This document shows positions 1 to 64,000 of a stretch of DNA of 64,000 nt, in pieces (positions within the stretch are counted from its first letter, which is position 1; the number at the start of each line of letters is the position of its first letter). The stretch is taken from positions 118 to 64,117 of the forward strand of contig VGKQ01000003.1 in NCBI GenBank assembly GCA_016866995.1. Direction: 5' to 3'. Position numbers and translations under genes: made by a program. This DNA is from Candidatus Pacearchaeota archaeon (GTDB lineage: Archaea > Nanobdellota > Nanobdellia > Pacearchaeales > GW2011-AR1). The notes under the pieces were generated by a model that ran no database searches, was not told the DNA's origin, and saw only the letters and a program-made list of their open reading frames with translations.

Positions 1-11
1 AGTTCATTTTT

Positions 12-344
12 CTAAATTGCTTTTGAATGTTCATCTATTTTTTTGAAGAAAATCTTTGGGATATAATCAATAATATTGAAGAATTTTATGCTGCCTATTG
101 CAATTGTAATTGCTGACAGGCCGAGAAGAGATGTTACAATAAGGTTTTGTGCATCATTAGTTATTATGCCTAAATTGAAGGCAAGCATTGTTAAAATCGA
201 GGCATGTACAAAAATTAGTCCGGTTAAGATTGTTTTAATACTTTGTTTTAATACTCTTGGCAGTTTAGATATAGTAAGATGCATATATATTATTGTTATA
301 AATCCAACAATTGCTGAAATTATTCCTGTTATTAGCTGCGCCAT
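12..344 (-). CDS. small integral membrane protein, function unknown
   Basis: 110-aa ORF with hydrophobic stretches consistent with about 3 TM helices. The overlapping + strand ORF 76-363 looks like an antisense shadow. Confidence 0.45.
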   Translation of the reverse strand: MAQLITGIISAIVGFITIIYMHLTISKLPRVLKQSIKTILTGLIFVHASILTMLAFNLGIITNDAQNLIVTSLLGLSAITIAIGSIKFFNIIDYIPKIFFKKIDEHSKAI

Positions 345-518
345 TTTTCCCTCTTTTTTATGAAATTAAATCTTTTGAGTTTATAAAGATAATTATGCTT
401 CGGCATTAGGCAGGATATTTTGATTTGACAAAGAAAAAAGCGAAAGGTTTATAAACTATTTAGTAGTAACATTTTCAATTAAACAAAAATATAAATACAA
501 GATTTAATTGTTACTAAT

Positions 519-1067
519 ATGATAAGACCAGGAGATATACCAATTGAAGAAAGAATTAATGAAGGGCAGTGTGACATATCCCATTTTTTTCCAGATAATC
601 CAGAAAGAGATTGCCATCTGGCAATTATGGGCTCACCGATGAGGGGGGCAGTTTATTTTAATTTAAAACAACCAAGAAGAGCAACACACCAGAGTACAAG
701 AAGAGACTTTGAATATGCACCAAGTGTAGAAACACCAGATTATGTTGTAAACGCAAGAATTTGCCTTGGAGATAGGGTTTGGAATTATCACACACCTACG
801 CAAAATGCTTCAGAAATCAGAAGAGTTTTTATTTTAAGAAACCAGGCACTAGAATTGGATATTGAGGAATCATTGATATGGATGTCTTGTCCTCAAGGGA
901 CATCAAGGCATGATGAAGCAAGAGTTCAATTGGAACAAGAAACTAGCGATGTTAATAATCAGGTAATTCTTCAGTTAATGTATGATAGAGTTCAGAAAGG
1001 ATTGCCTATGCTTGAGGTGAGTTCTAGAGTTCCTATACAAGAAGATAAATCTTTAGTATCTAGTTAA
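519..1067 (+). CDS. hypothetical protein, first gene of the AAA+/vWA operon
   Basis: 182-aa ORF on the same strand, ending a few nt before the AAA+ gene. No family recognised. Confidence 0.5.
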   Translation: MIRPGDIPIEERINEGQCDISHFFPDNPERDCHLAIMGSPMRGAVYFNLKQPRRATHQSTRRDFEYAPSVETPDYVVNARICLGDRVWNYHTPTQNASEIRRVFILRNQALELDIEESLIWMSCPQGTSRHDEARVQLEQETSDVNNQVILQLMYDRVQKGLPMLEVSSRVPIQEDKSLVSS

Positions 1068-1083
1068 ATAATTGTGTATTAAA

Positions 1084-1938
1084 ATGAATGGCGAAGGATA
1101 TGATTTAAGCAAGTATGTTGTTCAAAAGGAACCGTTTTATTTAGATATAGCCAGAGAAACGCAACTTTTTAAAGCTGCTTTTCAACAAAAACTTCCTGTT
1201 ATTTTGAAAGGTCCAACAGGATGCGGGAAGAGCAGGTTTATGGAAAGAATGGCTTGGGAAATAAACAGAGAACTTGCTGGACATGATTCTGGATTTCCTC
1301 TAGTGACTGTTCCGTGTCAAGAAGGTTTGACTGCAGACGATTTAATTGGAAGATATCTTATTGACGGAAAATGGATGGATGGTCCGGCGCTTGTTGCTGT
1401 GAGGCACGGAGGACTATTATATTTAGACGAAATTGTTGAAGCTAGAAGCGATACTACTGTTGTTATTCATCCCTTAACAGACCACAGAAGAATACTTCCA
1501 GTAGAGAAGCTCGGCAAAGTTTTTGAGGCTCCTGATAATTTTATGCTTGGGATGTCTTTTAATCCTGGATATCAGAGAAAAATAAAGGATTTAAAAATGA
1601 GCACAAAACAAAGGTTTGTAGCAATCAATTTTGATTATCCTCCTTCTGATACTGAAAGAGAAATTGTTGTGAAAGAGTCTGGCGTTGATGAGAAAACTGC
1701 AGGTGTTTTGGTTGAAATTGGGGGTAATTTTAGAAAAGCAAAAAAACAAGGCAAATTAGAAGAAGGAGCAAGTACAAGACTTTTGGTAAATGCAGCAAAA
1801 CTCATAACTGCGGGCGTAGAACCTTATAGAGCATGTGAAGTTGCTATACTTAATCCAATTACAGACGATGTTGATGTTCAAGAAGCCTTGAGGGGCGGAT
1901 TAGCTGATGTTATTAGAAACTACTTCCCCGGGAGATAA
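1084..1938 (+). CDS. CbbQ/NorQ/NirQ-family (MoxR-like) AAA+ ATPase
   Basis: Walker A LKGPTGCGKSRF and Walker B LLYLDEIVEA. Family-typical strings VTVPCQEGLTADDLIGRY, HPLTDHRRILP, SFNPGYQ and STKQRFVAINFDYP. ATG at 1084 preferred over the TTG at 1072 used by the ORF track. Confidence 0.85.
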   Translation: MNGEGYDLSKYVVQKEPFYLDIARETQLFKAAFQQKLPVILKGPTGCGKSRFMERMAWEINRELAGHDSGFPLVTVPCQEGLTADDLIGRYLIDGKWMDGPALVAVRHGGLLYLDEIVEARSDTTVVIHPLTDHRRILPVEKLGKVFEAPDNFMLGMSFNPGYQRKIKDLKMSTKQRFVAINFDYPPSDTEREIVVKESGVDEKTAGVLVEIGGNFRKAKKQGKLEEGASTRLLVNAAKLITAGVEPYRACEVAILNPITDDVDVQEALRGGLADVIRNYFPGR

Positions 1939-1958
1939 TTAAATTTGTTTTTTGAAGT

Positions 1959-3404
1959 ATGACTAAGTCTTTGGATACTCTTATAACGAGAATAGCTGGT
2001 TTTTACGCGGCTCGTCCAGATTTTACTCCAAAGAGAGCTAAAAGAGGAAGAACTATTGCTCAGAGATTTTCAAGAAGGTTTGCTCGTATCGCTCCTGAAG
2101 ATAGAGAGACTGCAAAAAAAATATTCTTGAGCTATATTTCAAAGGAGAGAGCTGAAAGAAAACCGAGTAAGGGTGTGAGAATAGAAAAACCCGCAAAAAA
2201 ATCTGATGAAAAAGTAAGAAGAGCAAGGACTGAAGAGGAACAATATGCAGAAAGAAGTTTCTATGATTTTTTTAAGAGTTATTTAGGATTTTATATTCAG
2301 GCATCTGAAGACAGGGAAAAATTAGGATTGTTCAATAGAGGTTTGTTGTATATCTTAGATGAAGTTTCAACAGATAGAACTGCAAGCAGTGTTTTGGCTA
2401 GATTTGGCAGTATATTAGAAATTCCTAATGATGCTATTTCTCTTTGGTTGCAGAGTTTGAGTCATCTTTCCAGGAGAGCTAAAGGAGGAGCCAGAACATA
2501 TGATGAAAAAATAGAGAGATACGCAGAAATTTCTACAAGACATCTTGTTGATTTTGAAGATTCTTATAGACACGTGCTTAGAGTTTTAGCTCAAGGTGAA
2601 CCTGTTTTTGGTGCTGAAGACTTTTTATTTAGATTTGCTGGAAATAAGAAGCGAGATGAAGCAGATGTTTTAGGGTGTTATAATACACTTAAAGAAGTTG
2701 ATTCAAGATTAAGGCCAGAAGTAGAGAGAGTCAGGGCGAAAGCTAGCAGAGTAAAAAATAATTCTGCTTTCTTGGCATCTGTTGACGAAAAAACTTACAG
2801 ATTAATCAAAGCAGGAAAAGGCAGAGAGTATCACCAATTAGCTACTTCTTTATTAAACCATCTTGTTGGTATGGCTTTTGGTCATAGAAGATTAGAGAGA
2901 GAACTTTCTTTATTAGAAGGAGTAGTTAATGCAAACCCAGAACTCATTGAAGATGTTTCTAGGAGACTTAAAACATTAGAATTTTCAGATTTGAATGTTC
3001 CTGCTTATCTTAAAGTTGTTACTCACTTGCAGGCGATGCAAGGCTTGACTCCTCAAGACAGAGAAAAATATATGGATATTTCAGTTGAATTATTCCAGGA
3101 TTATAATTATTGGAATAGGCAGTCAAATCCCCAGACAGTTAGAAGAAAGTGTCTTGGGGTGATTGATAAATTAAGTTCTTTGGAAGAAGATAAAAGAAAA
3201 ACTGCTCTTGATCTTGTTTATTCTTTAAAAGATAGAGTTAAAAGACACCCTAGATTAAGCCAACAACCTCCTCTTTATTTAGACAAAGCTATTGAAGTAA
3301 TAACTGAATCTGTTGCTGTTGATTCGTTCAAGGCTGTTGCATTTGTTAATCAAGTAATTAATTATCAGGATTCACCTAGAGGAGAAAAAGATGCAAAAGG
3401 TTAA
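1959..3404 (+). CDS. hypothetical helical protein inside the AAA+/vWA operon
   Basis: 481-aa ORF between the AAA+ and vWA genes. Its 3' end overlaps the next start by 14 nt. No family recognised. Confidence 0.55.
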   Translation: MTKSLDTLITRIAGFYAARPDFTPKRAKRGRTIAQRFSRRFARIAPEDRETAKKIFLSYISKERAERKPSKGVRIEKPAKKSDEKVRRARTEEEQYAERSFYDFFKSYLGFYIQASEDREKLGLFNRGLLYILDEVSTDRTASSVLARFGSILEIPNDAISLWLQSLSHLSRRAKGGARTYDEKIERYAEISTRHLVDFEDSYRHVLRVLAQGEPVFGAEDFLFRFAGNKKRDEADVLGCYNTLKEVDSRLRPEVERVRAKASRVKNNSAFLASVDEKTYRLIKAGKGREYHQLATSLLNHLVGMAFGHRRLERELSLLEGVVNANPELIEDVSRRLKTLEFSDLNVPAYLKVVTHLQAMQGLTPQDREKYMDISVELFQDYNYWNRQSNPQTVRRKCLGVIDKLSSLEEDKRKTALDLVYSLKDRVKRHPRLSQQPPLYLDKAIEVITESVAVDSFKAVAFVNQVINYQDSPRGEKDAKG

Positions 3405-5814
3405 AAAAGATAAAGATACTCCAAAAATTTCTTTGAAACCAGGAATTATTTGCAGTTATGCAAGTAAACTTTTGCCTTTTGTTCCTGATTTAGTTGGAAA
3501 AGTAAGTGCTGATGATTGGACACGGGCGCTGGATGTTGTTTATTTTAAGTATAAAGCAAATAAAACAGGGAGACATGATGTTAATAATTTTATAGATAGA
3601 CTTATGGGTTCTCTTAAGAGTATGCCCCCAAAAAGGATTCCTTATTGCTTAGGTGAATTAGAAAAGGTGAGAAGAGTAAGACTGGAGGATAGAAGAGATT
3701 CAGATTTAGAAGAAGTAATTCTTGATTCTGTTGAGAACAGGACAGGATTTTCAGAGCAAGAACTTTCACAGTTGCATAATGTTTTCTTAAACATGTATTC
3801 AGATGGTAACACTTGTTTTCCTTCAGCAATAGCTTTTTTTGATGAATTGGCTGAAGAAATGAGCAATGTGCCTGCTAAATTTAGAGGACAAGCAATTGAG
3901 TATGCTGGCAAGGTTGTATCCAAAGCTGTAGAAGAAGAAAGAGACCAGAGAGCCAGAGTAAGATTGCCATATGAACCTTTTGTTTATTTAAGACTAGCAA
4001 ACAAATTAGCTGTAAGTTATGCCCATGCAGCTAGAAAGAATATTCCTTCTTTAGGAGATGGATTTTCTGCTTGGATTGATAAAGCATTGAAAGAAAAATC
4101 TGCAAGAGAATTATTTGGTTATTTTGGAGATGAACACGATTATTTTGCAGCGGATTTAGAAGTTGCTGTTGGCGGATTAAGTTTTTCAAAAATAAACGAA
4201 AGACTTCTTACATATGTCCAGGCGCTTACAGGCAGGCATGTGAAAGTAAAAGATTCTGGCTCTCTTGAATTGAGATGTTCATTTGAAGGAGATACTTTTT
4301 TTCTTCCTAATGCAGTTAATGTTGCAGAAGATGAAGAAGGAAATTATAGTATTTACAAATCTCTGGCTTCTTATCAAGCAGGAGCATTTATGTTTGGAAC
4401 ATACAAGCCAGATTTAGAAAAGCTTGATGATGCAACTAGAATAAGAGTTGCAAATGGTTTGGGCGGATTTTTTGGGATATTTGAGAATCCTGATTTTGCA
4501 AGAGCCCTATTTGAGTTGCTTGAATTTACACGTATTGATTCAAGATTAGCTGATAAATTCCCAGGTCTTAGACAGGATTTAGATATTTTTAAAAAAACCC
4601 TTGTATCAAAGCCTCGTGAAAAAGGACAATTGATACTTGGAGGAATACTTGATTATGCATGCGGAGGAAAGCCAAAAAAATTAGAAGCACAAGTAACAGA
4701 AGCAGTTTCTTCATTGAGAAGCAAAGAAGCAGGTGTTGCTCAGACACTTAATGCAACAAATTTAATCTACACTATTTTGAGCAGGAGATTTAATTTAGCT
4801 AATCAAAGAGTTCCTGAAGATTTAATTGGTGTTGATTTAAAAGAAGTTATTGAAAAACTAGAAGAAGCTGAAAAAACATTTTTAGTTGCTAAGCCTTCTG
4901 CTGAAGAGCCTACAGGATACAGATTTAGATATGATGAGTGGGATTATGCTAAAAAGGAATATAAAAAAGGATTTGTGCAGGTTGTAGAAGTTCTGTATCC
5001 TTCTGCTGCTGATAATAGATATGTTGCAGAGGTTCTTCATAGTCATAGTAAAGTTATTCAAGCATTAAGAAGAGATTTTGAATCAATTGCCCCCCAAGAA
5101 TTTCAGAGAGTTAGAGGACAGGTTTCTGGAGATGTAGATTTTGATGCTTTAGTCAGGGCAAGAGCTGAGATGGCTGCTGGAGAAACCCCATCAGAAAAAG
5201 TTTATACTCGAAAGTTCAGAAATGATAGGTCTGTGACTTCTATGCTTGTATCAGATGGCAGCGGTTCATTAAGGTGGTTTATTGATACTGAAAATCCAAA
5301 TTTAAGGACAATAGACATTATCAAACAATCTTATATCTATTATGCAGAGGCATTAGGTATATTAGGAGATTCTTTTGCACTTGCAAATTTCTCAGGAGAG
5401 ACTGAAAAAAATGTTGAGTTTTATTTATTGAAAGATTTTGACCAGCCCTATGATTCTCCTGTTAGAATGGCAATTGGTTCTATAAAACCCTTAAAACAAA
5501 ATAGAGATGGTGCTGGTGTGCGACATGCTGCACATGTTCTTGCTGGGAGGCCTGAAAGAACAAAATTATTATTTTGTATGATGGAGGGGGTTCCCCATGA
5601 TTTTGGTTATGAAGGAAAGTATGCTGTTGAAGATACAAGAAAAGCACTAATTGAAGCTAAACATTTAGGATGTGTGCCTGTTGTTTTAGCTTTTGGACAT
5701 AAAATAGATGAAGGAGTAAGGTCTCTTTCAGAAAATGTTTTTTACAGAGAAGTCAGTGATTCTACTAGGCTTCCTTTGGTTGTTCCTGATTTGTATAGAA
5801 GAATGGCAATTTAG
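3391..5814 (+). CDS. CbbO/NorD-like protein with C-terminal von Willebrand factor A (vWA) domain
   Basis: 807 aa. The C-terminal ~200 aa has a MIDAS-like DxSxS (LVSDGSGS) and a vWA-like alternation of hydrophobic strands. Size and position next to a CbbQ/NorQ ATPase match Q/O or Q/D pairs. Confidence 0.7.
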   Translation: MQKVKKDKDTPKISLKPGIICSYASKLLPFVPDLVGKVSADDWTRALDVVYFKYKANKTGRHDVNNFIDRLMGSLKSMPPKRIPYCLGELEKVRRVRLEDRRDSDLEEVILDSVENRTGFSEQELSQLHNVFLNMYSDGNTCFPSAIAFFDELAEEMSNVPAKFRGQAIEYAGKVVSKAVEEERDQRARVRLPYEPFVYLRLANKLAVSYAHAARKNIPSLGDGFSAWIDKALKEKSARELFGYFGDEHDYFAADLEVAVGGLSFSKINERLLTYVQALTGRHVKVKDSGSLELRCSFEGDTFFLPNAVNVAEDEEGNYSIYKSLASYQAGAFMFGTYKPDLEKLDDATRIRVANGLGGFFGIFENPDFARALFELLEFTRIDSRLADKFPGLRQDLDIFKKTLVSKPREKGQLILGGILDYACGGKPKKLEAQVTEAVSSLRSKEAGVAQTLNATNLIYTILSRRFNLANQRVPEDLIGVDLKEVIEKLEEAEKTFLVAKPSAEEPTGYRFRYDEWDYAKKEYKKGFVQVVEVLYPSAADNRYVAEVLHSHSKVIQALRRDFESIAPQEFQRVRGQVSGDVDFDALVRARAEMAAGETPSEKVYTRKFRNDRSVTSMLVSDGSGSLRWFIDTENPNLRTIDIIKQSYIYYAEALGILGDSFALANFSGETEKNVEFYLLKDFDQPYDSPVRMAIGSIKPLKQNRDGAGVRHAAHVLAGRPERTKLLFCMMEGVPHDFGYEGKYAVEDTRKALIEAKHLGCVPVVLAFGHKIDEGVRSLSENVFYREVSDSTRLPLVVPDLYRRMAI

Positions 5815-5929
5815 ATTATTTTAATAATATGTACTGTTTTGTTGTATTGGCTTTTTCTTTTTTATTAAACTCTCTTGCTGTGGTGCTCTTCATCTAATTA
5901 TGGGCATCCTCAACTGCGGAGTTTGTAGA

Positions 5930-6000
5930 TGCGCCAGCCGGGAATTGAACCCGGTTCTAAAGCTTGGGAAGCTTTCATACTGCCGGTATACTACTAGCGC
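5930..6000 (-). tRNA. tRNA-Gly (anticodon CCC)
   Basis: Hand-folded cloverleaf on the minus strand. Acceptor GCGCTAG/CTGGCGC, anticodon stem AAAGC/GCTTT with loop TT-CCC-AA, T arm CCGGG-TTCAATT-CCCGG. 71 nt, CCA not encoded, no intron. Confidence 0.9.
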
Positions 6001-6109
6001 CTAAACTATCTTGAGATTAGAAATATTTAAATTCTATCCTTTCTTTCAGAGAAAGAAACAAAGCACGTCTATATTAATATAGAATAAAACTGAATTTACT
6101 TGTATAAAA

Positions 6110-6682
6110 ATGAAATGGAAAAGAGGACTTGGAATTATTTTAATTATAGCAAGCATCTTAATTTCGCTTTTTGACTTAACTTTGACTGGGGCTGTTGTGG
6201 GAGTTTCTGATGTTAATCTTGGCTTATTTTCTTTCGTGCTTTTTGTTGCTGGATTTATTTTATTAATAACAGAGACTATTGAAAGGAGAAAGCATGCAAG
6301 AGCTGAATTATCTGTCGAGCTTGGAGGAGTTACATATGAACCTCACGCTCTTGATAGAATGTCTAAGAGACATGTTTATCCTTCGATAGTTAGTGATGCA
6401 ATAAGAAATGGAGAGCACTATAGATTGACTCATGTTGTAAATTCTGATGAAACCAGGGGGGCGACAGATGCATATATCAGCAGAAACTGCGCAGATATTC
6501 TTTCTTCTGGCAGAGTTGGAGAGAGAATAATAAAAGTCGAGCCTGGCAGAAAAAGGGATTTCAAGAATTTACTTGTTTTGACTGATAAAGTAGGAGTTGT
6601 AAAAACTGTATATTTAAAAGAGGATTCAAGATTACACTCTTTTCTAGAAAGATATGTCAAGAGAAAAACAGCTGCTGCCTAG
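6110..6682 (+). CDS. membrane-anchored protein with DUF4258-like (RNase-toxin-like) C-terminal domain
   Basis: Two N-terminal TM helices. After them, YEPHALDRMSKRHVYPSIVSDAIRNGE resembles the H-A-x-x-R-M-x-x-R start of DUF4258. The domain call is from memory of the family pattern only. Confidence 0.4.
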   Translation: MKWKRGLGIILIIASILISLFDLTLTGAVVGVSDVNLGLFSFVLFVAGFILLITETIERRKHARAELSVELGGVTYEPHALDRMSKRHVYPSIVSDAIRNGEHYRLTHVVNSDETRGATDAYISRNCADILSSGRVGERIIKVEPGRKRDFKNLLVLTDKVGVVKTVYLKEDSRLHSFLERYVKRKTAAA

Positions 6683-7428
6683 CTTGCTTGTCTTATTCTT
6701 ACAAGAAAATTGTTTATTTTTTGAATATCTGGAGTTTCTGGCAGCCCTGATTTTTCTATTCCTGCAACCAGCCTGGCATCAAGATTTCTGATTAATTCAG
6801 CAAGTTTTTCTTGGTTTTCTGCTTGTGGTTTGCCTGTCTGCTTGGATTCTGCTATTTTTTTTGCTTCATCATAATCAAACATTGTGCTTAATTCTCTCAT
6901 ATCAAAAACAAGCCTTCCTGTTTCTGCAAGTGCTATCCCTGTTAGATAACCTCTGATAGTATGAAAATCTCTTTTTGTTGTTTCAATTGGCTTGTGCTGC
7001 TGGTTTCTTGAGAAATTAAGATAATAATTAATCAGTCTCCTGCTAACTCCTGCAGTATTAACAAGATTTTGTAAATTTTGATATTCATCTGAAGCAGATA
7101 TTAGTAGCGGGCTGTTTACCCATTCAAACCTGCTTCCGTTAGAGTGCGCAACAAGACTAAGAAAATGCCCAAGTTCATCAATTTCTAAATCAAGATTGCC
7201 TTTTCTCTGGCTTATTGTCGGCTCTTTTACTTTTTTTCTTAATCTCAGTAAATTTTCTGTTGGGGCAAGATAAACTCCTCTTACATCAATATCTGACTTT
7301 GCAGAAGGATAGCCAAAATAGTGGGAGCCGCAGACTGCGATGAAAAGCGGCTTGCCTTTTGCCGAGATTTTTCTATCTGCTTGATATTCATCCATTAATC
7401 TTTTTGCTTCTTCTGTTATATTTGTCAT
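6679..7428 (-). CDS. predicted nucleotidyltransferase (RlaP/PF10127-like)
   Basis: VCGSHYFGYPSAKSDIDVRGVY is a G-S ... D-x-D Pol-beta-type NTase signature. 249 aa. Confidence 0.6.
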   Translation of the reverse strand: MTNITEEAKRLMDEYQADRKISAKGKPLFIAVCGSHYFGYPSAKSDIDVRGVYLAPTENLLRLRKKVKEPTISQRKGNLDLEIDELGHFLSLVAHSNGSRFEWVNSPLLISASDEYQNLQNLVNTAGVSRRLINYYLNFSRNQQHKPIETTKRDFHTIRGYLTGIALAETGRLVFDMRELSTMFDYDEAKKIAESKQTGKPQAENQEKLAELIRNLDARLVAGIEKSGLPETPDIQKINNFLVRIRQAS

Positions 7429-7562
7429 TTTTCATCCTCGAGAAATTTATTTAGGGCAAACTCTATAACATGAGACTTGTTTCTGAACTTTCCGCTTTCA
7501 ACACACTCATCAAGTTTATCTATAGAATCTTCTTCTATGCTTATACTGATTTTCTGTTTCAT
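7425..7562 (-). CDS. ribbon-helix-helix (CopG-like) small protein
   Basis: 45-aa ORF absent from the track: MKQKISISIEEDSIDKLDECVESGKFRNKSHVIEFALNKFLEDEK. It has a beta-strand then two helices, as in RHH proteins. Its TGA overlaps the ATG of the downstream NTase (ATGA). Confidence 0.55.
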   Translation of the reverse strand: MKQKISISIEEDSIDKLDECVESGKFRNKSHVIEFALNKFLEDEK

Positions 7563-7667
7563 AGCAAGAAGTAGTAAAATTTGCCACTTTTAAATCTTTC
7601 TATATGTGACTATTTTAAAGTAACAATAAAATTTAAAAATAAATTAAAAAAAGAAAGAAGCGGAAAA

Positions 7668-8150
7668 TTATCCAACTAACACGCTTCTTTCTTCATCTTC
7701 TCTTGCTTTTCTTCTTGCAAGATTTCTTGAAACTTCCATTAATTCTGGATATAAATTTCTTGCAGTTGCTTCACTAAAACCTAAGCTCTGCATAACTCCA
7801 AGATAATCGTCTGCTGTTAATCTGCATCCTGCATTAACTCCAAAATACAAGTTAGTTTCTTTTGCTTGTCGAGTTTCCTCAATCAACCCATTAAGAATCT
7901 TGCCGTGTCTTGGATACTGTTCTGCAAACTGATCAATAGCTTGTCTCATTGTTCTTGCTTTCTCAGTTACATCATCTTGCTCGACTCGTGCATAAACTCT
8001 CTCCCCGTGAAATTCCTGTCTAGGCAACAAAATTGCCTGTGCAATTTTTGGTTTCTGCCTTTTCAGCTTTCCATCCATGCTTGAAATTGGTATGTGTATC
8101 CTGTCTGTAGCAATTAATTCTATTATTTGCCTTTCAAGTTGTTCTGTCAT
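7668..8150 (-). CDS. hypothetical protein
   Basis: 160-aa ORF that looks GC-richer than its neighbours. No family recognised. Confidence 0.5.
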   Translation of the reverse strand: MTEQLERQIIELIATDRIHIPISSMDGKLKRQKPKIAQAILLPRQEFHGERVYARVEQDDVTEKARTMRQAIDQFAEQYPRHGKILNGLIEETRQAKETNLYFGVNAGCRLTADDYLGVMQSLGFSEATARNLYPELMEVSRNLARRKAREDEERSVLVG

Positions 8151-8267
8151 TTTATCTCCTTGTTTAATTTAATTAATTTATTCAAGAGAAATCAGTAAAT
8201 TAATTTATGAGGTGATATTTGTCACCACAATAGAAAGATATAAAAATGCTGGAAAACTAGCAATAAT

Positions 8268-8969
8268 ATGAACCCACATGAATTGACAGGAGCAGGACTA
8301 ACTGAAAATGAGAGCAAAGTTTATCTTGCTCTTATTGAGCTTGGCCCAGCTTTAGCTGGAGGAATATCAAGAAAAACAGGAATGCACAGGAGAACAGTTT
8401 ACGATACTTGTGATATGCTGATTAAAAAAGGGCTTATTGGCTATATCCTAAAAAATAATCGCAGATTATTTCAAGCCTCAAATCCATCGAGAATACTTGA
8501 AATAATAAAAGAAAAAGAAAATTTACTTGAACCTCTAATTTCTGAATTAAACTTGAAATATGGAAAGACAAAAGAGAAAGAAGAAACAAATTTTTACAAG
8601 GGAAAAGAGGGATTAAAAACAGTTTTTGAAGAACAACTTCAAGCCAGAGAGATACTAATACTTGGTGCAAGCCCCAGAGCATATGAGATTTTGCAATTTT
8701 ATTTCAAGTGGTATGATAAAACTCGAAAAGAAAAGAGAATAAAAGCGAGAATAATTGCAAGCGATAGGAAAATCAAGAGAATTCCACTTGCAGAAATCAG
8801 ATACCTGCCTGAAAAATATTCCTCGCCTGTTTCTGTTAATATTTATCAGGACAAGGTTGCAATTATTTTATGGGCCTCAAGTCCGTATGCTATTGTAATA
8901 AAAAGTTCAGAAATTAGCAAAGGATACAGAAATTATTTTGAGTTAATGTGGAAGATGGCAAAGAAATAA
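8268..8969 (+). CDS. TrmB-family transcriptional regulator
   Basis: N-terminal wHTH LTENESKVYLALIELGPALAGGISRKTGMHRRTVYDTCDMLIKKGLI, typical of TrmB. Confidence 0.75.
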   Translation: MNPHELTGAGLTENESKVYLALIELGPALAGGISRKTGMHRRTVYDTCDMLIKKGLIGYILKNNRRLFQASNPSRILEIIKEKENLLEPLISELNLKYGKTKEKEETNFYKGKEGLKTVFEEQLQAREILILGASPRAYEILQFYFKWYDKTRKEKRIKARIIASDRKIKRIPLAEIRYLPEKYSSPVSVNIYQDKVAIILWASSPYAIVIKSSEISKGYRNYFELMWKMAKK

Positions 8970-9010
8970 GCTTAAAAATAATCAATTTCATTAATAATCA
9001 GGAGAAAAAC

Positions 9011-10816
9011 ATGACAAAGAAGAAAAAATTTTACATTACAACTGCAATTGATTATGTAAATGCAAGGCCTCATATTGGGCATGCATTTGAAAAAGTTTTA
9101 GCTGATGCTCTGTCCAAATGGCATAGATTAAGAGGAGAAAAAGTTTTCTTTTTGACAGGAGTTGATGAAAATGCCCAGAAAAATGTCGAGGCAGCTGAGA
9201 AAGCAGGAATTCCAATTAAGCAATTTGTTGACAAGAATACAGGATTTTTCATTGAACTTTGCAAAAAATTGAATATTTCTTATGATGATTTTATTAGAAC
9301 TAGTGCAAAAGAGCATGGAATTATTGTGCAGAAAATTGTCAGGAAAATTATTGATAACGGAGATATATACAAAGGAGAGTATAAGGGATTGTATTGCACT
9401 GGATGTGAGACATATTACACTGAAAAAGATTTGAAAGACGGGAAATGTCCGGAGCATAATAAAGAGCCTGAGGAGAGAACAGAAGAAGCTTATTTTTTCA
9501 GGTTATCAAAATATAAAAAACAATTATTAAAATTCATTCCAGAATATGTTGTTCCTGCTTCAAAAGCAAATGAAGTTATTTCGAGAATTAATGAAGAGTT
9601 GAATGATGTTTGTGTGAGCAGGAAGGGAGCTAAATGGGGGATTGATTTTCCTGCTGATAAAAACTACAAAATCTGGGTTTGGATTGATGCTTTGATAAAT
9701 TATGTTTCAGGGGCAGCGGGAAACTGGCCTGCTGATGTTCATGTGATTGGAAAGGGAATTAATTGGTTTCATTCTGTGATTTGGCCTGCAATTTTATTGT
9801 CTGCTGGATATAAACTTCCTAAGAAATTACTTGTGCATGGTTATCTTACACTTAGCGGAGGAAAAATTTCAAAATCACTTGGAAATGTTATTGATCCTCT
9901 TGAGCTTGTGGATAAGTATGGAGCCGAGGCTGTTAGATATTCTTTATTAAGATGTTCTGTATTTGAAGATTCTGACTACAGCGAAGAAATTTTAATTAAA
10001 AGGAATAATTCCGAACTTGCTGATAAATTAGGAAATTTAATTTTGAGAGTTTCAGCTTTGGCTGAGAAATTTGGAATCGAGAAAAATGAGAATAAACTTC
10101 TTGGGAAATTGAAACTTTCTAAGATAGAAAAATTAATTGAAAACTTCGAGCTTGACAAAGCACTCAATTTGATTTTTGAGTTTATTGATGTTTGTAATGA
10201 GTATGTACAGAGCAATAAGATTTGGGAGACTGGAGACAAGAAGAGATTATATGAGCTTTATGATTCAATCAAGGCAATTTCAATTTTACTTTATCCTTTT
10301 ATTCCTTCTAGTTGTGAAAAAATTGCAAAACAATTTAATTTTAAAATTAAATTTGATGAGATAGAAAAGCCATTAAAATTAAAAAAACTGAAAAAATCAG
10401 AAATCTTATTCAAGAAAATAGAAATAAAAGAAGAAAAAGTTAATAAAGCTGAGAATAATATAGAAGGAATAACAACAATGGCAGAAATAATCAAATTTGC
10501 TGAATGGGAAAAACTTGATTTGAGAGTAGCTCAAATCAAAAAAGTTGATGATATAGAGGGGGCTGACAAACTTTACAAGCTTGAGATTGATGTTGGCGAG
10601 TTAGGAAAAAGATTAATCTGTGCTGGTATTAAGAAATATTACAAGAAAGATGAATTGAAGGGAAAGAAAATAATAATTATAGCAAATTTAGAGCCAAGAA
10701 CAATGAAAGGAATTGAATCTTGTGGAATGCTTTTGGCTGCTGGCTCTCAGGAAAAAGATAAATGTGTTTTGCTCACTCCTGATTCTGATATTGAAAATGG
10801 AAGCAAGATAAGCTGA
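9011..10816 (+). CDS. metG: methionyl-tRNA synthetase with C-terminal tRNA-binding (EMAP/Trbp111-like) domain
   Basis: HIGH-type motif PHIGHAFE and KMSKS-type KISKSLGN. C-terminal DLRVAQIKKVDDIEGADKLYKLEIDVGE. ATG at 9011 after GGAG preferred over the track start at 8948. Confidence 0.9.
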   Translation: MTKKKKFYITTAIDYVNARPHIGHAFEKVLADALSKWHRLRGEKVFFLTGVDENAQKNVEAAEKAGIPIKQFVDKNTGFFIELCKKLNISYDDFIRTSAKEHGIIVQKIVRKIIDNGDIYKGEYKGLYCTGCETYYTEKDLKDGKCPEHNKEPEERTEEAYFFRLSKYKKQLLKFIPEYVVPASKANEVISRINEELNDVCVSRKGAKWGIDFPADKNYKIWVWIDALINYVSGAAGNWPADVHVIGKGINWFHSVIWPAILLSAGYKLPKKLLVHGYLTLSGGKISKSLGNVIDPLELVDKYGAEAVRYSLLRCSVFEDSDYSEEILIKRNNSELADKLGNLILRVSALAEKFGIEKNENKLLGKLKLSKIEKLIENFELDKALNLIFEFIDVCNEYVQSNKIWETGDKKRLYELYDSIKAISILLYPFIPSSCEKIAKQFNFKIKFDEIEKPLKLKKLKKSEILFKKIEIKEEKVNKAENNIEGITTMAEIIKFAEWEKLDLRVAQIKKVDDIEGADKLYKLEIDVGELGKRLICAGIKKYYKKDELKGKKIIIIANLEPRTMKGIESCGMLLAAGSQEKDKCVLLTPDSDIENGSKIS

Positions 10817-10883
10817 TTAGGAACCCATGTTCACTATTCACAATATTGAAAATATATAAAAACCATCTTTCAAGACTAGAAAT

Positions 10884-11336
10884 ATGGATAAGAAAGCTTT
10901 ATTAGAATTTCTTGAACGAGGAGCAAGATATTTTCCAGAAAAGTCAAGCCCGATTATGAAATGTTCTAAAGGAACAACAACTTGTTCCTTGAAGTTGGCT
11001 GCTGAAGTTCTAGAGTGTTCAGAGGTTTGGAATTATGCAGATTCTGATATGTATGATGATGTCGGTTCACGAGTTGCTCGGGTTAATAGAAGTGAATTTG
11101 AGAAATTTCTTGATGAGGCATTGCAACAAGATAGAGCAACCAAAACTTTTAGAGCATCTGTTCGAGAGGAGTACGGGACTCGAACTCCTGAGACAAGGCA
11201 GACATGGGACTCGAAAGATACAGGATTTTTAGATTCTGAGTGTAAATTTAATCTTGAGAAAGTTACTGCAAGCCATTATAGAGTTTCAGTTTCTTTCAGA
11301 AATTGTGGGATGCAGTTTGAATTTCAGGAAAAATAA
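10884..11336 (+). CDS. hypothetical protein
   Basis: 150-aa ORF, no family recognised. Confidence 0.5.
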   Translation: MDKKALLEFLERGARYFPEKSSPIMKCSKGTTTCSLKLAAEVLECSEVWNYADSDMYDDVGSRVARVNRSEFEKFLDEALQQDRATKTFRASVREEYGTRTPETRQTWDSKDTGFLDSECKFNLEKVTASHYRVSVSFRNCGMQFEFQEK

Positions 11337-11350
11337 GTTAAAATTGGAAA

Positions 11351-11422
11351 TGGGCCTGCAAGGAATTGAACCTTGGACCTCTTCTATGTGAAAGAAGCGT
11401 TCTACCACTGAACCACAAGCCC
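11351..11422 (-). tRNA. tRNA-Val (anticodon CAC)
   Basis: Hand-folded cloverleaf. Acceptor GGGCTTG/CAGGCCC, D arm GTTC-AGTGGTA-GAAC, anticodon stem CTTCT/AGAAG with loop TT-CAC-AT, T arm CAAGG-TTCAATT-CCTTG. 72 nt, no CCA. Confidence 0.9.
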
Positions 11423-11455
11423 GGTTAAATAATCAATTAATTGAGAATTATAAAT

Positions 11456-12220
11456 TTATCTCATGCCGAGTTTTCTCAGCATTTTTGAAAAAATGCTTTC
11501 TTTTTCAACATATGGCTTTCCTATCAGCTTGGCTGCAACTTCCCTGTATGCTCTAGACGCTTTTGATTTAGGATGAGTATGAACAACTGCATTTTTCATA
11601 ACATGAGATTTTCTCACTGATTTGTCTTCTGGAATTACTCCAAGAACAGGAACTTCAAGCATTTCTTTCAAATTTGAATAGGGCATATCCAACCCATCTT
11701 TCTTCACTCGCGTGACTATGACGCCTTTGACTTCTTTTCCCAGATTTTCAGCTATTTTAAGAGTCTTGAGGGCATCTGTCACAGAAGCAAGCTCTGGATT
11801 AGCAACAATAATAATCTCATCTCCTGCATCTATTGCTTTAACTGCCTCATCTCCCAAACCGGCTGATGAATCAAAAATAATATAATCTGCAATTTTTCTC
11901 AGCTTTTTGGCAACATCAACAAGCCTGTTAGGATTGACTTTTTCCATTTCCTTCACTGAAAGAGAACACGGAACTATCTTTGTTCCTGATTCGTGTTCGT
12001 AGACTGCTTCATTAATATCTGCTTTTCCCATTAAAACATGTGTCAAGGAAACAGGAACAATTGGAGCTCCAAGATAAACTCCGACATTTGGAGTTGTGAG
12101 ATTTGAGTCAACAAGAATAACATCTTCATTAAAAGAATTTATGGCTGCTGCAAGATTTATTGCTGTTGTTGTCTTTCCAACTCCGCCTTTTCCTGAAGTA
12201 ATGACAAATATCCTGCTCAT
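11456..12220 (-). CDS. minD: MinD/ParA-family P-loop ATPase
   Basis: Deviant Walker A SGKGGVGKTT near the N-terminus. Start moved to the ATG giving MSRIFVITSGKGG. Confidence 0.85.
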   Translation of the reverse strand: MSRIFVITSGKGGVGKTTTAINLAAAINSFNEDVILVDSNLTTPNVGVYLGAPIVPVSLTHVLMGKADINEAVYEHESGTKIVPCSLSVKEMEKVNPNRLVDVAKKLRKIADYIIFDSSAGLGDEAVKAIDAGDEIIIVANPELASVTDALKTLKIAENLGKEVKGVIVTRVKKDGLDMPYSNLKEMLEVPVLGVIPEDKSVRKSHVMKNAVVHTHPKSKASRAYREVAAKLIGKPYVEKESIFSKMLRKLGMR

Positions 12221-12250
12221 TTTCCCTCTTTTATATTTATTAAACAAATT

Positions 12251-12688
12251 TTATGAAAGAATTTGTTTAATTTGACTTATAAATCTTTCTAAAAGAGCAG
12301 AGTATTCTTTTAATTTATCCATATCAATATTTATCCATTCTCCTCTGTCAAGAACTTTTAGGGCGACATTTTTCCTGAATTCATTTTCTCGGATTTTTTC
12401 AAGATTGTCAATTCTCTTGAAAAACTCGTACAAGTCAATTGTTTCAATAATTTCCTTGTTTTTCTTGTATATTTGTCTTGCTGCATCTATTTTTTGCTTT
12501 GGGGCAGAAGGAATTGACTTGATTAGCTTTTTCTTTTTTGCCACCTCAAGAAGTCTTTCTATGCTGAAATCCATCATGCTTCTCCATCTTGCTATTAGGT
12601 TAAGAACTACATCACACGTTTTTGTGTACTTTAGGCTTACATAAAGAAGATGGTCCGCACTTATTTTTTCTTGTATAATTTTTTCCAT
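12251..12688 (-). CDS. hypothetical helical protein, paralog of 12755-13222
   Basis: 145 aa. Shares the N-terminal pattern ADH-x-x-Y-[VI]-[ST] and overall helical K/E-rich character with the upstream gene. Confidence 0.5.
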   Translation of the reverse strand: MEKIIQEKISADHLLYVSLKYTKTCDVVLNLIARWRSMMDFSIERLLEVAKKKKLIKSIPSAPKQKIDAARQIYKKNKEIIETIDLYEFFKRIDNLEKIRENEFRKNVALKVLDRGEWINIDMDKLKEYSALLERFISQIKQILS

Positions 12689-12754
12689 GTGGCTGGAAAC
12701 CTCTTTCGCTTTTTTGGGCGAAATTAACTAGTGCTTGAGAGTATAAATACCTTG

Positions 12755-13222
12755 CTATAATTGTTGCTTTATTTTTGAGCCTGCTTTTTTTATTAAATCC
12801 TTTGCTTCTATGATATAAACTTTTATTTTTTCTATTGTTATTGTGTAGCTTTTCATTCCATTTGCCATTATTACCACTTTATCATCTTTTACAAACTCAA
12901 ACGGGGATTTTTGGTGTTTTTCAGCTAATTGGATTATTTCTATAATTGTTTTCATTTGCTCTGGATTAATGTTGTAGCTTGAGGCAAGATGCTTGAATGT
13001 GAGAAAATTTTCCCTTGCATCCTTATAAAGCTGTATTCTTTTTTGCGAATATTCATATTGCAAAATCGCATTTATTATGCTTATTAATGAAGAGTTTAAC
13101 TCAGAAAGAATTTTGAGAAGAAGGCGTTTTTCTTTTACTAAAGGAAAGGTGATATATGCCATGTGGTCTGCAATTTGTATAGCTCTTGCTGCTGTTTCAA
13201 GACTTTCTTGATATTTTTCCAT
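12755..13222 (-). CDS. hypothetical helical protein, paralog of 12251-12688
   Basis: 155 aa. See the paralog entry. Confidence 0.5.
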   Translation of the reverse strand: MEKYQESLETAARAIQIADHMAYITFPLVKEKRLLLKILSELNSSLISIINAILQYEYSQKRIQLYKDARENFLTFKHLASSYNINPEQMKTIIEIIQLAEKHQKSPFEFVKDDKVVIMANGMKSYTITIEKIKVYIIEAKDLIKKAGSKIKQQL

Positions 13223-13320
13223 AAGAAATCAAGGCTGTTGAAATTAATATATCTTTCCTATCTAAAATATATATTTTTTACTGTCATAATATTTAAATAT
13301 AAAAACATATACTTAATTTT

Positions 13321-15807
13321 ATGAATTCCCAGACAAGATGCTTGTTCATGGGGGTGATTTTTTTAATTATTATGTTTTATGTTTCATTTGTTTCTGCACT
13401 AAGCATTTCTCCTATTATAAGAAATTTAACTATTTCTCCTATTGTGAAAAATATAACTCATGTTAATTTTTCTCAAGAAGATTTTCTTACAGGAAGTTTT
13501 ATTCCCGGAAATAATGTTAATACTAATGAAACTTTGGCTAGGGAAAATTCAGAATTAAATCTTGTTCATGGTCTTGCTACTGTTGCTTTAAGTTCTGAAG
13601 GGGAAACATGCATCTCTTGGAGCGGAAGTTATTCCTATGCAGAACTCTGCTACTCAGATATATTTTCTTCTGAGCAAGGAAATTATGTTGATTTAAGATG
13701 TGAGGAAGGAGATTTATATATAAATCCAGTACCTGCGTTTAGTGTACCTGGGGCAAGATGCTATGATGAATACGGGCAATTAAGTTTATGTCTTTGCAAC
13801 AATAATGGCTGTTCTGGCACACAGGTTTCTGGAACTTACAGATATTATTTTCCAAGTTCAAAAATTAAAACAATAGCTGCTCTCTGCTATGATAAACATA
13901 ATTTAGGTTATGGATATGATTGGGCTTACAGAGCTAAGGTATATTCAACTGGCTCTAAAATATCATTAGAACCGGATTATTATAATCTTGCCCAATATGA
14001 GCCGGGAGAAGAAGAGCCAAAACAAGTAAATTATAGCCAGGTTTTCCCGCCAAAATTCAATTGTACAATCCAGCTAGGAAATTATAATAATAAATATTTC
14101 TTTTTACAAGACCTGACCAGAAATCTTGGATTAAAATTCAAATTAACTAGATATGGAAGCACTTCTGAAGAAATTTACAGTGAAAATGTTCAATGTGCTG
14201 GGGAGTGTACTGTTTATCTTCCAGATGATGCTGCTGAAAAGATATTACCAAACGATTGGGTTACATGCACAGCAGACTATGCAGAGAATGACAATCTTTG
14301 TGGTTCTGCTGATAGGATAGTGCCTGGTTTCGACATGTTTCTTGCAGATTTTCATATTTTTAATGTAATCCCTTTTGATACTTACACTAATATTGGCATT
14401 GTTCCAACACTTATTCAGGGCAAGCCATTTATTGCAAGAATATTTCCAAGTTTTTCTTCTGATGTTATAAACTATATGGATAAACCCGTGGATATAACTT
14501 TAAAATTGAATAGTGGAGATTTTAAAATTACAAAGCCATATATAATTGGGAATAAGTATAATAATAAAGATTTTTACAGAAACAATTTACTGGCTGAATT
14601 AAACTCTGGAGCTGAGTCCAGCGGTAAAAAAGTAAATGAACTCACTTCTGAACTGAAAAAAATAAAAAAGGGCGGGGAAAGCCTGAACATTTTTTCAAGT
14701 GAAGTTGCTAGGGTGGCTGCCAGTGAGAAGATAGTAGACAGAGAAATTATCATTAATCCTGAAAATAAGATATCTGAAAGCAATAAGGATAATAATAAAG
14801 ATTTTGGGTATGTTCAGACAAATTCTGGGTCAAAAGAACTGTATCTTAGTTATTATGATGTGGTTGTCAAAAATTCCAAAGGAGAGACTCTGCCTTCAGA
14901 TTCCAGCTATAAAGATTCTGATGGAGGGGTTATTTCCATAATAACCAGTTATAAGCTTCTTAAAGGAAATCAAAATTTTGAGTTGGGTGTCGAGTTTTTG
15001 AAAAAGATTTTTCCTCTGCCAAAGGAAATGATTAATTTCAAGGGACCAAATAAAATAGAAAGAGTTTATGAATTTAATAAAACCAAATTAAATCCTCCTG
15101 GTTTTTTGTCTAGTTTAGACCAGCAAACTATTAATAATATGCATCAGGAAGCATATAATGAGATAGAACAGATTAGAAGACAAATTGTAGCAGATTTGGC
15201 TCAGGAGGCAGCACAAGGGGATAGAAATTTCAGGAGATATGTTGTTGTTGGTTTAGTTGATCCTACAATTTTGGGATATTTTAAACCCGGAAGCAGTTCA
15301 TTAAGTTTTGTAGCTGGAATGGCTTTTGTTAATGAAAAGGTTATTTTGATAAGCTACTCAGGTGATCCTTCTGTTCTTGCACATGAATTAGGGCATATAG
15401 AAGGGCTTTATCTTCAAGGAAATGAACTTTACAGAACTTATCCTCCATTTGGAGATATAGCAGATGATGGGTGGTGTCTTGAACAAAATTTAGAAATTGG
15501 AAAGAGTTGCATTTTTGGAGGGCCTAAAATAAATATCTGGACTGATAAAAATTACCAGAATACATACTCTGAAACAAAGGATATTTATGAAGGTTCTTTA
15601 TCTTTAAGCAATATTAATTTTGGGCAGAGATATTTTGATATCATGGGCTCTGCTTCAGCAGGTGAGCAGACTTGGGAGAAGATTCTTGTTAAAAGATTTG
15701 AAAAAGAGTATTCTGACTGGAGACCTGTTGATAAAAGCAATGAATGGATTCAACTTTATCAAACTTATAATAAATTATATGGGGCATACGTTATAACTCA
15801 GACTTGA
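13321..15807 (+). CDS. large secreted protein with HExxH zinc-metalloprotease motif
   Basis: N-terminal hydrophobic signal/anchor, many Cys and N-x-S/T sequons, and LAHELGHIEG near the C-terminus. Confidence 0.6.
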   Translation: MNSQTRCLFMGVIFLIIMFYVSFVSALSISPIIRNLTISPIVKNITHVNFSQEDFLTGSFIPGNNVNTNETLARENSELNLVHGLATVALSSEGETCISWSGSYSYAELCYSDIFSSEQGNYVDLRCEEGDLYINPVPAFSVPGARCYDEYGQLSLCLCNNNGCSGTQVSGTYRYYFPSSKIKTIAALCYDKHNLGYGYDWAYRAKVYSTGSKISLEPDYYNLAQYEPGEEEPKQVNYSQVFPPKFNCTIQLGNYNNKYFFLQDLTRNLGLKFKLTRYGSTSEEIYSENVQCAGECTVYLPDDAAEKILPNDWVTCTADYAENDNLCGSADRIVPGFDMFLADFHIFNVIPFDTYTNIGIVPTLIQGKPFIARIFPSFSSDVINYMDKPVDITLKLNSGDFKITKPYIIGNKYNNKDFYRNNLLAELNSGAESSGKKVNELTSELKKIKKGGESLNIFSSEVARVAASEKIVDREIIINPENKISESNKDNNKDFGYVQTNSGSKELYLSYYDVVVKNSKGETLPSDSSYKDSDGGVISIITSYKLLKGNQNFELGVEFLKKIFPLPKEMINFKGPNKIERVYEFNKTKLNPPGFLSSLDQQTINNMHQEAYNEIEQIRRQIVADLAQEAAQGDRNFRRYVVVGLVDPTILGYFKPGSSSLSFVAGMAFVNEKVILISYSGDPSVLAHELGHIEGLYLQGNELYRTYPPFGDIADDGWCLEQNLEIGKSCIFGGPKINIWTDKNYQNTYSETKDIYEGSLSLSNINFGQRYFDIMGSASAGEQTWEKILVKRFEKEYSDWRPVDKSNEWIQLYQTYNKLYGAYVITQT

Positions 15808-16574
15808 AAATGGATAGAAGAAATTTCATAAAAAAAGGACTGGCAGCTGGAATACTTTATGCTTTATCTTCATTTGGAGGCTCGGATAATTTTGCTCAGC
15901 CGGCTGTTAACCAAGTTTCTCCAGCCCAGACTGAAAAGAAAGAAGAAAGAGTTATTATAAAGTATGCTGGAGAGAAAAAAGTTAAGAGTGTTCAAGATCC
16001 TGCAGAAATAAGGATAAGCAAGCGGGGAGAGCTTGAGAAATCAGTTGAAAAGAAAGGCGGAAGAGACAGCTTAGAAAGAGCAACTGGATATAAACTTATG
16101 CTGCCTCTTGACTCATTTCAGGATTACCTTCTTGGAAGATTTCACAATGAAGGCAGCCAGGGAGATTTATGGATTTATGGAGAAAAACCAGTTAGATTAA
16201 CCTCAAGCGAAGATGTAAGAGAATTTGCTTGCATTGTTCCCGGAGAGAAAGATAATTTTAGTGTTTATTGGATGGAAGATAGTTCTGGGCCAGCTTTAAG
16301 CAATCCTGACAATCACAAACAAGTTTATTGCGAGAGTTTTAAAATAAAAGAGGGTAAACCAGAGAGAACTGGAAGAAAAGTATATGTTCTTCCTGAAAGT
16401 ATGAAAGGCTGTGATATTGCTTATGATTCTGGGAGAAAGGAGCTTGTTCTTTATTTGGGAAGTGATGGAAATACAGGAGTGTATGTTGTTCCATTATCTG
16501 AACTCTCAAAAGAGAATCCAAAAATGTATCAGCCTATACAAACAGCAGAAGAAAATACAGGAGTGAAAAAATGA
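15804..16574 (+). CDS. Tat-signal exported protein, function unknown
   Basis: The N-terminus MKMDRRNFIKKGLAAG matches the twin-arginine motif. Start overlaps the upstream stop by 4 nt. Confidence 0.6.
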   Translation: MKMDRRNFIKKGLAAGILYALSSFGGSDNFAQPAVNQVSPAQTEKKEERVIIKYAGEKKVKSVQDPAEIRISKRGELEKSVEKKGGRDSLERATGYKLMLPLDSFQDYLLGRFHNEGSQGDLWIYGEKPVRLTSSEDVREFACIVPGEKDNFSVYWMEDSSGPALSNPDNHKQVYCESFKIKEGKPERTGRKVYVLPESMKGCDIAYDSGRKELVLYLGSDGNTGVYVVPLSELSKENPKMYQPIQTAEENTGVKK

Positions 16575-18787
16575 AGCTTGTGATATTTGTTTTATTAATT
16601 TTATTTATGACAGGATTGGTCTCTGCTGCAGAGAATATCTATCATTTTTCAGGATTTGTAAATCAGGGTGAGATTTCTAATTTAAATATTAATTATATTG
16701 GAGAGCATGATGAGAGTATTCAGGAATCTTATTTATATTATGCTGATTTTTTTGATTCTTCCGAGGCAGTTTTAAAATCATTTAACTTTGAAGTATATAA
16801 TTTCCCGTATTCTGAAGTACAAAGATTTAATTTTTATGCTGATGTCCCTCTGGATACAAGAAAGATTGTATTTTATAATCAGGGTTTGATTGTTAAGGAG
16901 GTTTTTATTTCTGATAATCCTCCCCAGGCAGATAATATTCGCGTTAATAACTTGGGAAATAATTCTTATAATGTTTCGTGGGAAGCTTCTGACACTGACA
17001 GTAATTTTCTTTCGTTTAGATTGTTTATAAGCAATGGGACAGGAAATGAAGTGCTGAGTGAAAGAATAAATCAAACTTCTTATTTATTTGACACAAGCTT
17101 TCTGAAGAGCGGAGATTACAAAATAATTGTTGAAGCATTTGACGGCTTTAATTTTGCTGAGTATGAATCTTATAGTTTTTTTGTTTCTGACAAAAAACCT
17201 GTTGCCAAGATTTATGGCTTGATTAATGGTTCTGTTTTTATAGCAGGAGAAGATATTTTTGCTGGAGGATACTGCTTTGATTCAGAGGGGGTATGTTCTG
17301 TTTTATGGAAGCTTAATTCTCAGGAAGCAGGAAATGAAAGCGAGATTGTTCTTGAGAACTTATCTTTAGGAAGCTATCTTCTTGAGTTAGAAGCTCAAGA
17401 TGATGATAAGAATCTTGTTCGAGATAGCGTGAATTTTTTGGTAGATAGTATATCAGAACCAGATGTTTCAGTTGAAAATATTTATATTTTTGGAGATAGG
17501 AAAATGAATCAAACTCATTATATTATTTCAGGATTTTTTAATATAAGGAATAATGCTTTTTGCAATATTTCTGTTTATGATAATGAAAGTTTAATTTACG
17601 AGGAAGAAGCAGAAATTCCTGCAAACAGCTATTATGGGGTTTATGCTCAATGGCTTCCTCAGCAACTTAATAATACAATCAGGATTGGGGCAAGGTGCAT
17701 GAATGAGAGCAGTATTGAGAATAATAATAAAATTATAAGCTTTCAAATTGAAGACCCTTTCAAGGCAGAGATAAATGATTGTATGAGCCTGAATGAAAGC
17801 AAAAAGACTTACTTCTTGAATTCAAGCATAGTTAATAATACTGCCAGGAGCAATTGTATAAATATTGCTGCTGAAAATATAACTCTCGACTGCCAGGGGA
17901 ATATGATTTCAAGCAGCAGCATTAGTGTAGGAATTTACTCTAATAAACGAGGGACAAGCATAAAAAATTGCAGTATAAGCCTTAACTTAAGCTATTCAAC
18001 TGGAATTAAATTAGAAAGAGCAGATAATTCTAAGATTTTTGGTAATATTTTAAAGAGTCGGGGCTATGGACTATATTTAGCCTATACTTCAAATTCAACA
18101 ATCGAGAATAATACTATAAATTATGGCAGTAATGGCATATATGTATATTCAGGGGCAGGTAATATTCTTCTGGGAAATAATTTAACCAATAATAGAGATA
18201 GAGGAATCTGGATTTACTTTAGTCCAAATAGCCTGCTTGCAAATAATATGGTTGCTAATTCTTCATACGGAATCTGGAATTATAATAGCCGAAATAGTTC
18301 AATAATAAACAACACCGCAAGCAAATCTATATATGGAATCTGGAATTATTTTAGTCCAAATAATATAATTATAAATAATTTAGCAAATAATAATAAAAAT
18401 TCAGGAATCTGGAATTATTACAGCCCCAATAGCTTAATTGCAAATAATCTAGCAAAAAACAATACATATGGAATCTGGAATTATTTTAGTCAAAACAGCT
18501 CAATAATAAACAACACCGCAAGCAATTCTATATATGGAATCTGGAATTATTTTAGTCAAAACAGCTCAATAATAAACAACACCGCAAGCAATTCTATATA
18601 TGGAATTTATTTCTTTGATTTTTATACTAATTCTATAAATAATGTTTCCAATAACATTGCCTGCAATAATACTTATAGAGATATATATTGTTATTATTCA
18701 AATATAACCGGAACAGGGAACAGGTTTGGGAGAGGAAAAGTTTATTGCTCTTCTCTAATTTACCCATTTAATTATAATTATTGTTAA
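16571..18787 (+). CDS. secreted surface protein with C-terminal right-handed beta-helix (NosD/PbH1-like) repeats
   Basis: Signal peptide MKLVIFVLLILFMTGLVSA. About ten 22-aa repeats of the type N-x-x-YGIWNYFS-x-N-S-x-I-x-NN. Start overlaps the upstream stop. Confidence 0.65.
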   Translation: MKLVIFVLLILFMTGLVSAAENIYHFSGFVNQGEISNLNINYIGEHDESIQESYLYYADFFDSSEAVLKSFNFEVYNFPYSEVQRFNFYADVPLDTRKIVFYNQGLIVKEVFISDNPPQADNIRVNNLGNNSYNVSWEASDTDSNFLSFRLFISNGTGNEVLSERINQTSYLFDTSFLKSGDYKIIVEAFDGFNFAEYESYSFFVSDKKPVAKIYGLINGSVFIAGEDIFAGGYCFDSEGVCSVLWKLNSQEAGNESEIVLENLSLGSYLLELEAQDDDKNLVRDSVNFLVDSISEPDVSVENIYIFGDRKMNQTHYIISGFFNIRNNAFCNISVYDNESLIYEEEAEIPANSYYGVYAQWLPQQLNNTIRIGARCMNESSIENNNKIISFQIEDPFKAEINDCMSLNESKKTYFLNSSIVNNTARSNCINIAAENITLDCQGNMISSSSISVGIYSNKRGTSIKNCSISLNLSYSTGIKLERADNSKIFGNILKSRGYGLYLAYTSNSTIENNTINYGSNGIYVYSGAGNILLGNNLTNNRDRGIWIYFSPNSLLANNMVANSSYGIWNYNSRNSSIINNTASKSIYGIWNYFSPNNIIINNLANNNKNSGIWNYYSPNSLIANNLAKNNTYGIWNYFSQNSSIINNTASNSIYGIWNYFSQNSSIINNTASNSIYGIYFFDFYTNSINNVSNNIACNNTYRDIYCYYSNITGTGNRFGRGKVYCSSLIYPFNYNYC
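18467..18598 (+). repeat. perfect 2 x 66-bp tandem duplication inside the beta-helix gene
   Basis: tatggaatctggaattattttagtcaaaacagctcaataataaacaacaccgcaagcaattctata occurs twice back to back (18467-18532 and 18533-18598). This equals two identical 22-aa repeat units. Confidence 0.9.
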
Positions 18788-18936
18788 CTTAATGAAAGAA
18801 TAGCTTCTGCCAAATCACCATTTGCTTTTTTTAATGCTTCTTCTGCTTCTTTTCTTGAACTTGATGTTTTTTCCATAACTTGTTTTATATCTTTGACTAT
18901 AATAATCTTTATAATATCTTAGAAACAACTGATTTT

Positions 18937-19302
18937 ATGATTGGAGATTATGGTAAGGCAGCGGAAATAGTTGAAATGATTCAAGGAAGAGTGAACACAA
19001 GTGCTCTTGAGGAAATTAAATTATCTTTAAGTTCTGGTACTAACATGACACGACTACGGAGACTATTTACAACAGAGCTTCCAAGGGGTATTTTTTATAG
19101 TTATACCACCAAATCTGGGGAAAGCAGAAGAGGCGAGTGGATTGAATGTGAATCTCTTCTTGGTCCATTATCTGTTAATGCATGGGAAAGGGCAACAAGA
19201 GTTGCAAGATTAGTTGCATTACATTATGCCTCAGAAAGAGTTTGGGTATTGCTAGAGAATATACCTTCTCCTGTTGCTGAGTATCTTGAACCTAGAAAAT
19301 AA
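18937..19302 (+). CDS. hypothetical protein
   Basis: ORF 18880-19302. The ATG giving MIGDYGKAAE is preferred. No family recognised. Confidence 0.45.
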   Translation: MIGDYGKAAEIVEMIQGRVNTSALEEIKLSLSSGTNMTRLRRLFTTELPRGIFYSYTTKSGESRRGEWIECESLLGPLSVNAWERATRVARLVALHYASERVWVLLENIPSPVAEYLEPRK

Positions 19303-19304
19303 AC

Positions 19305-19634
19305 TCAGCTTAAATCAAGAATTGTCTGAGCAATATCTCCATTATTTTCTTTTAATTTTTGAATTATCTTGTTTTTGTCTTTTATGCCTGTTTTTTCCTG
19401 TATCATTTTTATGTCATCTTCTTTTATTTTTTCTTCTCTGCTTTCTTCTTTTATATCTCCTGAAATCTGAAATTGCTCCTGTCCCTGCATATTTACTTTT
19501 ATTATGCTTGGGTTTTCTATTATTATGTTTTTTTCTTCTTGCTCAATTATAACTCTTTCTGCTGGAATATTTTCCTGCTTTATTCCCATCTGCTTCATCA
19601 TGCTTTGTATTTTCTTTGGGTCTAGGTTGAACAT
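19305..19634 (-). CDS. nac: nascent polypeptide-associated complex protein (archaeal NAC) with C-terminal UBA
   Basis: MFNLDPKKIQSMMKQMGIKQENIPAERVII ... NAC domain, and C-terminal UBA-like IIQKLKENNGDIAQTILDL. Confidence 0.85.
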   Translation of the reverse strand: MFNLDPKKIQSMMKQMGIKQENIPAERVIIEQEEKNIIIENPSIIKVNMQGQEQFQISGDIKEESREEKIKEDDIKMIQEKTGIKDKNKIIQKLKENNGDIAQTILDLS

Positions 19635-19843
19635 ATTTTTCCAAGTTTTGATTGGTTTAAATATTTTCTGTTATTAATGCTTATTCTACCATGAGAATGC
19701 TTAAATTGTTTTTAAGATTAATGATTTGTATTAATAATATATCAAAGAATAAGCTAAGTACTGTTATTAATTTATAAAAATTTATTATTATAATTTACTT
19801 GTTTAATTATTTGCAACAATATTAAGATTAAGTTGTAAGTTAA

Positions 19844-20257
19844 TTAAGAGTAAACTGCTTTGGGCATTTGTCTGCAACCCATTCTTCTAAGAAGATAATT
19901 TATATTAGTATTGTTTTCTTCATTAAATCCTCTATCATAAGAAAATTGAGTTAATCTTTGAGCTAATTCTCTTAGGTTAGGCACTAGTTTCTTAGCAAGA
20001 GCTTCAATTGCTCTTTCATAATCTCTTTTTTGCATCATTCTACTTGCTGGCGCATCTGCATCCATGTGTTTTATGTTAATACCTGCCTCAAAACTTGCTT
20101 TCATCATTAAAGCAACTAATCTCTTTGATTTTGTATCAAGAGGAGTATTTCTTACTTTATCTGATAAATCTTCTTTTTTGTCTGCGCTAAAAAATGAGAT
20201 ATATGACATAAAAGTGTCTGGGATTTGGGGTTTATAAGGATTATTGTGATTATTCAA
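19844..20257 (-). CDS. hypothetical protein
   Basis: 137-aa ORF, no family recognised. Confidence 0.45.
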   Translation of the reverse strand: MNNHNNPYKPQIPDTFMSYISFFSADKKEDLSDKVRNTPLDTKSKRLVALMMKASFEAGINIKHMDADAPASRMMQKRDYERAIEALAKKLVPNLRELAQRLTQFSYDRGFNEENNTNINYLLRRMGCRQMPKAVYS

Positions 20258-20299
20258 GCAGTAACTTTAACAGGGAAAAAGATATTCAGAATTAAACAA

Positions 20300-20473
20300 T
20301 CAGCCTGTTGCAACGGGCCAGAAGATTTTAAGTGTAATAACAAAAATTATAATTAGAATTATGAATATAATTATATGGGTGGGCTTGAATTTTATCCTGC
20401 TGTCATATTCTTCATTATATCTCATCAGCCCGCCAAAACCCGCGGGCATGTTTATTCCTGTGTCTTTTGCCAT
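20300..20473 (-). CDS. secG: preprotein translocase subunit Sec61beta (archaeal SecG)
   Basis: 57-aa ORF below the track cutoff: MAKDTGINMPAGFGGLMRYNEEYDSRIKFKPTHIIIFIILIIIFVITLKIFWPVATG. It has the conserved G-G-L-M-R-Y motif followed by a single C-terminal TM helix. Confidence 0.75.
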   Translation of the reverse strand: MAKDTGINMPAGFGGLMRYNEEYDSRIKFKPTHIIIFIILIIIFVITLKIFWPVATG

Positions 20474-20480
20474 GATTTTC

Positions 20481-21059
20481 TTAATTAATTTGCTTATTTA
20501 AATTTTGTGATGACTCTATTTTGCATTTATCAATTAATTCTTGTGTTATCTCATGAAGCTCATCAACTTCATCTAATATCTCATTATGAACTGATGAAGG
20601 ATGATAATACAAATGCGTAATTATCCCATAATCTTTTGCCTTTTTTATTGCTGGAATAAAATCAGAATCCCCTGCTATTATTATTGCATGCTGAATTTGA
20701 TTTTCATAAGACATTGTTGCAATATCAAGAGACATAAGAACATCAATCATTTTTTGCTTGAATTGATTTCCTATTATCTGCAATTTACCAAGCTTTATTT
20801 CAAACCTGGGCAATCTCTTTAGCTTCGAGAGAAATTTTTGCACTCTTGCTTTCCTCTCTATGTCTTTTGGATTATTATTTTTAACAATTGGAAGGCATGT
20901 ATAAACATAAGTTCTTAATCTATTCAATTTTAAATCAGAGCAAATATTATCGCATAGTTTGAGATAATCAATCGTGGGATTATTAAATTGAGTTTTTGTT
21001 ATCTCTCCAAGATATCCTCTATCTATAAAAATTGCGCATTTTTCAGAAACATCACTCAT
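20481..21059 (-). CDS. NYN/LabA-like (PIN-related) domain protein, copy 1
   Basis: CAIFIDRGYL at the N-terminus and IIIAGDSDFIPAIKKAKDYG, the acidic signature of NYN/LabA nucleases. Confidence 0.7.
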   Translation of the reverse strand: MSDVSEKCAIFIDRGYLGEITKTQFNNPTIDYLKLCDNICSDLKLNRLRTYVYTCLPIVKNNNPKDIERKARVQKFLSKLKRLPRFEIKLGKLQIIGNQFKQKMIDVLMSLDIATMSYENQIQHAIIIAGDSDFIPAIKKAKDYGIITHLYYHPSSVHNEILDEVDELHEITQELIDKCKIESSQNLNKQIN

Positions 21060-21070
21060 TTTAAAAAGTT

Positions 21071-21100
21071 CCCGTTGTTCGGCTTGCGCTGATCAACGGG
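21071..21100 (-). promoter_or_regulatory. GC-rich palindrome/hairpin between a TATA-like box and the NYN copy 1 start
   Basis: cccgttgttcggc-ttgc-gctgatcaacggg. By hand this pairs as a 13-position stem with 1 mismatch and 1 G-T pair. It ends 11 nt upstream of the ATG. Confidence 0.5.
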
Positions 21101-21143
21101 GAATATAGTGAATATATTAAAATAAAGAAGTATTTAAGCTTTC

Positions 21144-21764
21144 CTATATTATCTCTTCTTGTCTTAATTTCTCTATCTGCTTTTTCCTTGTTTTATGTAT
21201 TCTTCCAAATCTCACGAGAATATAATTAAGTCTTCTCCAATAAATTTTTGGGAATAATTTTTGCAAATCTGCTTCTATTTTATGCGGGTTTTTATTTTTT
21301 GTCCATTTTAGAATTTGGGATAAGAATGCGAGATGAGTATCTACACCTATTGCAGGATGATTGTGAACTGCAAGAAAAACATTTGCTGTTTTTCTTCCTA
21401 CTCCGGGCAACTCGAGAAGTTTGTCAATATTATGGGGAATTTTGCCTCTGTATTTATTTTTTATTATTTTTGCTGTTTTTATTATGTTTTTTGATTTTGT
21501 CTTGTGGTAATTAACTTGATGAATAATTTTTCTTACATCTTTTAGCTTGGCTTTTACTAACTTGTTTAATGTTGGATATTTCTTGTACAAATTGCGAGAT
21601 ACTTGTATTGTTGTCTCATCTTTTGTCTGTGCTGAGAGAATTGTTGAGATTAAAACCTGCCATTCTTCTGTCCAGTCTGCTGCCAATAACATTGATTTAT
21701 CTGTGAGTTTTTCTATTGCTTTTAATTGTTTTATGGCTTTTCTTGTTTTTTGTTTCTGGTTCAT
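21144..21764 (-). CDS. nth: HhH-GPD DNA glycosylase (endonuclease III-like, no C-terminal Cys cluster visible)
   Basis: Helix-hairpin-helix LLELPGVGRKTANVFL followed by GVDTH. The C-terminus lacks the 4-Cys FeS loop. Confidence 0.7.
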   Translation of the reverse strand: MNQKQKTRKAIKQLKAIEKLTDKSMLLAADWTEEWQVLISTILSAQTKDETTIQVSRNLYKKYPTLNKLVKAKLKDVRKIIHQVNYHKTKSKNIIKTAKIIKNKYRGKIPHNIDKLLELPGVGRKTANVFLAVHNHPAIGVDTHLAFLSQILKWTKNKNPHKIEADLQKLFPKIYWRRLNYILVRFGRIHKTRKKQIEKLRQEEII

Positions 21765-22246
21765 CCTACTTCCTCAATTATTGCTTTAATTAAGGAGATA
21801 AATTCACGGGCATTGCTTAATGATTCTTGAGCATAAGGAAGATTGGCATTTGCATTTATATCATAAGTAAATCTCCCTCTTTTGCTTTTTTCTCCATAGA
21901 ATATTTTCAGCAAATAGTCTGCTTTTTCTGTTTCCTTGTCGTAAATTTCCAGAAGCTGTTTGCTTAAAATTCCAGAATCAACAAATTTCTTGAATTCTAG
22001 ATATGTTTTCTTATGCTCTTCTGGAGGGAAAGTTTCTATATATTTAAGAAGAAGATATGCTTTTGCTGTATAAAAAATTGAGTAATAGCATTGGGAGATT
22101 ACATTATTAAAGAATGTTCTTTCTGTTGGCAGTTTGAGAATTTTTTTAATCTCGTTGCTTGTTGAGATTTCAAAATTTGTTTTTGCAAGCAAGAGTTCAT
22201 TTTCTGCCCTTTCTAAATAAGACTTAATTCTGAAATCCATTTTCAA
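21761..22246 (-). CDS. HEPN domain protein
   Basis: Helical 161-aa protein with the SQCYYSIFYTAKAYLL ... EEHKKTY and KRGRFTYD pattern of PF05168-type HEPN. It overlaps both neighbours. Confidence 0.6.
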   Translation of the reverse strand: MKMDFRIKSYLERAENELLLAKTNFEISTSNEIKKILKLPTERTFFNNVISQCYYSIFYTAKAYLLLKYIETFPPEEHKKTYLEFKKFVDSGILSKQLLEIYDKETEKADYLLKIFYGEKSKRGRFTYDINANANLPYAQESLSNAREFISLIKAIIEEVG

Positions 22247-22832
22247 CTGCCTCTTTTAAAATTTCATAGTAGACATAAGCGTTTTTCAAAATTATATGAT
22301 TCTTGAATATTTCTTTTCCGTAATTTTCTTTTTTTTCAAGAAGCATTTCAAGAACATCCTTGTTGTTGAACACGAAGAGATGAACTTTTGGATGGAAGGT
22401 TAGAGTGAGATTTTCAATCAGCCTTTGAATTTCAATTGCTTTTTCAGTGTTTGGAATAACTATTATCAAGTCTAAATCAGAGGATTTTGTCTGTTTTGCT
22501 TTTGCATAACTTCCTGCAACTAAAATTAGATATTGGGAAATTTCTTTAATCTCCATTAGCTTGTTAAAATTCGGAAGATTTGAGTTTATTGCTTCCTGCT
22601 CGTCAATTAAAGAAAGATAGAGGATTGATTCCCTTGACAAAATGAGAGAGATGAGGTTTGTATTTCCAAGCTTTTCAATTTTCAGAATTTTTCTTTTTTC
22701 AAGCTTTTTGACTGATTCATACATTCTCTGATAAGATTTTTTAAGTTTTTTGGCTAGCTGGAGAATGCTAATTTTAAGAAAAATATTTCTTCTAAATAAA
22801 TTCAATATCTCGGTTTGGTTTTTTGTCAGCAT
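22224..22832 (-). CDS. minimal nucleotidyltransferase (MNT) with N-terminal wHTH
   Basis: LVAGSYAKAKQTKSSDLDLIIV is a G-S-x(n)-D-x-D signature. It lies upstream of and overlaps the HEPN gene. Confidence 0.65.
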   Translation of the reverse strand: MLTKNQTEILNLFRRNIFLKISILQLAKKLKKSYQRMYESVKKLEKRKILKIEKLGNTNLISLILSRESILYLSLIDEQEAINSNLPNFNKLMEIKEISQYLILVAGSYAKAKQTKSSDLDLIIVIPNTEKAIEIQRLIENLTLTFHPKVHLFVFNNKDVLEMLLEKKENYGKEIFKNHIILKNAYVYYEILKEAVENGFQN

Positions 22833-22980
22833 TTTATATTATCTCGTTAGTGAGATAATATTATCTCTATTTTGAGATATTTAAGGTTTTCGGTTTTTGT
22901 GGCTTTTATTTTTTAACTGGGAGATTGCGAGTTTTGATGTTTGTTTTAAGCTCATGAATTAAAAAAGAAAAATAAATATA

Positions 22981-24051
22981 TTAATCTTGCTTTCTTAACT
23001 TCCTTAATCTATCATGCCATTTTCTAATAATTTTTTCTGTTGCTTCCCAGCCAATACAAGCATCTGTTACTGAAACTCCATATTTAAGATTTTTTCTATC
23101 TTCTTCTGTTTCTGGGAATTTTTGTTTTCCTTCTTTTAAATTTGATTCAAGCATTATACCCATTATATCATCATTTCCAGAAAGAATTTGCTCAAGAACA
23201 TTATTAGAAACTTCTTCTTGTTTTTTATAATCTTTGCAAGAATTTCCATGGCTGCAATCAATAATAATGTTTTTTGGAATTTCTCTTGGTATTAATTTCA
23301 AGGCTTCTGTAACTTTTTCTTGTGTATAATTTGGAGTTCCATTTCCTCCTCTTAAAATTAGATGAGAGTATGGATTACTTTTTGTAACAATTTTGCTGGC
23401 TATTCCTTCTAAATTTATGCCGGGAAATACATTAGGGTTTCTTGCCACTTTTATTGCGCTAATTGCTGTTTGAATATCTCCCGCAGTTGTATTTTTAATT
23501 CCAACAGGCATTGATAATCCAGAAGCCATTTTTCTGTGATATTGAGCTTCAACTGTTCTTGCCCCTATTGCTGCCCAGCAAATAAAATCAGCTATGTATT
23601 GAGGAAAATCCAAGCTTACAAATTCTGCTGAAGTTGGAATTCCTATGTTTAAAACATCAAATAAGAATTTTCTTGATGTTTTTATTCCTTTTTCTATGTC
23701 ACAAGAATTATCTAAATCAGGGTCAATTATTAATCCGCCCCAACCAAACTCTGTTCTGGGTTTTTCTACATAAGTTCTCATAACTAAAAAAAGATTGTCT
23801 TTTGTTTCATCTGCTAATTTTCTTAATCTTGAAGCATATTCTAATCCTGCGTTTGTATCATGAATTGAGCAGGGTCCTGCTATAATTATTTTTCTTCTAT
23901 CTTTTCTATCTAAAATATCTTTTATGCTCTCTCTTGCTCTGATTAAGATTTCTCTGCTAAAATATTGATGGGGAATTTCTCCTATCATTTTTTTTGGTGA
24001 TGGAAGTTCAAAATATCTTTCAATATTTTCATCATAAATTTTTGCTGTCAT
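22981..24051 (-). CDS. aroG: 3-deoxy-7-phosphoheptulonate (DAHP) synthase, type I-alpha (AroG/F/H-like)
   Basis: Colinear with E. coli AroG as recalled: IIAGPCSIHD, EKPRTEFGWGGLIIDP, WAAIGARTVEAQYHRKMASGLSMPVGIKN, ILRGG, IIDCSHGNS. Confidence 0.85.
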   Translation of the reverse strand: MTAKIYDENIERYFELPSPKKMIGEIPHQYFSREILIRARESIKDILDRKDRRKIIIAGPCSIHDTNAGLEYASRLRKLADETKDNLFLVMRTYVEKPRTEFGWGGLIIDPDLDNSCDIEKGIKTSRKFLFDVLNIGIPTSAEFVSLDFPQYIADFICWAAIGARTVEAQYHRKMASGLSMPVGIKNTTAGDIQTAISAIKVARNPNVFPGINLEGIASKIVTKSNPYSHLILRGGNGTPNYTQEKVTEALKLIPREIPKNIIIDCSHGNSCKDYKKQEEVSNNVLEQILSGNDDIMGIMLESNLKEGKQKFPETEEDRKNLKYGVSVTDACIGWEATEKIIRKWHDRLRKLRKQD

Positions 24052-24392
24052 TTTTCATTGGGTAGGATAGGCTGCCTTAACTCTGCATCATATATCACAA
24101 CACCTTTAACAAATCTGCAATCTTTTATTTCGTCATAGAACTTTTCTTTTATATGCACTCTTAAATGAAGCAAGCCCTTAGTTGTAACTAATTCGGGTCT
24201 TAGATACCCAATTACATCATATAAATTTCCGCCTGCCCATTCCCAGTCAAGGTTTCTCTGATAAATATTTCCTGTTACTTTATCAGCAACTATTAATTGA
24301 AACTCACTTTTAGCCAGAGAGTTTACTCTATGAACTAAGCCAAGCTCGCCTGCTGATATTTCAATTTCTTTTCCTTCTAATGTTATTTTCAT
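24048..24392 (-). CDS. hypothetical protein translationally coupled to DAHP synthase
   Basis: Stop overlaps the aroG-like ATG. Start moved to the ATG giving MKITLEGKEIE. The N-terminal 31 aa of the track ORF look like AT-rich promoter sequence. Confidence 0.45.
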   Translation of the reverse strand: MKITLEGKEIEISAGELGLVHRVNSLAKSEFQLIVADKVTGNIYQRNLDWEWAGGNLYDVIGYLRPELVTTKGLLHLRVHIKEKFYDEIKDCRFVKGVVIYDAELRQPILPNEK

Positions 24393-24496
24393 TGTGAAAC
24401 TTAAAAGATGCTCACCTATATATTTATTATTGAATATTATACGAATAATAAGCAAAAAGTTTATAAATAGTTGAATATTATACAAAATATACTAAA

Positions 24497-24949
24497 ATGA
24501 AAGATATACAGCCAAAACTGATAAATTTGTTCAAGGAAGGATACTGCACTCCACAGATAGCAAGAATTGCAAAGAAGATTAAGGAGCCAAGCACAACAAT
24601 TCACTATAACATAAAAAAATTAGAGCAGGAAGGAAAAATTAAGACATACAAGGCTGTTTTTGACTATAAAAAAATTAATGAGGGGCATTGCACGTATATT
24701 TTTGTCAATCTAAGCAAGAAAAATTATGCAGAACCTGAAAAAATTGCTTCTGAAATTGCGAAAGACGAGAGAGTTGAGAGCATTGATGTTGTTACTGGAG
24801 ACTATGAATTGCTTATTAAATTAAGAACAAAAGATATTGATGAATATTATTCATTAATTAAAGAGTGGATAAAGAAATATGATTTTGAGAAAACAATTTC
24901 AACTACTTCATTAAAACAAATTAAATCAGAATTTGTTAATTTAGATTAA
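24497..24949 (+). CDS. Lrp/AsnC-family transcriptional regulator
   Basis: N-terminal HTH plus a C-terminal RAM-like domain (VESIDVVTGDYELLIKL). Confidence 0.7.
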   Translation: MKDIQPKLINLFKEGYCTPQIARIAKKIKEPSTTIHYNIKKLEQEGKIKTYKAVFDYKKINEGHCTYIFVNLSKKNYAEPEKIASEIAKDERVESIDVVTGDYELLIKLRTKDIDEYYSLIKEWIKKYDFEKTISTTSLKQIKSEFVNLD

Positions 24950-24979
24950 ATTTAAAAAGCAAAAACGCAAAAGAAAAAC

Positions 24980-27373
24980 ATGGCAGAACAAAAAGAAGAG
25001 AAGAAAGAACAGCAAAATGATGAATATAATTTTCATGAAGCAGAGCCCAGAATTCTCAAATTCTGGGAAAAAGAGAAAATCTATAAGTTTGACAGGGAAA
25101 AAGCCAAGAAAAAGGGAAAGATATATGCAATAGATACTCCTCCACCAACTGTTTCTGGGAAGATGCACATCGGACATGCATGTTCGTATTCTCAGCAGGA
25201 TTTTATTGCCAGATATCATAGGATGAAAGGAAACTCGGTTTTCTATCCATTTGGAACAGATGATAATGGACTGCCGACTGAGAGATTAGTTGAAAAATCT
25301 TACAAGATTAAAGCTAAAGATATGTCACGAGAAGAATTTATTAAATTATGCACTGATTTTTTGAAAAAAGAACTTCCAAAATTTATACAGGACTGGAAAA
25401 ATATAGGAATAAGCTGCGACTATGATATTTATTATTCAACTATTAATGAGCATTCAAGAAAAATTTCGCAGTGGAGTTTTTTAGACTTGTATAAGAAAGG
25501 GAGAGCTGAGAGAAGAGATGCGCCTGCAATGTGGTGTCCTGAATGTCAGACAGGTGTTTCGCAGGTAGAGATTAAGGATAAGGAACTTGAATCTGAATTT
25601 ATTTATCTTAAATTTTTTGTTGATAACAAGGAACTTGAAATTGCAACAACACGCCCGGAATTGCTGCCAGCTTGTGTTGCTGTTTTTTATCATCCTGGTG
25701 ACAAAAGATTTTCTAAATTAAAAAATAAGAAAGCAAAAGTTCCATTGTTTAATTTTTCTGTTCCGATTTTAGAGGATATCAGAGCAGACATGGAAAAAGG
25801 CACTGGCATTGTAATGTGCTGCACTTTTGGAGACCAGGTTGATATGGAGTGGCAGAAAGCTCACAACCTTGAAATTAAAGAGGCAATTTCAAGAGATGGG
25901 AAGATGACTGGCTTGGCTGGAAAGTATGCTGAAATTGGGATTAAAGAAGCGAGAAAAAAAATAATTTGTGATTTGGAAAAAGAAAATTTGATTGTTAAGA
26001 GAGAAAAGATAAAGCATTTTGTTAATGTGCACGAGAGATGCGACACTGAGATTGAATTTGTGAAGAGCAGGCAGTGGTTTATTCGCTATCTTGATTTGAG
26101 AGAGAAAATGCTGGAATGGGGCTCAAGTTTAAATTGGCATCCTTGTCATATGAAGCATAGGTATGGTAATTGGGTTAGGGGATTGCAGTGGGACTGGCTG
26201 ATTTCAAACCAGAGGCATTTTGGTGTTCCATTTCCTGTCTGGTATTGCAAAAAATGTTCTAAACTAATATTGGCAGATGAAAAAGATTTGCCTGTAAATC
26301 CATTGAAAGACAAGCCAAGAAAAAAATGTTCATGCGGTTCTGAAGAATTTATTCCAGAAAAAGATATTCTGAATACATGGTTCACAAGTTCCATGACGCC
26401 GCAGCTTTCAACATGGCTTGTTCCTGAGCTTAAGAATAAGTTATTTCCGATGTCTCTTCGCCCGCAGGCTCATGAGATTATTACATTCTGGCTTTTTAAC
26501 ACTGTTTTCAAGAGCAATATTCATTTTAACAAAAATCCGTGGAAAGATGTTATTATTTCTGGATTTGTGACATTAGAAGGAGAAAAAATGGCAAAATCAA
26601 AGGGAAATGTTATTGAACCACAACCTGTTCTTGAAAAATATGGTGCAGATGCTTTAAGATACTGGGCTTCTTCAAGCAAGCTTGGAGAGGATATGGATTA
26701 TCAGGAGAAAGAGCTTGTTGCAGGAAAAAAGTTTGTTACAAAAATCTGGAATGCTGCAAAATTCATTTCACAAAATCTTGATAACAAGAAACCAAAGAAA
26801 CTTGAAGAGACAGACAGATTATTCCTGGCAAGGTTAAACAAAACAATTGAACAAGCAACAGAAAGTTTTGAAAATTATGAATACTCAAGAGCCAGGCAAG
26901 AAACAATTGATTTTTTCTGGCATGTTTTCTGCGATAATTATCTTGAGATTGTGAAAAATAGAGTTTACCAAGGAACTCGGGAAGAAAAAGAGAGTGCATT
27001 TTTTACACTTTATTATTCTCTTCTTTCTGTATTAAAGATGACGGCTCCTTTTACTCCTTTTATCACAGAGGAAATTTATCAGAAATATTTCAAGAAATAT
27101 GAGAAAGATAAAAGCATACACTTGTCTTCCTGGGCTGAGAAAATGAAGATAAAAGAAAACAAGAATGATTCTGAAATTCTTGAGAATTTAATTTCTGTTC
27201 TTGGAAATGTGAGAATGGCAAAGAGCAGGGCTCAGAAATCAATGAAAGCTGAGATAATTTTAACTCTGGAGAAAGAGAAATTTGACAAATTAAAAAATTT
27301 GCTTTGGGATTTTAAATCTGTAGTTAATGCTCGCGAGATTAAGATTGGAAAATTTGATGTGAAGTTTATCTAA
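24980..27373 (+). CDS. valS: valyl-tRNA synthetase
   Basis: IDTPPPTVSGKMHIGHA (HIGH) and KMAKSKGN (KMSKS). Class Ia editing-type architecture, 797 aa. Confidence 0.85.
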   Translation: MAEQKEEKKEQQNDEYNFHEAEPRILKFWEKEKIYKFDREKAKKKGKIYAIDTPPPTVSGKMHIGHACSYSQQDFIARYHRMKGNSVFYPFGTDDNGLPTERLVEKSYKIKAKDMSREEFIKLCTDFLKKELPKFIQDWKNIGISCDYDIYYSTINEHSRKISQWSFLDLYKKGRAERRDAPAMWCPECQTGVSQVEIKDKELESEFIYLKFFVDNKELEIATTRPELLPACVAVFYHPGDKRFSKLKNKKAKVPLFNFSVPILEDIRADMEKGTGIVMCCTFGDQVDMEWQKAHNLEIKEAISRDGKMTGLAGKYAEIGIKEARKKIICDLEKENLIVKREKIKHFVNVHERCDTEIEFVKSRQWFIRYLDLREKMLEWGSSLNWHPCHMKHRYGNWVRGLQWDWLISNQRHFGVPFPVWYCKKCSKLILADEKDLPVNPLKDKPRKKCSCGSEEFIPEKDILNTWFTSSMTPQLSTWLVPELKNKLFPMSLRPQAHEIITFWLFNTVFKSNIHFNKNPWKDVIISGFVTLEGEKMAKSKGNVIEPQPVLEKYGADALRYWASSSKLGEDMDYQEKELVAGKKFVTKIWNAAKFISQNLDNKKPKKLEETDRLFLARLNKTIEQATESFENYEYSRARQETIDFFWHVFCDNYLEIVKNRVYQGTREEKESAFFTLYYSLLSVLKMTAPFTPFITEEIYQKYFKKYEKDKSIHLSSWAEKMKIKENKNDSEILENLISVLGNVRMAKSRAQKSMKAEIILTLEKEKFDKLKNLLWDFKSVVNAREIKIGKFDVKFI

Positions 27374-27377
27374 ATTC

Positions 27378-27842
27378 TTATAATCTTATTATTGGCTTGT
27401 ATAGAACATCTTCTGCCATTCTTCTTGCTCTTATGCTTATTTTTCCTTTTCCTGAATTTCTTTGCGCATCTGCCTGGTAACACGGCTTTCTTGTGCCATC
27501 ATGTTTTGATTTTATCTTGAAATCAGATATTCTCATTTGTTGATATTTTTCTATTTCTTCTTTCATTCTGTTAAAATACCATAAGCCGCATTCTAAAGTT
27601 AGAGAAGCTGGAATCCCTAAAACTAATCTTCCATATTTTGGGCTTGATTCGTGATGAGGCCAGGGTAATCCAATTAAGTATAATTTTTTCTTTCCATCAT
27701 GTTTTGCAAGATACTCAAGAACTTGCTTATGAGCTCCTGAGAATAATTCTGGCTTAGCTATTTTAAGAAGAAATTCATCCAAGGAAATCATGCATTCAGC
27801 ACAGTCAAGAACATGTTCTCTTGCTGCTTTTATTCTTTCCAA
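27378..27842 (-). CDS. hypothetical protein
   Basis: 154-aa ORF, no family recognised. Confidence 0.45.
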   Translation of the reverse strand: MERIKAAREHVLDCAECMISLDEFLLKIAKPELFSGAHKQVLEYLAKHDGKKKLYLIGLPWPHHESSPKYGRLVLGIPASLTLECGLWYFNRMKEEIEKYQQMRISDFKIKSKHDGTRKPCYQADAQRNSGKGKISIRARRMAEDVLYKPIIRL

Positions 27843-28339
27843 TTCATTTAATTTATGAATATATTCTGCTTAATTTTGAGTTTCTGGAATAGCTAAGTCT
27901 CTTTCCTCAAGGTTTATGTGTCTGCGCGGCATTTTACAATTTGCTATTTCTTAATTTACATTTTGAATTGTGAAATGTCATTGGCATTTTCTCTCTTTTT
28001 TTATTTAGAATTATAATCCTCTTTCTAATTGAGCTTGTGTTTTGAAACTTGATAAAATAGAAGAGATATGTTCAAGCCCTAATCTTTTTAGTTCGCTAGC
28101 TACATATTCTCTGCTTCTTGTTTCATGCAGTTCTCTTCCATTTGTTACATTTCTGCTTATATCCCAATCATATTTTGGTATCATTTTTTGATAAAATTCC
28201 AGAAATCCTACTCAAATTGGCTGGATTCTTTTTATTTTCTATAATTCTGCTTGTTTTGATGGTTTAAAAAGCTTTTGATTTTTTATTCGTTTTTTTAGAA
28301 AACGAAAGATTTAAATATTCGTTTTTTTATAATACTAAT

Positions 28340-29593
28340 ATGAATATACAAGAATTAAATCACTGGTGGACTGAAAATATGGTTAAAGAAGAATTTGTTC
28401 CGAAAACCTACAGAGAGTTGTTTGCCTCACTAAAAGAAGATTTTGGAAGAAAACAGATTCAGATTTTGATAGGATTAAGGAGAACAGGAAAGTCAACAAT
28501 TATATTCCAAATTATTGATAGATTAATAAAAGAAAATATTCCTCCATCAAATATTATTTATTGTAGTTTTGACGAGCCTGAACTGCAGAATAAAAGCTTT
28601 GATGACATTTTAAAGGATTTTTCAGGAATAATGAACATTAATTATAAGAAAGAGAAAATATACTTATTTATTGATGAAGTGCAAAAATCAAAGAATTGGG
28701 CAGATAATATCAAGCTGATTTATGATAACTTGAAAAATATAAAAATATTCTTATCTGGCTCAGCATCTTTGAATATCCTTTCTGACGCAAAAAAAAGCCT
28801 TGCTGGAAGAAGCATTTATTACGAGCTGAAGCCTCTTAATTTTAAAGAGTTTCTTAGCATTAAAGGAGTTAAAGTAGACATATCTAAGTTATTATTATAT
28901 AAAGAGGTTTTGGAAAAAGAATTTAAGGATTTTATTTTCAGGCCATTTCCTGAGTTAGTTAATGAGAAAGATATTAATTTTATCAAGAATTATATAAGAA
29001 GCGCGGTTATTGAGCCAATTATTTTAAAAGATATTCCAAAAGAGTTTAATGAAGCAGATATTTTGCTTCTTGAGAGAATTGTTGAGATATTTTTATCAAA
29101 TCCCGGGCAGTATCTAAATATGGATGGGCTTGCAAAAGATTTGAAAAGAACAAAGGCAACACTTTACAAGGCATTATTCTATCTTGAGTTTTCATTTATT
29201 ATAAGAAGAATTTTAAATTTCAGGCCTTCAATGAAGATTGCTTCAAGGAAGATGTCTAGAATCTATGCTTATCATCCATGCCTGTGCCTTCCATTTAATA
29301 TTTCTCAGGAGAAATATTCAGAAAATCTTGTTTTTTCTGAAATTGAAACAAAATTCTACTGGAGAGACAAGGAAAAAGAAATAGATTTTCTAAAAGATTT
29401 TAAGCCTGTTGAAGTTAAATATAAATCTCAAATTGAAAAACAAGACACTAAATGGATTGATTATTTTCTGGAGAAATATGGAAAAAAACTTAGTATAAAC
29501 CAGGCATATGTTATAACAAAAGATTTAGAAGAAAAAAGGGAAAATATTAAATTAATACCTTTATGGAAATTCTGCCTCTTTGGATTAAAGTAA
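28340..29593 (+). CDS. AAA-superfamily ATPase with DUF4143-like C-terminus
   Basis: Walker A GLRRTGKST and Walker B YLFIDEVQ. Length and layout are typical of the PF13173/DUF4143 family. Confidence 0.65.
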   Translation: MNIQELNHWWTENMVKEEFVPKTYRELFASLKEDFGRKQIQILIGLRRTGKSTIIFQIIDRLIKENIPPSNIIYCSFDEPELQNKSFDDILKDFSGIMNINYKKEKIYLFIDEVQKSKNWADNIKLIYDNLKNIKIFLSGSASLNILSDAKKSLAGRSIYYELKPLNFKEFLSIKGVKVDISKLLLYKEVLEKEFKDFIFRPFPELVNEKDINFIKNYIRSAVIEPIILKDIPKEFNEADILLLERIVEIFLSNPGQYLNMDGLAKDLKRTKATLYKALFYLEFSFIIRRILNFRPSMKIASRKMSRIYAYHPCLCLPFNISQEKYSENLVFSEIETKFYWRDKEKEIDFLKDFKPVEVKYKSQIEKQDTKWIDYFLEKYGKKLSINQAYVITKDLEEKRENIKLIPLWKFCLFGLK

Positions 29594-29608
29594 TTATTTT
29601 TTGAGTTT

Positions 29609-30607
29609 TCAGAACAAGTTTTTCGGAAAATAAACATACTTATATTCTTCATAAGCTATTAAATTTTCATAGTGATTGATTTCTTTTGGAAATAAAGCTC
29701 TAAGCTTGAGAAGGGTTTCCTGCAGTTCATTTATATCCTTGACAAGAAGATAAATTAAAACATTGAATCTTCCTATTGTTTTTACTGCCCATAATGTATT
29801 TTTGTCAGAAGTGAGAAAATCCTTCAGGATTTTCTCTTTTTTCTTATCAAGCGCAGAAATATTCAATAATATTGTATAAAGATTATAGTCAAGAGAAGTG
29901 TAATTTATTACAGGAATGAATTTTATTATTGTGCTTGAATTAATCATATTTTTAATCCTGTAGGCAACAGCATCTGCTGATAATTTTACTTTTCCTCCAA
30001 TTTCATACAAAGGAAGCTGGGCATTTTCCCCTATTATCTTTAAAATTTCTATGTCTTTTTTATCTATATTAGTTTCCCTTTTTTCAATTTTTCTTTCAAT
30101 TTTGAAATCTGAAAAATTCGGAGGGAATGTTTCTGCTGCATAGGTTTTTGTTATTGTTAAAATTTCGTAATCATGCATGTATCCAAAGCAGTCAGAGATT
30201 ATTTTTGTTATAAGACTATCAAGCTCTTCTATATTTTTAGCAATTAAAGCAATTTCAAAATCAAAGTTTCCAGAGAATTTTATAATTGCTCGGATATTTG
30301 GGTATTTCTCAAGCTTTTTTATTATTTTTTGCTCTATTTCTTGAGATGGATTATTTAGCTTGAGGAAAAGGTGATAATTATTATATCCAAATTTGGAAAT
30401 ATCAACCATTGTTCTGTATCCCTGTATTAATCCATCTTTCTCGTAATTTTTTATCCTATAATTAACTGCATCACGAGAAAGTGCAACTTGTTTTGCTAGT
30501 TTTGTTAAGGGTATTCGGGCATTTTGGGAAAGAAGAGCAAGAATTTTTCTGTCTTTTGCATCAGTTTTTACTTTTTTAGTCTCTTTAGTTTGCTGTAGGT
30601 ATCTCAT
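29609..30607 (-). CDS. tandem Lrp/AsnC-like regulator (two HTH-RAM units)
   Basis: Two copies of the D-x-x-D-x-x-IL-x-x-L-x-x-NA-R HTH pattern (DAKDRKILALLSQNARIPL and DKKDIEILKIIGENAQLPL). Confidence 0.6.
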   Translation of the reverse strand: MRYLQQTKETKKVKTDAKDRKILALLSQNARIPLTKLAKQVALSRDAVNYRIKNYEKDGLIQGYRTMVDISKFGYNNYHLFLKLNNPSQEIEQKIIKKLEKYPNIRAIIKFSGNFDFEIALIAKNIEELDSLITKIISDCFGYMHDYEILTITKTYAAETFPPNFSDFKIERKIEKRETNIDKKDIEILKIIGENAQLPLYEIGGKVKLSADAVAYRIKNMINSSTIIKFIPVINYTSLDYNLYTILLNISALDKKKEKILKDFLTSDKNTLWAVKTIGRFNVLIYLLVKDINELQETLLKLRALFPKEINHYENLIAYEEYKYVYFPKNLF

Positions 30608-30731
30608 TTTCTTTCATTGTGATAAGCCTAAATTAGTTTATAAATATTTCGGAAAATACGTATTTTTTGTTAAAATATTTCTTATATTTCTGAATACTAT
30701 AGATATTGTCCAGATTGGACGGAGAAAGAAA

Positions 30732-31349
30732 ATGGAAACACAATTTGTTGTTGATGAAGAAAACAAAGAAGCAGAGGATTACAGAGCAAGTTATGCACGA
30801 AGAATAGAGCAAGCAGCCTATGTTGCCTGGAGGCTTTCTTCAAAACTTCCTTATCATAATTTTAGGCATGCTGTTGATGTTTATTCTGCTGCAAATGTTC
30901 TCGCGCATATGGAAAATGTTTCTGGGGAGGACAGATTCCTGTTAAAAACTGCATCATTATTTCATGATGTTTTGTTTCAGCCAGGCTATGCTTATAATGA
31001 GGAACTAAGTGCAAAATGGGCTGGAAAATGCCTGCCTCATTTAGGATATTCTCCTAAACAAGTTGAGAAAGTAAAAAAATTAGTTCTTGCAACAAAATTG
31101 CCAACCCACCCAGAAAATTTACTTGAAAGAATAATGTGTGATGCTGATTTGGATAATCTTGGAAGAGATGACTTTTTTGACAGGGGAGAAGCATTAAGAC
31201 AGGAATGTGGATGGGCTTTAAACAACGGATTTTATGAAAATCAGAAAAAGTTTTTGCAATTTCATCAATACTACACTCAATCAGCAAGAAATTTAAGAGA
31301 TGAAGGCAAGAGAAGAAACCTTGAAGAGCTTGAAAGGAGATTAAAATGA
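30732..31349 (+). CDS. HD-domain phosphohydrolase
   Basis: H...HD...D pattern: FRHAVDV, SLFHDV, CDADLDNLG. Confidence 0.65.
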   Translation: METQFVVDEENKEAEDYRASYARRIEQAAYVAWRLSSKLPYHNFRHAVDVYSAANVLAHMENVSGEDRFLLKTASLFHDVLFQPGYAYNEELSAKWAGKCLPHLGYSPKQVEKVKKLVLATKLPTHPENLLERIMCDADLDNLGRDDFFDRGEALRQECGWALNNGFYENQKKFLQFHQYYTQSARNLRDEGKRRNLEELERRLK

Positions 31350-32407
31350 TTGTTGCGGGTTGGTCATTTACAAATGCCTGCAATCTCAGATGCAAACACT
31401 GCTATAATGCTTCTGGCATGAGAAGGGAAGATGAATTAACATTTGAAGAAAGCTTAAGGGTTGCAGATAAATTAAAAAAAGCCAGAGTCGCTGCTGTAAA
31501 TTTTGGAGGAGGAGAGTGTGCCCTTCGTCCTGATTTTATTGATTTATGCAAGTATCTTCATAAAATTGGGATTAAAATTTCTTATACTACAAATGGAACA
31601 ACTTTTAATCTGATTAAAGATAATCTTGATTTGTTTAGTGATATTGGAGTGAGTATTGATTTTGCTGACAAAAAGAAGCATGATGAATTCCGCGGAGTTA
31701 ATGGAGTTTATGACAACGCAATTGAAACTATAAAGGAACTTGTTAAAGCTGGAGTTGATACAGAAATTATTACTTGTCTAACTAAACTAAACTGTTCTGA
31801 TGAAGAGTTAGAAAAGCTGTATAATTTAGCAAGAAAATTAAAAGTTAATTATTGGAGGCTTAACAGGTTCAGAGCAAATGGAAGAGGGATAGAAAACAAA
31901 ATTAATTTAGAATTATCAAATGAAGAATTAAGAAAAGCTTATGAATTTCTTAGCAGATATGTGAAAGGAAATGTTTCTGAGCCAATTTTCAGAGCCGTAT
32001 TTGGAGGGAATTATTATATTCCTGGAGATCCATCTGGAAATACTGCTTTTAGGATCCAGGTTAATGGAGAAGTTTCTCCTTCTGTTTTTCTTTCTGAGTC
32101 TGGAGGGAATATAAAAAATAAAAGTGTTGAGAAAATTTTTGATTCCAGTATTTTTAGAAAAATAAGAAACAGAAAGCCAAGAGGAAAATGCAAGCATTGT
32201 CCTGCTTATTTTCATTGTAAGGGAGGAGATGCTGGTGCTTCTTATCTGCAATATGGGCATTTTGACGGCCCTGATCCACTTTGTTGGATTAATCCCAAAA
32301 AAGCAAAAAAAGCCACCAAAACACAGCCAAAAAACTGGAATGTGCACGAATTTTATTTGTGTACCCTATACGTTCCAATAAACAATTGGGGGAAAAATGG
32401 AAAATAA
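31346..32407 (+). CDS. radical SAM enzyme with SPASM/twitch-like C-terminal Cys cluster (1 of 2)
   Basis: CNLRCKHC is a CxxxCxxC motif near the N-terminus. GGGE motif present. C-terminal CKHCPAYFHCKGG ... CW. Start overlaps the HD gene stop (ATGA). Confidence 0.75.
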   Translation: MIVAGWSFTNACNLRCKHCYNASGMRREDELTFEESLRVADKLKKARVAAVNFGGGECALRPDFIDLCKYLHKIGIKISYTTNGTTFNLIKDNLDLFSDIGVSIDFADKKKHDEFRGVNGVYDNAIETIKELVKAGVDTEIITCLTKLNCSDEELEKLYNLARKLKVNYWRLNRFRANGRGIENKINLELSNEELRKAYEFLSRYVKGNVSEPIFRAVFGGNYYIPGDPSGNTAFRIQVNGEVSPSVFLSESGGNIKNKSVEKIFDSSIFRKIRNRKPRGKCKHCPAYFHCKGGDAGASYLQYGHFDGPDPLCWINPKKAKKATKTQPKNWNVHEFYLCTLYVPINNWGKNGK

Positions 32408-33404
32408 AATTATACTCCCAAAACTTGATTTAAATGTAACTAATAGATGCAATTTTCGATGCGTGCATTGTGCTTTTGATTCTGGAATTGTCAGCATGGG
32501 GGAGTTAACTCTTGGTGAATTGGAAAAAATTTTGAGTGATACAAGAAAGCTTGGTGGGAGAAGAATTGACATTACAGGTGGAGAGCCATTGTTAAGAGGA
32601 GATGTTGAAGATATTATTTCCATAGCAAAAAAACTTGGGTATAAAGTAGAGCTTGTAACTAATGCCTCGCTTTTGACTGAAGAAAAACTCAGCAAATTTA
32701 GGGGATTAGGATTAGATGGGATTGCAATAAGTTTGGACGGAGCAAGTGCTGAAACTTACAACAGAATAAGAAGAAGAGACAAGAAAACATTTGCGAAAGT
32801 GCTTGAAAATATACAAAAATCAGTTGAACTTGGTTTTTATACAAAAGTAAATACTGTGATATTTGACTTTAATCTTGAGGAAATTCCAAAAATTGTAGAA
32901 TTGTGTTTGAAACTAGGAGTTCAGGAAAATGGTATTTATTATTTTACCCCTATTGGAAGAGGAAATAGAAGCACTGAACTTGCCATAGAGCCTCTAAAAT
33001 GGCTGAAATTTATAAGAGAAAGACTGATGAAGTACACAAATTCTGGGATGAAAATCTCTCTTGAGGTTCCATTAATAGAAAGAAAATATTGGAATCGTGG
33101 ATTGGGATGCATTGCAAATACCGAGAAAAATCATCTACAGATACTTCCGGATGGGAATGTTTATCCGTGTGCAATTCTTGCTTCTTACAATAAGCCTGTT
33201 GCAAACCTGAAGCAATGTTCTGTTAAAAATATCTGGAATAATAAAAAACTCTGGAGAGATTATTGGAAAGATATTTCCAGGGTTTTTCCGTGTAAGTCCT
33301 GTGTTGATTTCAAGTCTGCTTTTAGTATGAAAAATTATGATTTTAGAAAATACAGATTTGTATGCCCTTTGAGAAAGTTTAAACTTGAGGAGTTGGAAAA
33401 ATGA
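32397..33404 (+). CDS. radical SAM enzyme with SPASM-like C-terminal Cys cluster (2 of 2)
   Basis: CNFRCVHC motif and ITGGEPLL. C-terminal GC ... YPC ... PCKSC ... VCP. Overlaps the upstream gene by 11 nt. Confidence 0.75.
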   Translation: MENKIILPKLDLNVTNRCNFRCVHCAFDSGIVSMGELTLGELEKILSDTRKLGGRRIDITGGEPLLRGDVEDIISIAKKLGYKVELVTNASLLTEEKLSKFRGLGLDGIAISLDGASAETYNRIRRRDKKTFAKVLENIQKSVELGFYTKVNTVIFDFNLEEIPKIVELCLKLGVQENGIYYFTPIGRGNRSTELAIEPLKWLKFIRERLMKYTNSGMKISLEVPLIERKYWNRGLGCIANTEKNHLQILPDGNVYPCAILASYNKPVANLKQCSVKNIWNNKKLWRDYWKDISRVFPCKSCVDFKSAFSMKNYDFRKYRFVCPLRKFKLEELEK

Positions 33405-33970
33405 GAGGTTTATTTGTTGTTTGTGAGGGGCTTGATGCGAGCGGAAAAACAACTACAATTAAGAAAGCTCTGGAATTATTGGGAAATGAATTTTTATACA
33501 GCAAGGGGCTGAAAACAGGAACAATTGCAGGCAAGTTATCAAGTTTATTTCCCTCAACTTTCACACTTTTGCTTGAAATTATATACCATGACTGGTTTTT
33601 TGTAAGAAAGAATCTTAAAAATGGAAAAACCATATTACAAGATAGATGGCATTACACTGTTCTTTCTCATAATCCTAAGAACTGGAAGGATGAATTACTT
33701 GAAAGGTTGTGTGTTCCTTATATTTCCGAGCCAGATATCTATGTTTATTTTAAAGTGTCTGATGAAAAAAGGCTTGAAAGGCTTGCTGCAAGGGAAAATG
33801 CAAAGGAGCATGAGTTTTTGATTAATGATTCTGAAAGAAGAAAAGAAATGGAAGAGAGATTTTTTAGGAAATACAGAGATTTTCCTGGAGAAAAACATAT
33901 CATTGATACTTCAAATCTCTCAGTAGAAGAATGTGCTGAGAGATTATATAAGATAGTTAGCAGAAAATAG
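33401..33970 (+). CDS. thymidylate-kinase-like P-loop nucleotide kinase
   Basis: FVVCEGLDASGKTT P-loop in Tmk-type context, and a DRWHYT region matching the DR-x motif position. Start overlaps the upstream stop. Confidence 0.6.
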   Translation: MRGLFVVCEGLDASGKTTTIKKALELLGNEFLYSKGLKTGTIAGKLSSLFPSTFTLLLEIIYHDWFFVRKNLKNGKTILQDRWHYTVLSHNPKNWKDELLERLCVPYISEPDIYVYFKVSDEKRLERLAARENAKEHEFLINDSERRKEMEERFFRKYRDFPGEKHIIDTSNLSVEECAERLYKIVSRK

Positions 33971-34019
33971 ATTTTGAATTTTCAATTAGTTTTTTAAACT
34001 CTGTATATCTAATAAAAAC

Positions 34020-35501
34020 ATGATAACAAATGATGAACTTGACGAGCTTCTTGAGAAGCTTGGGAAAATCAGGGGCAGGCATACTGAACTTGTAACTGTG
34101 CTGATTCCAGCTGGAGCTAATATCTACACAATTGCAGACCAGATTGCAGCAGAACAATCAACAGCAGACAATATCAAGTCAAAAACAGTGAGAAAAAACG
34201 TAATGGACGCACTGGAGATGATTTCCCGTGAGTTGAAGAAATACAAAAAAACCCCTGATAATGGCATGGCAATTTTCTGCGGTAATGTTTCTGAAAAAGA
34301 AGGGCAGAATGACATTCAGCTTTGGATTATTGAGCCCCCCCAACCCCTTAAAACAAGATTATACAGATGCGACCAGGTTTTTGTTATTTCTCCATTGCAG
34401 GAAATGAGGGAAGTGCAGGAAGTTTATGGCTTGCTTGTAATGGACAGGAGAGAGGCAACAATTGGATTGCTTGAAGGAAAGAATATTAAAGTTATAAGAA
34501 AAATGTCTTCTGGTGTTCCTGGAAAAATTCGGGCAGGAGGGCAATGTCTATCTCCTGATACTTTAATAGAAACAAAAAATGGAAATATAAAAATAAAAGA
34601 CGTTAAAATAGGCGATGAGATTAAATCCTTAAACATAGAAAACAATAAAATTATATTTTCCAAATGCCTAAATAAATGGACAAAAAATAAAAGCGAATAT
34701 CTTCAAATAATAACTAAAAATAACTCAATTATCTCTTCAGCAGAACATTTATTTTTTTTATGGGATAATAATAGTTTAATTGAAGTTCAAGCTGATTGGA
34801 TTAAGAAGAATGCTATATTGTTAAATAATAATTTAGAAGCTGAAAAAGTAAAAAAGATTATCAACAAGAAGCAGGAAATAGAATTAATAGATATCGAAAC
34901 AGAAGCTGAAAATTTCTTTGCTAATGGAATTCTTGTGCATAATTCATCGCAGAGATTCGAGAGGATTACAGAAGGATTGGCAAAAGAATTTTTTAAACGT
35001 GTGGCAGACAGCATGAAGGAAATTTTTTTTGACATGCCAAAATTAAAAGGAATACTTGTTGGAGGACCCATTCCGACAAAAGAGGAATTTCTGCAGAAAG
35101 GAGAGCTTGTGACAAAACTGAAAGACATGGTTATTGGAATAAAAAATCTTGGAAATACAGACGAGTCTGGACTTGAGGAATTAGTTGAATTAAGCCATGA
35201 TATTCTTTCTCAGCAAGAAATTATCAAGGAGAAAAAAATTCTTGAGAAATTTTTTGAAACATTAGGAAAAAATCCTGACAAGGCAGTTTACAAGATTGAT
35301 GATGTAAAAAAAGCCCTAAAGTATGGGGCTGTTTCTCTCTTGATTTTAAGCAAGAAGCTTGACAAGAAAACCGCAAGAGAACTAAGAAATGAGGCTGAAA
35401 ATATCTCATCTGAGGTTGAAATGATTTCCACAGAGACAGAAGAAGGAGAGCAGTTCTGGAATTTGGGAGGAATTGGAGCTTTGTTGAGGTTTAAAGTTTA
35501 A
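34020..35501 (+). CDS. prf1: peptide chain release factor aRF1, interrupted by a mini-intein
   Basis: NIKS motif (ADNIKSKT). The GGQ motif is followed immediately by the intein. Extein resumes SSQRFERITE. C-terminal domain present. Confidence 0.9.
   Translation: MITNDELDELLEKLGKIRGRHTELVTVLIPAGANIYTIADQIAAEQSTADNIKSKTVRKNVMDALEMISRELKKYKKTPDNGMAIFCGNVSEKEGQNDIQLWIIEPPQPLKTRLYRCDQVFVISPLQEMREVQEVYGLLVMDRREATIGLLEGKNIKVIRKMSSGVPGKIRAGGQCLSPDTLIETKNGNIKIKDVKIGDEIKSLNIENNKIIFSKCLNKWTKNKSEYLQIITKNNSIISSAEHLFFLWDNNSLIEVQADWIKKNAILLNNNLEAEKVKKIINKKQEIELIDIETEAENFFANGILVHNSSQRFERITEGLAKEFFKRVADSMKEIFFDMPKLKGILVGGPIPTKEEFLQKGELVTKLKDMVIGIKNLGNTDESGLEELVELSHDILSQQEIIKEKKILEKFFETLGKNPDKAVYKIDDVKKALKYGAVSLLILSKKLDKKTARELRNEAENISSEVEMISTETEEGEQFWNLGGIGALLRFKV
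34545..34943 (+). mobile_element. 133-aa mini-intein (no homing endonuclease domain) inserted directly after GGQ of aRF1
   Basis: Starts with Cys (CLSPDTLIETKNG, block A). Has an SAEH block-B-like T-x-x-H. Ends with GILVHN followed by the +1 Ser. The in-frame insertion splits RAGGQ|SSQRFERI. Confidence 0.85.
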
Positions 35502-35517
35502 ATTTTTTGTTAATAGT

Positions 35518-35829
35518 TTAGGCTCTTAGTATAACTTCTATTTTTGGCTCTTTGCCAAAAAACTTTCTTGCTTTTCTTGCAGCATCAATAAATCTTTGAA
35601 AAATGTGAGGCAGGGACACTGCCATTTTTTGCTGTTCATATCTGTCTTCATATAAATTCTTTCCATCATAAGCTTCTTGCTTCAATATTCTGATTGTATC
35701 TGTATGCATAACTGATGTTCTTGAGTCTGCCGCCACCCCAACCAGTTTATAAAGAAATCTATCTTCAATATACAAACCAAATTCAATTTCAGGAGTTTTT
35801 GGCATATCTGGCATGAATAATGCAATCAT
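35518..35829 (-). CDS. hypothetical protein
   Basis: 103-aa ORF, no family recognised. Confidence 0.45.
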   Translation of the reverse strand: MIALFMPDMPKTPEIEFGLYIEDRFLYKLVGVAADSRTSVMHTDTIRILKQEAYDGKNLYEDRYEQQKMAVSLPHIFQRFIDAARKARKFFGKEPKIEVILRA

Positions 35830-35893
35830 TTAGTATTTAAATTAATTATTGTTTTATAATAACATATTTAAATAAGTTAATTTTAGGCTCAAG

Positions 35894-36508
35894 ATGGGAG
35901 AAAAAAGCATTTTTGACATTATGGAAAATATAGAACAAGAAAAAAAGGAGAAAAATCCAAGCGAGAAAGCAGCGAAAGAAATGAAAGTATCAAGAGAAAC
36001 TATCTTTGAAATAGACTCTGCCCGCGAAACAGAAAATCTCAAGAAAATTGAGGCTGCTTTTTTCATTGCAGGAAGATGGCTTTCTATGCAGGATTTGATT
36101 ACTCTAACTGATTTAAATCCCATACTTCTCAGGCAACTTATTGAAAAATTAAAAGAAAGCTATGGAGAAGATTCTGGCATTCAGATTATTGAGAAAGATA
36201 ATGCATGGAAAATGGATGTCAAGCCGGATTATGTTAATATGATTAACAAGCTGGCTACTGGCTCAAGTGAATTCACAAAAGCAGAACAGGAAACTCTGGC
36301 TGTCATTGCTTACAAACAGCCTGTAAAGCAGAGTGTTATTGTCAAAATCCGCGGGAATAAGGCTTACGAGCATGTTAAAAATTTTATTTCTCTTGGACTT
36401 GTTAAAGCCAAGAGAGCAGGACATACTCTTGAGCTTGAGTTGTCAGAGGAATTTCACGATTATTTTCATATAGGACAAGAAAACATAGCAGATAATAAAC
36501 CACAATAA
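35894..36508 (+). CDS. scpB: segregation and condensation protein B
   Basis: IEAAFFIAGRWLSMQDL ... AEQETLAVIAYKQPVKQSVIVKIRG ... wHTH repeats typical of ScpB. Confidence 0.75.
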   Translation: MGEKSIFDIMENIEQEKKEKNPSEKAAKEMKVSRETIFEIDSARETENLKKIEAAFFIAGRWLSMQDLITLTDLNPILLRQLIEKLKESYGEDSGIQIIEKDNAWKMDVKPDYVNMINKLATGSSEFTKAEQETLAVIAYKQPVKQSVIVKIRGNKAYEHVKNFISLGLVKAKRAGHTLELELSEEFHDYFHIGQENIADNKPQ

Positions 36509-36549
36509 TGCTTATATAACAATATTCTTTTGCAAAATAATAAAAGAAA

Positions 36550-37803
36550 ATGAAAATACTTCCAATTATTTATCTTGCATATATGTTTATAGCATTGTAC
36601 ATGTTTTTCTTCTTTCTTCTTCTTTACCTCAGAAACAGGAAACACTTGTTTGAGTACCCAAAAACAAAAAAAATTTATTCTTTAAGCATAATTATTCCGT
36701 GCTATAATGAAGAAAAAGGAATTAGAGGAACAATAGAATCTGTTCTTAAGACAGATTATCGCGGATTGAAAAAAGTCATTGTTGTGGATGACTGCTCAAC
36801 AGATAATTCTTTTCAGATTATAAGGGAAATTGCGAAGAAAAATAAAAAGGTTATTGCTGTTCAGACTCCAAAAAATACAGGAAATGCAGCAGGAGCCAAG
36901 AATTATGGAATAAAATTTGCAAATACAGAGTTAATAGGATTTAGTGATGCTGATTCTTTTATTCAAAGAGACGCAATTTCAAAAATGACAGGGTTTTTTG
37001 ATGATAAAGAAACCGGGGCTGTAACCTGCGCGGTTCTTGTCAAGGAAACAGACAATTTTATAAGAAAATTGCAGGCATTTGAATATTCAATGATTGCATG
37101 GACTAGAAAGTTGCTGGAATATATTGAAGGAATTTGGGCAACTCCCGGGCCCCTGGCAATATACAGAGCCAGCATAATCAGGAAGATAGGAGGATATGAT
37201 TCCAAAAATTTAACAGAAGATATTGAGATTGTCTGGAGGATTGTCAAAAATGGCTGGAAAGTTAAAATGTGCCTTGCTGCAAGAGTTTACAGCACTGCGC
37301 CTAAAAAATTTTCTTACTGGTTTAAGCAGAGAGTCAGATGGGATGTTGGCGGATTGCAGTGCATTAACAAGTATAAATCATTATTTATGAAAAAAGGCAT
37401 GTTAGGATTTTTTATTATTCCTTTTTTTACACTTTCTCTTATGCTTGGATTAATTGGAATGGGGGTATTTTTTTATGTAGCAGGAACAAATATTATCCAG
37501 AATTTTTTATTTGTTGATTACACAGCCAGAGCAGGAACGCATCTTCTTGCACTTGAAGAAATAAATCTTACTCCAACAATCCTGAATTTTTTTGGCATAG
37601 TGTTGTTTTTGCTTGGATTGTTTTTTACTCTGGCAGGATTGGGGGTAATGGGCGAGAAAAGAGGAGGGATAAGAAATATTTTTAACCTGCTGTTTTATAT
37701 GATAATTTATCTTACAGTATATCCTTCAATAATGATTTTTGCAATAGGAAAAATACTTAAATACAGAATTCAGGGGAAAAGAATAGGGTGGCTGACAAAA
37801 TGA
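36550..37803 (+). CDS. membrane-embedded family-2 glycosyltransferase of the processive type (NodC/chitin- or cellulose-synthase-like)
   Basis: IIIPCYNEE, VVDDCSTDNS, DADS, TEDIE and the Q-x-x-R-W motif (KQRVRWDVG), flanked by multiple TM helices. Confidence 0.75.
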   Translation: MKILPIIYLAYMFIALYMFFFFLLLYLRNRKHLFEYPKTKKIYSLSIIIPCYNEEKGIRGTIESVLKTDYRGLKKVIVVDDCSTDNSFQIIREIAKKNKKVIAVQTPKNTGNAAGAKNYGIKFANTELIGFSDADSFIQRDAISKMTGFFDDKETGAVTCAVLVKETDNFIRKLQAFEYSMIAWTRKLLEYIEGIWATPGPLAIYRASIIRKIGGYDSKNLTEDIEIVWRIVKNGWKVKMCLAARVYSTAPKKFSYWFKQRVRWDVGGLQCINKYKSLFMKKGMLGFFIIPFFTLSLMLGLIGMGVFFYVAGTNIIQNFLFVDYTARAGTHLLALEEINLTPTILNFFGIVLFLLGLFFTLAGLGVMGEKRGGIRNIFNLLFYMIIYLTVYPSIMIFAIGKILKYRIQGKRIGWLTK

Positions 37804-38477
37804 ACAAGAAAAGATTATTTGAATCTCAGAAACATGTATTTTGGACTGCCTTAATTTTGAGCATATTTGTTTTTGCGGGCGGGATATTTCTTGGATTCCT
37901 GCTTGAAAATTACAGGACAGGCAAGCTGGATGTTGTTCTTGCTCAGTCTGAACTTGATTTGCTTGATGTAAAAATTCAGAATGATTTGTATTCTTTTTCT
38001 GATATTAACTGTTCAAATGTTATACAAGAAAATATAAATTTTGCAGACAGAATTTATGAAGAAGCCAAGATGCTTGACAAATATGAGCAGGCTTCAAGAC
38101 TTTCAGGCACTATTATACTCCAGCATAAAAAATATGACTTGTTGAGAACTTTGTTTTGGATAAATGCCATCAAGCTGAAGCAAAGATGCAATGCTTCTTA
38201 TCATAATGTTGTTTATATTTATGATTATAATAACCCAAGGCTTGATATTAAGGCAAAACAGATAGTTTTTTCAAGAATTCTCTCTGAGATTAAGCAGGAA
38301 AAAGGGAAAAGCGTTATGCTTATTCCCATTGCAGGAGATAATAATATATATTCTGTTAATATTCTGATGAATTCTTTCAATATTTCAGAACAAGAACTGC
38401 CTGTAATATTAATTGACGAGAAAATCAAAATAAAAGAAGTAGAAAACAAGGAAGAAATAAAAAAATTTCTTGATTAA
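37800..38477 (+). CDS. single-pass membrane protein coupled to the GT2 gene
   Basis: The ATG overlaps the GT2 stop (ATGA). One N-terminal TM helix. No family recognised. Confidence 0.5.
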   Translation: MNKKRLFESQKHVFWTALILSIFVFAGGIFLGFLLENYRTGKLDVVLAQSELDLLDVKIQNDLYSFSDINCSNVIQENINFADRIYEEAKMLDKYEQASRLSGTIILQHKKYDLLRTLFWINAIKLKQRCNASYHNVVYIYDYNNPRLDIKAKQIVFSRILSEIKQEKGKSVMLIPIAGDNNIYSVNILMNSFNISEQELPVILIDEKIKIKEVENKEEIKKFLD

Positions 38478-38541
38478 TTTAATATTATATTTGAGTATAG
38501 AAATTAATATAAATAACTAAAATAGCAAAGATAGGATAAAA

Positions 38542-39435
38542 ATGGAAATCTGCTCGAGGTGCTTAAGAAGTGAAAAAGAAGTCAAATTGCTTGATGCAGT
38601 CAGCGGCAACGACATAATCAAGATTTGCGAGGAGTGCAGCTTTCTAGAAAATATCCCAATAATAAGAAAGCCAACAAGCTTTCAGCTGAAAGCTGCTGAA
38701 AAACCATATACTGTCTATGAGAGGCTGGCAAGAATGTCCGGAGTTAAAAGAGAAAAAAATCAGCAAAGGCAGCAGTTTCATGAAGCCAAGCCCTCTTTAA
38801 CATTAGATAATATTAGAAAGCCAAAGGATTATTCTCAGATTTTACAGGGAAAGTTTGATGAGGCAAGAAAGGCAAACATTCCCATTGACTTGATAGATAA
38901 TTTTAATTGGCATATCAAAATGGCGAGGAGAAACTCCAAGATTTCTCTAATTCAGCTTGCCATGAAAATAGGAGAGGATGAATCTGTTTTAAGGAGAATT
39001 GAAGACGGATTTGTTCCTGATGATGCTTCAAGGATAATAGGGAAAATTGAGCAGTTTTTTGGATTAAGATTAAAAAAATCCAGCATTGAAGCAGAAAAAA
39101 CAAGCATTGAAAAAGCAAGGCAGCCCGCGAGGATTCTCAGCTTCAAGCCAGAAAGCATGAAAAATTTAACAATTTCTGATTTGAGAATAATGAAGCAGGA
39201 AAAAGAAAAAATTGAAGAAGAAGAAAGGGACAAGGAAATGGCAGAAAAAATAATTTGGAGAGGAAAAAGCAAGAAAGAGAGAGAAGAAGAAAGGAAAATA
39301 ATAGAAGCAGAACAAAAAGCAGAACAGGAAAGTCCTGAAGAAAAAAAATCGAGAAAATCATTTTGGGATATATTCAAGAAAAATACAGAAAGTGATGAAG
39401 ATAAGGAAATTGATTTGAAAAATGATGAAGAATAA
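38542..39435 (+). CDS. zinc-ribbon plus XRE-type HTH protein with K/E-rich tail (MBF1-like layout)
   Basis: CSRC ... CEEC zinc ribbon, then the HTH segment ISLIQLAMKIGEDESVLRRIEDG, then a low-complexity E/K tail. Confidence 0.45.
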   Translation: MEICSRCLRSEKEVKLLDAVSGNDIIKICEECSFLENIPIIRKPTSFQLKAAEKPYTVYERLARMSGVKREKNQQRQQFHEAKPSLTLDNIRKPKDYSQILQGKFDEARKANIPIDLIDNFNWHIKMARRNSKISLIQLAMKIGEDESVLRRIEDGFVPDDASRIIGKIEQFFGLRLKKSSIEAEKTSIEKARQPARILSFKPESMKNLTISDLRIMKQEKEKIEEEERDKEMAEKIIWRGKSKKEREEERKIIEAEQKAEQESPEEKKSRKSFWDIFKKNTESDEDKEIDLKNDEE

Positions 39436-39473
39436 ACAACAAGCTTTTTAAACTGCTTTTTTCTCACTAATTT

Positions 39474-39743
39474 ATGAAAGTTGAATATATTAAGGATGAA
39501 AAGAATGAAGCCGAGATAGAAATTGATAATTTGACAATTGCTGAATTATTGAGAGCTTATCTTGCCAAAGATGAAAATGTTAGTTTTGTAGCATGGAAAA
39601 AAGAGCATCCAAGCAAGAATCCTGTTCTAAAAATAAAGACTAAAGGAAAAACAGTAAGAAAAGCTGTTTCTGATGCAATTTCTGAAATAGAAAAAGAAGC
39701 TGACAAGCTTGTTGCTGAATTTAAGACCTCAAAAATTAAGTAA
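39474..39743 (+). CDS. rpoL: DNA-directed RNA polymerase subunit L (Rpo11)
   Basis: 89 aa. EIEIDNLTIAELLRAYL ... VSFVAWKKEHPSKNPVLKIKT matches the Rpo11/RpoL pattern. Confidence 0.8.
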   Translation: MKVEYIKDEKNEAEIEIDNLTIAELLRAYLAKDENVSFVAWKKEHPSKNPVLKIKTKGKTVRKAVSDAISEIEKEADKLVAEFKTSKIK

Positions 39744-40000
39744 TTTTTGATGGCATTCAGAAATCTAAAGATTTCTGATGAAGCTAAATAAAATTTAATT
39801 TATATCTATTGGTATCTGCAATAATAAAGTTATATTAATTTAGTTATAATATTTTGTTGATATAAATAATGCATAATGTGACATTTAATACTTAATTTAT
39901 ATTAATTAATTCTATCTTGCTATTTAGCTAATTTTACAATTTATATGCTGATTAAGGTTAATTTTGAAATATTTATAAAGTATATTTGGTGTTGTTTATT

Positions 40001-41041
40001 ATGAAAATATTATTTGGGGTGTTTGACTGGGGGCAGGGGCATGCTACTCGAGACTTGCCTCTTATTTCTGAACTTGTGAAGAAAAATGAAGTTGATATTA
40101 TTTCTACTGGAAGGGCTCTTGCAATTCTCAAAAATAGATTTGGGAAAAAATGCAGATATTTTGATGTTCCTTCTGTTTATCCTCCATATCCAAAATCAAG
40201 CCTTTTTGTTTTGAAATTTTCAGTTTCTATTCCCAGAATGCTTTCTGACTTGAAGAAAGCAAGAAAGATATCTGAAAAAATAATTGCTTCTGGCTATGAT
40301 ATAATTATATCTGACTGCAGGTATGATGTTTATGACAAGAAAGAGAATTCATTTTTAATAAATCACCAGTTAAAATTCAAGTCTCCTGCATTTGAATTTG
40401 TTGCTGAAAATTTTCTTGCTTCTGTTATGAGCAAGTATGGGGCTGTTATTGTTCCTGATTTTCCTGGCAGAGAACTTACAGGAGAATTAAGCATGAATCC
40501 GAGGTTTAATGGAATAGTTGAATATCCTGGAATTCTGTCTCAGCTGAAAAAAAGAAACTTGAAAAAGGATATTGATTATTTTTTCTCAATATCTGGGCCA
40601 GAGCCGCAGAGGACAATTTTCGAGGAGAAAATTCTCGGGCAGATTGAAAATTTGAGTGGAAAAATTGTTGTTGCAGGAGGAAATCCTGATGCGACAAAAA
40701 AACAGGAAAGAAAAAACATAAAATTTTTCAGCTTTCTTGATTCAAAAAAGCAGGAGGAAATGATGAACAGAGCAAAGTTTATTGTAACCCGCTCTGGATA
40801 TACTACTATTTTAGAGCTTTCAGAACTTGAAAAGAAAAACGTGCTTCTTGTGCCAACTCCCGGAATGACAGAACAGGAGTATATTGCTGATTTGTATGAA
40901 AAAAAGAAATTCTGGCACCATGTTCACCAAGATAAATTAAACTTGGAAAAAGATATACAAGATGCAAGAGGATTTTCAGGATTCAAGCCAAGATGGAAGA
41001 CAAAAGAATCTATAAAAAAGATTTTGAAAATTATTTTTTAG
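40001..41041 (+). CDS. GT-B fold glycosyltransferase (MGT/MurG-like)
   Basis: N-terminal GQGHATR and a C-terminal SGYTT ... E motif region. ATG at 40001 preferred. Confidence 0.55.
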   Translation: MKILFGVFDWGQGHATRDLPLISELVKKNEVDIISTGRALAILKNRFGKKCRYFDVPSVYPPYPKSSLFVLKFSVSIPRMLSDLKKARKISEKIIASGYDIIISDCRYDVYDKKENSFLINHQLKFKSPAFEFVAENFLASVMSKYGAVIVPDFPGRELTGELSMNPRFNGIVEYPGILSQLKKRNLKKDIDYFFSISGPEPQRTIFEEKILGQIENLSGKIVVAGGNPDATKKQERKNIKFFSFLDSKKQEEMMNRAKFIVTRSGYTTILELSELEKKNVLLVPTPGMTEQEYIADLYEKKKFWHHVHQDKLNLEKDIQDARGFSGFKPRWKTKESIKKILKIIF

Positions 41042-41702
41042 TATTTTCCAATTCTTTTCCGTTGAATATTCTATTTCCTATCTTATAAATTCCATAAGTT
41101 ATAAAGAAAGCTGCAAGAACATCAATTGAATAATGCTGGTGAAGCAAGAGGACAGTTATTCCCGTTATTATTGATGCAACAAGAAACAAGAAACTTAAAG
41201 ATTTATTTTCTTTTCTGAATATTAAATAGCCAAGAAAAGGAAGCCCCGTGTGCCCTGAGAAAAACAAGTCATTTTGAAAATAAAAACTTTTTATGAGCCA
41301 TGGAAAATTAATAATTATAGCGTCTGCTGGAGTTTTTAAATGAGTCATAATTATAAAAATTGCCCGTATGAAAACCCATAAACTAATTAATCCAAGAAAA
41401 TAGTGTATTTTTTTAGGATTGAAAATAAATGGATAGACATATAAAAAAGTTGTTATTATTGTAAATACCCAGACATAAATAAATATCAAGACAGAACTGT
41501 CAATAGCAGGAACGTGGCTGAGAATCAAGTCAGGAACTTCTATAACTTCTGCATCTGTTGTTGTATATGAGCCCGCTAAATAATAAATAAAAGAAGTAAT
41601 AACAATAAAAAACAAAGCAAGAAGTATCTTATTTCTATGTTCTATGATTTCATCTTTCCACTCTTTCAATCTTTTTCTAAATTTTGTCATTTTATTATTC
41701 AT
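41031..41702 (-). CDS. PAP2_C / sphingomyelin-synthase-like membrane lipid phosphotransferase
   Basis: Six TM helices with SGHTG and HYSIDV motifs, matching the S-G-H-T and H-Y-x-x-D-V motifs of the SMS/PAP2_C family. Confidence 0.55.
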   Translation of the reverse strand: MNNKMTKFRKRLKEWKDEIIEHRNKILLALFFIVITSFIYYLAGSYTTTDAEVIEVPDLILSHVPAIDSSVLIFIYVWVFTIITTFLYVYPFIFNPKKIHYFLGLISLWVFIRAIFIIMTHLKTPADAIIINFPWLIKSFYFQNDLFFSGHTGLPFLGYLIFRKENKSLSFLFLVASIITGITVLLLHQHYSIDVLAAFFITYGIYKIGNRIFNGKELENTKK

Positions 41703-41871
41703 ATCTTTGCAGGTTTAAAAATGTTCATTTTTGATAATTAATAAATAATCTATATAATTAACCCAATTTTGTAATTTATTATTATTTAATTTTTTGAATA
41801 GTTTTATGATAATGTTTTTAGAAAAGAGACAAAATAGGTAAATATAAAAAAGCAGAAGCTTTTATTGAAAA

Positions 41872-42414
41872 ATGGTTGGAGAATACTCGCAGGAAGAGGG
41901 AGCAAGATTGTTAAAATTAGCGAGAGACAGCATAAATGAGGAATTTTCTGGAGAAAAAGTTAAATTTCCAGAAGGAAAGAAATTTATGCAGGCGAGAGGG
42001 GTTTTTGTTACTTTAACTAAAAATAGTGAATTAAGAGGATGTGTTGGGTTTCCGTATCCAATTAAGTCTGTTTCAGAGGCTGCTTATGAAGCTGCCAAAT
42101 CATCTGCTTTTTCTGATTTCAGATTTTTAAAACTTGATAAATCTGAATTAGAGAAGATAAAAATTGAGATTTCTATACTTTCTATGCCTCAGGAGACAAA
42201 ACCAGAAGATATCAAGATTGGAAGAGATGGATTGATGTGCAGTTATGTTGGGTATTCTGGCTTGCTTCTTCCGCAGGTTGCTGTTGAGTGGAAAATGTCA
42301 AGACTTGAATTTTTAGAGGCAGTGTGCCAGAAAGCAGGATTGCCTAAAGACAGCTGGCAGAAAAAGGGGTTTTCCCTGAAAAGATTTTCTTGCCAGATAT
42401 TTAAGGAGCAGTAA
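41872..42414 (+). CDS. AMMECR1 domain protein
   Basis: RGVFVTL ... LRGCVGF signature. Confidence 0.8.
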   Translation: MVGEYSQEEGARLLKLARDSINEEFSGEKVKFPEGKKFMQARGVFVTLTKNSELRGCVGFPYPIKSVSEAAYEAAKSSAFSDFRFLKLDKSELEKIKIEISILSMPQETKPEDIKIGRDGLMCSYVGYSGLLLPQVAVEWKMSRLEFLEAVCQKAGLPKDSWQKKGFSLKRFSCQIFKEQ

Positions 42415-43009
42415 AATTATTTCTTTAATCTAAATTAGCCGAGCATAACCTTAAATTAGTTAATTAAAATTTTGTGGGTTTTTATTCAATATTTTATGTT
42501 TTTGGCTTTTTGAAAAGATTTAAAAATGCTGAATTTGTATATTTTTTTATGAGTGGAAATCCAGCCACAAGACAAGCAGATGTTGCTTTTAGGGAACAAG
42601 TAATAAAATATACTCTTGGAGATACAGCAAGCATATGTCCTATTTATCTTTCTTTTGAAGCAGGCAGAAAAGTTCCAAATCAATGCAGAAGTTGTAATGG
42701 GACAAGAGAAACCTGCCAAACTTTTCAGTTATACTTGGATGTGAGAAGAACTGTTCAATAAATTAACTTAATTTTTATCAAATATTTTTTAATTTAATTC
42801 TCTAATTGTTATTAATCATTATTCTACAGCTTGATGCAGAAAAAGCCAAGGAAAAATCCACTATTATCACAAGAATTATATAAATTAAAGCTTGTTGTGT
42901 GGAGACATACTTATTTGTTATTTATTTAATTCTGGAAAATTATCACAATAATCCTTATTAATCTCTTTCTCTTTAAAAGAGAAACAAAATAGGTTTATAT
43001 AAATATAAA

Positions 43010-43753
43010 ATGGAAATAGAGAAAGAAAGGAAGATATCAGCTGGAAGCTATGATTTGAACAGGTTTTTGTATGGGGGATATGAGAAAGACATTATTACAA
43101 CTATTTATGGAGCAGCTGGGACAGGAAAAACTAATTTTTGTTTGCTCACAAGTGTCTCTCTTGCCAAGAAAAACAAGAAAGTCATGTTTATTGATACAGA
43201 GGGGGGTTTTAGTGTTGAAAGAGTTAAACAATTATCTGGAGAAGAATATGAAAAAGTTTTAGGAAATATAATCTTGCTGAAGCCAGTGAGCTTTGATGAG
43301 CAGGAAGAGGCTTTTTCAAAATTGCTGAGAGAAATCAAGAAAGATGAGATTGGATTAATTGTTGTTGATGGCATGACTATGTTGTATAGATTAGAATTAG
43401 CAGAGGCAATAAAAGAGAAAAGTGAGAGCAGGATTAGAGAAATTAATTCTAAACTTGCAAAACAATTAAGAACTCTTGCAGAAATTGCAAGAACAAGAAA
43501 TATTCCTGTTATTGTAACTAATCAGGTTTATTCTGAATTTTTAAGCGAGGAAGATTTTAAAGCAGGAAAGCAGAGAGAAATTCATATGGTTGGAGGAGAC
43601 TTGTTAAAATACTGGAGCAAATGTCTTCTCGAGTTAAAAAATGAGAAAGGAAAAAGAAAATTAATTTTGAGAAAACACCGCTCGCTTCCTGAAAAATCTC
43701 TTGAATTTGAGATAATTAGTTCTGGAGTGAGAAAGAGGGGCTGGTTAGCTTAA
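43010..43753 (+). CDS. radB: RadB (RecA-superfamily) recombination protein
   Basis: Walker A GAAGTGKTNF, Walker B LIVVDG, short archaeal RadB length. Confidence 0.8.
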   Translation: MEIEKERKISAGSYDLNRFLYGGYEKDIITTIYGAAGTGKTNFCLLTSVSLAKKNKKVMFIDTEGGFSVERVKQLSGEEYEKVLGNIILLKPVSFDEQEEAFSKLLREIKKDEIGLIVVDGMTMLYRLELAEAIKEKSESRIREINSKLAKQLRTLAEIARTRNIPVIVTNQVYSEFLSEEDFKAGKQREIHMVGGDLLKYWSKCLLELKNEKGKRKLILRKHRSLPEKSLEFEIISSGVRKRGWLA

Positions 43754-45184
43754 TTGAGAAGTATGTTCTAGAGCCGCAGCTTTTATATCTGTTGCCTGAT
43801 AAATTCCTCTGCCGACAATAGCATGCCAGGAATTTCCTGCTACTTTTGCTGCATCTTCAATCTTTCCTCCTTGGGCAACAAAGCCTGGAGCATAGAAAAT
43901 TGGAGTGACACCTTCTGCTTCTATTACTTCTTTAATTTGTTTTATAATTTCTGGCTTATTTCCTGGAACAACAAAATTATTTACTCCTTCCTGTGCCGCA
44001 ATTCTATATATTTCAAGAGCACCCTCGTCTGTTATAAATCCGCCCTCGCTTACAGCATATGCAGGATGAGTCATTCTTCCACCCACAATAACCTTTAATC
44101 CTTTATCAATGGCATGATAAATCCATGCTCTTTCTGTTTCTGGACCAGATTGGGGGAAGAAAATAACTGCATCAACACCTGCTTCTTTACAAACTTCTGC
44201 AAAATTTTTTCCTGTATCAGGAATATCTGTCCCTGCTTTTTGATGATCATATATTATTGGCTTTTTAGTATATTTTCTAGCAGTTTCAACAATTTTTCCT
44301 AGTCCGTATTTTAGACTTAACTGAAAACCTATTTTATACCCTCCAATTTCTTTTATTTTTGCAGTTTCTTTTACTATTTTTTCAAATTCTTCTATTGTTG
44401 GAACATCACATGCCGGAATAATACTTCTTTCTGTTTCAATAATCTTTTGCTCTGTTTTTCTTAACATCTTTTTCACGCTTTTAGTCCCGTAGGTTCTTAG
44501 ATAATTCATCATTCTCTCAATATCTTCCTTTTTTATCTCTCCGTTTGGAGTTTTTAGTGGTATATTTTCTATTAGAAAATCTAAAACATCAAGGGCATTT
44601 ACAATAGAAACAACCCGTGTTCCGGTTTTTGCTTCGTATTCTTCTATTGCACTTTTTCCATCCACTCCAACCTCTTGCCTGTCAACAGCAATTGCCAGTA
44701 GAGGAAGATTAAAATCACCAATACTTTGCAAAACCTCTCTTGCCTGATATTTTGCATCTCCTGCTGTGAAAACATCATCTAGTTGTATAACAGACTGATT
44801 GTTTTTAGGAGCCATTCCAACAACTAAAGCTTTAATTCTTTCTGCCTGGCTTAAATTTGTTGCCTCTCCATATTCTTTAGCAACTTTTCTTGTGAAAAAC
44901 CAGCCAGTATTCTTCCCTTTTTTTGCCATTGCTATTGCAGTCGCAACTGCAAGTGCGTTTCCTTTTTCAGGAATGCCATATAACAAATCAAAACTGACAC
45001 CAGAATTTAATATTGAGTCTGCATAAAATTCTCCCAATACCTTTGTTGATTCGCCTTCATTAAAATCCCCTACATTAACAAACCACGGAGAAATCCTCTT
45101 GCTTTTTAAAGAAAAATCCCCTCCTATTTTTAATGCTCCAGTTTTAAGCAAAAACATAATAAATTCTTTTTTGTATTGTTGCAT
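43745..45184 (-). CDS. pyrE-pyrF: bifunctional orotate phosphoribosyltransferase / OMP decarboxylase (PyrE-PyrF fusion)
   Basis: The N-terminal half has OPRT features (FSLKSKRISPWFVN, PRPP loop VIQLDDVFTAGD). The C-terminal half has OMPDC features (CDV ..., YDHQKAGTDIPDT, VGRGIY). Confidence 0.8.
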   Translation of the reverse strand: MQQYKKEFIMFLLKTGALKIGGDFSLKSKRISPWFVNVGDFNEGESTKVLGEFYADSILNSGVSFDLLYGIPEKGNALAVATAIAMAKKGKNTGWFFTRKVAKEYGEATNLSQAERIKALVVGMAPKNNQSVIQLDDVFTAGDAKYQAREVLQSIGDFNLPLLAIAVDRQEVGVDGKSAIEEYEAKTGTRVVSIVNALDVLDFLIENIPLKTPNGEIKKEDIERMMNYLRTYGTKSVKKMLRKTEQKIIETERSIIPACDVPTIEEFEKIVKETAKIKEIGGYKIGFQLSLKYGLGKIVETARKYTKKPIIYDHQKAGTDIPDTGKNFAEVCKEAGVDAVIFFPQSGPETERAWIYHAIDKGLKVIVGGRMTHPAYAVSEGGFITDEGALEIYRIAAQEGVNNFVVPGNKPEIIKQIKEVIEAEGVTPIFYAPGFVAQGGKIEDAAKVAGNSWHAIVGRGIYQATDIKAAALEHTSQLS

Positions 45185-45294
45185 TGTCTTTCGTGAACTA
45201 AGAAGTATTTAAACCTTTTTTATAAAAATTCATCAAAGAAGAGTAATAAAATTTTTCAAGATAATTTTAAATAATCTTGTTTTAATCTTAAAAT

Positions 45295-46359
45295 ATGTAT
45301 TTTGATATGCATGTTCATGACAGGGGAGGCAAGGAAGCTTACAAGGGAGAGGATGAGCAACATGCTCTCATTGTTGCAGAAAAAGCTGGCGTGGATGGGA
45401 TTGTAGTTATGCCCAATCTTAATCCGCCTGTAACAACCCGAGAGCTGGTTGAGGAAAAACTTGCCAGAGCAGATAAAGTAGGTTCAAAAGTTTTTTATGG
45501 AGTTTATATTGGATTGACTTCTGATTTGAAACAGATTGATGAAGCAATAAAAGTTTGCAGAGATTTATTTCCAAGAGTGCCTGGAATGAAAATATATCTG
45601 GGGAGATCAGTAAGTGATTTGGCTGTAACAACTGAGAGTAAACAGAGAAGGGTTTTTGGCCGTTTAGGTTACGGAAATTACAAAGGAGTATTAATTGTTC
45701 ATGCAGAAGAAGAATTGCTTTTAAGGCCGGATTTATGGGACCCTGAAAATCCTATTAGTCATTGCAGAGCCAGACCTCCAGAAGCTGAGCTTGAATCAAT
45801 TAAAAAAGCAGTTTTATATGCTCTTGAGAGTGAATTTATAGGATGGCTTCATATTACACATGTTTCAACACCAGAAGCTGTTAAATATATTAATTCTATC
45901 AAGAGAAATTTGCTAAGAACAGAGCATTGTGCGTTTAGAGGAATTTCGTGTGATGCTACACCCCACCATTTATTTATGTATGATGAAATGATGAATTTGC
46001 CTGGGGGAATTGTGCTTAAGGTAAATCCTGCTTTAAGAACTATAGAGCAGCAACAGGGTTTATTGCAGTGTTTGAAAGATGGAATGATTGATTGTATTGC
46101 AACAGATAGTGCTCCACACAGCTTGCAGGAGAAATTGCAGCCCCCGTATTTGTCTGGGTATCCAGGATTAGACAAGTGGCCACGAATAGTTAGAAAATTG
46201 AGAGAACAAGAATTATCACAGGAGCTTATAGATAATTTAACATTTAATAATCCTGTTGGAATTCTTGGATTAGGAGGTTGTGTTAAGAAAACCGAGAATC
46301 CAGGAGATTTAAATTTGAATGAGTATACTTATGGAAATGAATTCTGGGCAAGAATATAG
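45295..46359 (+). CDS. pyrC: dihydroorotase-like amidohydrolase
   Basis: DMHVH metal site at the N-terminus and CIATDSAPH near the C-terminus. Confidence 0.7.
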   Translation: MYFDMHVHDRGGKEAYKGEDEQHALIVAEKAGVDGIVVMPNLNPPVTTRELVEEKLARADKVGSKVFYGVYIGLTSDLKQIDEAIKVCRDLFPRVPGMKIYLGRSVSDLAVTTESKQRRVFGRLGYGNYKGVLIVHAEEELLLRPDLWDPENPISHCRARPPEAELESIKKAVLYALESEFIGWLHITHVSTPEAVKYINSIKRNLLRTEHCAFRGISCDATPHHLFMYDEMMNLPGGIVLKVNPALRTIEQQQGLLQCLKDGMIDCIATDSAPHSLQEKLQPPYLSGYPGLDKWPRIVRKLREQELSQELIDNLTFNNPVGILGLGGCVKKTENPGDLNLNEYTYGNEFWARI

Positions 46360-46389
46360 TCCAATAAAAATAAATTTTAAACTGTTAAA

Positions 46390-48006
46390 ATGATAGAAAA
46401 AAAGCAAATTGGAGCAAAAATAGTATGGCCTTTTACAATTCCTTCCGGAATTATTACGACTCAGGTTTCTTGCATAAATAAGATTGCCAAAGAAATAGAA
46501 GAGATAGGAATATTAACAACTAAAAGTATTGGACCAGAAAAAAGGGAAGGAAATAAAGAACCTATTTTAACACAATATATGCCTGGATGTTTTCTGAATG
46601 CAGTTGGATTAACTAACCCCGGGGCAGAGGAATTTGCAAAACATCTTTCTTCTATTAAGATGCCAGAAGATAAATTTTTGCTTGTATCCATTTTTGGCAA
46701 AAATGCAGATGAATTTGTTTTTGTTGCCAAAAAATTAGAGAATTTTGTTGATGGATTTGAATTAAATCTCTCGTGTCCGCATGCAAAAGGATATGGTATG
46801 CAACTTGGGCAAGACCCAGAAGTAGTTGAGCAAATTACAAGAGCTGTTATAATTGCGACAAAAAAACCTGTTTTTGCTAAATTAACTCCAAATGTAAGTA
46901 ATATTGGAGACATTGCCCGTGCTGCAATTAAAGCTGGAGCTTTAGGATTGGTTGCTATTAATACAGTAGGTCCGGGATGTCATATTATAGACGGAAATCC
47001 GGTTTTAACAAATAAGAATGGGGGAGTTTCTGGAAAGTGCATAATGCCGATAGGTGTTAAAGTTGTTAAGGAAATCAGGGATGCTGTCGGTCCTGAGCCC
47101 ATAATAATTGGAATGGGTGGAATTTCGACAGCGAGAGATATTGAAGCTTATGAAAAAGCAGGAGCTAATTTCTTTGGAATTGGCAGCTCGTTGGCTGGAA
47201 TGAAAGATATTGAAATTAAAAATTATTTCTCTGCGCTTGTTTCTGACTTAAATACAAGAAGAAATAATGCAGCAGCATTGCTTAAGGATGTTGATATGAA
47301 CTATAAAAAAGTTAAAGTTACTGGTAAACTTGAGCAGTGTTCTGATTTTAAATTAATTAAAACAGAGGAGAAAATTGAAGCTTCTCCAGGGCAGTTTGTT
47401 TTTGCTTGGATTCCTGGAGTTGGAGAAAAGCCATTTTCTGTAATGGATGATGATCCTTTAATTTTAGGAGTTTTAGAGAGGGGGCAATTCACTCGAGCAA
47501 TTAATTCTTTGAAAGCAGGAGATAGTTTTTACATTAGGGGGCCGTATGGAAAACCAATTTTTATCCGGGATAATAGTGCTATTGTTTTAATTGGCGGAGG
47601 CTGCGGAGTCGCAGGATTGTTTTTGCTTGCCAAAAAATTCTCAAGCACAAATAAAATAATTATTCTTCTTGGAGCCAAAGATAAAAAGCATCTTTTTCAT
47701 TTAGATGAATTTAGAAAATATGGAAAAGTTTATGTTGCAACTGAAGATGGAAGTTCAGGAGAGAAAGGGTTAGTTACAGATTTATTAAAGAAAATTGTAC
47801 TTGAACCAAATAGTTATTTTTTTAATTGCGGGCCGAGGGCAATGATTGATGCTGTTCTGCCTTTGGAGCTTGCTATTTCTCCGCCAGACAGGGTTTATTC
47901 ATCTGCAGATTATATGACTTCATGCGGAGTTGGAATTTGCGGAAAGTGTGCAGATGAAAGAGGAAGAAGAACCTGTGTTGAAGGGCCTTTTATGGTTGCT
48001 TGCTAA
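46390..48006 (+). CDS. pyrD-pyrK: dihydroorotate dehydrogenase 1B catalytic subunit fused to the PyrK electron-transfer subunit
   Basis: The N-terminal ~300 aa is PyrD-like (NAVGLTNPG, LNLSCPH, GGVSG). The C-terminal ~235 aa is a PyrK-like FNR fold ending with the 2Fe-2S motif CGVGICGKC ... C. Confidence 0.8.
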   Translation: MIEKKQIGAKIVWPFTIPSGIITTQVSCINKIAKEIEEIGILTTKSIGPEKREGNKEPILTQYMPGCFLNAVGLTNPGAEEFAKHLSSIKMPEDKFLLVSIFGKNADEFVFVAKKLENFVDGFELNLSCPHAKGYGMQLGQDPEVVEQITRAVIIATKKPVFAKLTPNVSNIGDIARAAIKAGALGLVAINTVGPGCHIIDGNPVLTNKNGGVSGKCIMPIGVKVVKEIRDAVGPEPIIIGMGGISTARDIEAYEKAGANFFGIGSSLAGMKDIEIKNYFSALVSDLNTRRNNAAALLKDVDMNYKKVKVTGKLEQCSDFKLIKTEEKIEASPGQFVFAWIPGVGEKPFSVMDDDPLILGVLERGQFTRAINSLKAGDSFYIRGPYGKPIFIRDNSAIVLIGGGCGVAGLFLLAKKFSSTNKIIILLGAKDKKHLFHLDEFRKYGKVYVATEDGSSGEKGLVTDLLKKIVLEPNSYFFNCGPRAMIDAVLPLELAISPPDRVYSSADYMTSCGVGICGKCADERGRRTCVEGPFMVAC

Positions 48007-48059
48007 TTGTTATTTTAGAGTATAATTTAATTTAAAAATACTAAAAAACTTAAAAAAAT

Positions 48060-49067
48060 ATGGGAAAACCATATATTGCAATTGCGGGTTTGCCTGGAAA
48101 AATGGCAACTGTTTTTGCTGAAACTATGCTTCTAAAGCATTTAGATGATTTTATTGTGTTTGCTCAATCACTGACAGGAGAGAGCCAGCCAAGAGAAATA
48201 TCTCTTGGAAGAAATTTTAGTTTTTACTTAGTTCCTCCTGAAAAACATGAAGAGCATTTGAAAGGAATGACTGGAAATGAAACTTACAAGCCAGTTATTG
48301 CAGTTGATTTTACCCAGCCAGATGCTGTAAATAGAAATGCTGAATTATACTGCAAATATGGAATTCCGTTTGTAATGGGAACAACTGGAGGAGACAGGAA
48401 AGCTCTCGAGCAGGCTGTTATTGATTCTGGAAATATTGCTGTAATTGCTCCTAATATGGCTCTTCCTATTGTTGCTCTTCAGGCTTTTATGGATGATTTT
48501 TCAAGAAGGTATAAAGGAGAATTTAAGGGCTATGAACTTAGTGTAAGAGAAAGCCATCAAGCAGGAAAAAAAGATACAAGCGGGACTGCAAAAGCAATGA
48601 TTTCTTATTTTCAGAGAATGGGGATTGTGTTTGCTCCTGAGCAAATAGAAATGATTAGAAATCAAGAAGAACAGAGGGCAATGGGTGTTCCAGAAGAACA
48701 TTTAGGAGGACACGGCTGGCATACTTATACTTTAACTACTCCTGAAAGAGCAACCATATTTCCCTTTGCTACATTAAGAAGTACATTTAGAGATTTCTTA
48801 GAGGGCAAGGTTTTTGCAGATTATTCTGATGTCTCTGGTCCTCCTTACTGGAAGAGAGTATCACCAGATGGAAATGTTGTTGTAGGAATACAAGATCTTG
48901 GAGATAAGGCTGTTGAACTATTTCACAACATTAACGGCAGACAGGTTTATGCTGATGGAGGAATTCAATTAGTTGGATTTTTAGCAAGAAGAATTGAAGC
49001 AGGAGAGAGGGGAAAAGTTTACACTGCTGTTGATGCTCTAAGGGAAATGGAGGTAAGTAAATCCTAG
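48060..49067 (+). CDS. dapB: 4-hydroxy-tetrahydrodipicolinate reductase, long form
   Basis: AVDFTQPDAV, MGTTG and ESHQAGKKDTSGTAKA, corresponding to the E-x-H-H-x-x-K-x-D-x-P-S-G-T-A region of DapB. Confidence 0.7.
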   Translation: MGKPYIAIAGLPGKMATVFAETMLLKHLDDFIVFAQSLTGESQPREISLGRNFSFYLVPPEKHEEHLKGMTGNETYKPVIAVDFTQPDAVNRNAELYCKYGIPFVMGTTGGDRKALEQAVIDSGNIAVIAPNMALPIVALQAFMDDFSRRYKGEFKGYELSVRESHQAGKKDTSGTAKAMISYFQRMGIVFAPEQIEMIRNQEEQRAMGVPEEHLGGHGWHTYTLTTPERATIFPFATLRSTFRDFLEGKVFADYSDVSGPPYWKRVSPDGNVVVGIQDLGDKAVELFHNINGRQVYADGGIQLVGFLARRIEAGERGKVYTAVDALREMEVSKS

Positions 49068-49071
49068 AAAA

Positions 49072-50088
49072 ATGCCAGAACCAAGGAAACTGAAGACGAA
49101 GATAGCAATTGTAGGATGGGGAAATGTTGGGAGAGGGGTTTATCAGGCTATACAGAAAAATCCTGACATGGAATTAATAGGAATAATCTCCAGGACTCCT
49201 AAACGAGTTAATGATGAATTTGGAAATAAACCTGATGCCCCATTAATCTATGCTTTAGGAACAGTTGACGATAATTTATGGAAAAGAATGGAAGCGGATG
49301 TTGCTGTATTATGCGGGGGAAGCGCGACTGACTTGCCTGAACAAGGTCCGTATTTTGCACAGTTTTTTAACACAGTTGATAGTTTTGACACTCACGCAAA
49401 AATTCCAGAGTATTTTGATAAAATGAATAGAGTGGCTAAAGGGAATAATCATGTTGCGGTTATATCTGCTGGATGGGATCCTGGAATATTTTCAGTTGAG
49501 AGAGTTTTAGGAAATGCTTTTCTTCCTGGCTCAAGAGCTTACACTTTCTGGGGAAGAGGAGTCAGCCAGGGACATTCTGATGCATTAAGAAGAGTTCCAG
49601 GAGTGTTGGACGCAATTCAGTACACTGTTCCTGTTCAAGAGGCTTTGAGTTCAGTAAGAAGTGGAGTTAATCCTGAGCTAACAACAAGGCAGAAACATAT
49701 GAGAGAGTGCTTTGTTGCTTTAAAACCCAGAGCAAATCCAGATGAAGTTAGAAAGGCAATTGTTACAATGCCAAATTATTTTGCAGATTATAATACTAGT
49801 GTTGTGTTTGAGACTCCTGAGCAGGTAGCTAAGAGAAAAAAGGAGATGCCTCATGCTGGATTTGTGCTTACATCTGGAAAAACTGGAAATGGAAATAAAG
49901 CGGTTGTAGAATATTCTAATACTTGGAAGAGTAATCCTGAAGCAACTGGAAGTATTTTAGTTGCTTGTGCGAGAGCGTGTCATAGACTTTCTCTTGAGGG
50001 CAGGGCAGGAGCATTTACAATGCTTGATATTCCTCCTGCAATGCTTTCTCCGCTTTCTCAGGAAGAACTTTTAAGAAGTTGGATGTAA
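49072..50088 (+). CDS. ddh: meso-diaminopimelate D-dehydrogenase
   Basis: Colinear with Corynebacterium Ddh as recalled: IAIVGWGNVGRGV, GSATDLPEQ, SAGWDPGIFS, FWGRGVSQGHSDALRRVPGV. Confidence 0.85.
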   Translation: MPEPRKLKTKIAIVGWGNVGRGVYQAIQKNPDMELIGIISRTPKRVNDEFGNKPDAPLIYALGTVDDNLWKRMEADVAVLCGGSATDLPEQGPYFAQFFNTVDSFDTHAKIPEYFDKMNRVAKGNNHVAVISAGWDPGIFSVERVLGNAFLPGSRAYTFWGRGVSQGHSDALRRVPGVLDAIQYTVPVQEALSSVRSGVNPELTTRQKHMRECFVALKPRANPDEVRKAIVTMPNYFADYNTSVVFETPEQVAKRKKEMPHAGFVLTSGKTGNGNKAVVEYSNTWKSNPEATGSILVACARACHRLSLEGRAGAFTMLDIPPAMLSPLSQEELLRSWM

Positions 50089-50089
50089 A

Positions 50090-51379
50090 ATGGCGAGTAA
50101 AACAAAACCTGAACCATTAAGTCCGGTTGTGTCTCCTGATGAAGTGAGAGAAATTGCGAATAGGTTTGGAACTCCTGTTTATGTTTATTCTCAGAGAATT
50201 CTTGAACAACAAGCAGATAGTGCACTTGCTTTTCCGAATGCATACGGATTGACAGTGAGATATGCTATGAAAGCAAATCCGAATATGAATATTGCCAGGC
50301 TTTTTCGTAAAAGAGGAATATTGTTAGATGTTTCTTCTGGATTTGAAGCTGAGAGAGCGCGTATGAAAGCTGAAATTCCGTACGAAGATATGCTAATGAC
50401 AAGCCAGGAAATTCCAGAAAATCTTTTTGGATTAGTTGAATTTGGGCTTGACTATAATGCATGTTCTCAACATCAGCTTGAGAACTTTGGCATCTTTTTC
50501 CCAGGCAAAGAGGTTTCTGTTAGAATTAACCCAGGAGCGGGAAGTGGAGGAACAAACAGAACTAATACTGGTGGAGAGAGTGCGAGTTTTGGAATCTGGC
50601 ATGAGCAACTTGATGATGTTTTTAGATTAGCTAGAAAGTATGAGTTAAATGTAAAAAGAGTGCATACTCATATTGGTTCGGGCTCTGACCCTGCTGTCTG
50701 GCAGAGAGTTGCCGGCATGTCTCTTGATATTGTTGCAAGATTCCTGGAACAAGGGCATGATGTTAGAACTCTTAATCTTGGCGGGGGATATAAAGTTGCA
50801 AGAATGAGTTATGAAAAGGCAACTGATTTGCAGGAATGTGGAAAACCTGTTAAAGAAGCATTTAAAGAATTTGCAAGAGACAAAGGAGTTAAGCTCGGGC
50901 TTGAGATTGAGCCCGGAACTTTTCTTGTTGCAAATGCCGGATGTATTATTGCGAAAGTGATAGACTTGAAAAGAACTGCAAAATATAAATTTTTAATTAC
51001 TGACACTGGAATGCCTGAAGTAACTAGGCCGAGTTTATATGGAGCACAGCATCCGATTGCAGTTGTTCATAGAAGTCCCAGTGATGGAGAAAGAGAACCA
51101 GAGAGAGTTATTGTTTCTGGGCATTGCTGCGAATCAGGAGATATTTTAACTCCTGCTCCCGGAGATTCTGAAAAATTGAAACCAAGATGGGTGGAAGGAA
51201 TGAGCAGAGGAGATTTTGTTGTTATTGGAGGAACAGGAGCGTATTGTGCTGGAATGTCTACTATTAATTATAACTCTTATCCACAATCTCCAGAGGTTCT
51301 GATTACTGGAAGAGGAATTGAATTGATAAGAAAAAGGCAGACACTAGAGCAGATGACTCGGAATGAACTGGTTATTTAA
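50090..51379 (+). CDS. lysA: diaminopimelate decarboxylase
   Basis: Fold-III PLP decarboxylase pattern (YAMKANPN, HTHIGSG, GGGY, CESGD). Confidence 0.85.
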   Translation: MASKTKPEPLSPVVSPDEVREIANRFGTPVYVYSQRILEQQADSALAFPNAYGLTVRYAMKANPNMNIARLFRKRGILLDVSSGFEAERARMKAEIPYEDMLMTSQEIPENLFGLVEFGLDYNACSQHQLENFGIFFPGKEVSVRINPGAGSGGTNRTNTGGESASFGIWHEQLDDVFRLARKYELNVKRVHTHIGSGSDPAVWQRVAGMSLDIVARFLEQGHDVRTLNLGGGYKVARMSYEKATDLQECGKPVKEAFKEFARDKGVKLGLEIEPGTFLVANAGCIIAKVIDLKRTAKYKFLITDTGMPEVTRPSLYGAQHPIAVVHRSPSDGEREPERVIVSGHCCESGDILTPAPGDSEKLKPRWVEGMSRGDFVVIGGTGAYCAGMSTINYNSYPQSPEVLITGRGIELIRKRQTLEQMTRNELVI

Positions 51380-53649
51380 CTTCCTTGATTTTCTTCCTTT
51401 TTCTTCTGATACTCTAGTCTTGTTGGGCAATCCGGATTGAAGCAGAATTTCCAGGGTTTTCTTGATTTTTTTATTGACAATAATAACGGGAACTGGCATT
51501 CTGGGCAGAATTCCTGCTTTCCTTCTTTATCTTTGCTTGGCTTAATCAGAGCATTCGGAGGCAAACTAAATGTGGTTTTGCATTCAGGATAGCCTGAACA
51601 TGCAACAAAATATCTTCTCGAGTTTCTGTTAAATAGAATTCTCAGCTTACTTTTTTTGCACAGAGGGCATATAATTAATTCATTTTCTTTCCTTTCTTCT
51701 TCTCTTAAGTCATTTCCTGCTTTTACAAGCTCTTCACCTATTTTCTTCTCATGCTTCTTAAAATCTTCTGAAATTTTGATTATTGAGTTTTTCGCGTCTT
51801 TTATTATTTTTTCCTGCTTTTCCTTCAAATTTTTCTTTGCCTGCTCGATAAGCTCCATTTCCTTCTCAAAATTTCTTGTTAATTTTTCATCAATTATAAT
51901 TGGAGAGTGCTTCTTCAAGCTTGAAATTAAAGAGATGCCGAGAGGTGTTGCTTTTATTGACTGTTCTTTTATATATCCTCTTGTGTATAATGTTTCAACT
52001 ATGCTCGCCCGTGTTGCTTTTGTTCCGAGATTTCTTTTTGCAAGCTCTGAAACCAGAGATGCAGGAGAGTATCTTCTTTGGGGCTGTGTCATTTTTTCCT
52101 CTATTCTTGAATCTTCTATAATTCTTTTTCCATTTATGTCTGGCAACTCTTTTTCATCAAGCTTTATCTTATAAACTTCCATCCATGCTTTCTTTTTTAT
52201 TTCCAATCCTCTTGCAATAAACCTGTAATTTTCGTATAATGCTGTTATTATCTTGTTTTCAACTTCTGCATCCTCACAGAAGCAGGCGAGAAATCTTCTT
52301 ACAATCAAATCATAAATTTTTTTGTCTTCTCCTGCCAAGCTTGAGAATTCTCCTGTTGGATAAATTGAAGGATGAGCAGGGTCTGACTTGCTTCCTTCTA
52401 CTGCTTTTTCTCGTGAACATAATTTTGTATCATAAACTTTTCCAAGTTTCTTGATAATTGCTTTTGGATTTATAGATTCTGGAATTTTCTGGCTTGATGT
52501 TCTAGGATAACTTATCAAGCCAGCAAGATAGAGATTTTGAGCTATTTGAAGTGTTCTTCCCGGGTTTATTGAGAAAAATTTGTATGCTTCTGTCTGCAAA
52601 CTAGTTAAGTCAAAAGGGGCAGGGGGCTTTATTTTTTGAAGAGATTTTTCTGTTTTTAACTCTGATGTTTTCCCTTTTAGATTTTTGAATGGAATTAATT
52701 CAGATTTTTTTGTTATATCTTTATTATACTTGAGTTCGATGCCATCAATTATAATATAAACCTGCCAGTAGGGAGATGGCTTGAAATTTGATATCTGAAG
52801 CTCTTTTTCTACAATTATATTTAAAGCAGGGCCTTGAACTCTGCCTATACTTAAAATTTTAAAGCTTCCTGCAAGTTTTATTGCTTCCATTAAGGCTCTG
52901 GATAGATTTATGCCGTAAAACCAGTCTAAATAATGTCTTGTCTCTCCTGCTATTCCCTGCCCCCAGTTTAAAGTTGGAGAAATATTCTTATATGCTTCTT
53001 CTAATTCTGGCTTTGTCAAACTTGAGAATTTCATTCTTTTAGCATCTTGCTGTTTTGCAATAAACTTAATAATATTCAATCCGATAACTTCTCCTTCTAT
53101 GTCATAATCTGTCGCCACAATATAATCAGAAGCATTCTTGCACAATTTCACAAGAAGAGAATAATATTTTTTTGCCCATAAGTTTTTTTTGAATTCTGCT
53201 TTCCACTCAATATTGAAAACAGGCCAGCCTTTTTCACCTTTTTTTGCTGTAAGTCCCAGCAAGTGCCCAACTGCACAGGCTACAATTATTTTTTTATTTT
53301 CTCGCTCAAATTCGTAATAAGGGGCTCCCTGTTCTGAGTATTTTCTTGCATTTCCAAGAGAGCTTGCAATTTTTAATGCTGCTTGTGGCTTTTCTGTTAT
53401 AATTAATGTGTATCCTCTGCTTATTTTTCTTTTGCTTTCTTTTTTCTCTATTTTTTCTGTTTCTTCGCTTATGTTTCGTGTTTTAAGCCTGCCAATTTTT
53501 GTTTTTTTCCCTTGCTCTATTTTTATTATATTTTTTTCCTCTGGCTGCTTTACTGGAACTTCCACAACCTGCTTGACATTTGCAGGATTAAAGGGAATAT
53601 ATGCTTCCCTTTCTTTTTCCTGTTTTTCAATTTCTTTTTTTCTGCTCAT
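51376..53649 (-). CDS. topA: DNA topoisomerase I (type IA) with K/E-rich N-terminal extension and C-terminal zinc ribbons
   Basis: Toprim LIITEKP and DYDIEGE. Active-site ISYPRTSSQ. C-terminal CPLC ... C-x-GYPEC and CPEC ... C motifs. Confidence 0.9.
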   Translation of the reverse strand: MSRKKEIEKQEKEREAYIPFNPANVKQVVEVPVKQPEEKNIIKIEQGKKTKIGRLKTRNISEETEKIEKKESKRKISRGYTLIITEKPQAALKIASSLGNARKYSEQGAPYYEFERENKKIIVACAVGHLLGLTAKKGEKGWPVFNIEWKAEFKKNLWAKKYYSLLVKLCKNASDYIVATDYDIEGEVIGLNIIKFIAKQQDAKRMKFSSLTKPELEEAYKNISPTLNWGQGIAGETRHYLDWFYGINLSRALMEAIKLAGSFKILSIGRVQGPALNIIVEKELQISNFKPSPYWQVYIIIDGIELKYNKDITKKSELIPFKNLKGKTSELKTEKSLQKIKPPAPFDLTSLQTEAYKFFSINPGRTLQIAQNLYLAGLISYPRTSSQKIPESINPKAIIKKLGKVYDTKLCSREKAVEGSKSDPAHPSIYPTGEFSSLAGEDKKIYDLIVRRFLACFCEDAEVENKIITALYENYRFIARGLEIKKKAWMEVYKIKLDEKELPDINGKRIIEDSRIEEKMTQPQRRYSPASLVSELAKRNLGTKATRASIVETLYTRGYIKEQSIKATPLGISLISSLKKHSPIIIDEKLTRNFEKEMELIEQAKKNLKEKQEKIIKDAKNSIIKISEDFKKHEKKIGEELVKAGNDLREEERKENELIICPLCKKSKLRILFNRNSRRYFVACSGYPECKTTFSLPPNALIKPSKDKEGKQEFCPECQFPLLLSIKKSRKPWKFCFNPDCPTRLEYQKKKEENQGS

Positions 53650-53660
53650 GTTTTTTATTT

Positions 53661-54497
53661 TTATTTTAGCTTTTTCAGCTCTTGAATTCTTTTTCTCGCA
53701 TCAATTGATTGCGAGAAAAGCTTCCAGAAAATTCTGGATAGCCATTCTGTCCAGTCCTTATCTTTGATTGTATAGAATATAAAAATCTTTTTATCAAGCT
53801 CGTGAAGCTTTCCTGTCGGCTCTTTTATCTCTTTTATCCTAAAAAGCTTGTTGTCAAAGATAAATGCCCTAATTGGATGCTCTCTATGTCTGATTTCTAT
53901 ACATTCTCTTCCATATTTGAAATTTAATGAAAGAACACGCTCTATATTATTTATTCCTGCAAGGTCTATTCTGCATAATATCTTTATTGTAACCCCTTTT
54001 TTCACAAGATCCTCTAGAATTTTGAATACATCAATTGTTTTATTTTTTAGATTTATAAAAGAAAGATTTCCAGAAAGAATTGTAAGCTGTTTCTCTGTTT
54101 TTTTAAATAATTCTCCCAGTTCCTTAAGATTGTCTCCTGATTCATCAATCGCTTTTTCTACTATTGCTTTTTTGTTTTTATCTTGAACATGCTGGAATAT
54201 GTCAAATGCTGAAAAGTCTTCTTTTTTCCTTGCTCTTAGTATTTCTTGTTCAAGCTGCTCTTGGAATACTGAACTTGAGGCTTTTTCTATACTGCTCCAG
54301 AAAACTATTTTTAATGCTCCTCTTGTTCCTTCTCTGAATACTCGGGTTGACAATGTTCCAAAATTCTTTTCTATATCTTGTATATATCTGTCTGCTGTTC
54401 TCCAGTTTTTTCCTGTATGTTCTGCTATTTCCTGTATGCTTCTCGGCTTCAGGTAGACAAAATCTTCTATTTTCTTTGTTATGGCACTATCTAACAT
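53661..54497 (-). CDS. wHTH regulator with TrmB-C/PLD-like C-terminal domain
   Basis: N-terminal wHTH (RSIQEIAEHTGKNWRTADRYIQDIE). The C-terminal beta-rich domain resembles the TrmB sensor half. Confidence 0.45.
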   Translation of the reverse strand: MLDSAITKKIEDFVYLKPRSIQEIAEHTGKNWRTADRYIQDIEKNFGTLSTRVFREGTRGALKIVFWSSIEKASSSVFQEQLEQEILRARKKEDFSAFDIFQHVQDKNKKAIVEKAIDESGDNLKELGELFKKTEKQLTILSGNLSFINLKNKTIDVFKILEDLVKKGVTIKILCRIDLAGINNIERVLSLNFKYGRECIEIRHREHPIRAFIFDNKLFRIKEIKEPTGKLHELDKKIFIFYTIKDKDWTEWLSRIFWKLFSQSIDARKRIQELKKLK

Positions 54498-54594
54498 GAT
54501 AGATAATAGATCTTAGGGTATAAAAGCTTTATGCAACACTGCAGACAATTTATGTACAAAAATATGTATATAGTTTGCATGTCTATGATTTGAT

Positions 54595-55227
54595 ATGGAA
54601 AATAAAATAATTTTAATTGGAGGAGTTCCGGGAACAGGGAAAAGCACATTAGCAACTGAATTAGCAAAAAGTTTTGGAATAGAGCATGTAATTCATACAG
54701 ACATAATAAGAGATGTTATGAGGAGTTATGAAGATAAAACTAAAAATCCTCTTTTATTTGATGTTTCCCACAAGTGCTGGAAATATTTTGGAGAATTAAA
54801 TAATTGTAATGTTATTAAAGGATTTTTTGAACATACTTTTTTGATGAAAAGCATAATAAAGAAATTAATATTTAATAATATAAAGGCAGGAACAAGTGCA
54901 GTCATAGAAGGAGTTCATATAACACCATTTCTCGCTCTTGAAATTCCCAAAAATATACCTATTTTTATTCTTTCTATAAACAATAAAAATGAGCATTTTA
55001 AGATGTTTGATAATAAGAATAATAGAAGAACAATCAAAAATGAGGAATGGTATGAAAATTACAATAATATTTCTTTAATCCAAGATAAAATCTCTTTATT
55101 GGCTGAAAAATTATCCCCAAATTTTAATGTACATTTAATAGAGAATAAGTCTTTTGATAAAACTCTTGATGAAATAAATTTTATATTAAAAAATGGAAGA
55201 CTTGAGAGAATGCGACTATGTTGTTGA
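54595..55227 (+). CDS. 2-phosphoglycerate-kinase-like P-loop kinase
   Basis: ILIGGVPGTGKSTLATELAKSFGIEHVIHTDIIRDVMR matches the 2PGK family N-terminus. Confidence 0.6.
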   Translation: MENKIILIGGVPGTGKSTLATELAKSFGIEHVIHTDIIRDVMRSYEDKTKNPLLFDVSHKCWKYFGELNNCNVIKGFFEHTFLMKSIIKKLIFNNIKAGTSAVIEGVHITPFLALEIPKNIPIFILSINNKNEHFKMFDNKNNRRTIKNEEWYENYNNISLIQDKISLLAEKLSPNFNVHLIENKSFDKTLDEINFILKNGRLERMRLCC

Positions 55228-56065
55228 TAAAAATTACAGAATTTATATTGTAAGAGGATATAAAAACAAAAATAAAATTTTAGCTAATTTAGTATTTGAG
55301 CCCTCTAGTAAAGGAAGATATAATATTTTATTCAAAAAAAATTATCAGAAAGTAATAGATAATAATATTATGCCCTGTTTTTTAAAAAGAAAGAACATCA
55401 AATTTATTTTCAAGCCAAATAAGGAATTCTCTAAAATTTATAATAAGATAAAAGAAAGCAAATGGGAAGAGATTGCTGATTTTATTATGCGTCTTGGCGT
55501 CAAAAAAGATGATATTGGAATATTTGGCTCTGCATTGCTTGGTTTTGACATAGAAAAAGATGTTGATTTTGTAGTTTATGGAATTAAAAATTATAATAAA
55601 ATTAAAAATAATATTAAAAAATTAAAAAATAAGCTTGTGATTGGGAATATAAACAAAAATCATATATCTTATCAAATAAAAAAACATGGAAGTAAATTTT
55701 CAAAAAAGAACAGTTTTAGCTTGATGCTGAGAAATAAATGGGCATCTATGCAGATAAACAAGAAAATTCTTAGCACAATACGGTTTGTTTATGATAAAAA
55801 CGAAGTTCCTGAAGATATTCAGATTAAAAAAGGCAAAAAAATAATTATTTCTGGCAAAACATTTGGCTGCTGGAGGACTAACTTTAGCCCAAGAATTTTT
55901 AAGATAATAACAAGCAAAAGAGAATACAGAGTTTTAACTTATTTTTGGATATATCAGTCTTGTGTCAGAGACGGGCAGAAAGTAAGGATAAAGGGCGAGC
56001 TTAATAAAAAGAATAATACAATTTATTTGTCTAAATTTCAGCACTGGATTAAAATTTTAAAATGA
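55193..56065 (+). CDS. Pol-beta-superfamily nucleotidyltransferase with C-terminal OB-like region
   Basis: GIFGSALLGFDIEKDVDFVV is a G-S-x(n)-D-x-D signature. The rest is not recognised. Confidence 0.4.
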   Translation: MEDLRECDYVVDKNYRIYIVRGYKNKNKILANLVFEPSSKGRYNILFKKNYQKVIDNNIMPCFLKRKNIKFIFKPNKEFSKIYNKIKESKWEEIADFIMRLGVKKDDIGIFGSALLGFDIEKDVDFVVYGIKNYNKIKNNIKKLKNKLVIGNINKNHISYQIKKHGSKFSKKNSFSLMLRNKWASMQINKKILSTIRFVYDKNEVPEDIQIKKGKKIIISGKTFGCWRTNFSPRIFKIITSKREYRVLTYFWIYQSCVRDGQKVRIKGELNKKNNTIYLSKFQHWIKILK

Positions 56066-56670
56066 AGTATGATTCCAAAAATGCAGAGAGAATATATAAT
56101 AAATATTGCAAAAAATATGAAAAAAGAACAATAAAATATGCAAAAAAATTCTTATCTTTTGATATTAATTTGTTTCTTGGGAATTTGCCTGGGAAAAATA
56201 TACTTGATTTAGGAAGTGGGCCCGGGAGAGACAGCTTATTATTTAAAAAAAGAGGATTTAATCCACTTTGCCTTGATATTTCGGAAGGAATGCTTAATCT
56301 ATGCAAAAATAAAGGATTAAAAACAATAAAAATGAATTTTGAGAATATAGATTTAAATAAGAATTTTGATGGGATTTGGTCTTATACTTCTTTAACTACA
56401 ATTCCTAAAAAATTAGCAGAACAAGTTATAAGAAAGGTGTATTCTTTGTTAAATGATAATGGGATATTTTACTTAGGAATTATAGAGGGAAATTTTGAAG
56501 GCTGGAAAGAGCCTGATAAAAAATATAAGCTGAAAAGATTTGTGTCAAGATATAATTTTAATGAGATTTTGAATATGTGCAAAAATTTTGAATTATTATA
56601 TTTCAAAAAAATATCTAATAAAGAAACAGGTAGAAATACTTATCTTAATTTTATGTTTAGGAAAATCTAA
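56062..56670 (+). CDS. class I SAM-dependent methyltransferase
   Basis: Motif I ILDLGSGPGRD. Overlaps the upstream stop. Confidence 0.7.
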   Translation: MKYDSKNAERIYNKYCKKYEKRTIKYAKKFLSFDINLFLGNLPGKNILDLGSGPGRDSLLFKKRGFNPLCLDISEGMLNLCKNKGLKTIKMNFENIDLNKNFDGIWSYTSLTTIPKKLAEQVIRKVYSLLNDNGIFYLGIIEGNFEGWKEPDKKYKLKRFVSRYNFNEILNMCKNFELLYFKKISNKETGRNTYLNFMFRKI

Positions 56671-56700
56671 ATTTCAATAATCCTGCCTTTTCTTAATGAT

Positions 56701-57222
56701 TTATCTGTGAATTCTGTCTTCTTCTTGGGATTCACTTGGAATCATAAGATCTTTAGGATAATTATCAGGATAGCCATCTACTGTTTTTATAAGATTATTA
56801 TCCTTATCATAAATTTTAGTTTCAGAACTTGCTTTTCCATCTCTGTCATTATCTCTCATTCTTAAAACAAATTTTCCAATATATACTCCTGCTCTAAATA
56901 ATTCAATAGTCTGCTCTCCTTCTTTAATGCCTGGCTTCCACTGGGTTTTTTTATAAAATCCCTTTGCCCTGTATTCTACTCTATTTATGGAATTTTTATC
57001 AACTACTCCCTGTGCTTCAAATCTCTGGACAAATTCTCCCTTTTCATTATAAAAAGTAGTCTTTCCAATAACTTCTCTTTTATCATTAATAAACTTATAT
57101 TCTTTTCCAGGAATAACTATCTTTGTTCCTGGAGCTAATCTTTCGAGTATAGTTTGACATCCGCAAGTTATTCCGGTAGCTAGAACTATAGCAACTAATC
57201 CTGCTCTTAGCAATTTTTTCAT
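56701..57222 (-). CDS. putative lipoprotein / exported protein
   Basis: Signal peptide followed by Cys residues (LATGITCGC). Confidence 0.5.
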   Translation of the reverse strand: MKKLLRAGLVAIVLATGITCGCQTILERLAPGTKIVIPGKEYKFINDKREVIGKTTFYNEKGEFVQRFEAQGVVDKNSINRVEYRAKGFYKKTQWKPGIKEGEQTIELFRAGVYIGKFVLRMRDNDRDGKASSETKIYDKDNNLIKTVDGYPDNYPKDLMIPSESQEEDRIHR

Positions 57223-57311
57223 ATTTTTATAATAAATTTATTATTCTTAAATATTTATATACTAAGATAACATACTAAAATGTTGTTTTAGATTTCTATT
57301 ACCCCTCTTAA

Positions 57312-57330
57312 TCTCCCCTTAGAGGGGAGA
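57312..57330 (-). terminator. perfect 8-bp hairpin 26 nt downstream of the metallophosphoesterase gene
   Basis: tctcccct-tag-aggggaga. No obvious oligo-T run follows, so the terminator role is uncertain. Confidence 0.3.
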
Positions 57331-57355
57331 ATTATAGGAATAATCTATGATTATT

Positions 57356-57991
57356 CTAGATTTCTATGATTTTTCCCTTTCTTCCAACATTTATTATTCT
57401 GGTTTTTCCTATTTTTTCCTCAATTCCTTCAAGTTCATGAATATGCCCTGAAATGAACAAGTCGGGCTGGAATTTTTCTATTGCTTTTCTTATTCCGCTT
57501 GAACCTGGGAAGCCAGAAAGCTCAGAGCGAGTTCCTTCTGCATGCATATGTGTTACTAAAATTTTCTTTTCGAGATTTTTTATTTTTTCAAAATTCTTTT
57601 TTAACTGCTCAAATGCTTCTTTTTCATTTAATTGCAGAGTGCCTGGATTTCCCAAGCCAAAAATTCCTATGTTTCCATACTTGGCATGATATTCATGCAG
57701 ATTTTTTATTCCATACATTCTTGATAAAAAATCTGCTGTGTCTGGGGAGTCCCAGTTTCCTGGCACAAAGAGAACTTTTTCCTTTCTGCTTGTGAATGGC
57801 TTGATTAAATTTTCTGTTTCTATTAATCCAACTATATCTCCTGTTAATATAACCAAATCTACTTTTTCCCTTTCTGCTTTTTTTGCAAGTTCGAGAGCAA
57901 GTTTCGTATCTCCATGTATGTCTCCTGCTGCGAGAATTTTGAATTTCTTCTCTTGTTTTTCTTCTTTCTTTGTTTTTTTTGATTCTATCAT
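57356..57991 (-). CDS. calcineurin-like metallophosphoesterase
   Basis: GDIHGD, GDIVG, GNWD and GHIH motifs. Confidence 0.8.
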   Translation of the reverse strand: MIESKKTKKEEKQEKKFKILAAGDIHGDTKLALELAKKAEREKVDLVILTGDIVGLIETENLIKPFTSRKEKVLFVPGNWDSPDTADFLSRMYGIKNLHEYHAKYGNIGIFGLGNPGTLQLNEKEAFEQLKKNFEKIKNLEKKILVTHMHAEGTRSELSGFPGSSGIRKAIEKFQPDLFISGHIHELEGIEEKIGKTRIINVGRKGKIIEI

Positions 57992-58173
57992 ATTCTTATT
58001 AGTTTATTATTGTTTAAAAATGTTCTTTATTAACTCGCTATTTAAGATTTAATTGTTTATTATTAATAATTGTTTCTTGGATTTATTTTTACACTTTACT
58101 TTTAGAAAATATAGAAGAAATAAGAGAAAAACGAAAGTTTTATAAGGATAATCAGTATATAATAATTATATAC

Positions 58174-58202
58174 GCTCACCATTGCTTATGCAATGGGTGA
58201 GC
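58174..58202 (+). promoter_or_regulatory. perfect 12-bp-stem palindrome/hairpin just upstream of NYN copy 2
   Basis: gctcaccattgc-ttat-gcaatgggtgagc. It ends 7 nt before the ATG at 58210 and sits just downstream of the AT-rich TATA-like run 58155-58171. Confidence 0.55.
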
Positions 58203-58209
58203 ACCTAAA

Positions 58210-58809
58210 ATGAAGGTTTCTGTATTTATAGACGGAAATAATTTTTATCATGGTTTGAGATATATTTATGGCAAAGAAGCAAGATTAAAAATGTTTGATT
58301 ATAAGGGGTTTATAGATTATCTCTTAAAAGACAGAGAGGTTTCAGAAATTTTTTATTATAATGCTGAGCTTGACAAATCAAAAAATCAAGAAAAATTTAA
58401 AAGTCAGAAAGAATTTTTTAATAATCTAAAGAAAATACCCAAATTTAATTTAATATTATGCAAGTTATTAAAAAGAAAAATAAAAGGAACAAACAAATTT
58501 TATTATGTCCTTAAAGAGGATGATATACATATGGCTGTTGATATAGTAGAAGGAGCTTGCGAAGATAATTTTGATGTTGCTATTCTTGTATCAGGAGATG
58601 GTGATTTTGTTCCTGCTGTGAGGGCTGTTCAGAAGAGAAGCAAGATTGTGGAAAATATTTATTTCAAAAAAAGCTCATCCAGAAACTTAAAACAACATTG
58701 CAACAAATCTTTAGAGCTAACAAAAGAAATTTTAGACAATTTTTCCAGTCATTATCAAAAAACAAACCCGTTAGGGCTTATTAGCAGAAAATCTAATGAT
58801 TTTCGCTAA
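58210..58809 (+). CDS. NYN/LabA-like (PIN-related) domain protein, copy 2
   Basis: VSVFIDGNNFYH and AILVSGDGDFVPAVRAVQ signatures. The stop codon lies inside the first dif-like site. Confidence 0.7.
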   Translation: MKVSVFIDGNNFYHGLRYIYGKEARLKMFDYKGFIDYLLKDREVSEIFYYNAELDKSKNQEKFKSQKEFFNNLKKIPKFNLILCKLLKRKIKGTNKFYYVLKEDDIHMAVDIVEGACEDNFDVAILVSGDGDFVPAVRAVQKRSKIVENIYFKKSSSRNLKQHCNKSLELTKEILDNFSSHYQKTNPLGLISRKSNDFR

Positions 58810-58827
58810 AAGTCTGTTATATTCAAT
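58800..58827 (+). repeat. dif-like site J0 (array boundary, degenerate left arm overlapping the NYN stop codon)
   Basis: TTTTCGCTAAA-AGTCTG-TTATATTCAAT. The right arm is identical to J3, J5 and J10. Confidence 0.45.
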
Positions 58828-58982
58828 TCTGGGTTTGCCTTACAGGCACGCTTCGCTACCGAAAATTCTAATGTTGTTATCTTCGTTAAAATCATAAAGA
58901 AAACTCTCACAAAATTGCTACGCAACTTTGCCTAACAAAATTTTAACGAAATTGTTGAAAAAAACCTCCACCAAAAGCACAC
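58827..58982 (+). repeat. left arm of the segmented inverted repeat bracketing ORF 59022-59426
   Basis: Blocks ttctgggtttgcc, ccgaaaattc, gttgttat, ttgttgaaaaa and aaaagcac(ac) are each the reverse complement of a block in 59427-59489. The left arm carries extra inserted segments. Confidence 0.8.
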
Positions 58983-58992
58983 AAACGATAGA

Positions 58993-59000
58993 TTTAAATA
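58993..59000 (+). promoter_or_regulatory. TATA box of module ORF 59022-59426
   Basis: tttaaata is centred about 26 nt upstream of the ATG, the spacing expected for a leaderless archaeal mRNA. Confidence 0.5.
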
Positions 59001-59021
59001 ATTCTTAATTTAAATAAATAT

Positions 59022-59426
59022 ATGATGCCAAAAAATAACAAACCAGATGGTGTTTCAAATGCTTTAATCCTACTTTGGATAAGTCTTGGAGTAGGAGTTC
59101 TAAACAGCATAATTAATTTTTCAAATTCTGTTGATTTGGCACAAGGATATGGTTCTGGATTTGTTATTTTTGTAACTCTTTTCACATTGGTGTTTATGGC
59201 TTTCTTTATCTATATGATAGGGCAAGGAAAGAATTGGGCAAGAATCACTTTTTTGGTTCTATTCATAATTGGAATTCCTTTTTCCGTATTGCCTGCAATA
59301 GTCTTGCTTGTAACAAACCCAATCTCTGCAATGTTTTCAGCAGGCATAACTATATTGCAATTAATCGCACTAATTTTCTTATTCCAAAAAAGTTCTTCTG
59401 ATTGGTTTCATTCTATGAAAAAATAG
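59022..59426 (+). CDS. small membrane protein (module J0-J1)
   Basis: 134 aa, about 4 hydrophobic helices, own TATA box. Confidence 0.6.
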   Translation: MMPKNNKPDGVSNALILLWISLGVGVLNSIINFSNSVDLAQGYGSGFVIFVTLFTLVFMAFFIYMIGQGKNWARITFLVLFIIGIPFSVLPAIVLLVTNPISAMFSAGITILQLIALIFLFQKSSSDWFHSMKK

Positions 59427-59489
59427 TGTGCTTTCCAAAAATAATTTTTCAACAACTACAATAACAACGAATTTTCGGCAAACCCAGAA
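59427..59489 (+). repeat. right arm of the segmented inverted repeat bracketing ORF 59022-59426
   Basis: gtgtgcttt, tttttcaacaa, ataacaac, gaattttcgg and (gg)caaacccagaa. About 51 matched nt in five colinear blocks. Confidence 0.8.
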
Positions 59490-59491
59490 CT

Positions 59492-59530
59492 CGAGATTTT
59501 TCCCTTCGGGAACATTGCATTAAAATCTCG
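59492..59530 (+). other. module-terminal stem-loop preceding J1
   Basis: cgagatttt ... aaaatctcg (9 bp) enclosing the inner hairpin ttccc-ttc-gggaa. It ends 14 nt before the J1 left arm. Confidence 0.6.
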
Positions 59531-59544
59531 TCCTCATTTCATTC

Positions 59545-59572
59545 GGAGAAACTAACAGGGCTTATACGCGAT
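59545..59572 (+). repeat. dif-like site J1
   Basis: GGAGAAACTAA-CAGGGC-TTATACGCGAT. Confidence 0.55.
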
Positions 59573-59723
59573 AGCTCTTCTGAAGAAGACTACCTCTGCG
59601 GGGAAATTTATATTATCATCAGCAAGAATTTTTTAAAGTTAGCCCCTTGACCACGCAACAAGTTGCTCTCGCTTCATTATAAATCCATTTCATTCCTTTA
59701 TACATTCAGCTCGGGGGACTTAA
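59562..59723 (+). repeat. noncoding module R-div (diverged relative of module R) between J1 and J2
   Basis: About 160 bp with no ORF. It shares with R the 3' end ATTCAGCTCG..GGGA.T.TAA and an internal AGCCCC..ACCAC...TTGCTC.CGC block. Confidence 0.5.
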
Positions 59724-59740
59724 CACTAATTAGTTTCAAT
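59713..59740 (+). repeat. dif-like site J2
   Basis: GGGGGACTTAA-CACTAA-TTAGTTTCAAT. Confidence 0.55.
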
Positions 59741-59806
59741 AAGCGGGCGAGCTAAAAGTTAGTCAAAATTTTCAATTTTGAAGAAATAAATAAAATAGGG
59801 CAAGTC

Positions 59807-60049
59807 TTACTTCTTTTGTCTGTTGATTAATTCAGGTTCGCCAAAATTTCCATTACCATCATTTTTTGCAACAAATGTATCATAATCAGCAAAATCCCAA
59901 TGAGATTCACCATAATTTCCTGCGACAACTTCTTGTTTTTTATCATTATTCAAATCAACATAAGCATTATAATTTCTTGGTTGGTTGTCGCAACCAGCTA
60001 AAGCTAAAACCAATGCTCCAATTCCCAGTGCTTTTCTCATAAATCTCAT
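59807..60049 (-). CDS. small lipoprotein with FG-GAP-like motif (module J2-J3)
   Basis: Lipobox LALAGC. DLNNDKKQEVV and NDGNGNFG resemble FG-GAP/VCBS repeat cores. Confidence 0.6.
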   Translation of the reverse strand: MRFMRKALGIGALVLALAGCDNQPRNYNAYVDLNNDKKQEVVAGNYGESHWDFADYDTFVAKNDGNGNFGEPELINRQKK

Positions 60050-60071
60050 AGTTGATTGTAATTGACTTATC

Positions 60072-60079
60072 TTTATAAA
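60072..60079 (-). promoter_or_regulatory. TATA box of module ORF 59807-60049
   Basis: tttataaa is centred about 26 nt upstream of the minus-strand ATG at 60049. Confidence 0.5.
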
Positions 60080-60136
60080 TCTTTTGGTTAATTTACTACT
60101 TTATAGTTAATATTGATAACGCCGAATTCTGAACTC

Positions 60137-60153
60137 AAAATCCTTCGGATTTT
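60137..60153 (+). other. module-terminal hairpin preceding J3
   Basis: aaaatcc-ttc-ggatttt, a perfect 7-bp stem ending 2 nt before the J3 left arm. An outer bulged pairing CGCCGAA (60120-60126) with TTCGG-gt-CG reaches into the arm. Confidence 0.6.
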
Positions 60154-60155
60154 TC

Positions 60156-60183
60156 GGGTCGGATAACACAGCTTATATTCAAT
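60156..60183 (+). repeat. dif-like site J3
   Basis: GGGTCGGATAA-CACAGC-TTATATTCAAT. Confidence 0.65.
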
Positions 60184-60323
60184 TTCTTCACAATATTCTT
60201 TGTTCAGAAACTTTGGGCTCGATATACTAATCCCAAGAAACCACCAAAGCCCCACCACCCTTAATTGCTCGCCCAACCTTCCAGAGGAATTATTAACATA
60301 ATTCAGCTCGTCAGGGAATATAA
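60173..60323 (+). repeat. noncoding module R copy 1 (J3 to J4)
   Basis: 151 bp. Identical to copy 2 except for one C in a C-run (tcccaag versus tccccaag). Starts TTATATTC and ends GAATATAA (8-bp terminal inverted repeat). Confidence 0.9.
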
Positions 60324-60340
60324 CAGCGATTATGCACAAT
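60313..60340 (+). repeat. dif-like site J4
   Basis: AGGGAATATAA-CAGCGA-TTATGCACAAT. Confidence 0.65.
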
Positions 60341-60434
60341 AAATTTTTGGGCTCGGGCAGAATATAGTCTCGCAAATTTTCAATTTGCTTGTTATTTAGA
60401 ATAAGGGGCTTTGGCTAAAAGAAAAAAACTCTGC

Positions 60435-60884
60435 TTATCGTCTTCCGAAGCTTAATTCTCTAGTCCTTTCTGCATATGCTTTTCCATCGTTATGATCCTC
60501 CCCTATTCTTAATCTTCCGTTCTCATCGCGATTTGGAAAGAAATGAGGATTATAAAATGGATGAACAAGTTCATTATCATAAAGAACACTTCCATCTTTT
60601 GCATGAATAGACATGATTGCATCGGGTAATCCCAAAAATGGAATTCCAGTTGTACTTTTCATAATTTTTCTTCCTTGAAAAATATCCATATCTTGTATTT
60701 CTTCAGGAACTCTTTCTAAATGGGTTACAACCACATTAGAGTAGGGCGTTACTTCTTTTAATTTTCCCCTAATACATTTTCGTTTATTAAATTGATTAAC
60801 AAAAATAACACTTACAAATTCTCCAAGATGTTCAGGAAGTCTTTCCATTGCTTCAATTCTTTCAGCTTGATTCATCATTTTCAT
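60435..60884 (-). CDS. hypothetical protein (module J4-J5)
   Basis: 149-aa ORF, no family recognised. Confidence 0.55.
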   Translation of the reverse strand: MKMMNQAERIEAMERLPEHLGEFVSVIFVNQFNKRKCIRGKLKEVTPYSNVVVTHLERVPEEIQDMDIFQGRKIMKSTTGIPFLGLPDAIMSIHAKDGSVLYDNELVHPFYNPHFFPNRDENGRLRIGEDHNDGKAYAERTRELSFGRR

Positions 60885-61038
60885 TTACCTTATAAATAGA
60901 ATAAACAGCCCCTATTTAAACCTTTCGATTTTAACTACTTAGAAAAGACAACATAAAAGCCAAAGCCCCTAAAAACGAGCCCTCGCCCAAAAATTTACTT
61001 TCTCAGAAAACTTCGTTTTCTTCGAACTTTTTCACTCT

Positions 61039-61083
61039 GAAATTTCCAGCCTCTTTTCGCTTTCGCTCAAAGGGGGAAATTTC
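61039..61083 (+). other. module-terminal stem-loop preceding J5
   Basis: gaaatttcc ... ggaaatttc (9 bp), ending 7 nt before the J5 left arm. Confidence 0.55.
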
Positions 61084-61090
61084 GAGGAAA

Positions 61091-61118
61091 AAGGAAACTA
61101 ACACCAATTATATTCAAT
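61091..61118 (+). repeat. dif-like site J5
   Basis: AAGGAAACTAA-CACCAA-TTATATTCAAT. Confidence 0.65.
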
Positions 61119-61259
61119 TTCTTCACAATATTCTTTGTTCAGAAACTTTGGGCTCGATATACTAATCCCCAAGAAACCACCAAAGCCCCACCACCCTTAA
61201 TTGCTCGCCCAACCTTCCAGAGGAATTATTAACATAATTCAGCTCGTCAGGGAATATAA
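61108..61259 (+). repeat. noncoding module R copy 2 (J5 to J6)
   Basis: 152 bp. See copy 1. Confidence 0.9.
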
Positions 61260-61276
61260 CACCAATTAGCCAAAAT
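61249..61276 (+). repeat. dif-like site J6
   Basis: AGGGAATATAA-CACCAA-TTAGCCAAAAT. Confidence 0.6.
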
Positions 61277-61330
61277 TTTTTCCTGCTGGAAAAAACTCGA
61301 GTGAAATTAATCAATTGACCGCCCCCGCCC

Positions 61331-61343
61331 GATGGACAAGCGC
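61331..61343 (+). repeat. left copy of the 13-bp perfect inverted repeat bracketing ORF 61422-61868
   Basis: gatggacaagcgc, preceded by ccccgccc and followed by TAAC. Confidence 0.85.
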
Positions 61344-61363
61344 TAACGATAATTATTTAAAGC
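61336..61363 (+). repeat. possible dif-like site J6a (weak arms, overlaps the TATA region of the downstream ORF)
   Basis: ACAAGCGCTAA-CGATAA-TTATTTAAAGC. Confidence 0.35.
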
Positions 61364-61421
61364 ATACTTCCTTACAGATTCTAACCGAAAGGGCGAAAGA
61401 GTTCTGTGATAAAATTTGAAA

Positions 61422-61868
61422 ATGGACAATACAATTCAACCAGAATTAAGCAGATTTGCTAAATTTGTAGTTGGCGCCGTAGGTTCTGCCGTTGTTGCAC
61501 TTTGCACCTATCTTCCGATAATGAGCTTTACTGAAAAATATAATTCTTCATATCCTGAAATACAATCTAAGCTAAATTCTTGGGTGCAAAGTTCTCCAAG
61601 AAATGAAGTACAAGAAAGAAAAGATAGATTGCGCCAACTTGAAAGACAAGTTTTAGAAAAGGCTCAAATGTTTGATGGAAAACTGGGTCTGTCTTTCGAA
61701 GACCAAGCAAATCTGGCTAGAGAGTTGGGATATAAGGGAACTCTTTCGCAAGGAAGAAGATTCTATTTTGGGCAAGATATAAGAGGATTTCCAGAATCTC
61801 AACTTATTATTGGAAATGAATCTTTAGAAGTTAGTGAAGAAACTGCCCAAAATTACTTGAAAAAATAA
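61422..61868 (+). CDS. hypothetical protein with one N-terminal TM helix (module J6-J7)
   Basis: 148 aa from the ATG at 61422 (the track uses the TTG at 61416). The stop TAA lies inside an ATAAC half-site. Confidence 0.55.
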   Translation: MDNTIQPELSRFAKFVVGAVGSAVVALCTYLPIMSFTEKYNSSYPEIQSKLNSWVQSSPRNEVQERKDRLRQLERQVLEKAQMFDGKLGLSFEDQANLARELGYKGTLSQGRRFYFGQDIRGFPESQLIIGNESLEVSEETAQNYLKK

Positions 61869-61869
61869 C

Positions 61870-61882
61870 GCGCTTGTCCATC
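61870..61882 (+). repeat. right copy of the 13-bp perfect inverted repeat bracketing ORF 61422-61868
   Basis: gcgcttgtccatc, preceded by ATAAC and followed by ccccgccc-TAAC. Confidence 0.85.
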
Positions 61883-61911
61883 CCCCGCCCTAACAATAGT
61901 CTAATTTTACT

Positions 61912-61985
61912 CGCCCTATCAGGAGTATTCGCCTCAGCTCTGAAAAAGCTCCACTTTTTGCGGGTCGCTCACGAGGATAGGGTCG
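61912..61985 (+). other. module-terminal stem-loop whose 3' strand runs into the J7 left arm
   Basis: cgcCCTATC ... GATAGGGtcg, 9 positions with one mismatch. An inner aaaaag-ctcca-cttttt hairpin is present. Confidence 0.5.
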
Positions 61986-62007
61986 GATAACACCAATTAT
62001 GTCTAAT
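61980..62007 (+). repeat. dif-like site J7 (best match to bacterial dif)
   Basis: GGGTCGGATAA-CACCAA-TTATGTCTAAT versus E. coli dif GGTGCGCATAA-TGTATA-TTATGTTAAAT. 17 of 22 arm positions are identical by hand count. Confidence 0.7.
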
Positions 62008-62088
62008 TGTTCGAAGGCACTAAACTTAGAAATTAAAAGAGAGTTAAAGATGGCACTTCAATGCCCCCGACCACCTACCCTCAAATTC

Positions 62089-62361
62089 TCAATTCTTGTA
62101 AATCTTATCGTGATGATCAAAATCCGAGAAAAAGATAAAATTATTCATTTTGTCAAATTTGAATACAAGAACAAAATGCCCAACATGAGCTCTCTTAAAT
62201 TCTTTCATGTCATATCTTAAATTTTTATAATGCTCGATGTCAGGGCTATTTAAGACTTCATTCATCTTATTAAGAAGATTTTCGTAAAGTTGCTTGTCTT
62301 TTTTCTCAAGTTTAGCAAGAATTCTATCAAACTCTTTACTAGTCTTATATTGCCTCGGCAT
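62089..62361 (-). CDS. relE: RelE/ParE-family toxin (module J7-J8)
   Basis: 90 aa. The KLEKKDKQLYENLLNKMNEVL ... KNLRYDMKEFKRAHVGHFVLVFKFD ... FDHHDKIY pattern is typical of RelE/StbE toxins. Confidence 0.7.
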   Translation of the reverse strand: MPRQYKTSKEFDRILAKLEKKDKQLYENLLNKMNEVLNSPDIEHYKNLRYDMKEFKRAHVGHFVLVFKFDKMNNFIFFSDFDHHDKIYKN

Positions 62362-62362
62362 T

Positions 62363-62608
62363 TTACCTCTTTTCTATCTTCTTTCTTAATTGTTTGATAG
62401 AATTAAGGGTTTCGCCATAACCTTCTTCTTCAATTTTTCTTAATTTTTCTAAGTATTCAGGCCTTAATTCAGGTTCTATAATATTTGCTCCACATTCTAT
62501 AACAATTTTGGCAATAGCTTCACTTTTAGTCTTTAGATTATATCTAGCTTTAACTATATTCAAAATTTGATTAGCTTCATTAGGAATTTCAATCATTGCT
62601 TGAACCAT
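62363..62608 (-). CDS. putative antitoxin (DUF2683-like) of the RelE module
   Basis: 81 aa, ending 1 nt before the toxin start. The N-terminus IEIPNEANQILNIVKARYNLKTKSEAIAKIV resembles archaeal RelE-partner antitoxins. Confidence 0.55.
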   Translation of the reverse strand: MVQAMIEIPNEANQILNIVKARYNLKTKSEAIAKIVIECGANIIEPELRPEYLEKLRKIEEEGYGETLNSIKQLRKKIEKR

Positions 62609-62820
62609 TTTTACGATTTTATATATTTAGTATAAATATCTTATATATATGAAGTATATAAACCTTTCGTTTTTGAAAAAATTTACAAACAGCCAACCAA
62701 AATTTCTTCTTTTTCAAAAAAAGAAGCAAAAACCGCGCGCGTGCCCCAAAACGAAAACTATACTGCCGACGACTTTTGATTTTTTGCCTTCGCCGAACGT
62801 TGCGCTCTCGCCTTTGGCTC

Positions 62821-62848
62821 GGGGCGTATAACACAGCTTATAAGAAAT
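62821..62848 (+). repeat. dif-like site J8
   Basis: GGGGCGTATAA-CACAGC-TTATAAGAAAT. Confidence 0.65.
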
Positions 62849-62853
62849 ATTAC

Positions 62854-63201
62854 TCACGATTTTTGGGCTTTATTAAAACCTGGGACACCATAGAAATTAA
62901 CAGTATAAAGTCTGACAGATTTTGTGCCTAAAACACGCTGGTCTTCAAAGTTTCCAGGATACCCAAAATCTACTCTCATTAATCCTGCTTTTTCATCTTT
63001 AAGAACTAGAAAATATTCCAAGCCATTTGCTTCCGCAAGCATTCTCGCATCATCAATAACTCCTTGACTTTCTCGCCTAACATAAGTCTTTGTCAAAGCT
63101 AAACATACACTAGCAAGATTAAATGGTTTATTATCTGGTCCAACTATTGTTCCATTGCGTCCTTGAGTAAGCTGTTGCACCATGTTTTGAAGAAGTAACA
63201 T
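62854..63201 (-). CDS. hypothetical protein (module J8-J9)
   Basis: 115-aa ORF. A TATA-like tttaaaaata lies very close to the first ATG, so the internal ATG at 63183 (MVQQL) may be the real start. Confidence 0.5.
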   Translation of the reverse strand: MLLLQNMVQQLTQGRNGTIVGPDNKPFNLASVCLALTKTYVRRESQGVIDDARMLAEANGLEYFLVLKDEKAGLMRVDFGYPGNFEDQRVLGTKSVRLYTVNFYGVPGFNKAQKS

Positions 63202-63362
63202 AATATTTTTAAATCTTTTCTATTTGTGACTACCCTTGAGTTTTAATTGTAATTTTTAATAGCCCAAAAATCGTTCCGTCATAACTCAAAAAATTTATTG
63301 TCTCGTGGCGTTCCGCTCCACTCCACTACTCAACATAAATTTTTTGGTTTTTTCTGCGAAAA

Positions 63363-63390
63363 AACGAATATAACACCAATTATAATCAAT
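63363..63390 (+). repeat. dif-like site J9
   Basis: AACGAATATAA-CACCAA-TTATAATCAAT. Confidence 0.65.
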
Positions 63391-63529
63391 TTCTTCACAA
63401 TATTCTTTGTTCAGAAACTTTGGGCTCAATATACTAATCCCCAAGAAACCACCAAAGCCCCACCACCCTTAATTGCTCGCCCAACCTTCCAGAGGAATTA
63501 TTAACATAATTGGAAGTCAGGGAATATAA
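63380..63529 (+). repeat. noncoding module R copy 3 (J9 to J10)
   Basis: 150 bp. Differs from copies 1 and 2 at ttataatc versus ttatattc, gctcaat versus gctcgat, and a replaced patch cataattggaagtcaggg versus cataattcagctcgtcaggg. Confidence 0.9.
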
Positions 63530-63546
63530 CAGGCGTTATATTCAAT
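63519..63546 (+). repeat. dif-like site J10 (internally palindromic)
   Basis: AGGGAATATAA-CAGGCG-TTATATTCAAT. GAATATAAC-AGGC-GTTATATTC is a perfect 9-bp inverted repeat. Confidence 0.7.
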
Positions 63547-63583
63547 TTGCCCTACGGCGACTTAGAAGTAGAAAAATTGGGCT

Positions 63584-64000
63584 TTATTTACTAAAATATT
63601 GCAATATCATACTTGTTAAACCATACGCTGCTGCTCCAGATGCAAGTACTAAACCGGTTGTTAGCAATAGATGTTCTTTTAATAGAAATCTGTGGTGGAG
63701 CATAATTTCATCAGCAGCCTCCCCCATTTCAGAATCCACTCTTCCAGCGCATACATCATTTAAATATCTACGACCTTGTGGGCCTGATTTTAGAATTTTC
63801 CTTATTCTGTCCTTCGTATCAGGACAATTATTAAGTGCATATAGGGCCCAATCCAAAAATCTAAAAAATAAATTACTTGCATCGCCTGACCCTCTATCAT
63901 TATATATGCTCAACAACCTTGAAGCTGCAACAGAAGGCAATTTTCTTGCATCCTCATGAAGTATAGATTCAAAAAATGCTTCAACCTCGTCAATTGATGG
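63584..64000 (-). CDS. hypothetical protein with C-terminal TM helix, 5' end outside the window (module after J10)
   Basis: The frame stays open from the TTG at 63940 to the window edge (PSIDEVEAFFESILHEDARK ...), so the gene is truncated by the window. Confidence 0.5.
   Translation of the reverse strand, partial: PSIDEVEAFFESILHEDARKLPSVAASRLLSIYNDRGSGDASNLFFRFLDWALYALNNCPDTKDRIRKILKSGPQGRRYLNDVCAGRVDSEMGEAADEIMLHHRFLLKEHLLLTTGLVLASGAAAYGLTSMILQYFSK

What the first reader, a model, noticed from the sequence alone, without database searches (positions are those of the whole stretch)
519..5814. CbbQ/NorQ-type AAA+ ATPase and CbbO/NorD-like vWA protein in a four-gene operon with two unknown partners and no visible client enzyme
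Seen directly:
- There are four co-directional genes that abut or overlap.
- The second is an unmistakable CbbQ/NorQ-family ATPase (GPTGCGKSRF, HPLTDHRRILP, NPGYQ, STKQRFVAINFDYP).
- The fourth is 807 aa with a C-terminal vWA/MIDAS region (DGSGS).
- The 182-aa first gene and the 481-aa helical third gene match nothing I recognise.

Established knowledge:
- Q/O pairs activate Rubisco in chemoautotrophic bacteria.
- Q/D pairs mature nitric oxide reductase.
- MoxR-vWA pairs also occur in conflict/defence-type ternary systems.

Inference: in a small archaeal genome with neither client nearby, the extra two genes may be the client or adaptors of a different remodelling task. Some DPANN-type genomes do encode form III-like Rubisco, so a distant client is possible.
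Basis: partly seen in the sequence, partly recalled or inferred. Interest (0 to 1): 0.6.

Follow-up and report, generated by a model that had tools for sequence, protein, structure and literature searches.

The report
DPANN four-gene CbbQ/CbbO-like remodelling cassette
A tiny symbiotic (DPANN) archaeon carries a tight four-gene cassette: an ATP-driven motor and adaptor closely related to the bacterial Rubisco activase CbbQ/CbbO, always with two proteins that have no known relatives. The cassette does not track Rubisco or any other known client, so it is probably an undescribed use of this motor type.

Summary
Four co-directional, translationally coupled genes occupy 519-5814:
- A: 182 aa.
- Q: 288 aa.
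- C: 481 aa.
- O: 807 aa.

Q is a bona fide CbbQ/NorQ AAA+ ATPase (PDB CbbQ E 5e-89). O is a full CbbO/NorD-type adaptor, with the pore finger, the MIDAS site and the hydrophobic C-terminal anchor all conserved.

A and C are orphan families. They match no profile library and no solved or viral fold. Yet every cassette with intact upstream sequence, in about 20 non-redundant DPANN loci with different flanks, has the order A-Q-C-O. In some lineages it is A-Q-longO, where an extension the size of C is part of O.

The classical clients do not fit:
- Rubisco is in 73% of the order, the cassette in 1.5%, and only 4 of 12 complete-cassette genomes have Rubisco.
- NorB and CobN are absent from all 12.

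The cassette is a rare, patchy accessory module. It often lies beside tRNA genes and toxin-antitoxin genes, and decayed remnants exist.

Best reading: a self-contained Q6-O-C remodelling machine that works on or with the acidic orphan protein A. Its cellular role is unknown. I rate it a new variant of a known kind, of moderate interest.

The parts
490..497 (+). TATA-like box (TATAAATA), about 22-29 nt upstream of the A start codon; candidate archaeal promoter for a leaderless operon transcript
   Evidence: Read directly from the sequence.
519..1067 (+). Gene A: 182-aa acidic orphan protein. It has a low-confidence N-terminal region with an R-x-G-D...IEER-x-N-x-G motif and a confident alpha/beta core (residues 70-165). 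Candidate dedicated client or cofactor.
   Evidence: ORF. No hit in any profile library. An exhaustive HMMER search found only 55 representatives among 1.84 billion. It always lies directly upstream of a CbbQ-type gene, even for the distant member P0077. AF2 pLDDT is 78, with no PDB or BFVD fold match. W88, Y90, R102, E141 and N147 are invariant in 44 members. pI is 4.7-6.4 in all homologs.
1072..1938 (+). Gene Q: CbbQ/NorQ-type MoxR-class AAA+ ATPase, 288 aa from the TTG start (an in-frame ATG lies at 1084)
   Evidence: Pfam CbbQ_C and AAA_5. PDB CbbQ 5c3c 4.9e-89, 6l1q 1.3e-83, NorQ 1e-72. Walker A GPTGCGKS, Walker B LYLDE, the helix-2 insert GRYLI and a Cys pair are conserved.
1959..3404 (+). 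Gene C: 481-aa all-alpha helical-repeat protein. It is the fastest-evolving component and is translationally coupled to O (14-nt overlap). It is probably an arm of the adaptor.
   Evidence: ORF. AF2 pLDDT 81 and pTM 0.71, about 23 helices. Foldseek finds only designed or generic helical repeats. Mean pairwise identity is 28.5%, against 66% for Q. In L014-L017, L040/L041 and L045 there is no separate C, and O instead carries an N-terminal extension of about 445 aa. Profile-profile similarity to C is weak but collinear (E 4e-4 to 5e-4, against 0.28 for a reversed control).
3391..5814 (+). Gene O: 807-aa CbbO/NorD-type adaptor, made of an N-terminal helical region, a linker and a C-terminal vWA domain
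   Evidence: ORF. The profile matches NorD 9qhd_G and 9qh6_G over residues 502-800 (1e-34). Residues 241-802 align with a 776-aa probable CbbO that lies next to ribulose-phosphate 3-epimerase (E 2e-36).
5086..5226 (+). O residues about 566-612: the 'finger' segment that in NorD enters the NorQ pore (conserved G-[IE]-TPSEK tip)
   Evidence: It aligns to the NorD finger region (PdNorD 403-448). Conservation across 12 homologs is shown. The function is taken from PMC13036017.
5233..5811 (+). O residues 615-807: vWA domain with MIDAS (D622, S624, S626, T671, D706) and the hydrophobic C-terminal end LYRRMAI
   Evidence: S, S, T and D are invariant. The first position is D here and E in the 11 other homologs. 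The protein ends at the conserved LPxLYRRIA[IVF] motif, as NorD ends at its NorQ-contacting tail.
5930..6000 (-). tRNA-Gly(CCC) 116 nt downstream of O; marks the cassette boundary and a possible island insertion point
   Evidence: ARAGORN. A tRNA lies within 500 nt of a cassette edge in 4 of 11 non-redundant loci. The chance probability is about 5e-5 at this genome's detected tRNA density.

Best explanation
The four genes encode one self-contained remodelling machine specific to DPANN archaea.

Shown by sequence comparison: Q is a CbbQ/NorQ-type AAA+ ATPase. O is a CbbO/NorD-type adaptor that keeps every element known to couple such an adaptor to its ring. These are the finger that enters the pore, the hydrophobic extreme C-terminus that binds the post-sensor-1 loop, and a complete MIDAS site for grasping an acidic residue of a target.

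Inferred: Q forms a hexamer that carries one O, as in CbbQ6O1 and NorQ6D1. C is a fast-evolving helical-repeat protein made in 1:1 coupling with O, and in some lineages it is part of the same polypeptide. It acts as an extra arm of the adaptor that holds or selects the target.

A is a consistently acidic orphan protein. It sits where the client genes sit in cbbLS-QO and norCB-QD operons, that is, immediately upstream of Q. A is therefore the dedicated client or obligatory cofactor. It is grasped through an acidic residue (invariant E141, or the acidic N-terminal R-x-G-D...EER peptide) at the MIDAS site, and is remodelled when ATP hydrolysis twists O.

The machine is not a Rubisco activase, an NO-reductase chaperone or a chelatase motor. 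It is a rare, horizontally mobile accessory module. What the remodelled A does in the cell is unknown.
For: Motor identity:
- Pfam and PDB hits for Q.
- The NorD alignment of O covers the finger, the vWA domain and the C-terminus.
- O is homologous to a probable CbbO over residues 241-802.
- The interface motifs defined in PMC13036017 are conserved in Q and in O.

One module:
- The genes have gaps of 4 and 20 nt and a 14-nt overlap.
- The order A-Q-C-O or A-Q-longO is found in every locus with intact upstream sequence, while the flanks differ.
- A profile search of 1.84 billion proteins finds only 55 A-family members. A distant one (P0077) is still directly upstream of a CbbQ gene.
- A and C are single-copy in the genome.

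C as part of the adaptor:
- C and O overlap or abut in all loci.
- Long O variants carry an N-terminal extension of the same size and position as C, with weak collinear profile similarity.

Not the classical clients:
- Rubisco is in 73% of the order, the cassette in 1.5%, and only 4 of 12 complete-cassette genomes have Rubisco. P(X<=4) is 0.004 at the background rate and 7e-5 if Rubisco were obligatory.
- The genome's own Rubisco is on another contig and lacks the C-terminal (H/K)R motif.
- NorB and CobN are found in 0 of 12 genomes.

Accessory and mobile:
- The cassette is in 6 of 401 genomes and 5 of 153 genera.
- tRNA genes are adjacent more often than expected.
- Truncated O remnants lie beside PIN/MazE pairs.
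Against: - No experiment or complex prediction links A physically to Q, C or O. A's role as client rather than regulator, cofactor or effector rests on gene order and conservation alone.
- A has no conserved Cys or His and no fold relatives, so nothing says what it would do after remodelling.
- The C/O fusion is supported by position and size, but only weakly by sequence (hhalign probability 31-35%).
- The genomes are MAGs of about 80-90% completeness, so individual absences of Rubisco are uncertain. Some cassette genomes may belong to lineages where Rubisco is less common than in the sampled order.
- In 11 of 12 O homologs the first MIDAS residue is E rather than the canonical D. The effect of this on metal binding is unknown.
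Confidence: 0.5

Rival explanations
1. Conflict or defence module. The Q/O motor arms or restrains an effector, in the manner proposed for vWA-MoxR ternary systems. The fast-evolving helical protein C would sense an invader (virus or host factor). A would be the effector or toxin, released or activated by remodelling.
For: - Distribution is rare and patchy, flanks vary, and decayed remnants exist.
- Toxin-antitoxin-type neighbours are frequent: PIN/MazE, PemK, HepT/MNT and ParE. In the window there is a weak sub-cutoff DUF4258 hit and an RlaP-family nucleotidyltransferase at 6110-7428.
- tRNA genes are adjacent more often than expected.
- C evolves much faster than Q (28.5% against 66% identity), as sensor components do.
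- Kaur et al. 2020 propose all-alpha, rapidly diverging sensor modules in vWA-MoxR systems.
Against: - None of the four proteins contains a recognisable effector domain, and PADLOC gives no relevant hit.
- The vWA domain is at the extreme C-terminus with no effector after it, and the AAA+ is CbbQ-type, unlike the described ternary systems.
- TA genes are very common in DPANN genomes, so their proximity was not shown to be enriched.
- No copies were found on viral contigs.
Confidence: 0.2
2. Chaperone for an unlinked cellular client. Q/O, helped by A and C as lineage-specific adaptors, matures or repairs a protein or complex encoded elsewhere. Examples would be metal insertion as with NorQD, or Midasin/Rea1-like release of factors from a large particle such as the ribosome.
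For: - All characterised Q/O-type pairs act on a separate enzyme.
- After CbbQ and NorQ, the best PDB matches of Q are Midasin AAA domains (6e-33).
- Related Q/O pairs sit in quite different contexts. One lies beside HdrABC-like genes in L030. Others lie between CoaE-like and NUDIX-like genes in group 2. This shows the motor is readily re-targeted.
Against: - A client needed by only 1.5% of genomes in the order would itself have to be a rare accessory gene, yet no conserved neighbour exists beyond the four genes.
- It does not explain why A is strictly linked to Q, even in distant family members.
- No candidate client was found: Rubisco, NorB and CobN were all tested and do not fit.
Confidence: 0.2
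3. Trans-acting activase of the form III Rubisco of the AMP/nucleoside salvage pathway. This would be an archaeal counterpart of CbbQO encoded away from its client.
For: - Q is closer to authentic CbbQ than to NorQ (301 against 248 bits).
- O aligns with a probable CbbO over 560 residues.
- This genome does encode a Rubisco.
Against: - Rubisco is in 73% of the order but the cassette in only 1.5%.
- Eight of 12 complete-cassette genomes show no Rubisco. P = 7e-5 if detection were 85%.
- The two are never adjacent.
- The genome's own Rubisco ends in DLWEK, without the (H/K)R motif required for CbbQO action on form I and II enzymes.
- Published survey: archaeal CbbQ is negatively correlated with the Calvin cycle (PMC7895386).
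Confidence: 0.07

Closest known systems
CbbQ/CbbO Rubisco activase (Acidithiobacillus ferrooxidans Q1O1 and Q2O2, Halothiobacillus neapolitanus CbbQ; PDB 5c3c, 6l1q)
   Same: - Q is the closest sequence relative (E 4.9e-89).
- The adaptor has the same size class (about 770-810 aa) and the same layout: N-terminal helical region, then a C-terminal vWA domain with MIDAS.
- Q precedes O in the operon.
- A small client-position gene lies upstream of Q.
   Different: - There is no adjacent Rubisco and no co-occurrence with Rubisco.
- There are two extra obligatory partners, A and C.
- The first MIDAS residue is E in most homologs.
- The hosts are non-autotrophic DPANN archaea.
NorQ/NorD (FeB insertion into cNOR; PDB 9qh4-9qhg; PMC13036017)
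   Same: The finger, the vWA domain and the C-terminal anchor of O align with NorD (1e-34). The helix-2 insert GRxL[LI] and the P-loop/beta-2 cysteine pair of NorQ are present in Q. The twisting mechanism is the best available model for how Q acts on O.
   Different: - No NorB is present in any cassette genome.
- O is about 170 aa longer than NorD at the N-terminus.
- A and C have no counterpart in nor operons.
- No conserved metal-ligand residues are found in A or C.
vWA-MoxR ternary conflict systems (VMAP, iSTAND, FtsH and beta-propeller types; Kaur et al. 2020, PMC7159879)
   Same: An AAA+/vWA pair is hard-wired to additional lineage-specific proteins. One of these is an all-alpha, fast-diverging protein. 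The distribution is patchy and looks mobile.
   Different: - The AAA+ is CbbQ-type, not the MoxR type of those systems.
- The vWA domain is C-terminal with no effector domains after it.
- There is no VMAP-C, iSTAND, FtsH or propeller component, and no enzymatic effector.
- The hosts are unicellular ultra-small archaea rather than multicellular bacteria.
Midasin/Rea1 (eukaryotic ribosome assembly AAA+ with a MIDAS domain)
   Same: AAA_5-type modules similar to Q (6e-33). A MIDAS domain docks on the ring with a loop in the pore. The MIDAS site grasps an acidic residue of a small partner domain.
   Different: Midasin is a single giant polypeptide with six fused AAA modules. Its partners are UBL domains, and A shows no UBL or any other known fold.

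Membership tests
CbbQ/NorQ subfamily of MoxR-class AAA+ ATPases (protein Q) | AAA_5 ATPase core plus the CbbQ_C lid domain, both above Pfam gathering scores | tested here: met
   CbbQ_C 98.9 bits (cut-off 20.6) and AAA_5 83.1 bits (cut-off 22). PDB CbbQ 4.9e-89 and NorQ 1e-72.
CbbQ/NorQ subfamily of MoxR-class AAA+ ATPases (protein Q) | Walker A and B motifs, and the helix-2 insert motif GRxL[L/I]xxxxT that contacts the adaptor finger | tested here: met
   GPTGCGK[ST], LYLDE and GR[YH]L[ILM] are conserved in the cassette Q proteins, except that the distant L025 Q has GMEKI in place of the helix-2 motif. The terminal T of the motif is not conserved. The motif definition comes from PMC13036017.
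CbbO/NorD-type vWA adaptor (protein O) | C-terminal vWA domain with a complete MIDAS motif (DxSxS...T...D) | tested here: met
   D622, S624, S626, T671 and D706 are present in the window protein. S, S, T and D are invariant in 12 homologs. The first residue is E in the other 11.
CbbO/NorD-type vWA adaptor (protein O) | Finger segment preceding the vWA domain, and a hydrophobic extreme C-terminus that anchors to the AAA+ ring | tested here: met
   There is a continuous alignment to NorD 349-643, including the finger (PdNorD 403-448) and the last residues. Conservation of GxTPSEK and LPxLYRRIA[IVF] is shown. Whether these actually bind Q cannot be tested here.
CbbQO Rubisco activase system | Encoded with, or co-distributed with, its Rubisco client | tested here: not met
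   Rubisco is on another contig. It is present in 4 of 12 complete-cassette genomes, against 73% of the order. No Rubisco lies beside any of the 59 metagenomic loci.
CbbQO Rubisco activase system | Client Rubisco large subunit carries the C-terminal (H/K)R motif needed for activation | tested here: not met
   The genome's own Rubisco (429 aa) ends in ...RDALDLWEK. The motif is described in PMC5437159. It was defined for form I and II enzymes only.
CbbQO Rubisco activase system | ATP-dependent release of inhibitory sugar phosphates from Rubisco | not testable with these tools
   This needs a biochemical assay.
NorQD NO-reductase maturation system | Presence of the cNOR catalytic subunit NorB (haem-copper oxidase family) | tested here: not met
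   PF00115 was found in 0 of 12 cassette genomes, while the controls gave matches in 9 of 14 known genomes.
Class I chelatase motors (CobST, BchID/ChlID) | Presence of the large substrate-binding subunit CobN/BchH | tested here: not met
   PF02514 was found in 0 of 12 cassette genomes. The only link is a sub-threshold CobT_C hit of O (20.9 bits against a cut-off of 21).
vWA-MoxR ternary conflict systems (Kaur et al. 2020) | A third component of VMAP, iSTAND, FtsH or beta-propeller type, and variable effector domains C-terminal to the vWA domain | tested here: not met
   O ends at the vWA domain. A is too small for VMAP-C (a core of 7 strands and 6-7 helices). No PADLOC, Pfam or NCBIfam hit to any effector was found. 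VMAP profiles themselves were not available, so a very remote relationship is not excluded.
Known anti-phage defence systems (PADLOC-DB 2.0) | A significant match of any component to a defence-system model | tested here: not met
   Only generic AAA+ matches of Q were found (RtcR 2.2e-6). A, C and O gave none.

The most novel reading that the evidence does not exclude
A-Q-C-O would be a previously undescribed class of CbbQ/CbbO-type machine that carries its own substrate. A is an orphan-fold acidic protein whose active or assembled state is set by ATP-driven remodelling. C is a rapidly diversifying recognition arm. Together they would form a mobile conflict or host-interaction module of DPANN archaea. 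This would be the first Q/O motor shown to act outside enzyme maturation, and an archaeal parallel to the bacterial vWA-MoxR ternary immunity systems.
Probability: 0.2. Interest if true: 0.75.

Novelty: new variant of a known kind. Interest (0 to 1): 0.55.

Why it matters
CbbQ/CbbO and NorQ/NorD are the best-understood MoxR-type AAA+/vWA machines, and each is defined by its client enzyme. Here a motor very close to authentic CbbQ is found in ultra-small, non-autotrophic archaea. It is detached from Rubisco, NOR and chelatase clients and locked to two proteins with no known relatives.

That widens the known range of tasks for this motor type. It also cautions against annotating archaeal CbbQ or CbbO homologs as Rubisco activases.

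The system is compact: four genes, about 200 kDa of unique sequence, with no membrane parts. A candidate client of only 21 kDa is encoded in the operon. The general question of how a MIDAS adaptor selects and remodels its target could therefore be tested by simple reconstitution.

Tried and rejected
1. Rubisco as client: rejected on co-occurrence, location and the missing C-terminal motif.
2. NOR or chelatase clients: NorB and CobN are absent.
3. Membership of the VMAP or iSTAND ternary systems or of known defence systems: the architecture does not fit and there are no PADLOC hits.
4. Zincin (HExxH) motif in the adaptor, and shared N- or C-terminal address tags on the partner proteins, as earlier notes reported for other DPANN AAA+/vWA clusters: no such motif and no shared tag. 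A and C are single-copy, and A's N-terminal peptide is unique in the genome.
5. Fold-based identification of A and C: no significant PDB or BFVD match for A (best E 7 and 2.3). C matches only designed or generic helical repeats.
6. C as a nucleic-acid-binding basic solenoid: its pI of 9.6 is not conserved (5.5-9.6 in homologs), and the proteome median pI is about 9.0.
7. Viral or mobile-element carriage: no A or O relatives on 2.9 million viral contigs, and PHROGs give only generic ATPase hits.
8. Proof of the C-O fusion by sequence: HMM search failed and hhalign gives only 31-35% probability. It is kept as a probable inference from position and size.
9. Conserved neighbours beyond the four genes: none. 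A TrmB-like regulator lies within 2.5 kb in 4 loci, but at varying distance and orientation.
The O alignment was used instead.

Full report
**1. Observation**

- A: 519-1067, 182 aa.
- Q: 1072-1938, 288 aa.
- C: 1959-3404, 481 aa.
- O: 3391-5814, 807 aa.

The A-Q gap is 4 nt and the Q-C gap is 20 nt. C and O overlap by 14 nt, so the genes are translationally coupled.

A TATA-like box (TATAAATA, 490-497) lies about 25 nt before the A start codon. A tRNA-Gly(CCC) on the opposite strand follows O at 5930-6000. GC content of the region (0.35) is close to the window's typical 0.28-0.38.

**2. The two recognisable proteins**

Q:
- Q scores 98.9 bits on Pfam CbbQ_C and 83.1 bits on AAA_5, far above the cut-offs.
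- Its best solved relatives are authentic CbbQ (5c3c 4.9e-89, 6l1q 1.3e-83), then NorQ (1e-72), then the AAA modules of Midasin (6e-33).

O:
- On its own, O gives only a sub-threshold CobT_C vWA hit.
- A profile of 12 homologs matches NorD of the 2026 NorQD cryo-EM structures over residues 502-800 (1e-34).
- O also aligns over residues 241-802 with a 776-aa bacterial vWA protein that lies next to ribulose-phosphate 3-epimerase, a probable true CbbO (E 2e-36).
- O is therefore a full CbbO/NorD-type adaptor, not just a vWA domain.

**3. Mechanical features**

The NorQD study (PMC13036017) defines how such a pair engages. A finger before the vWA domain enters the ring pore and contacts the helix-2 insert motif GRxL[L/I]xxxxT. 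The hydrophobic extreme C-terminus of the adaptor binds the post-sensor-1 loop. The N-terminal domain binds the small subdomain. ATP hydrolysis then twists and stretches the linker.

Features found in the cassette Q proteins:
- Walker A GPTGCGK[ST] is conserved.
- Walker B LYLDE is conserved.
- The GR[YH]L[ILM] insert is conserved.
- The P-loop Cys is present in all sequences and the second Cys in most. In NorQ this pair forms an inhibitory disulphide.

Features found in the O proteins:
- The finger segment (residues about 566-612, tip G-[IE]-TPSEK) is strongly conserved.
- The protein ends at LPxLYRRIA[IVF].
- The MIDAS S624, S626, T671 and D706 are invariant.
- The first MIDAS residue is D in the window protein and E in the 11 other homologs.

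These are sequence-level tests. Whether the parts actually bind was not testable here.

**4. The two unknown proteins**

A and C have no hit in Pfam, NCBIfam, PADLOC or PHROGs. This holds even when every family member is scanned.

A:
- The AlphaFold2 model has pLDDT 78. It has a confident alpha/beta core at residues 70-165 and a low-confidence N-terminal third.
- It has no significant match in the PDB or among viral structures.
- An exhaustive HMMER search of 1.84 billion cluster representatives found only 55 members, almost all stand-alone proteins of 160-250 aa.
- Across 44 members, only W88, Y90, R102, E141 and N147 are invariant.
- The closer members share an N-terminal R-x-G-D...IEER-x-N-x-G peptide.
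- A is acidic in all homologs (pI 4.7-6.4), in a proteome whose median pI is about 9.

C:
- The model has pLDDT 81 and pTM 0.71 and is all-alpha with about 23 helices.
- It resembles only designed or generic helical repeats.

**5. Conservation of the cassette**

Loci came from three sources: homologs of O, the species-representative genomes and the metagenome collection. Together they give about 20 non-redundant DPANN loci (Woese-, Pace- and Nanoarchaeota labels).

- Every locus with intact upstream sequence has A-Q-C-O, or A-Q followed by a long O of 1196-1303 aa.
- Clustering all flanking ORFs shows that only these four genes are shared.
- A distant A member (P0077, profile E 4e-13) is still directly upstream of a CbbQ-type gene.
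- Mean pairwise identities are Q 66%, A 46%, O 45% and C 28.5%.
- In the long O variants, homology to O begins at about residue 446. The extra N-terminal 445 aa therefore have the size and position of C.
- Profile-profile similarity between that extension and C is weak but collinear (E 4e-4 to 5e-4, probability 31-35%, against 0.28 for a reversed control).
- I read C as a split or fused arm of the adaptor. This is probable but not proven.

**6. Clients**

- The genome (1.06 Mb, 70 contigs, 86% complete) does encode a form III-like Rubisco, but on contig C1.
- In a sample of 401 genomes of the same order, Rubisco is present in 294 (73%). CbbQ_C is present in 6 (1.5%, 5 of 153 genera). Only 3 of those 6 have Rubisco.
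- Of the 14 species-representative genomes with O relatives, 3 have Rubisco.
- Restricted to 12 genomes with complete cassettes, 4 have Rubisco. The probability of 4 or fewer is 0.004 at the background rate, and 7e-5 if Rubisco were obligatory with 85% detection.
- The genome's own Rubisco ends in DLWEK. It lacks the C-terminal (H/K)R motif that CbbQO needs on form I and II enzymes.
- NorB (PF00115) and CobN/BchH (PF02514) are absent from all 12 genomes, with positive controls working.
- A published survey had already noted that archaeal CbbQ is anticorrelated with the Calvin cycle (PMC7895386).

The classical clients are therefore rejected. The caveat is that these are incomplete MAGs, and some may belong to lineages with less Rubisco than the sampled order.

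**7. Nature of the module**

- The distribution is rare and patchy.
- Flanks vary and often include toxin-antitoxin-type genes: PIN/MazE, PemK, HepT/MNT and ParE. In the window there is a weak, sub-cutoff DUF4258-like protein and an RlaP-family nucleotidyltransferase.
- A tRNA gene lies within 500 nt of a cassette edge in 4 of 11 non-redundant loci. The chance probability is about 5e-5 at this genome's detected tRNA density.
- Two loci keep only the last 133 codons of O beside a PIN/MazE pair.

Together these mark an accessory, horizontally mobile and dispensable module. No copy lies on viral contigs.

The module does not fit the vWA-MoxR ternary conflict systems of Kaur et al. 2020, for three reasons:
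- The AAA+ is CbbQ-type.
- The vWA domain is terminal, with no effector after it.
- No VMAP, iSTAND, FtsH or propeller component and no enzymatic effector is present.

It also differs from other DPANN AAA+/vWA clusters noted earlier in this scan. It has no zincin motif, no paralog arrays and no shared terminal tags.

**8. Interpretation**

The best-supported reading is a self-contained machine with these parts:
- a Q hexamer;
- one O adaptor engaged as in NorQD;
- C as an additional, fast-evolving helical arm made in 1:1 coupling with O;
- A as the dedicated client or obligatory cofactor.

A occupies the operon position of the client genes in cbbLS-QO and norCB-QD. It would probably be grasped through an acidic residue at the MIDAS site.

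The motor and adaptor identities and the unity of the cassette are shown. The stoichiometry, the role of C, and A as client are inferred.

Rival readings:
- a conflict module with C as sensor and A as effector (0.2);
- a chaperone for an unlinked client, including a Midasin-like role (0.2);
- a trans-acting form III Rubisco activase (0.07).

**9. Verdict**

- It is a new variant of a known kind of system: a Q/O-type AAA+/vWA remodeller with new obligatory partners and without the known clients.
- Interest is moderate (0.55). It is a compact, directly testable case of how a MIDAS adaptor picks its target, and a warning against annotating archaeal CbbQ/CbbO homologs as Rubisco activases.
- No cellular function can yet be assigned.

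Noticed in passing
window 5930-6000 (-); L004 12655-12727; L015 2237-2309; L016 2910-2981: tRNA genes (Gly, His, Pro, His), all on the strand opposite the cassette, lie within 120-470 nt of a cassette boundary in 4 of 11 non-redundant loci. This is far more than expected from tRNA density. It suggests that the cassette sits in tRNA-associated islets, although no integrase is adjacent.
   Followed up: partly
L018 1443-1856; L019 4937-5350: Only the last 133 codons of an O homolog (61% identical to window O residues 670-807) survive, directly beside a PIN/MazE toxin-antitoxin pair. This looks like a decayed cassette.
   Followed up: partly
L047, L049, L053, L054, L056, L062, L069, L072, L075, L088 and others (metagenome loci): A distinct, more distant Q/O family (O of 730-1130 aa, about 30% identical to window O from residue 200 on) lacks A and C. 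In the loci I inspected by eye (L047, L069, L072), it is embedded between a dephospho-CoA-kinase-like gene and a NUDIX-like gene of about 190 aa. L072 also has a CoA-ligase-like gene there. This may be a CoA-related client context for a Q/O pair. The neighbours were judged from sequence motifs only, not by HMM.
   Followed up: partly
L030 58-8373: Another CbbQ-type gene plus a 710-aa vWA gene lies divergent from an HdrA/B/C-like gene set (CCG, Fer4 and FAD_oxidored domains). This may be a further client context for Q/O motors.
   Followed up: no
L009 542-1390 (-): A second, divergent Q-like AAA+ gene (35% identical to window Q) lies 2.9 kb upstream of the cassette on the opposite strand in one Pacearchaeota contig.
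   Followed up: no
window O residue 622 (nt 5254-5256) and homologs: The first MIDAS position is the canonical Asp only in the window's protein. All 11 other aligned homologs have Glu (E-x-S-x-S). This is an unusual MIDAS variant whose effect on metal binding is unknown.
   Followed up: partly
L003 7107-7781; L020 3925-4590 (A homologs): Two A homologs carry a highly charged insertion of about 40 aa (for example EDEPRLEDMSGTTLEERERAHLRARADYMGRKRSYDIAQ) in the loop at A residues 122-128, after the short helix 115-121 and before the two long C-terminal helices. The core therefore tolerates a large surface insertion at that point.
   Followed up: no
window 6110-7428: Immediately beyond the tRNA lie two more genes. 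One is a membrane-anchored protein with a weak DUF4258 hit (E 0.0066, below the cut-off). The other is an RlaP-family nucleotidyltransferase (6.8e-28). These conflict-type neighbours were already flagged by another first-stage note.
   Followed up: partly
window 8268-8969 (+); L009 10759-11499; L011 11682-12401; L020 2237-2938: Homologs of a 233-aa protein (TrmB-like, judged by eye from its wHTH-like N-terminus; not run through any profile search) lie within about 1-2.5 kb of the cassette in 4 loci, at varying side and orientation. This may be chance, given how common this kind of regulator is in DPANN genomes.
   Followed up: no

What the first reader, a model, noticed from the sequence alone, without database searches (positions are those of the whole stretch)
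30732..33970. Translationally coupled HD hydrolase / two SPASM-type radical SAM enzymes / Tmk-like kinase operon: possible nucleotide-modifying pathway
Seen directly:
- Four genes have overlapping stop/start codons (31346/31349, 32397/32407, 33401/33404).
- An HD phosphohydrolase (FRHAVDV, LFHDV).
- Two paralogous radical SAM proteins (CNLRCKHC and CNFRCVHC) with extra C-terminal Cys clusters.
- A P-loop protein with the thymidylate-kinase-type GLDASGKTT motif.
- No obvious precursor-peptide ORF is adjacent.

Established knowledge:
- Radical SAM enzymes next to nucleotide kinases occur in antiviral nucleotide-analog synthesis (viperin-like systems).
- P-loop kinases plus radical SAM enzymes also occur in viral thymidine hypermodification pathways.
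- SPASM enzymes are otherwise typical of peptide or cofactor maturation.

Inference: the combination of a nucleotide kinase and a phosphohydrolase points to a nucleotide-derived substrate. The product and role (defence, DNA or RNA modification, cofactor) are open.
Basis: partly seen in the sequence, partly recalled or inferred. Interest (0 to 1): 0.65.

Follow-up and report, generated by a model that had tools for sequence, protein, structure and literature searches.

The report
Nucleotide-linked radical SAM operon in DPANN archaea
A tiny symbiotic archaeon carries a tightly packed, separately regulated set of four genes (a nucleotide pyrophosphatase-like enzyme, two iron-sulfur radical enzymes and a nucleotide kinase-like enzyme) that recurs as a block in related archaea, matches no characterised pathway, and most likely makes or reworks an unusual nucleotide.

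Summary
Four + strand genes at 30732-33970 overlap by 4, 11 and 4 nt and carry the quoted motifs. The window comes from a Candidatus Pacearchaeota (DPANN) chromosome.

The unit is larger than reported. It includes a divergently transcribed tandem Lrp/AsnC regulator (29609-30607, - strand) and a ~55-bp intergenic block conserved at the DNA level.

In 27 related genomic loci the block regulator | HD - rSAM1 - rSAM2 - Tmk-like recurs while the flanking genes differ.
- rSAM1 is the invariant core.
- A Tmk-like kinase is present in 22 of 27 loci.
- The HD is adjacent in 13 and fused to rSAM1 in one.
- In divergent relatives of rSAM1 (about 40% identity), and in the window family's own loci L023 and L026, a NUDIX hydrolase stands in place of the HD and the Tmk stays.

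The HD model is closest to YpgQ, a (d)NTP pyrophosphohydrolase.

No curated family cutoff (AhbC/D, NirJ, MftC, PqqE, MoaA, viperin, dTMP kinase) is reached. The regulator resembles true Lrp transcription factors, not siroheme decarboxylase. No precursor-peptide ORF or RRE domain exists.

Best reading: an accessory, regulated nucleotide-modifying module made of a pyrophosphatase, radical SAM chemistry and an NMP kinase. Its product is unknown. I found no published description of it.

The parts
29609..30607 (-). Tandem Lrp/AsnC-type regulator (Lrp2, 332 aa: two HTH_AsnC-type domains plus a ligand-binding domain), transcribed divergently from the operon
   Evidence: Pfam HTH_AsnC-type 84 bits in 2 stretches, AsnC_trans_reg 33 bits. 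NCBIfam AsnC 86 bits against AhbA 25 and AhbB 19 bits. Best PDB sequence hits are Lrp transcription factors (LrpA 1i1g, FL11), with no siroheme decarboxylase hit. Adjacent and divergent in 19 of 27 loci.
30637..30692 (.). Conserved bidirectional promoter/operator block: T(A/T)TATAAAT - TTTCGGAAAA - N6-8 - ATTTT - N4 - TAAAAT.TTTCTTATAT
   Evidence: Aligned across 17 loci from different DPANN lineages at 67% mean column identity. It is also present in L032, where the regulator-HD pair lacks the rSAMs. Operator function is inferred.
30732..31349 (+). HD-domain phosphohydrolase, YpgQ-like, with a class-I-PDE-like N-terminal motif (PYHNxxH ... HD ... NEExSA ... ATK ... CDADxxNLG)
   Evidence: Pfam HD 20 bits and PDEase_I 19 bits. 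Invariant Y41, H42, H46, H78, D79, D137, D139. AF2 pLDDT 95. Best PDB fold match is B. subtilis YpgQ, TM 0.69-0.74. Adjacent in 13 loci and fused to rSAM1 in L030/P0071.
31346..32407 (+). rSAM1: radical SAM enzyme with a partial SPASM domain; the invariant core of the module
   Evidence: C12x3C16x2C19, C282xxC285x5C291, C313 and C339 are invariant. Pfam Radical_SAM 91 bits, SPASM 30 bits. No NCBIfam cutoff is met; the best are GeoRSP 172/400 and MftC 156/265. The whole family falls into one 50%-identity cluster (620 bits; the next cluster scores 368). AF2 pLDDT 92, generic SPASM/twitch fold.
32397..33404 (+). rSAM2: second radical SAM enzyme with a twitch-like C-terminal domain (four conserved Cys)
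   Evidence: C20x3C24x2C27, then C237, C258, about C300 and C323 conserved. Pfam Radical_SAM 110 bits, SPASM 37 bits. NCBIfam NirJ2 135/500, PqqE 128/381, archaeal MoaA 119/325, viperin 92/180. Present in 23 of 27 loci.
33401..33970 (+). Tmk-family P-loop NMP kinase-like protein (TMKL)
   Evidence: Pfam Thymidylate_kin 45 bits (GA 27). TIGR00041 48 bits against a cutoff of 83. The P-loop EGxDxxGKT and the QDR motif are conserved. Best PDB hits are vaccinia and Sulfolobus Tmk. PADLOC VakA 43 bits. A Tmk-like gene is in 22 of 27 loci. PGAP name: hypothetical protein.

Best explanation
This is a self-contained, ligand-regulated accessory operon of DPANN archaea that performs radical chemistry on a nucleotide.

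Proposed flow (inferred):
1. The YpgQ-like HD enzyme, replaced by a NUDIX hydrolase in sister clusters, converts a (deoxy)nucleoside triphosphate to the monophosphate, or trims the product.
2. rSAM1, the invariant core, and rSAM2 each use a SAM-derived 5'-deoxyadenosyl radical plus an auxiliary Fe-S cluster. They carry out one or two successive transformations on the sugar or base of that nucleotide, probably as a complex.
3. The Tmk-family kinase phosphorylates the (modified) monophosphate to the diphosphate so it can re-enter the triphosphate pool.
4. The divergent tandem Lrp/AsnC protein binds the conserved intergenic operator and switches the operon on or off in response to a small ligand.

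The reverse order is equally compatible with the data. In that case the kinase feeds substrate to the rSAMs and the HD releases or detoxifies the product, as in viperin+CMPK2 or OxsA/OxsB.

Shown here: gene content, linkage, domain families, conserved catalytic motifs, and non-membership in curated families.
Inferred: substrate class, order of steps, product and biological role.
For: 1. Linkage is independent of neighbourhood. In 27 loci only Lrp2, HD, rSAM1, rSAM2 and TMKL recur, and no flanking family is shared.

2. The same functional trio persists when the parts change.
- L026: HAD - rSAM1 - MTAP-like phosphorylase - Tmk - NUDIX.
- L023: rSAM1 - amidohydrolase - B12 rSAM - Tmk (TIGR00041 95 bits, above cutoff) - NUDIX.
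- L036, with an rSAM1 relative of 40% identity: rSAM1-like - Tmk - rSAM/SPASM - methyltransferase - NUDIX.
- L038, 41% identity: Tmk, a (faint) deoxyribosyltransferase-like protein, rSAM1-like, amidohydrolase, B12 rSAM, NUDIX, and a YhhQ-type transporter.

3. An HD-rSAM1 fusion exists (P0071/L030, 550 aa, one reading frame). rSAM-rSAM fusions occur among more distant relatives (P0210, P0239; about 27-30% identity to rSAM1).

4. The HD model (pLDDT 95) is closest to YpgQ, a Mn-dependent (d)NTP pyrophosphohydrolase (PMC8177086). Its metal ligands are invariant.

5. TMKL keeps the P-loop and the DR motif.

6. Precedents.
- Viperins are genetically linked to CMPK2, a nucleoside monophosphate kinase of the superfamily that also holds thymidylate kinases (bioRxiv 10.1101/2023.09.13.557418).
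- The HD enzyme OxsA forms the nucleoside analogue oxetanocin-A by removing its phosphates (PMC8177086); its partnership with the radical SAM enzyme OxsB is from my own knowledge.

7. The Lrp2 operator block is conserved at the DNA level in 17 loci.
Against: - No substrate is shown and no biochemical data exist.
- By sequence, the nearest named rSAM families act on tetrapyrroles or peptides (AhbD, NirJ2, MftC, GeoRSP), not on nucleotides.
- The MTAP-like phosphorylase and the amidohydrolase in variant clusters may only clear the 5'-deoxyadenosine by-product.
- The HD is absent from about half of the loci.
- TMKL could still be the housekeeping dTMP kinase that merely rides in the operon. This could not be tested.
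- Glycosyltransferases sit next to some sister clusters, which allows a nucleotide-sugar reading.
Confidence: 0.55

Rival explanations
1. Tetrapyrrole or other cofactor maturation of the Ahb/NirJ type. The two rSAMs would be AhbC/AhbD- or NirJ-like enzymes, and the tandem Lrp-like protein would be a fused siroheme decarboxylase (AhbA/B, NirDL).
For: NirJ2 and AhbD are among the better NCBIfam hits for both rSAMs (145/126 and 135/124 bits). The next tier of rSAM1 relatives is rich in AhbD/NirJ2-like proteins (20 of 50). Siroheme decarboxylases have an Lrp/AsnC fold (own knowledge). Lrp2 gives faint AhbA and AhbB hits (25 and 19 bits).
Against: - All scores are 3-5 fold below the curated cutoffs of 500-650.
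- Lrp2 scores far better as AsnC/LrpA (86 and 79 bits). It hits only Lrp transcription factors in the PDB.
- Lrp2 sits next to a conserved operator.
- No siroheme or uroporphyrinogen genes are in any of the 27 neighbourhoods.
- This reading does not explain the persistent Tmk, NUDIX and HD partners.
Confidence: 0.07
2. Peptide or protein maturation (a RiPP or enzyme-maturase system), as for most SPASM enzymes.
For: - The closest solved structures by fold are SkfB, SuiB and anSME.
- MftC and GeoRSP are the top NCBIfam hits for rSAM1.
- A CDPS-like gene is inserted in three loci.
Against: - No small ORF fits within or beside the operon.
- No conserved short ORF family occurs across the loci (ORFs of at least 70 aa only).
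- rSAM1 and rSAM2 start directly at the CxxxCxxC motif, so there is no RRE/PqqD domain and no separate PqqD gene.
- 53-69% identity of rSAM1 across the DPANN genome loci (54-82% among metagenome homologues) is atypical for RiPP maturases (own knowledge).
Confidence: 0.06
3. Nucleotide-sugar or glycan tailoring. The rSAMs would modify the sugar of an NDP-sugar (DesII- or BlsE-like chemistry), and the kinase and pyrophosphatase would handle the nucleotide carrier.
For: - BlsE and DesII are among the sequence and fold hits.
- A GT2 gene sits directly upstream of the L036 cluster, and GT1 genes flank the P0210 cluster.
- NUDIX enzymes also cleave NDP-sugars (own knowledge).
Against: - No sugar-1-phosphate nucleotidyltransferase, dehydratase or epimerase is conserved in the 27 loci.
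- Glycosyltransferases are absent from the main architecture. The GT2 at 36550-37803 in the window is not conserved.
Confidence: 0.1
4. A mixed operon. TMKL would be the cell's ordinary dTMP kinase, co-transcribed for convenience, while the rSAMs act on an unrelated target such as tRNA or rRNA.
For: - Compact DPANN genomes often pack unrelated genes with overlapping codons (many overlaps).
- In L023 the linked kinase passes the dTMP-kinase cutoff (95 against 83 bits).
- No second Tmk is in the 64-kb window.
Against: - Linkage to a Tmk-like gene survives complete turnover of the flanks and of the other partners, down to 40% rSAM1 identity.
- TMKL scores 48 against 83 bits on TIGR00041, and PGAP leaves it unnamed.
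- The Arg that the pairwise alignment places at the base-contacting position of vaccinia Tmk is Asp or variable here (tentative).
- The block was found in only 27 of 185,579 species genomes, so it cannot be the general DPANN Tmk.
Confidence: 0.12
5. A viperin-type antiviral defence system proper, making a 3'-deoxy-3',4'-didehydro-NTP chain terminator.
For: - PADLOC pVip profiles hit rSAM2 (104 bits, nearly full length) and rSAM1 (83 bits). TMKL hits VakA (43 bits).
- The distribution is sparse and patchy.
- The neighbouring AAA_14/DUF4143 gene matches defence candidate PDC-S01 (185 bits).
Against: - NCBIfam viperin scores 73 and 92 against a cutoff of 180.
- Both enzymes carry auxiliary-cluster domains, which viperins lack.
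- Two rSAMs are needed here.
- A dedicated Lrp-type regulator with a conserved operator is more typical of metabolic operons.
- The PDC-S01 neighbour is not conserved.
- No copy occurs in IMG/VR.
Confidence: 0.08

Closest known systems
Viperin / prokaryotic viperin (pVip) with its linked NMP kinase (CMPK2, Vak kinases)
   Same: - A radical SAM enzyme is genetically linked to an NMP kinase; TMKL itself is Tmk-family, and CMPK2 belongs to the same NMP kinase superfamily.
- The substrate is a nucleotide.
- The distribution is sparse.
- PADLOC pVip and VakA profiles give partial hits.
   Different: - The curated viperin cutoff is not met.
- There are two rSAMs rather than one.
- Both have auxiliary Fe-S domains.
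- An HD pyrophosphatase and a dedicated Lrp regulator are part of the unit.
Oxetanocin A pathway OxsA (HD phosphohydrolase) + OxsB (radical SAM)
   Same: An HD-domain phosphohydrolase and a radical SAM enzyme work together, as a complex, on deoxyadenosine phosphates (PMC8177086, plus own knowledge). Here the HD and rSAM1 are adjacent, and they are fused in one genome.
   Different: - OxsB is cobalamin-dependent, whereas rSAM1 and rSAM2 have no B12 domain.
- OxsA is YfbR-like, whereas this HD is YpgQ/PDE-like.
- The oxetanocin cluster has no kinase.
Phage pre-replicative dNMP modification (T4 dCTPase gp56 - dCMP hydroxymethylase gp42 - dNMP kinase gp1)
   Same: The logic is the same trio: an NTP pyrophosphatase, an NMP-modifying enzyme and an NMP kinase (own knowledge).
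   Different: - The modifying enzymes here are radical SAM proteins, not ThyA homologues.
- The locus is cellular and chromosomal.
- No viral copies were found.
AhbC/AhbD and NirJ (alternative haem and haem d1 radical SAM/SPASM enzymes), MftC, GeoRSP rSAM
   Same: These are the nearest named families in sequence space, with the same SPASM-type architecture.
   Different: - Scores lie far below the family cutoffs.
- There is no tetrapyrrole or peptide context.
- The partners are nucleotide-handling enzymes.
MoaA (GTP 3',8-cyclase)
   Same: - It is a radical SAM enzyme with a single C-terminal auxiliary cluster that acts on a nucleoside triphosphate.
- rSAM2 scores 119 bits on archaeal MoaA over its N-terminal half.
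   Different: - The cutoff of 325 bits is not met.
- No MoaC, MoaB or MoaE partners are present.
- The C-terminal Cys spacing differs.
YpgQ (B. subtilis HD-domain (d)NTP pyrophosphohydrolase)
   Same: It is the best structural match to the HD protein (TM 0.69-0.74), with the same mononuclear H...HD...D site.
   Different: - Sequence identity is only 17-18%.
- The N-terminal PYHNxxH motif is class-I-PDE-like.
- The activity is untested.

Membership tests
Viperin / pVip | Sequence reaches the curated viperin model (NF038283, cutoff 180 bits) | tested here: not met
   rSAM1 73 bits, rSAM2 92 bits
Viperin / pVip | Single [4Fe-4S] cluster, no auxiliary-cluster domain | tested here: not met
   Both proteins have Pfam SPASM hits above GA and conserved C-terminal Cys
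Viperin / pVip | Produces ddh-NTP and protects against viruses | not testable with these tools
   Needs biochemistry and infection assays
AhbC / AhbD / NirJ (tetrapyrrole rSAM) | Reaches the curated equivalog cutoffs (500-650 bits) | tested here: not met
   Best scores are 145 bits (rSAM1, NirJ2) and 135 bits (rSAM2, NirJ2)
AhbC / AhbD / NirJ (tetrapyrrole rSAM) | Accompanied by siroheme decarboxylase AhbA/B or NirDLGH | tested here: not met
   The tandem Lrp protein scores 86 bits on AsnC against 25 bits on AhbA. Its PDB hits are only Lrp transcription factors, and it has a conserved operator
RiPP SPASM maturases (MftC, PqqE, GeoRSP, SkfB-type) | Reaches the family cutoff | tested here: not met
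   GeoRSP 172/400, MftC 156/265, PqqE 128/381
RiPP SPASM maturases (MftC, PqqE, GeoRSP, SkfB-type) | Precursor peptide gene and an RRE/PqqD domain or protein | tested here: not met
   No small ORF in the gaps. There are no N-terminal extensions before CxxxCxxC. No PqqD was found in Pfam scans of the neighbours
MoaA | Reaches the curated cutoff (284-325 bits) | tested here: not met
   rSAM2 119 and 117 bits, rSAM1 72 and 69 bits
dTMP kinase (TIGR00041 equivalog) | Reaches the cutoff of 83.25 bits | tested here: not met
   48 bits. In contrast the L023 kinase scores 95 bits
Thymidylate kinase superfamily (Pfam PF02223) | Pfam gathering score, P-loop GxxxxGKT, DR(Y/W) motif | tested here: met
   45 bits against GA 27. 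EGxDxxGKT and QDR are conserved in 21 sequences
dTMP kinase (housekeeping role) | Sole Tmk of the genome, specific for dTMP | not testable with these tools
   Only 64 kb of the genome is available, and it holds no second Tmk. Whole-genome search and an enzyme assay are needed
HD-domain phosphohydrolase | H...HD...D metal ligands and the all-helical HD fold | tested here: met
   Invariant H42 or H46, H78, D79, D137 and D139. The model has pLDDT 95 and matches YpgQ and PDEs. Pfam HD falls just below GA (20 against 22)
OxsA/OxsB-type HD + rSAM pair | Cobalamin-binding domain in the rSAM partner | tested here: not met
   No B12-binding domain in rSAM1 or rSAM2
Lrp/AsnC transcription factors | AsnC-type HTH plus a RAM ligand domain | tested here: met
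   Two HTH_AsnC-type stretches (84 bits) and AsnC_trans_reg (33 bits). DNA binding itself is not tested

The most novel reading that the evidence does not exclude
The operon would synthesise a previously unknown modified (deoxy)nucleotide using two auxiliary-cluster radical SAM enzymes acting at the mono- or triphosphate level. An HD (or NUDIX) pyrophosphatase and a dedicated NMP kinase would shuttle the compound between phosphorylation states. The product would serve DPANN archaea as an antiviral or anti-host nucleotide analogue, or as a non-canonical building block for their own nucleic acids. That would be a cellular, radical-SAM-based counterpart of phage dNMP hypermodification or of viperin.
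Probability: 0.3. Interest if true: 0.85.

Novelty: new variant of a known kind. Interest (0 to 1): 0.6.

Why it matters
- DPANN archaea are almost entirely uncultured and have very small genomes. A five-part module kept intact across Pacearchaeota, Woesearchaeota, other Nanoarchaeia and Aenigmatarchaeota must therefore pay its way, even though it is rare.
- Radical SAM enzymes that act on free nucleotides are few (MoaA, QueE, viperin, OxsB, BlsE, PolH). Each one has revealed new chemistry or a new antiviral or antibiotic molecule.
- This block offers a clean candidate. It consists of four small soluble proteins, a predicted regulator with a defined operator, and natural variants (NUDIX in place of HD, a CDPS-like insert, B12-rSAM additions) that can guide substrate guesses.
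- If the product is a nucleotide analogue, it could be a new chain terminator or a new nucleic-acid modification. It could also say something about how symbiotic archaea deal with viruses or hosts.

Tried and rejected
- Siroheme decarboxylase reading of the tandem Lrp protein. Rejected on NCBIfam and PDB sequence scores and on the conserved operator.
- Precursor-peptide search. Nothing was found in the gaps or as a conserved ORF family.
- Literature searches. I searched for DPANN + radical SAM + SPASM, for rSAM + Tmk + HD, for rSAM + NUDIX + Tmk, and for viperin + SPASM. No description of this operon turned up. The hits concerned GDGT/GMGT lipid rSAMs and viperins.
- Viral origin. There is no relative in IMG/VR. 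INPHARED phages give only generic rSAM similarity of mostly 28% or less (up to 35% over half-length hits).
- Fold search of rSAM1. It returned only the generic SPASM/twitch fold with TM of 0.69 or less, so it gives no substrate clue.
- Search for a second Tmk.
  - None is in the window.
  - A weak P-loop hit in L009 turned out to be CMP/adenylate-kinase-like.
- Homologue search with TMKL. It gave only 6 hits because the family evolves fast.
- Sigma-70 promoter and terminator scan. It was uninformative for an archaeon (13 sites against 13.9 expected).
- Lipid-synthase reading (Tes, GDGT-MAS). Only weak N-terminal similarity was found, and there is no lipid context.

Full report
**What is there**

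The window is a chromosomal stretch of a Candidatus Pacearchaeota (DPANN) archaeon from a metagenome. The proteins match NCBI entries MBM3233699-703 exactly, and they also match JGI and Logan contigs. Housekeeping genes surround the locus:
- ValRS.
- aRF1 with an intein.
- ScpB.
- MetRS.
- Topoisomerase I.
- PyrD- and PyrF-like genes.

The ORF listing confirms four + strand ORFs at 30732-31349, 31346-32407, 32397-33404 and 33401-33970, with overlaps of 4, 11 and 4 nt. All quoted motifs are present.

Pfam results:
- Radical_SAM plus SPASM for both middle genes.
- Thymidylate_kin for the last gene (45 bits, GA 27).
- A sub-threshold HD hit for the first gene (20 bits, GA 22), together with a weak class-I phosphodiesterase hit.

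Overlapping codons are common in this genome, so the coupling alone says little.

**The unit is bigger than reported and is conserved as a block**

A scan of 185,579 species genomes found 27 loci. Almost all are labelled Woesearchaeota, Pacearchaeota, Nanoarchaeia/Nanoarchaeota or Aenigmatarchaeota. tblastn, ORF clustering and family HMMs show which gene families recur:
- rSAM1 in 27 of 27 loci.
- rSAM2 in 23.
- A Tmk-like kinase in 22.
- A divergently transcribed 332-aa tandem Lrp/AsnC protein in 19.
- The HD protein adjacent in 13 and fused in one.

No flanking family is shared. The block is therefore an autonomous module, not a remnant of general synteny.

Three observations fit an accessory element under strong constraint:
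- It is rare: 27 species genomes.
- rSAM1 is highly conserved: 53-69% identity across the genome loci of these lineages and 54-82% among the metagenome homologues, and the whole family collapses into a single 50%-identity cluster.
- It is absent from IMG/VR.

The 124-bp gap between the regulator and the HD gene holds a block of about 55 bp that aligns across 17 loci. It reads as a TATA-like element, then TTTCGGAAAA, then ATTTT, then TAAAAT.TTTCTTATAT. I read this as a bidirectional archaeal promoter with an operator.

**What the parts are**

HD:
- The ligands H...HD...D and a PYHNxxH / NEExSA / CDADxxNLG signature are invariant or nearly so.
- The AF2 model (pLDDT 95) is closest to B. subtilis YpgQ (TM 0.69-0.74), followed by class-I PDEs.
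- YpgQ is a Mn-dependent (d)NTP pyrophosphohydrolase (PMC8177086).

rSAM1:
- It has CxxxCxxC at residues 12-19 with no N-terminal domain.
- Invariant Cys are C58, C144, C282xxC285x5C291, C313 and C339.
- Two canonical SPASM Cys positions are Asp or Ser in most members but Cys in P0118 and P0120.

rSAM2:
- It has CxxxCxxC at residues 20-27.
- Only four C-terminal Cys are conserved, which is twitch-like.

Neither rSAM reaches any curated NCBIfam cutoff.
- rSAM1: GeoRSP 172/400, MftC 156/265, NirJ2 145/500, AhbD 126/500, viperin 73/180, MoaA 72/284.
- rSAM2: NirJ2 135/500, PqqE 128/381, AhbD 124/500, archaeal MoaA 119/325, viperin 92/180.

The rSAM1 model (pLDDT 92) shows only the generic SPASM/twitch fold.

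In sequence space rSAM1 is an isolated family:
- The next clusters score 368-308 bits against 620 for the family itself.
- Beyond them lies a continuum of AhbD/NirJ2-like, MftC and GeoRSP proteins.

TMKL:
- It keeps the P-loop and the QDR motif.
- It scores 48 bits against the 83-bit cutoff of the dTMP-kinase equivalog.
- PGAP leaves it unnamed.

The regulator:
- It scores as AsnC/LrpA (86 and 79 bits) rather than as AhbA or AhbB (25 and 19 bits).
- In the PDB it matches only Lrp transcription factors.

**Why a nucleotide substrate is the best reading**

The partners of rSAM1 change from cluster to cluster, but their functional classes do not.
- L026: HAD - rSAM1 - MTAP-like phosphorylase - Tmk - NUDIX.
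- L023: rSAM1 - amidohydrolase - B12 rSAM - Tmk - NUDIX. This Tmk scores 95 bits on TIGR00041, above the cutoff.
- L024: rSAM1 - rSAM - unknown protein - PfkB kinase - B12 rSAM.
- L036, a sister cluster at 40% identity: GT2 - rSAM1-like - Tmk - rSAM/SPASM - methyltransferase - NUDIX.
- L038, at 41% identity: Tmk, a (faint) nucleoside-deoxyribosyltransferase-like protein, a RaSEA-like rSAM with an ArcS-domain protein, rSAM1-like, amidohydrolase, B12 rSAM, NUDIX and a YhhQ-type transporter.

Further links:
- The HD and rSAM1 are fused in P0071/L030.
- rSAM-rSAM fusions occur among more distant relatives.
- The regulator-HD pair with the same operator also occurs without the rSAMs, followed by a HAD-like protein.

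The recurring trio is thus a nucleotide pyrophosphatase (HD or NUDIX), a radical SAM core and an NMP kinase. Three known systems use this logic:
- Phage dNMP modification (own knowledge).
- Viperin plus CMPK2.
- OxsA/OxsB, for the HD plus rSAM pairing (and own knowledge).

**Caveats**
- The MTAP-like and amidohydrolase genes may only remove 5'-deoxyadenosine.
- The order of steps and the product are inferred.
- Whether TMKL is the only Tmk of the genome could not be tested. No second Tmk is in the window.

**Rivals**
- The Ahb/NirJ reading fails on scores, on the nature of the Lrp protein and on context.
- The RiPP reading fails on the absence of a precursor and of an RRE.
- A strict viperin reading fails the curated cutoff and the single-cluster criterion, although PADLOC pVip and VakA profiles give partial hits.
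- A nucleotide-sugar reading and a 'housekeeping Tmk hitch-hiker' reading remain open at about 10% each.

**Novelty**

Eight full-text searches found no description of this block, within the limits of that library. Each protein belongs to a known superfamily, and the overall logic has precedents. I therefore class the finding as a new variant of a known kind (a nucleotide-directed radical SAM module), with an unknown product.

Noticed in passing
window 30637-30692 (within the 30608-30731 gap): A block of about 55 bp is conserved at the DNA level across 17 DPANN loci. It has two TATA-like elements flanking TTTCGGAAAA...ATTTT. It is probably the Lrp2 operator and a bidirectional promoter. A 13-bp perfect palindrome, GTCCAGATTGGAC, at 30708-30720 is specific to the window.
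   Followed up: partly
L016:6738-7619, L020:8996-9811, L025:3946-4857: A gene of about 270-300 aa is inserted between rSAM1 and rSAM2 in three loci. It gives only weak cyclodipeptide-synthase hits (Pfam 26.4 and 18.2 bits against GA 27; BtCDPS E 0.014). It conserves G-[IV]-S and Y-x-I-D where, from memory of CDPS active sites, the catalytic Ser and Tyr/Glu would lie. This may point to an aminoacyl-tRNA-dependent step in those variants.
   Followed up: partly
L032/L033:4882-8711: The tandem Lrp regulator, the same operator and the HD gene occur without any rSAM or Tmk. They are followed by a HAD-like 236-aa protein and a 423-aa protein with no family hit. This variant is widespread in metagenomes (120 index blocks).
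   Followed up: partly
L038 (JGI 3300033141 contig), whole locus: A large sister cluster combines these genes: Tmk, a (faint) deoxyribosyltransferase-like protein, an Hsp70-like ATPase, methyltransferases, a RaSEA-like rSAM with an ArcS-domain (DUF5591) protein, rSAM1-like, amidohydrolase, B12 rSAM, NUDIX and a YhhQ/Vut_1 transporter. It looks like a 7-deazaguanine-type or other purine-analogue pathway.
   Followed up: no
window 31346-32407 (rSAM1 residues 227-231 and 295): Most family members have GDPSG and D295 where two minority members (P0118, P0120) have GCxCG and Cys. This suggests loss or Asp-ligation of one SPASM auxiliary cluster in the main family.
   Followed up: no
window 34020-35501: The aRF1 gene immediately downstream carries an intein (Hint/Intein_splicing hits inside eRF1 domain 2).
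   Followed up: no
window 28340-29593: An AAA_14 + DUF4143 ATPase lies upstream of the regulator. It matches the PADLOC defence candidate PDC-S01 at 185 bits. It is not conserved next to the block in other loci.
   Followed up: partly
window 43745-45184 (-) and 46390-48006 (+): There are unusually long OMP-decarboxylase-like (479 aa) and dihydroorotate-dehydrogenase-like (538 aa) genes. This DPANN genome therefore keeps at least part of de novo pyrimidine synthesis, possibly as fusions.
   Followed up: no
window 1959-3404, 3391-5814, 13321-15807: Three large ORFs (481, 807 and 828 aa) have no Pfam hit at E of 1e-5 or better.
   Followed up: no
P0207, P0210, P0217, P0219, P0229, P0239 (representative search): Distant relatives of rSAM1 (about 24-32% identity to it) are natural fusions of two to four radical SAM/SPASM modules (663-1098 aa). 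The P0210 locus also holds GT1 glycosyltransferases and a B12 rSAM.
   Followed up: partly

What the first reader, a model, noticed from the sequence alone, without database searches (positions are those of the whole stretch)
34545..34943. Mini-intein inserted immediately after the catalytic GGQ of release factor aRF1
Seen directly:
- aRF1 reads ...GKIRAGGQ | CLSPDTLIETKNG ... ANGILVHN | SSQRFERITE...
- The 133-aa insert begins with Cys, ends with His-Asn, and is followed by Ser. These are the canonical splice-junction residues.
- It is too short for a homing endonuclease domain.
- It is more AT/Asn/Lys/Ile-rich than the exteins.

Established knowledge: inteins target the most conserved catalytic sites of essential proteins, and GGQ is the peptidyl-tRNA hydrolysis motif.

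Inference:
- Translation termination in this organism depends on protein splicing of its only visible class I release factor.
- aRF1 is not among the common intein hosts that I can recall, so the insertion point may be a new or rare intein allele.
Basis: partly seen in the sequence, partly recalled or inferred. Interest (0 to 1): 0.6.

Follow-up and report, generated by a model that had tools for sequence, protein, structure and literature searches.

The report
Mini-intein splitting archaeal release factor aRF1
The only release-factor gene (aRF1) found in this small DPANN archaeon is interrupted right after its catalytic GGQ motif by a genuine 133-residue self-splicing mini-intein, a type common in related metagenome genomes but described in no paper I could find.

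Summary
ORF 34020-35501 (+) encodes a 493-aa aRF1 precursor. Residues 176-308 (34545-34943) are a clean in-frame insert between Q and S of the GGQS loop.

The insert is a canonical class-1 mini-intein:
- It has Cys1, block B S65-x-x-H68, block F Asp116, terminal His132-Asn133 and Ser+1.
- It passes the curated cut-offs of Pfam Intein_splicing, TIGR01445 and TIGR01443.
- Its AlphaFold model (pLDDT 97) has a HINT fold. The closest solved structure is the gp41-1 intein (TM 0.83-0.86).

Removing it in silico gives a colinear aRF1 (399 bits, one stretch). The assembly (85.6% complete) holds no second aRF1.

The same site carries three states in relatives:
- mini-inteins of 129-149 aa;
- LAGLIDADG-bearing inteins of 430-502 aa;
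- empty alleles, with exteins up to 89% identical to this one.

In the organism's family, 16 of 81 genus representatives carry an intein at this site. Mini and large inteins form two separate lineages, and presence or absence changes at least 9 times on the extein tree.

This is a new member of a known kind. It is frequent in public data and in this scan, and I found no paper on it. Splicing activity itself is inferred, not shown. Interest is modest.

The parts
34020..35501 (+). aRF1 precursor ORF (493 aa plus stop), the only aRF1 locus in the assembly
   Evidence: ORF. TIGR03676 at 372.7 bits against a cut-off of 234.7, split at profile position 174; single locus in G000.
34020..34544 (+). 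N-extein (175 aa): aRF1 N domain with NIKS (res 51-54) and YxCxxxF (YRCDQVF), plus the start of the M domain, ending in GGQ (34536-34544)
   Evidence: N51, I52, K53, S54, Y115, C117, F121, G173, G174 and Q175 are invariant in 16 sequences; residues 6-176 match profile positions 4-174.
34545..34943 (+). 133-aa class-1 mini-intein (HINT domain, no endonuclease)
   Evidence: PF14890 at 44.0 bits against 35.8. TIGR01445 at 30.9 against 24.5, and TIGR01443 at 20.9 against 15.6; gp41-1 intein, E=2.3e-16; pLDDT 97.2. Foldseek probability 1.00 to inteins.
34545..34562 (+). Block A (CLSPDT) with the Cys1 nucleophile (34545-34547)
   Evidence: Cys1 is invariant in alignment A2 and starts every insert that matched a pattern requiring Cys: 102 of 102 and 15 of 15. 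No interrupted protein failed the pattern.
34737..34748 (+). Block B S65-A-E-H68 (Ser variant of the TxxH motif)
   Evidence: S65 and H68 are invariant in A2. They align with SEEH of gp41-1.
34881..34922 (+). Block F (ELIDIETEAENFFA) with Asp116 (34890-34892)
   Evidence: D116 and F124 are invariant. D116 aligns with the block-F Asp of gp41-1 in 'ELIDIEV'.
34923..34943 (+). Block G (NGILVHN) with penultimate His132 and terminal Asn133
   Evidence: All 102 inserts found end in His-Asn (Asn was set by the search pattern, His was not). All 15 end in HN, where the pattern set neither residue. H132 and N133 are invariant in A2.
34944..35498 (+). C-extein (185 aa): starts with Ser+1 (34944-34946) of the GGQS loop, then the rest of the M domain and the C domain
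   Evidence: S309 is invariant; the +1 residue is Ser in 102/102, where the pattern allowed Ser, Cys or Thr; the spliced product is colinear with TIGR03676 and with PDB 4af1 across the junction.

Best explanation
The segment 34545-34943 is a genuine, probably splicing-competent class-1 mini-intein. It sits between Gln175 and Ser of the GGQS peptidyl-tRNA-hydrolysis loop of aRF1.

Proposed mechanism (standard class-1 chemistry, inferred here):
1. The gene is transcribed and translated as one 493-aa precursor.
2. The HINT domain folds.
3. Cys1 makes an N-S acyl shift at the Gln175-Cys1 bond, helped by block-B His68.
4. The hydroxyl of Ser+1 attacks the thioester, forming a branched intermediate.
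5. Asn133 cyclises, helped by His132 and Asp116, and releases the intein.
6. An O-N shift restores a normal peptide bond.
The product is a 360-aa aRF1 with an intact ...RAGGQSSQRF... loop.

The GGQ loop must reach the peptidyl-transferase centre, so the precursor with a 15-kDa domain in that loop is expected to be inactive. No second aRF1 is seen, so termination in this organism should depend on efficient splicing.

Evolutionary picture:
- This is one member of an endonuclease-less mini-intein lineage.
- That lineage shares the GGQ|S site in DPANN (Nanoarchaeota/Pacearchaeota-type) archaea with a separate LAGLIDADG-bearing lineage and with empty alleles.
- This is the pattern expected of a selfish element in a homing cycle, kept in place because only exact removal is tolerated at a catalytic site.
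For: Shown by tools:
- Exact junctions and open frame.
- Intein family models above curated cut-offs.
- C1, S65, H68, D116, F124, H132 and N133 are invariant in 37 homologues that are 37-75% identical.
- 102/102 and 15/15 intein-bearing homologues read GGQ|C...HN|S.
- A profile of the intein hits only inteins or HINT domains in the PDB. The best is gp41-1 at E=2.3e-16, end to end.
- AF2 model with pLDDT 97.2 and pTM 0.89, all-beta. Foldseek gives gp41-1 TM 0.83/0.86 at rmsd 2.1 A, followed by dozens of inteins.
- The in-silico spliced product scores 399 bits to TIGR03676 in one stretch. It aligns across the junction with Halobacterium aRF1 4af1 (GGQSAQRF).
- Empty alleles have exteins 76-89% identical to this one.
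- One aRF1 locus in the assembly.
- 16 of 81 genus representatives of the family are interrupted at profile position 174: 6 mini and 10 large.
- At least 9 presence/absence changes on the extein tree, 5 of them forced by well-supported branches. One mini/empty pair has 98% identical exteins.
- Mini and large inteins are separated by a single branch with SH-aLRT 100.

Inferred: the splicing chemistry, the inactivity of the precursor, and the selfish-element dynamics.
Against: - No experimental or proteomic evidence of splicing for this or any aRF1 intein.
- Block B carries Ser instead of the commoner Thr. The efficient gp41-1 intein has the same Ser.
- The assembly is 85.6% complete, so a second, uninterrupted aRF1 on an unassembled contig cannot be ruled out.
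- The homologue sample for the extein tree (best 120 hits) is biased towards intein-bearing proteins, because the query contained the intein.
- The intein tree rests on only 137 columns.
Confidence: 0.92

Rival explanations
1. The mini-intein is more than a selfish passenger. It acts as a conditional switch (redox-, temperature- or substrate-sensitive splicing) that gates the supply of active aRF1, and so translation termination, after translation. This would explain why a lineage without an endonuclease persists.
For: - The endonuclease-less lineage is broad. It makes up 98 of the 102 intein-bearing clusters among the best 120 hits. The phylum sample gave about 20 end-to-end matches in open frames of about 500 aa, from several families of the class.
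- It is distinct from the endonuclease-bearing lineage.
- A second Cys (C41) is the majority residue in the homologues, which could allow a disulfide with Cys1.
- Conditional splicing of archaeal inteins, such as RadA, is documented in the literature (PMC5238726 and PMC11409957, listed).
Against: - C41 is not invariant; several homologues have Val.
- Close relatives do well with empty alleles: 65 of 81 genera, and a 98%-identical extein pair with and without the intein. The intein is therefore dispensable.
- Persistence is equally explained by the difficulty of removing it exactly from a catalytic loop.
- There are no data on splicing kinetics.
Confidence: 0.06
2. The insert is a degenerate, non-splicing HINT or BIL-like domain that stays in the protein. 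The gene would then be a pseudogene or a neofunctionalised aRF1 paralogue.
For: Foldseek also returns bacterial intein-like and Hedgehog HINT domains with similar scores (ranks 2, 4 and 8). Splicing has not been shown.
Against: - All catalytic positions needed for complete splicing (C1, H68, D116, H132, N133, S+1) are invariant in homologues whose other intein positions are only about 47% identical.
- The exteins keep every aRF1 motif (NIKS, YxCxxxF, GGQ).
- It is the only aRF1 locus.
- A 15-kDa domain in the GGQ loop is sterically incompatible with entry into the peptidyl-transferase centre (established from eRF1-ribosome structures; inference here).
Confidence: 0.015
3. The insert is removed at the RNA level (an archaeal bulge-helix-bulge intron or a group I/II intron), or it is an assembly artefact, and is not a protein-level element.
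For: Its GC content is much lower than that of the flanks, as for many inserted elements.
Against: - The 133 codons are kept open against P about 7e-7.
- The translation is a high-confidence HINT fold with intein motifs.
- The same architecture occurs in over a hundred independent assemblies from NCBI, JGI, ENA and Logan and in 15 other genomes of the family.
Confidence: 0.005

Closest known systems
gp41-1 intein (metagenomic, cyanophage-like gp41 helicase; PDB 6qaz, 6riz)
   Same: - Closest solved relative by sequence profile (E=2.3e-16, end to end).
- Closest by fold (TM 0.83/0.86, rmsd 2.1 A, 29% identity).
- Similar minimal size (about 125-133 aa).
- Cys1, the Ser-x-x-His form of block B, and the 'ELIDIE' block F seen in the alignment.
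- Ser+1 is also shared, but for gp41-1 this is recalled, not tested here.
   Different: As I recall, gp41-1 is a naturally split, trans-splicing intein in a phage-type helicase. This one is contiguous (cis-splicing) and sits in an archaeal translation termination factor. At 29% identity it is not the same allele or family in the narrow sense.
Archaeal mini-inteins and endonuclease-associated inteins with solved structures (Pho/Pab CDC21-1, 6rpq/6rpp; Mja/Mvu TFIIB, 5o9j/5o9i; Tvo VMA, 4o1s; Pho RadA, 4e2u)
   Same: Class-1 HINT splicing domains inserted at conserved functional sites of essential archaeal information-processing proteins. All were matched by profile and by fold.
   Different: The host proteins and insertion sites differ. 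None is in a release factor. Sequence similarity is weaker (E 1e-10 to 1e-3).
LAGLIDADG-bearing aRF1 inteins at the same GGQ|S site in related DPANN genomes (e.g. P0008, P0028, P0056, P0114; G018, G056 and others)
   Same: - Identical insertion point and junction residues (GGQ|C...HN|S).
- Homologous splicing domain, about 40% identical.
- Same host clade.
   Different: They are 430-502 aa and carry a two-motif LAGLIDADG endonuclease (LGYYLGDG and GFFDAEGY; PF14528). In the splicing-domain tree they form a separate lineage from all mini-inteins (SH-aLRT 100). The window's intein is therefore not a recent deletion derivative of one of them.
Inteins in other translation and targeting factors (archaeal IF-2/aIF5B intein; SRP54 intein in this same genome)
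   Same: Inteins at nucleotide-binding or catalytic loops of translation-related proteins. There is a weak match to the intein part of the IF-2 model NF011418 (E=8e-4). The SRP54 of this genome is split in its P-loop.
   Different: These are different alleles and they carry endonuclease domains. The aRF1 site is the peptidyl-tRNA hydrolysis loop, not an NTP-binding loop.

Membership tests
Intein (class 1, HINT superfamily) | In-frame insertion in a conserved host protein, with exteins colinear with uninterrupted orthologues | tested here: met
   Alignment A1 with four empty alleles shows a gap exactly between GGQ and S. The spliced product matches TIGR03676 positions 4-317 in one stretch at 399 bits. 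It aligns with PDB 4af1 across the junction.
Intein (class 1, HINT superfamily) | N-terminal nucleophile (Cys/Ser) at position 1 (block A) | tested here: met
   Cys1 at 34545-34547. It is invariant in alignment A2. Every interrupted homologue matched a pattern requiring Cys at position 1: 102/102 and 15/15.
Intein (class 1, HINT superfamily) | Block B T-x-x-H motif | tested here: met
   The motif is present as S65-A-E-H68. Both S65 and H68 are invariant in 37 sequences. gp41-1 has the same Ser variant.
Intein (class 1, HINT superfamily) | Blocks F and G: conserved Asp, penultimate His, terminal Asn, and a Ser/Thr/Cys nucleophile at +1 | tested here: met
   D116, H132 and N133 are invariant. 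HN|S holds in all 117 intein-bearing sequences examined.
Intein (class 1, HINT superfamily) | Score above curated thresholds of intein family models | tested here: met
   PF14890 at 44.0 against 35.8. TIGR01445 at 30.9 against 24.5, and TIGR01443 at 20.9 against 15.6.
Intein (class 1, HINT superfamily) | HINT (horseshoe, all-beta) fold | tested here: met
   This is a prediction, not a solved structure: AF2 pLDDT 97.2 with 13 strands. The top 50 Foldseek hits are all inteins or HINT domains at probability 1.00.
Intein (class 1, HINT superfamily) | Autocatalytic protein splicing (excision plus extein ligation) | not testable with these tools
   Needs expression and mass spectrometry, or a metaproteomic search for the ligated peptide AGGQSSQR.
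Mini-intein (no homing endonuclease) | No endonuclease domain between blocks B and F; about 130-200 aa | tested here: met
   The intein is 133 aa. No LAGLIDADG/HNH family matched. The large alleles at the same site carry about 300 extra residues at this position.
aRF1/eRF1 class-I release factor (TIGR03676) | Three eRF1 domains with NIKS, YxCxxxF and GGQ motifs; score above the equivalog cut-off | tested here: met
   PF03463, PF03464 and PF03465 all match. TIGR03676 scores 372.7 (precursor) and 399 (spliced) against a cut-off of 234.7. The motifs are invariant in A1.
Bacterial intein-like (BIL) / Hedgehog-type HINT domains | HINT domain that only cleaves or transfers, usually without the full HN plus +1-nucleophile set, and not inserted in a conserved site of an essential protein | tested here: not met
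   The fold is similar (ranks 2, 4 and 8). But the full splicing residue set is present and conserved, and the flanks are colinear exteins of an essential protein. I therefore file it as an intein, not a BIL.

The most novel reading that the evidence does not exclude
The GGQ|S site of DPANN aRF1 hosts two co-circulating intein lineages. The endonuclease-less mini lineage, to which this window belongs, may persist and spread for either of two reasons. It may be mobilised in trans by the LAGLIDADG enzyme of the large lineage, which cuts empty alleles that are then repaired from mini-intein-bearing DNA. Or its splicing may be conditional and gate translation termination in these reduced-genome symbionts. 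Either reading would make it more than a decaying selfish element.
Probability: 0.1. Interest if true: 0.7.

Novelty: new member of a known kind. Interest (0 to 1): 0.35.

Why it matters
- It adds a class-I release factor, split exactly at the peptidyl-tRNA hydrolysis loop, to the list of intein hosts. It also shows that the production of active aRF1 in many DPANN archaea probably needs protein splicing.
- It has a practical consequence for annotation. NCBI records name the intein-bearing homologues 'hypothetical protein' but name the empty allele 'peptide chain release factor aRF-1'. Gene inventories of these genomes can therefore wrongly appear to lack a release factor.
- The site offers a compact natural system for studying intein population dynamics: empty, mini and endonuclease-bearing alleles occur among close relatives.
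- The 133-aa intein is a small cis-splicing relative of gp41-1 with a natural Gln(-1)/Ser(+1) context, which may interest protein engineers.
- It does not challenge any current concept.

Tried and rejected
- Single-sequence AlphaFold run of the intein gave pLDDT 37 and was useless. I replaced it with a run on a 37-sequence alignment.
The terms covered intein with aRF1, eRF1, peptide chain release factor, DPANN, Pacearchaeota, Woesearchaeota and Nanoarchaeota.
- The main text of the 2016 intein survey (PMC4760082) and of the Anaeramoeba intein paper (PMC10710043) does not mention release factors.
- The supplement of PMC4760082 is not held, so the absence is not proven.
- The Bodo saltans virus paper mentions eRF1 and inteins separately, not together.
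- A first regular expression cut the large inteins short at internal S..RF strings. I corrected this.
- I considered and rejected an RNA intron or an assembly artefact, a retained non-splicing HINT/BIL domain, and a second aRF1 copy.
- I did not attempt dN/dS. At 75% or lower amino-acid identity in an AT-rich gene, synonymous sites would be saturated.

Full report
**Observation**

The window holds one ORF at 34020..35501 (+) of 493 aa. Read directly, it runs ...GKIRAGGQ, then TGT (Cys) at 34545-34547. There follow 133 codons ending CAT AAT (His-Asn) at 34938-34943, then TCA (Ser) at 34944-34946 and ...SQRFERITE.

The composition claim also holds:
- The insert has 24.1% GC, against 41.0% and 36.2% in the two exteins and 33.1% in the window. 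It lies in the lowest 1.4% of 399-nt windows.
- Asn is 14.3% against 3.9%, Ile 15.8% against 8.9%, and there is no Arg.

At that base composition a 133-codon frame would stay open by chance with P about 7e-7. It did so in 0 of 20,000 shuffles, and the other five frames carry 2-21 stops. The frame is therefore maintained by selection.

**What it is**

The flanks are aRF1:
- Pfam eRF1_1, eRF1_2 and eRF1_3 all match.
- The NCBIfam equivalog TIGR03676 scores 372.7 bits against a cut-off of 234.7. The match breaks at profile position 174 and resumes at 174 after the insert.

The insert alone passes curated cut-offs for three intein models:
- Pfam Intein_splicing: 44.0 against 35.8.
- TIGR01445, intein N-terminal region: 30.9 against 24.5.
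- TIGR01443, intein C-terminal region: 20.9 against 15.6.

A 37-sequence alignment of homologous inserts (A2, 37-75% identical to this one) has C1, W45, S65, H68, D116, F124, H132 and N133 invariant. These include the block A nucleophile, block B (S-x-x-H, the Ser variant of TxxH), the block F Asp and the block G His-Asn.

A profile of A2 searched against all PDB sequences returns only inteins and HINT domains. The best is the gp41-1 intein (6qaz), at E=2.3e-16 and aligned end to end, including SEEH and ELIDIE.

AlphaFold2 on A2 gives pLDDT 97.2, pTM 0.89 and 13 beta strands. A single-sequence run had failed. Foldseek against the PDB puts gp41-1 first (TM 0.83/0.86, rmsd 2.1 A, 29% identity), followed by some fifty intein or HINT chains at probability 1.00.

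Removing the 133 residues in silico gives a 360-aa protein. It matches TIGR03676 positions 4-317 in one stretch at 399 bits. It aligns with Halobacterium aRF1 (4af1) straight through the junction, GGQSSQRF against GGQSAQRF.

The exteins keep NIKS, YxCxxxF and GGQ.

**Context in the genome**

- The window is contig C3 of a 1.06-Mb, 70-contig assembly that is 85.6% complete. This is its only aRF1 locus.
- A candidate archaeal HemK-related methyltransferase (hemK_rel_arch, TIGR00537) is present at C14:21244-21732, just above the cut-off (88.5 against 87). From recollection, this is the family of the Mtq2 enzyme that methylates the GGQ glutamine. That role would fit a canonical GGQ that is completed after splicing, which is an inference.
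- The genome has five other intein-bearing ORFs, all large: NrdD, SRP54 (split in its P-loop), RadA, a T2SSE/FlaI-type ATPase and acetyl-CoA synthetase. The aRF1 intein is the only mini-intein.

**Relatives**

The search against 5.8 billion proteins returned 4,829 hits. Among the best 120 clusters:
- 98 carry a mini-intein of 129-149 aa.
- 4 carry an intein of 430-431 aa with a LAGLIDADG domain (PF14528; motifs LGYYLGDG and GFFDAEGY).
- 18 are empty.
- All 102 occupied alleles read GGQ|C...HN|S.

NCBI names for these hits are Nanoarchaeota, Pacearchaeota or Woesearchaeota MAGs. The intein-bearing ones are called 'hypothetical protein' and an empty one is called 'peptide chain release factor aRF-1'.

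The closest exteins to the window's (89%, 88% and 86% identity) are empty alleles. The closest mini-intein-bearing ones are 80% identical.

I also looked at a less biased sample, one genome for each of 81 genera of the organism's family. In it, 16 are interrupted at profile position 174 and 65 are not. I fetched the 15 others. Five have minis of 135-139 aa, eight have 430-431 aa inteins and two have 502 aa inteins, all reading GGQ|C...HN|S.

Across 401 genomes of the phylum, the mini-intein gives about 20 end-to-end matches. These lie in open frames of about 495-532 aa, spread over several families of the same class. I did not confirm the host protein of those matches.

**Dynamics**

On an extein-only tree, presence or absence needs at least 9 changes, of which 5 are forced by branches with SH-aLRT of 95 or more. 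The well-supported 28-member clade around the window mixes 18 empty, 7 mini and 3 large alleles. One mini/empty pair (P0003/P0085) has 98% identical exteins.

Intein and extein divergence are decoupled:

| Pair | Extein identity | Intein identity |
|---|---|---|
| P0003/P0006 | 91% | 57% |
| P0001/P0007 | 72% | 63% |

On a tree of splicing domains (137 columns), the 103 minis and 14 large inteins are separated by a single branch with SH-aLRT 100. The mini-inteins are therefore one lineage. They are not repeated recent deletion products of the large ones, to which they are about 40% identical.

Caveats: the 120-protein sample is biased towards intein carriers, and the intein tree has few columns.

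**How it most likely works**

The anatomy is shown; the chemistry is inferred from the established class-1 mechanism. That mechanism runs as follows:
1. An N-S acyl shift at Cys1.
2. Trans-esterification to Ser+1.
3. Asn133 cyclisation, assisted by His132 and Asp116.
4. An O-N shift that restores the GGQ-S peptide bond.

The GGQ loop must enter the peptidyl-transferase centre, which is established from eRF1-ribosome structures. A precursor with a 15-kDa domain in that loop should therefore be inactive. With one aRF1 gene, termination should depend on splicing.

The distribution of empty, mini and endonuclease-bearing alleles among close relatives is what the homing-cycle model of selfish inteins predicts. 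An insertion in a catalytic loop can only be lost by exact deletion, which favours long persistence.

**Rivals**

- A regulatory, conditional intein is not excluded. It is not supported either: 65 of 81 genera do without the intein, and the second Cys (C41) is not invariant.
- A retained, non-splicing HINT domain is contradicted by the invariant catalytic set and the intact aRF1 motifs.
- An RNA intron or an assembly artefact is contradicted by the maintained frame, the fold, and recurrence in over a hundred independent assemblies.

**Comparison with the known, and novelty**

It meets every sequence and structure criterion of a class-1 mini-intein. Only splicing activity could not be tested. 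The closest characterised relative is gp41-1, which differs in being, as I recall, split and phage-borne, and in its host protein.

Seven full-text searches and two targeted paper checks found no description of an intein in aRF1 or eRF1. The supplement of the main intein survey is not held.

Earlier notes of this scan report the same allele in dozens of DPANN genomes, also without finding a paper. Some lineages there have GGW, GGM or GGS instead of GGQ. This window has the canonical GGQ.

**Verdict**

This is a real feature and an ordinary mechanism. It is a new member of a known kind: common in public sequence data, probably undescribed in the literature, and of modest interest.

Noticed in passing
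G000 contigs outside the window: C13:~14120-15118(-), C4:~41213-42820(-), C4:~1734-3179(+), C9:~26009-27565(+), C16:~8817-9881(+): There are five further intein-bearing ORFs in the same genome, all large with LAGLIDADG-like motifs. After in-silico splicing the hosts are NrdD, SRP54 (split inside the P-loop, GAGK|C...HN|TT), RadA, a T2SSE/FlaI-type ATPase and acetyl-CoA synthetase. That makes six inteins in a 1.06-Mb genome.
   Followed up: partly
G000:C9:~26009-27565(+): The intein in the T2SSE/FlaI-like ATPase starts with a normal CFKNGY... sequence. Its C-terminal junction is not canonical: it reads ...FFIAGNKPMNIFD|TIRKF, with no His-Asn. It may use a different terminal residue or may be degenerate.
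   Followed up: no
homologues of window 34020-35501: NCBI records name intein-bearing aRF1 homologues 'hypothetical protein' (e.g. P0006, P0019, P0028, P0033, P0040, P0054, P0101, P0108, P0120). The empty allele P0059 is named 'peptide chain release factor aRF-1'. Annotation-based inventories can therefore miss the release factor in these genomes.
   Followed up: partly
L014 (G030:C20:5000-7800) and L025 (G064:C81:180-2920): Two family members carry a 502-aa aRF1 intein, about 70 residues longer than the usual 430-431-aa LAGLIDADG form at the same site. I did not examine the extra segment.
   Followed up: no
G000:C14:21244-21732(-): A candidate archaeal HemK-related methyltransferase (TIGR00537, 88.5 bits against a cut-off of 87) is present. 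From recollection, this is the family of the Mtq2 enzyme that methylates the GGQ glutamine. Earlier notes say that lineages with GGW/GGM aRF1 have lost it.
   Followed up: partly
window 34545-34943, residue W45 of the intein (34677-34679): A Trp (in the motif NKW) is invariant in the 37 aligned mini-inteins, and the four large aRF1 inteins in alignment A1 also carry Trp at the aligned position. It is not one of the classical catalytic block residues, and its role is unknown.
   Followed up: no
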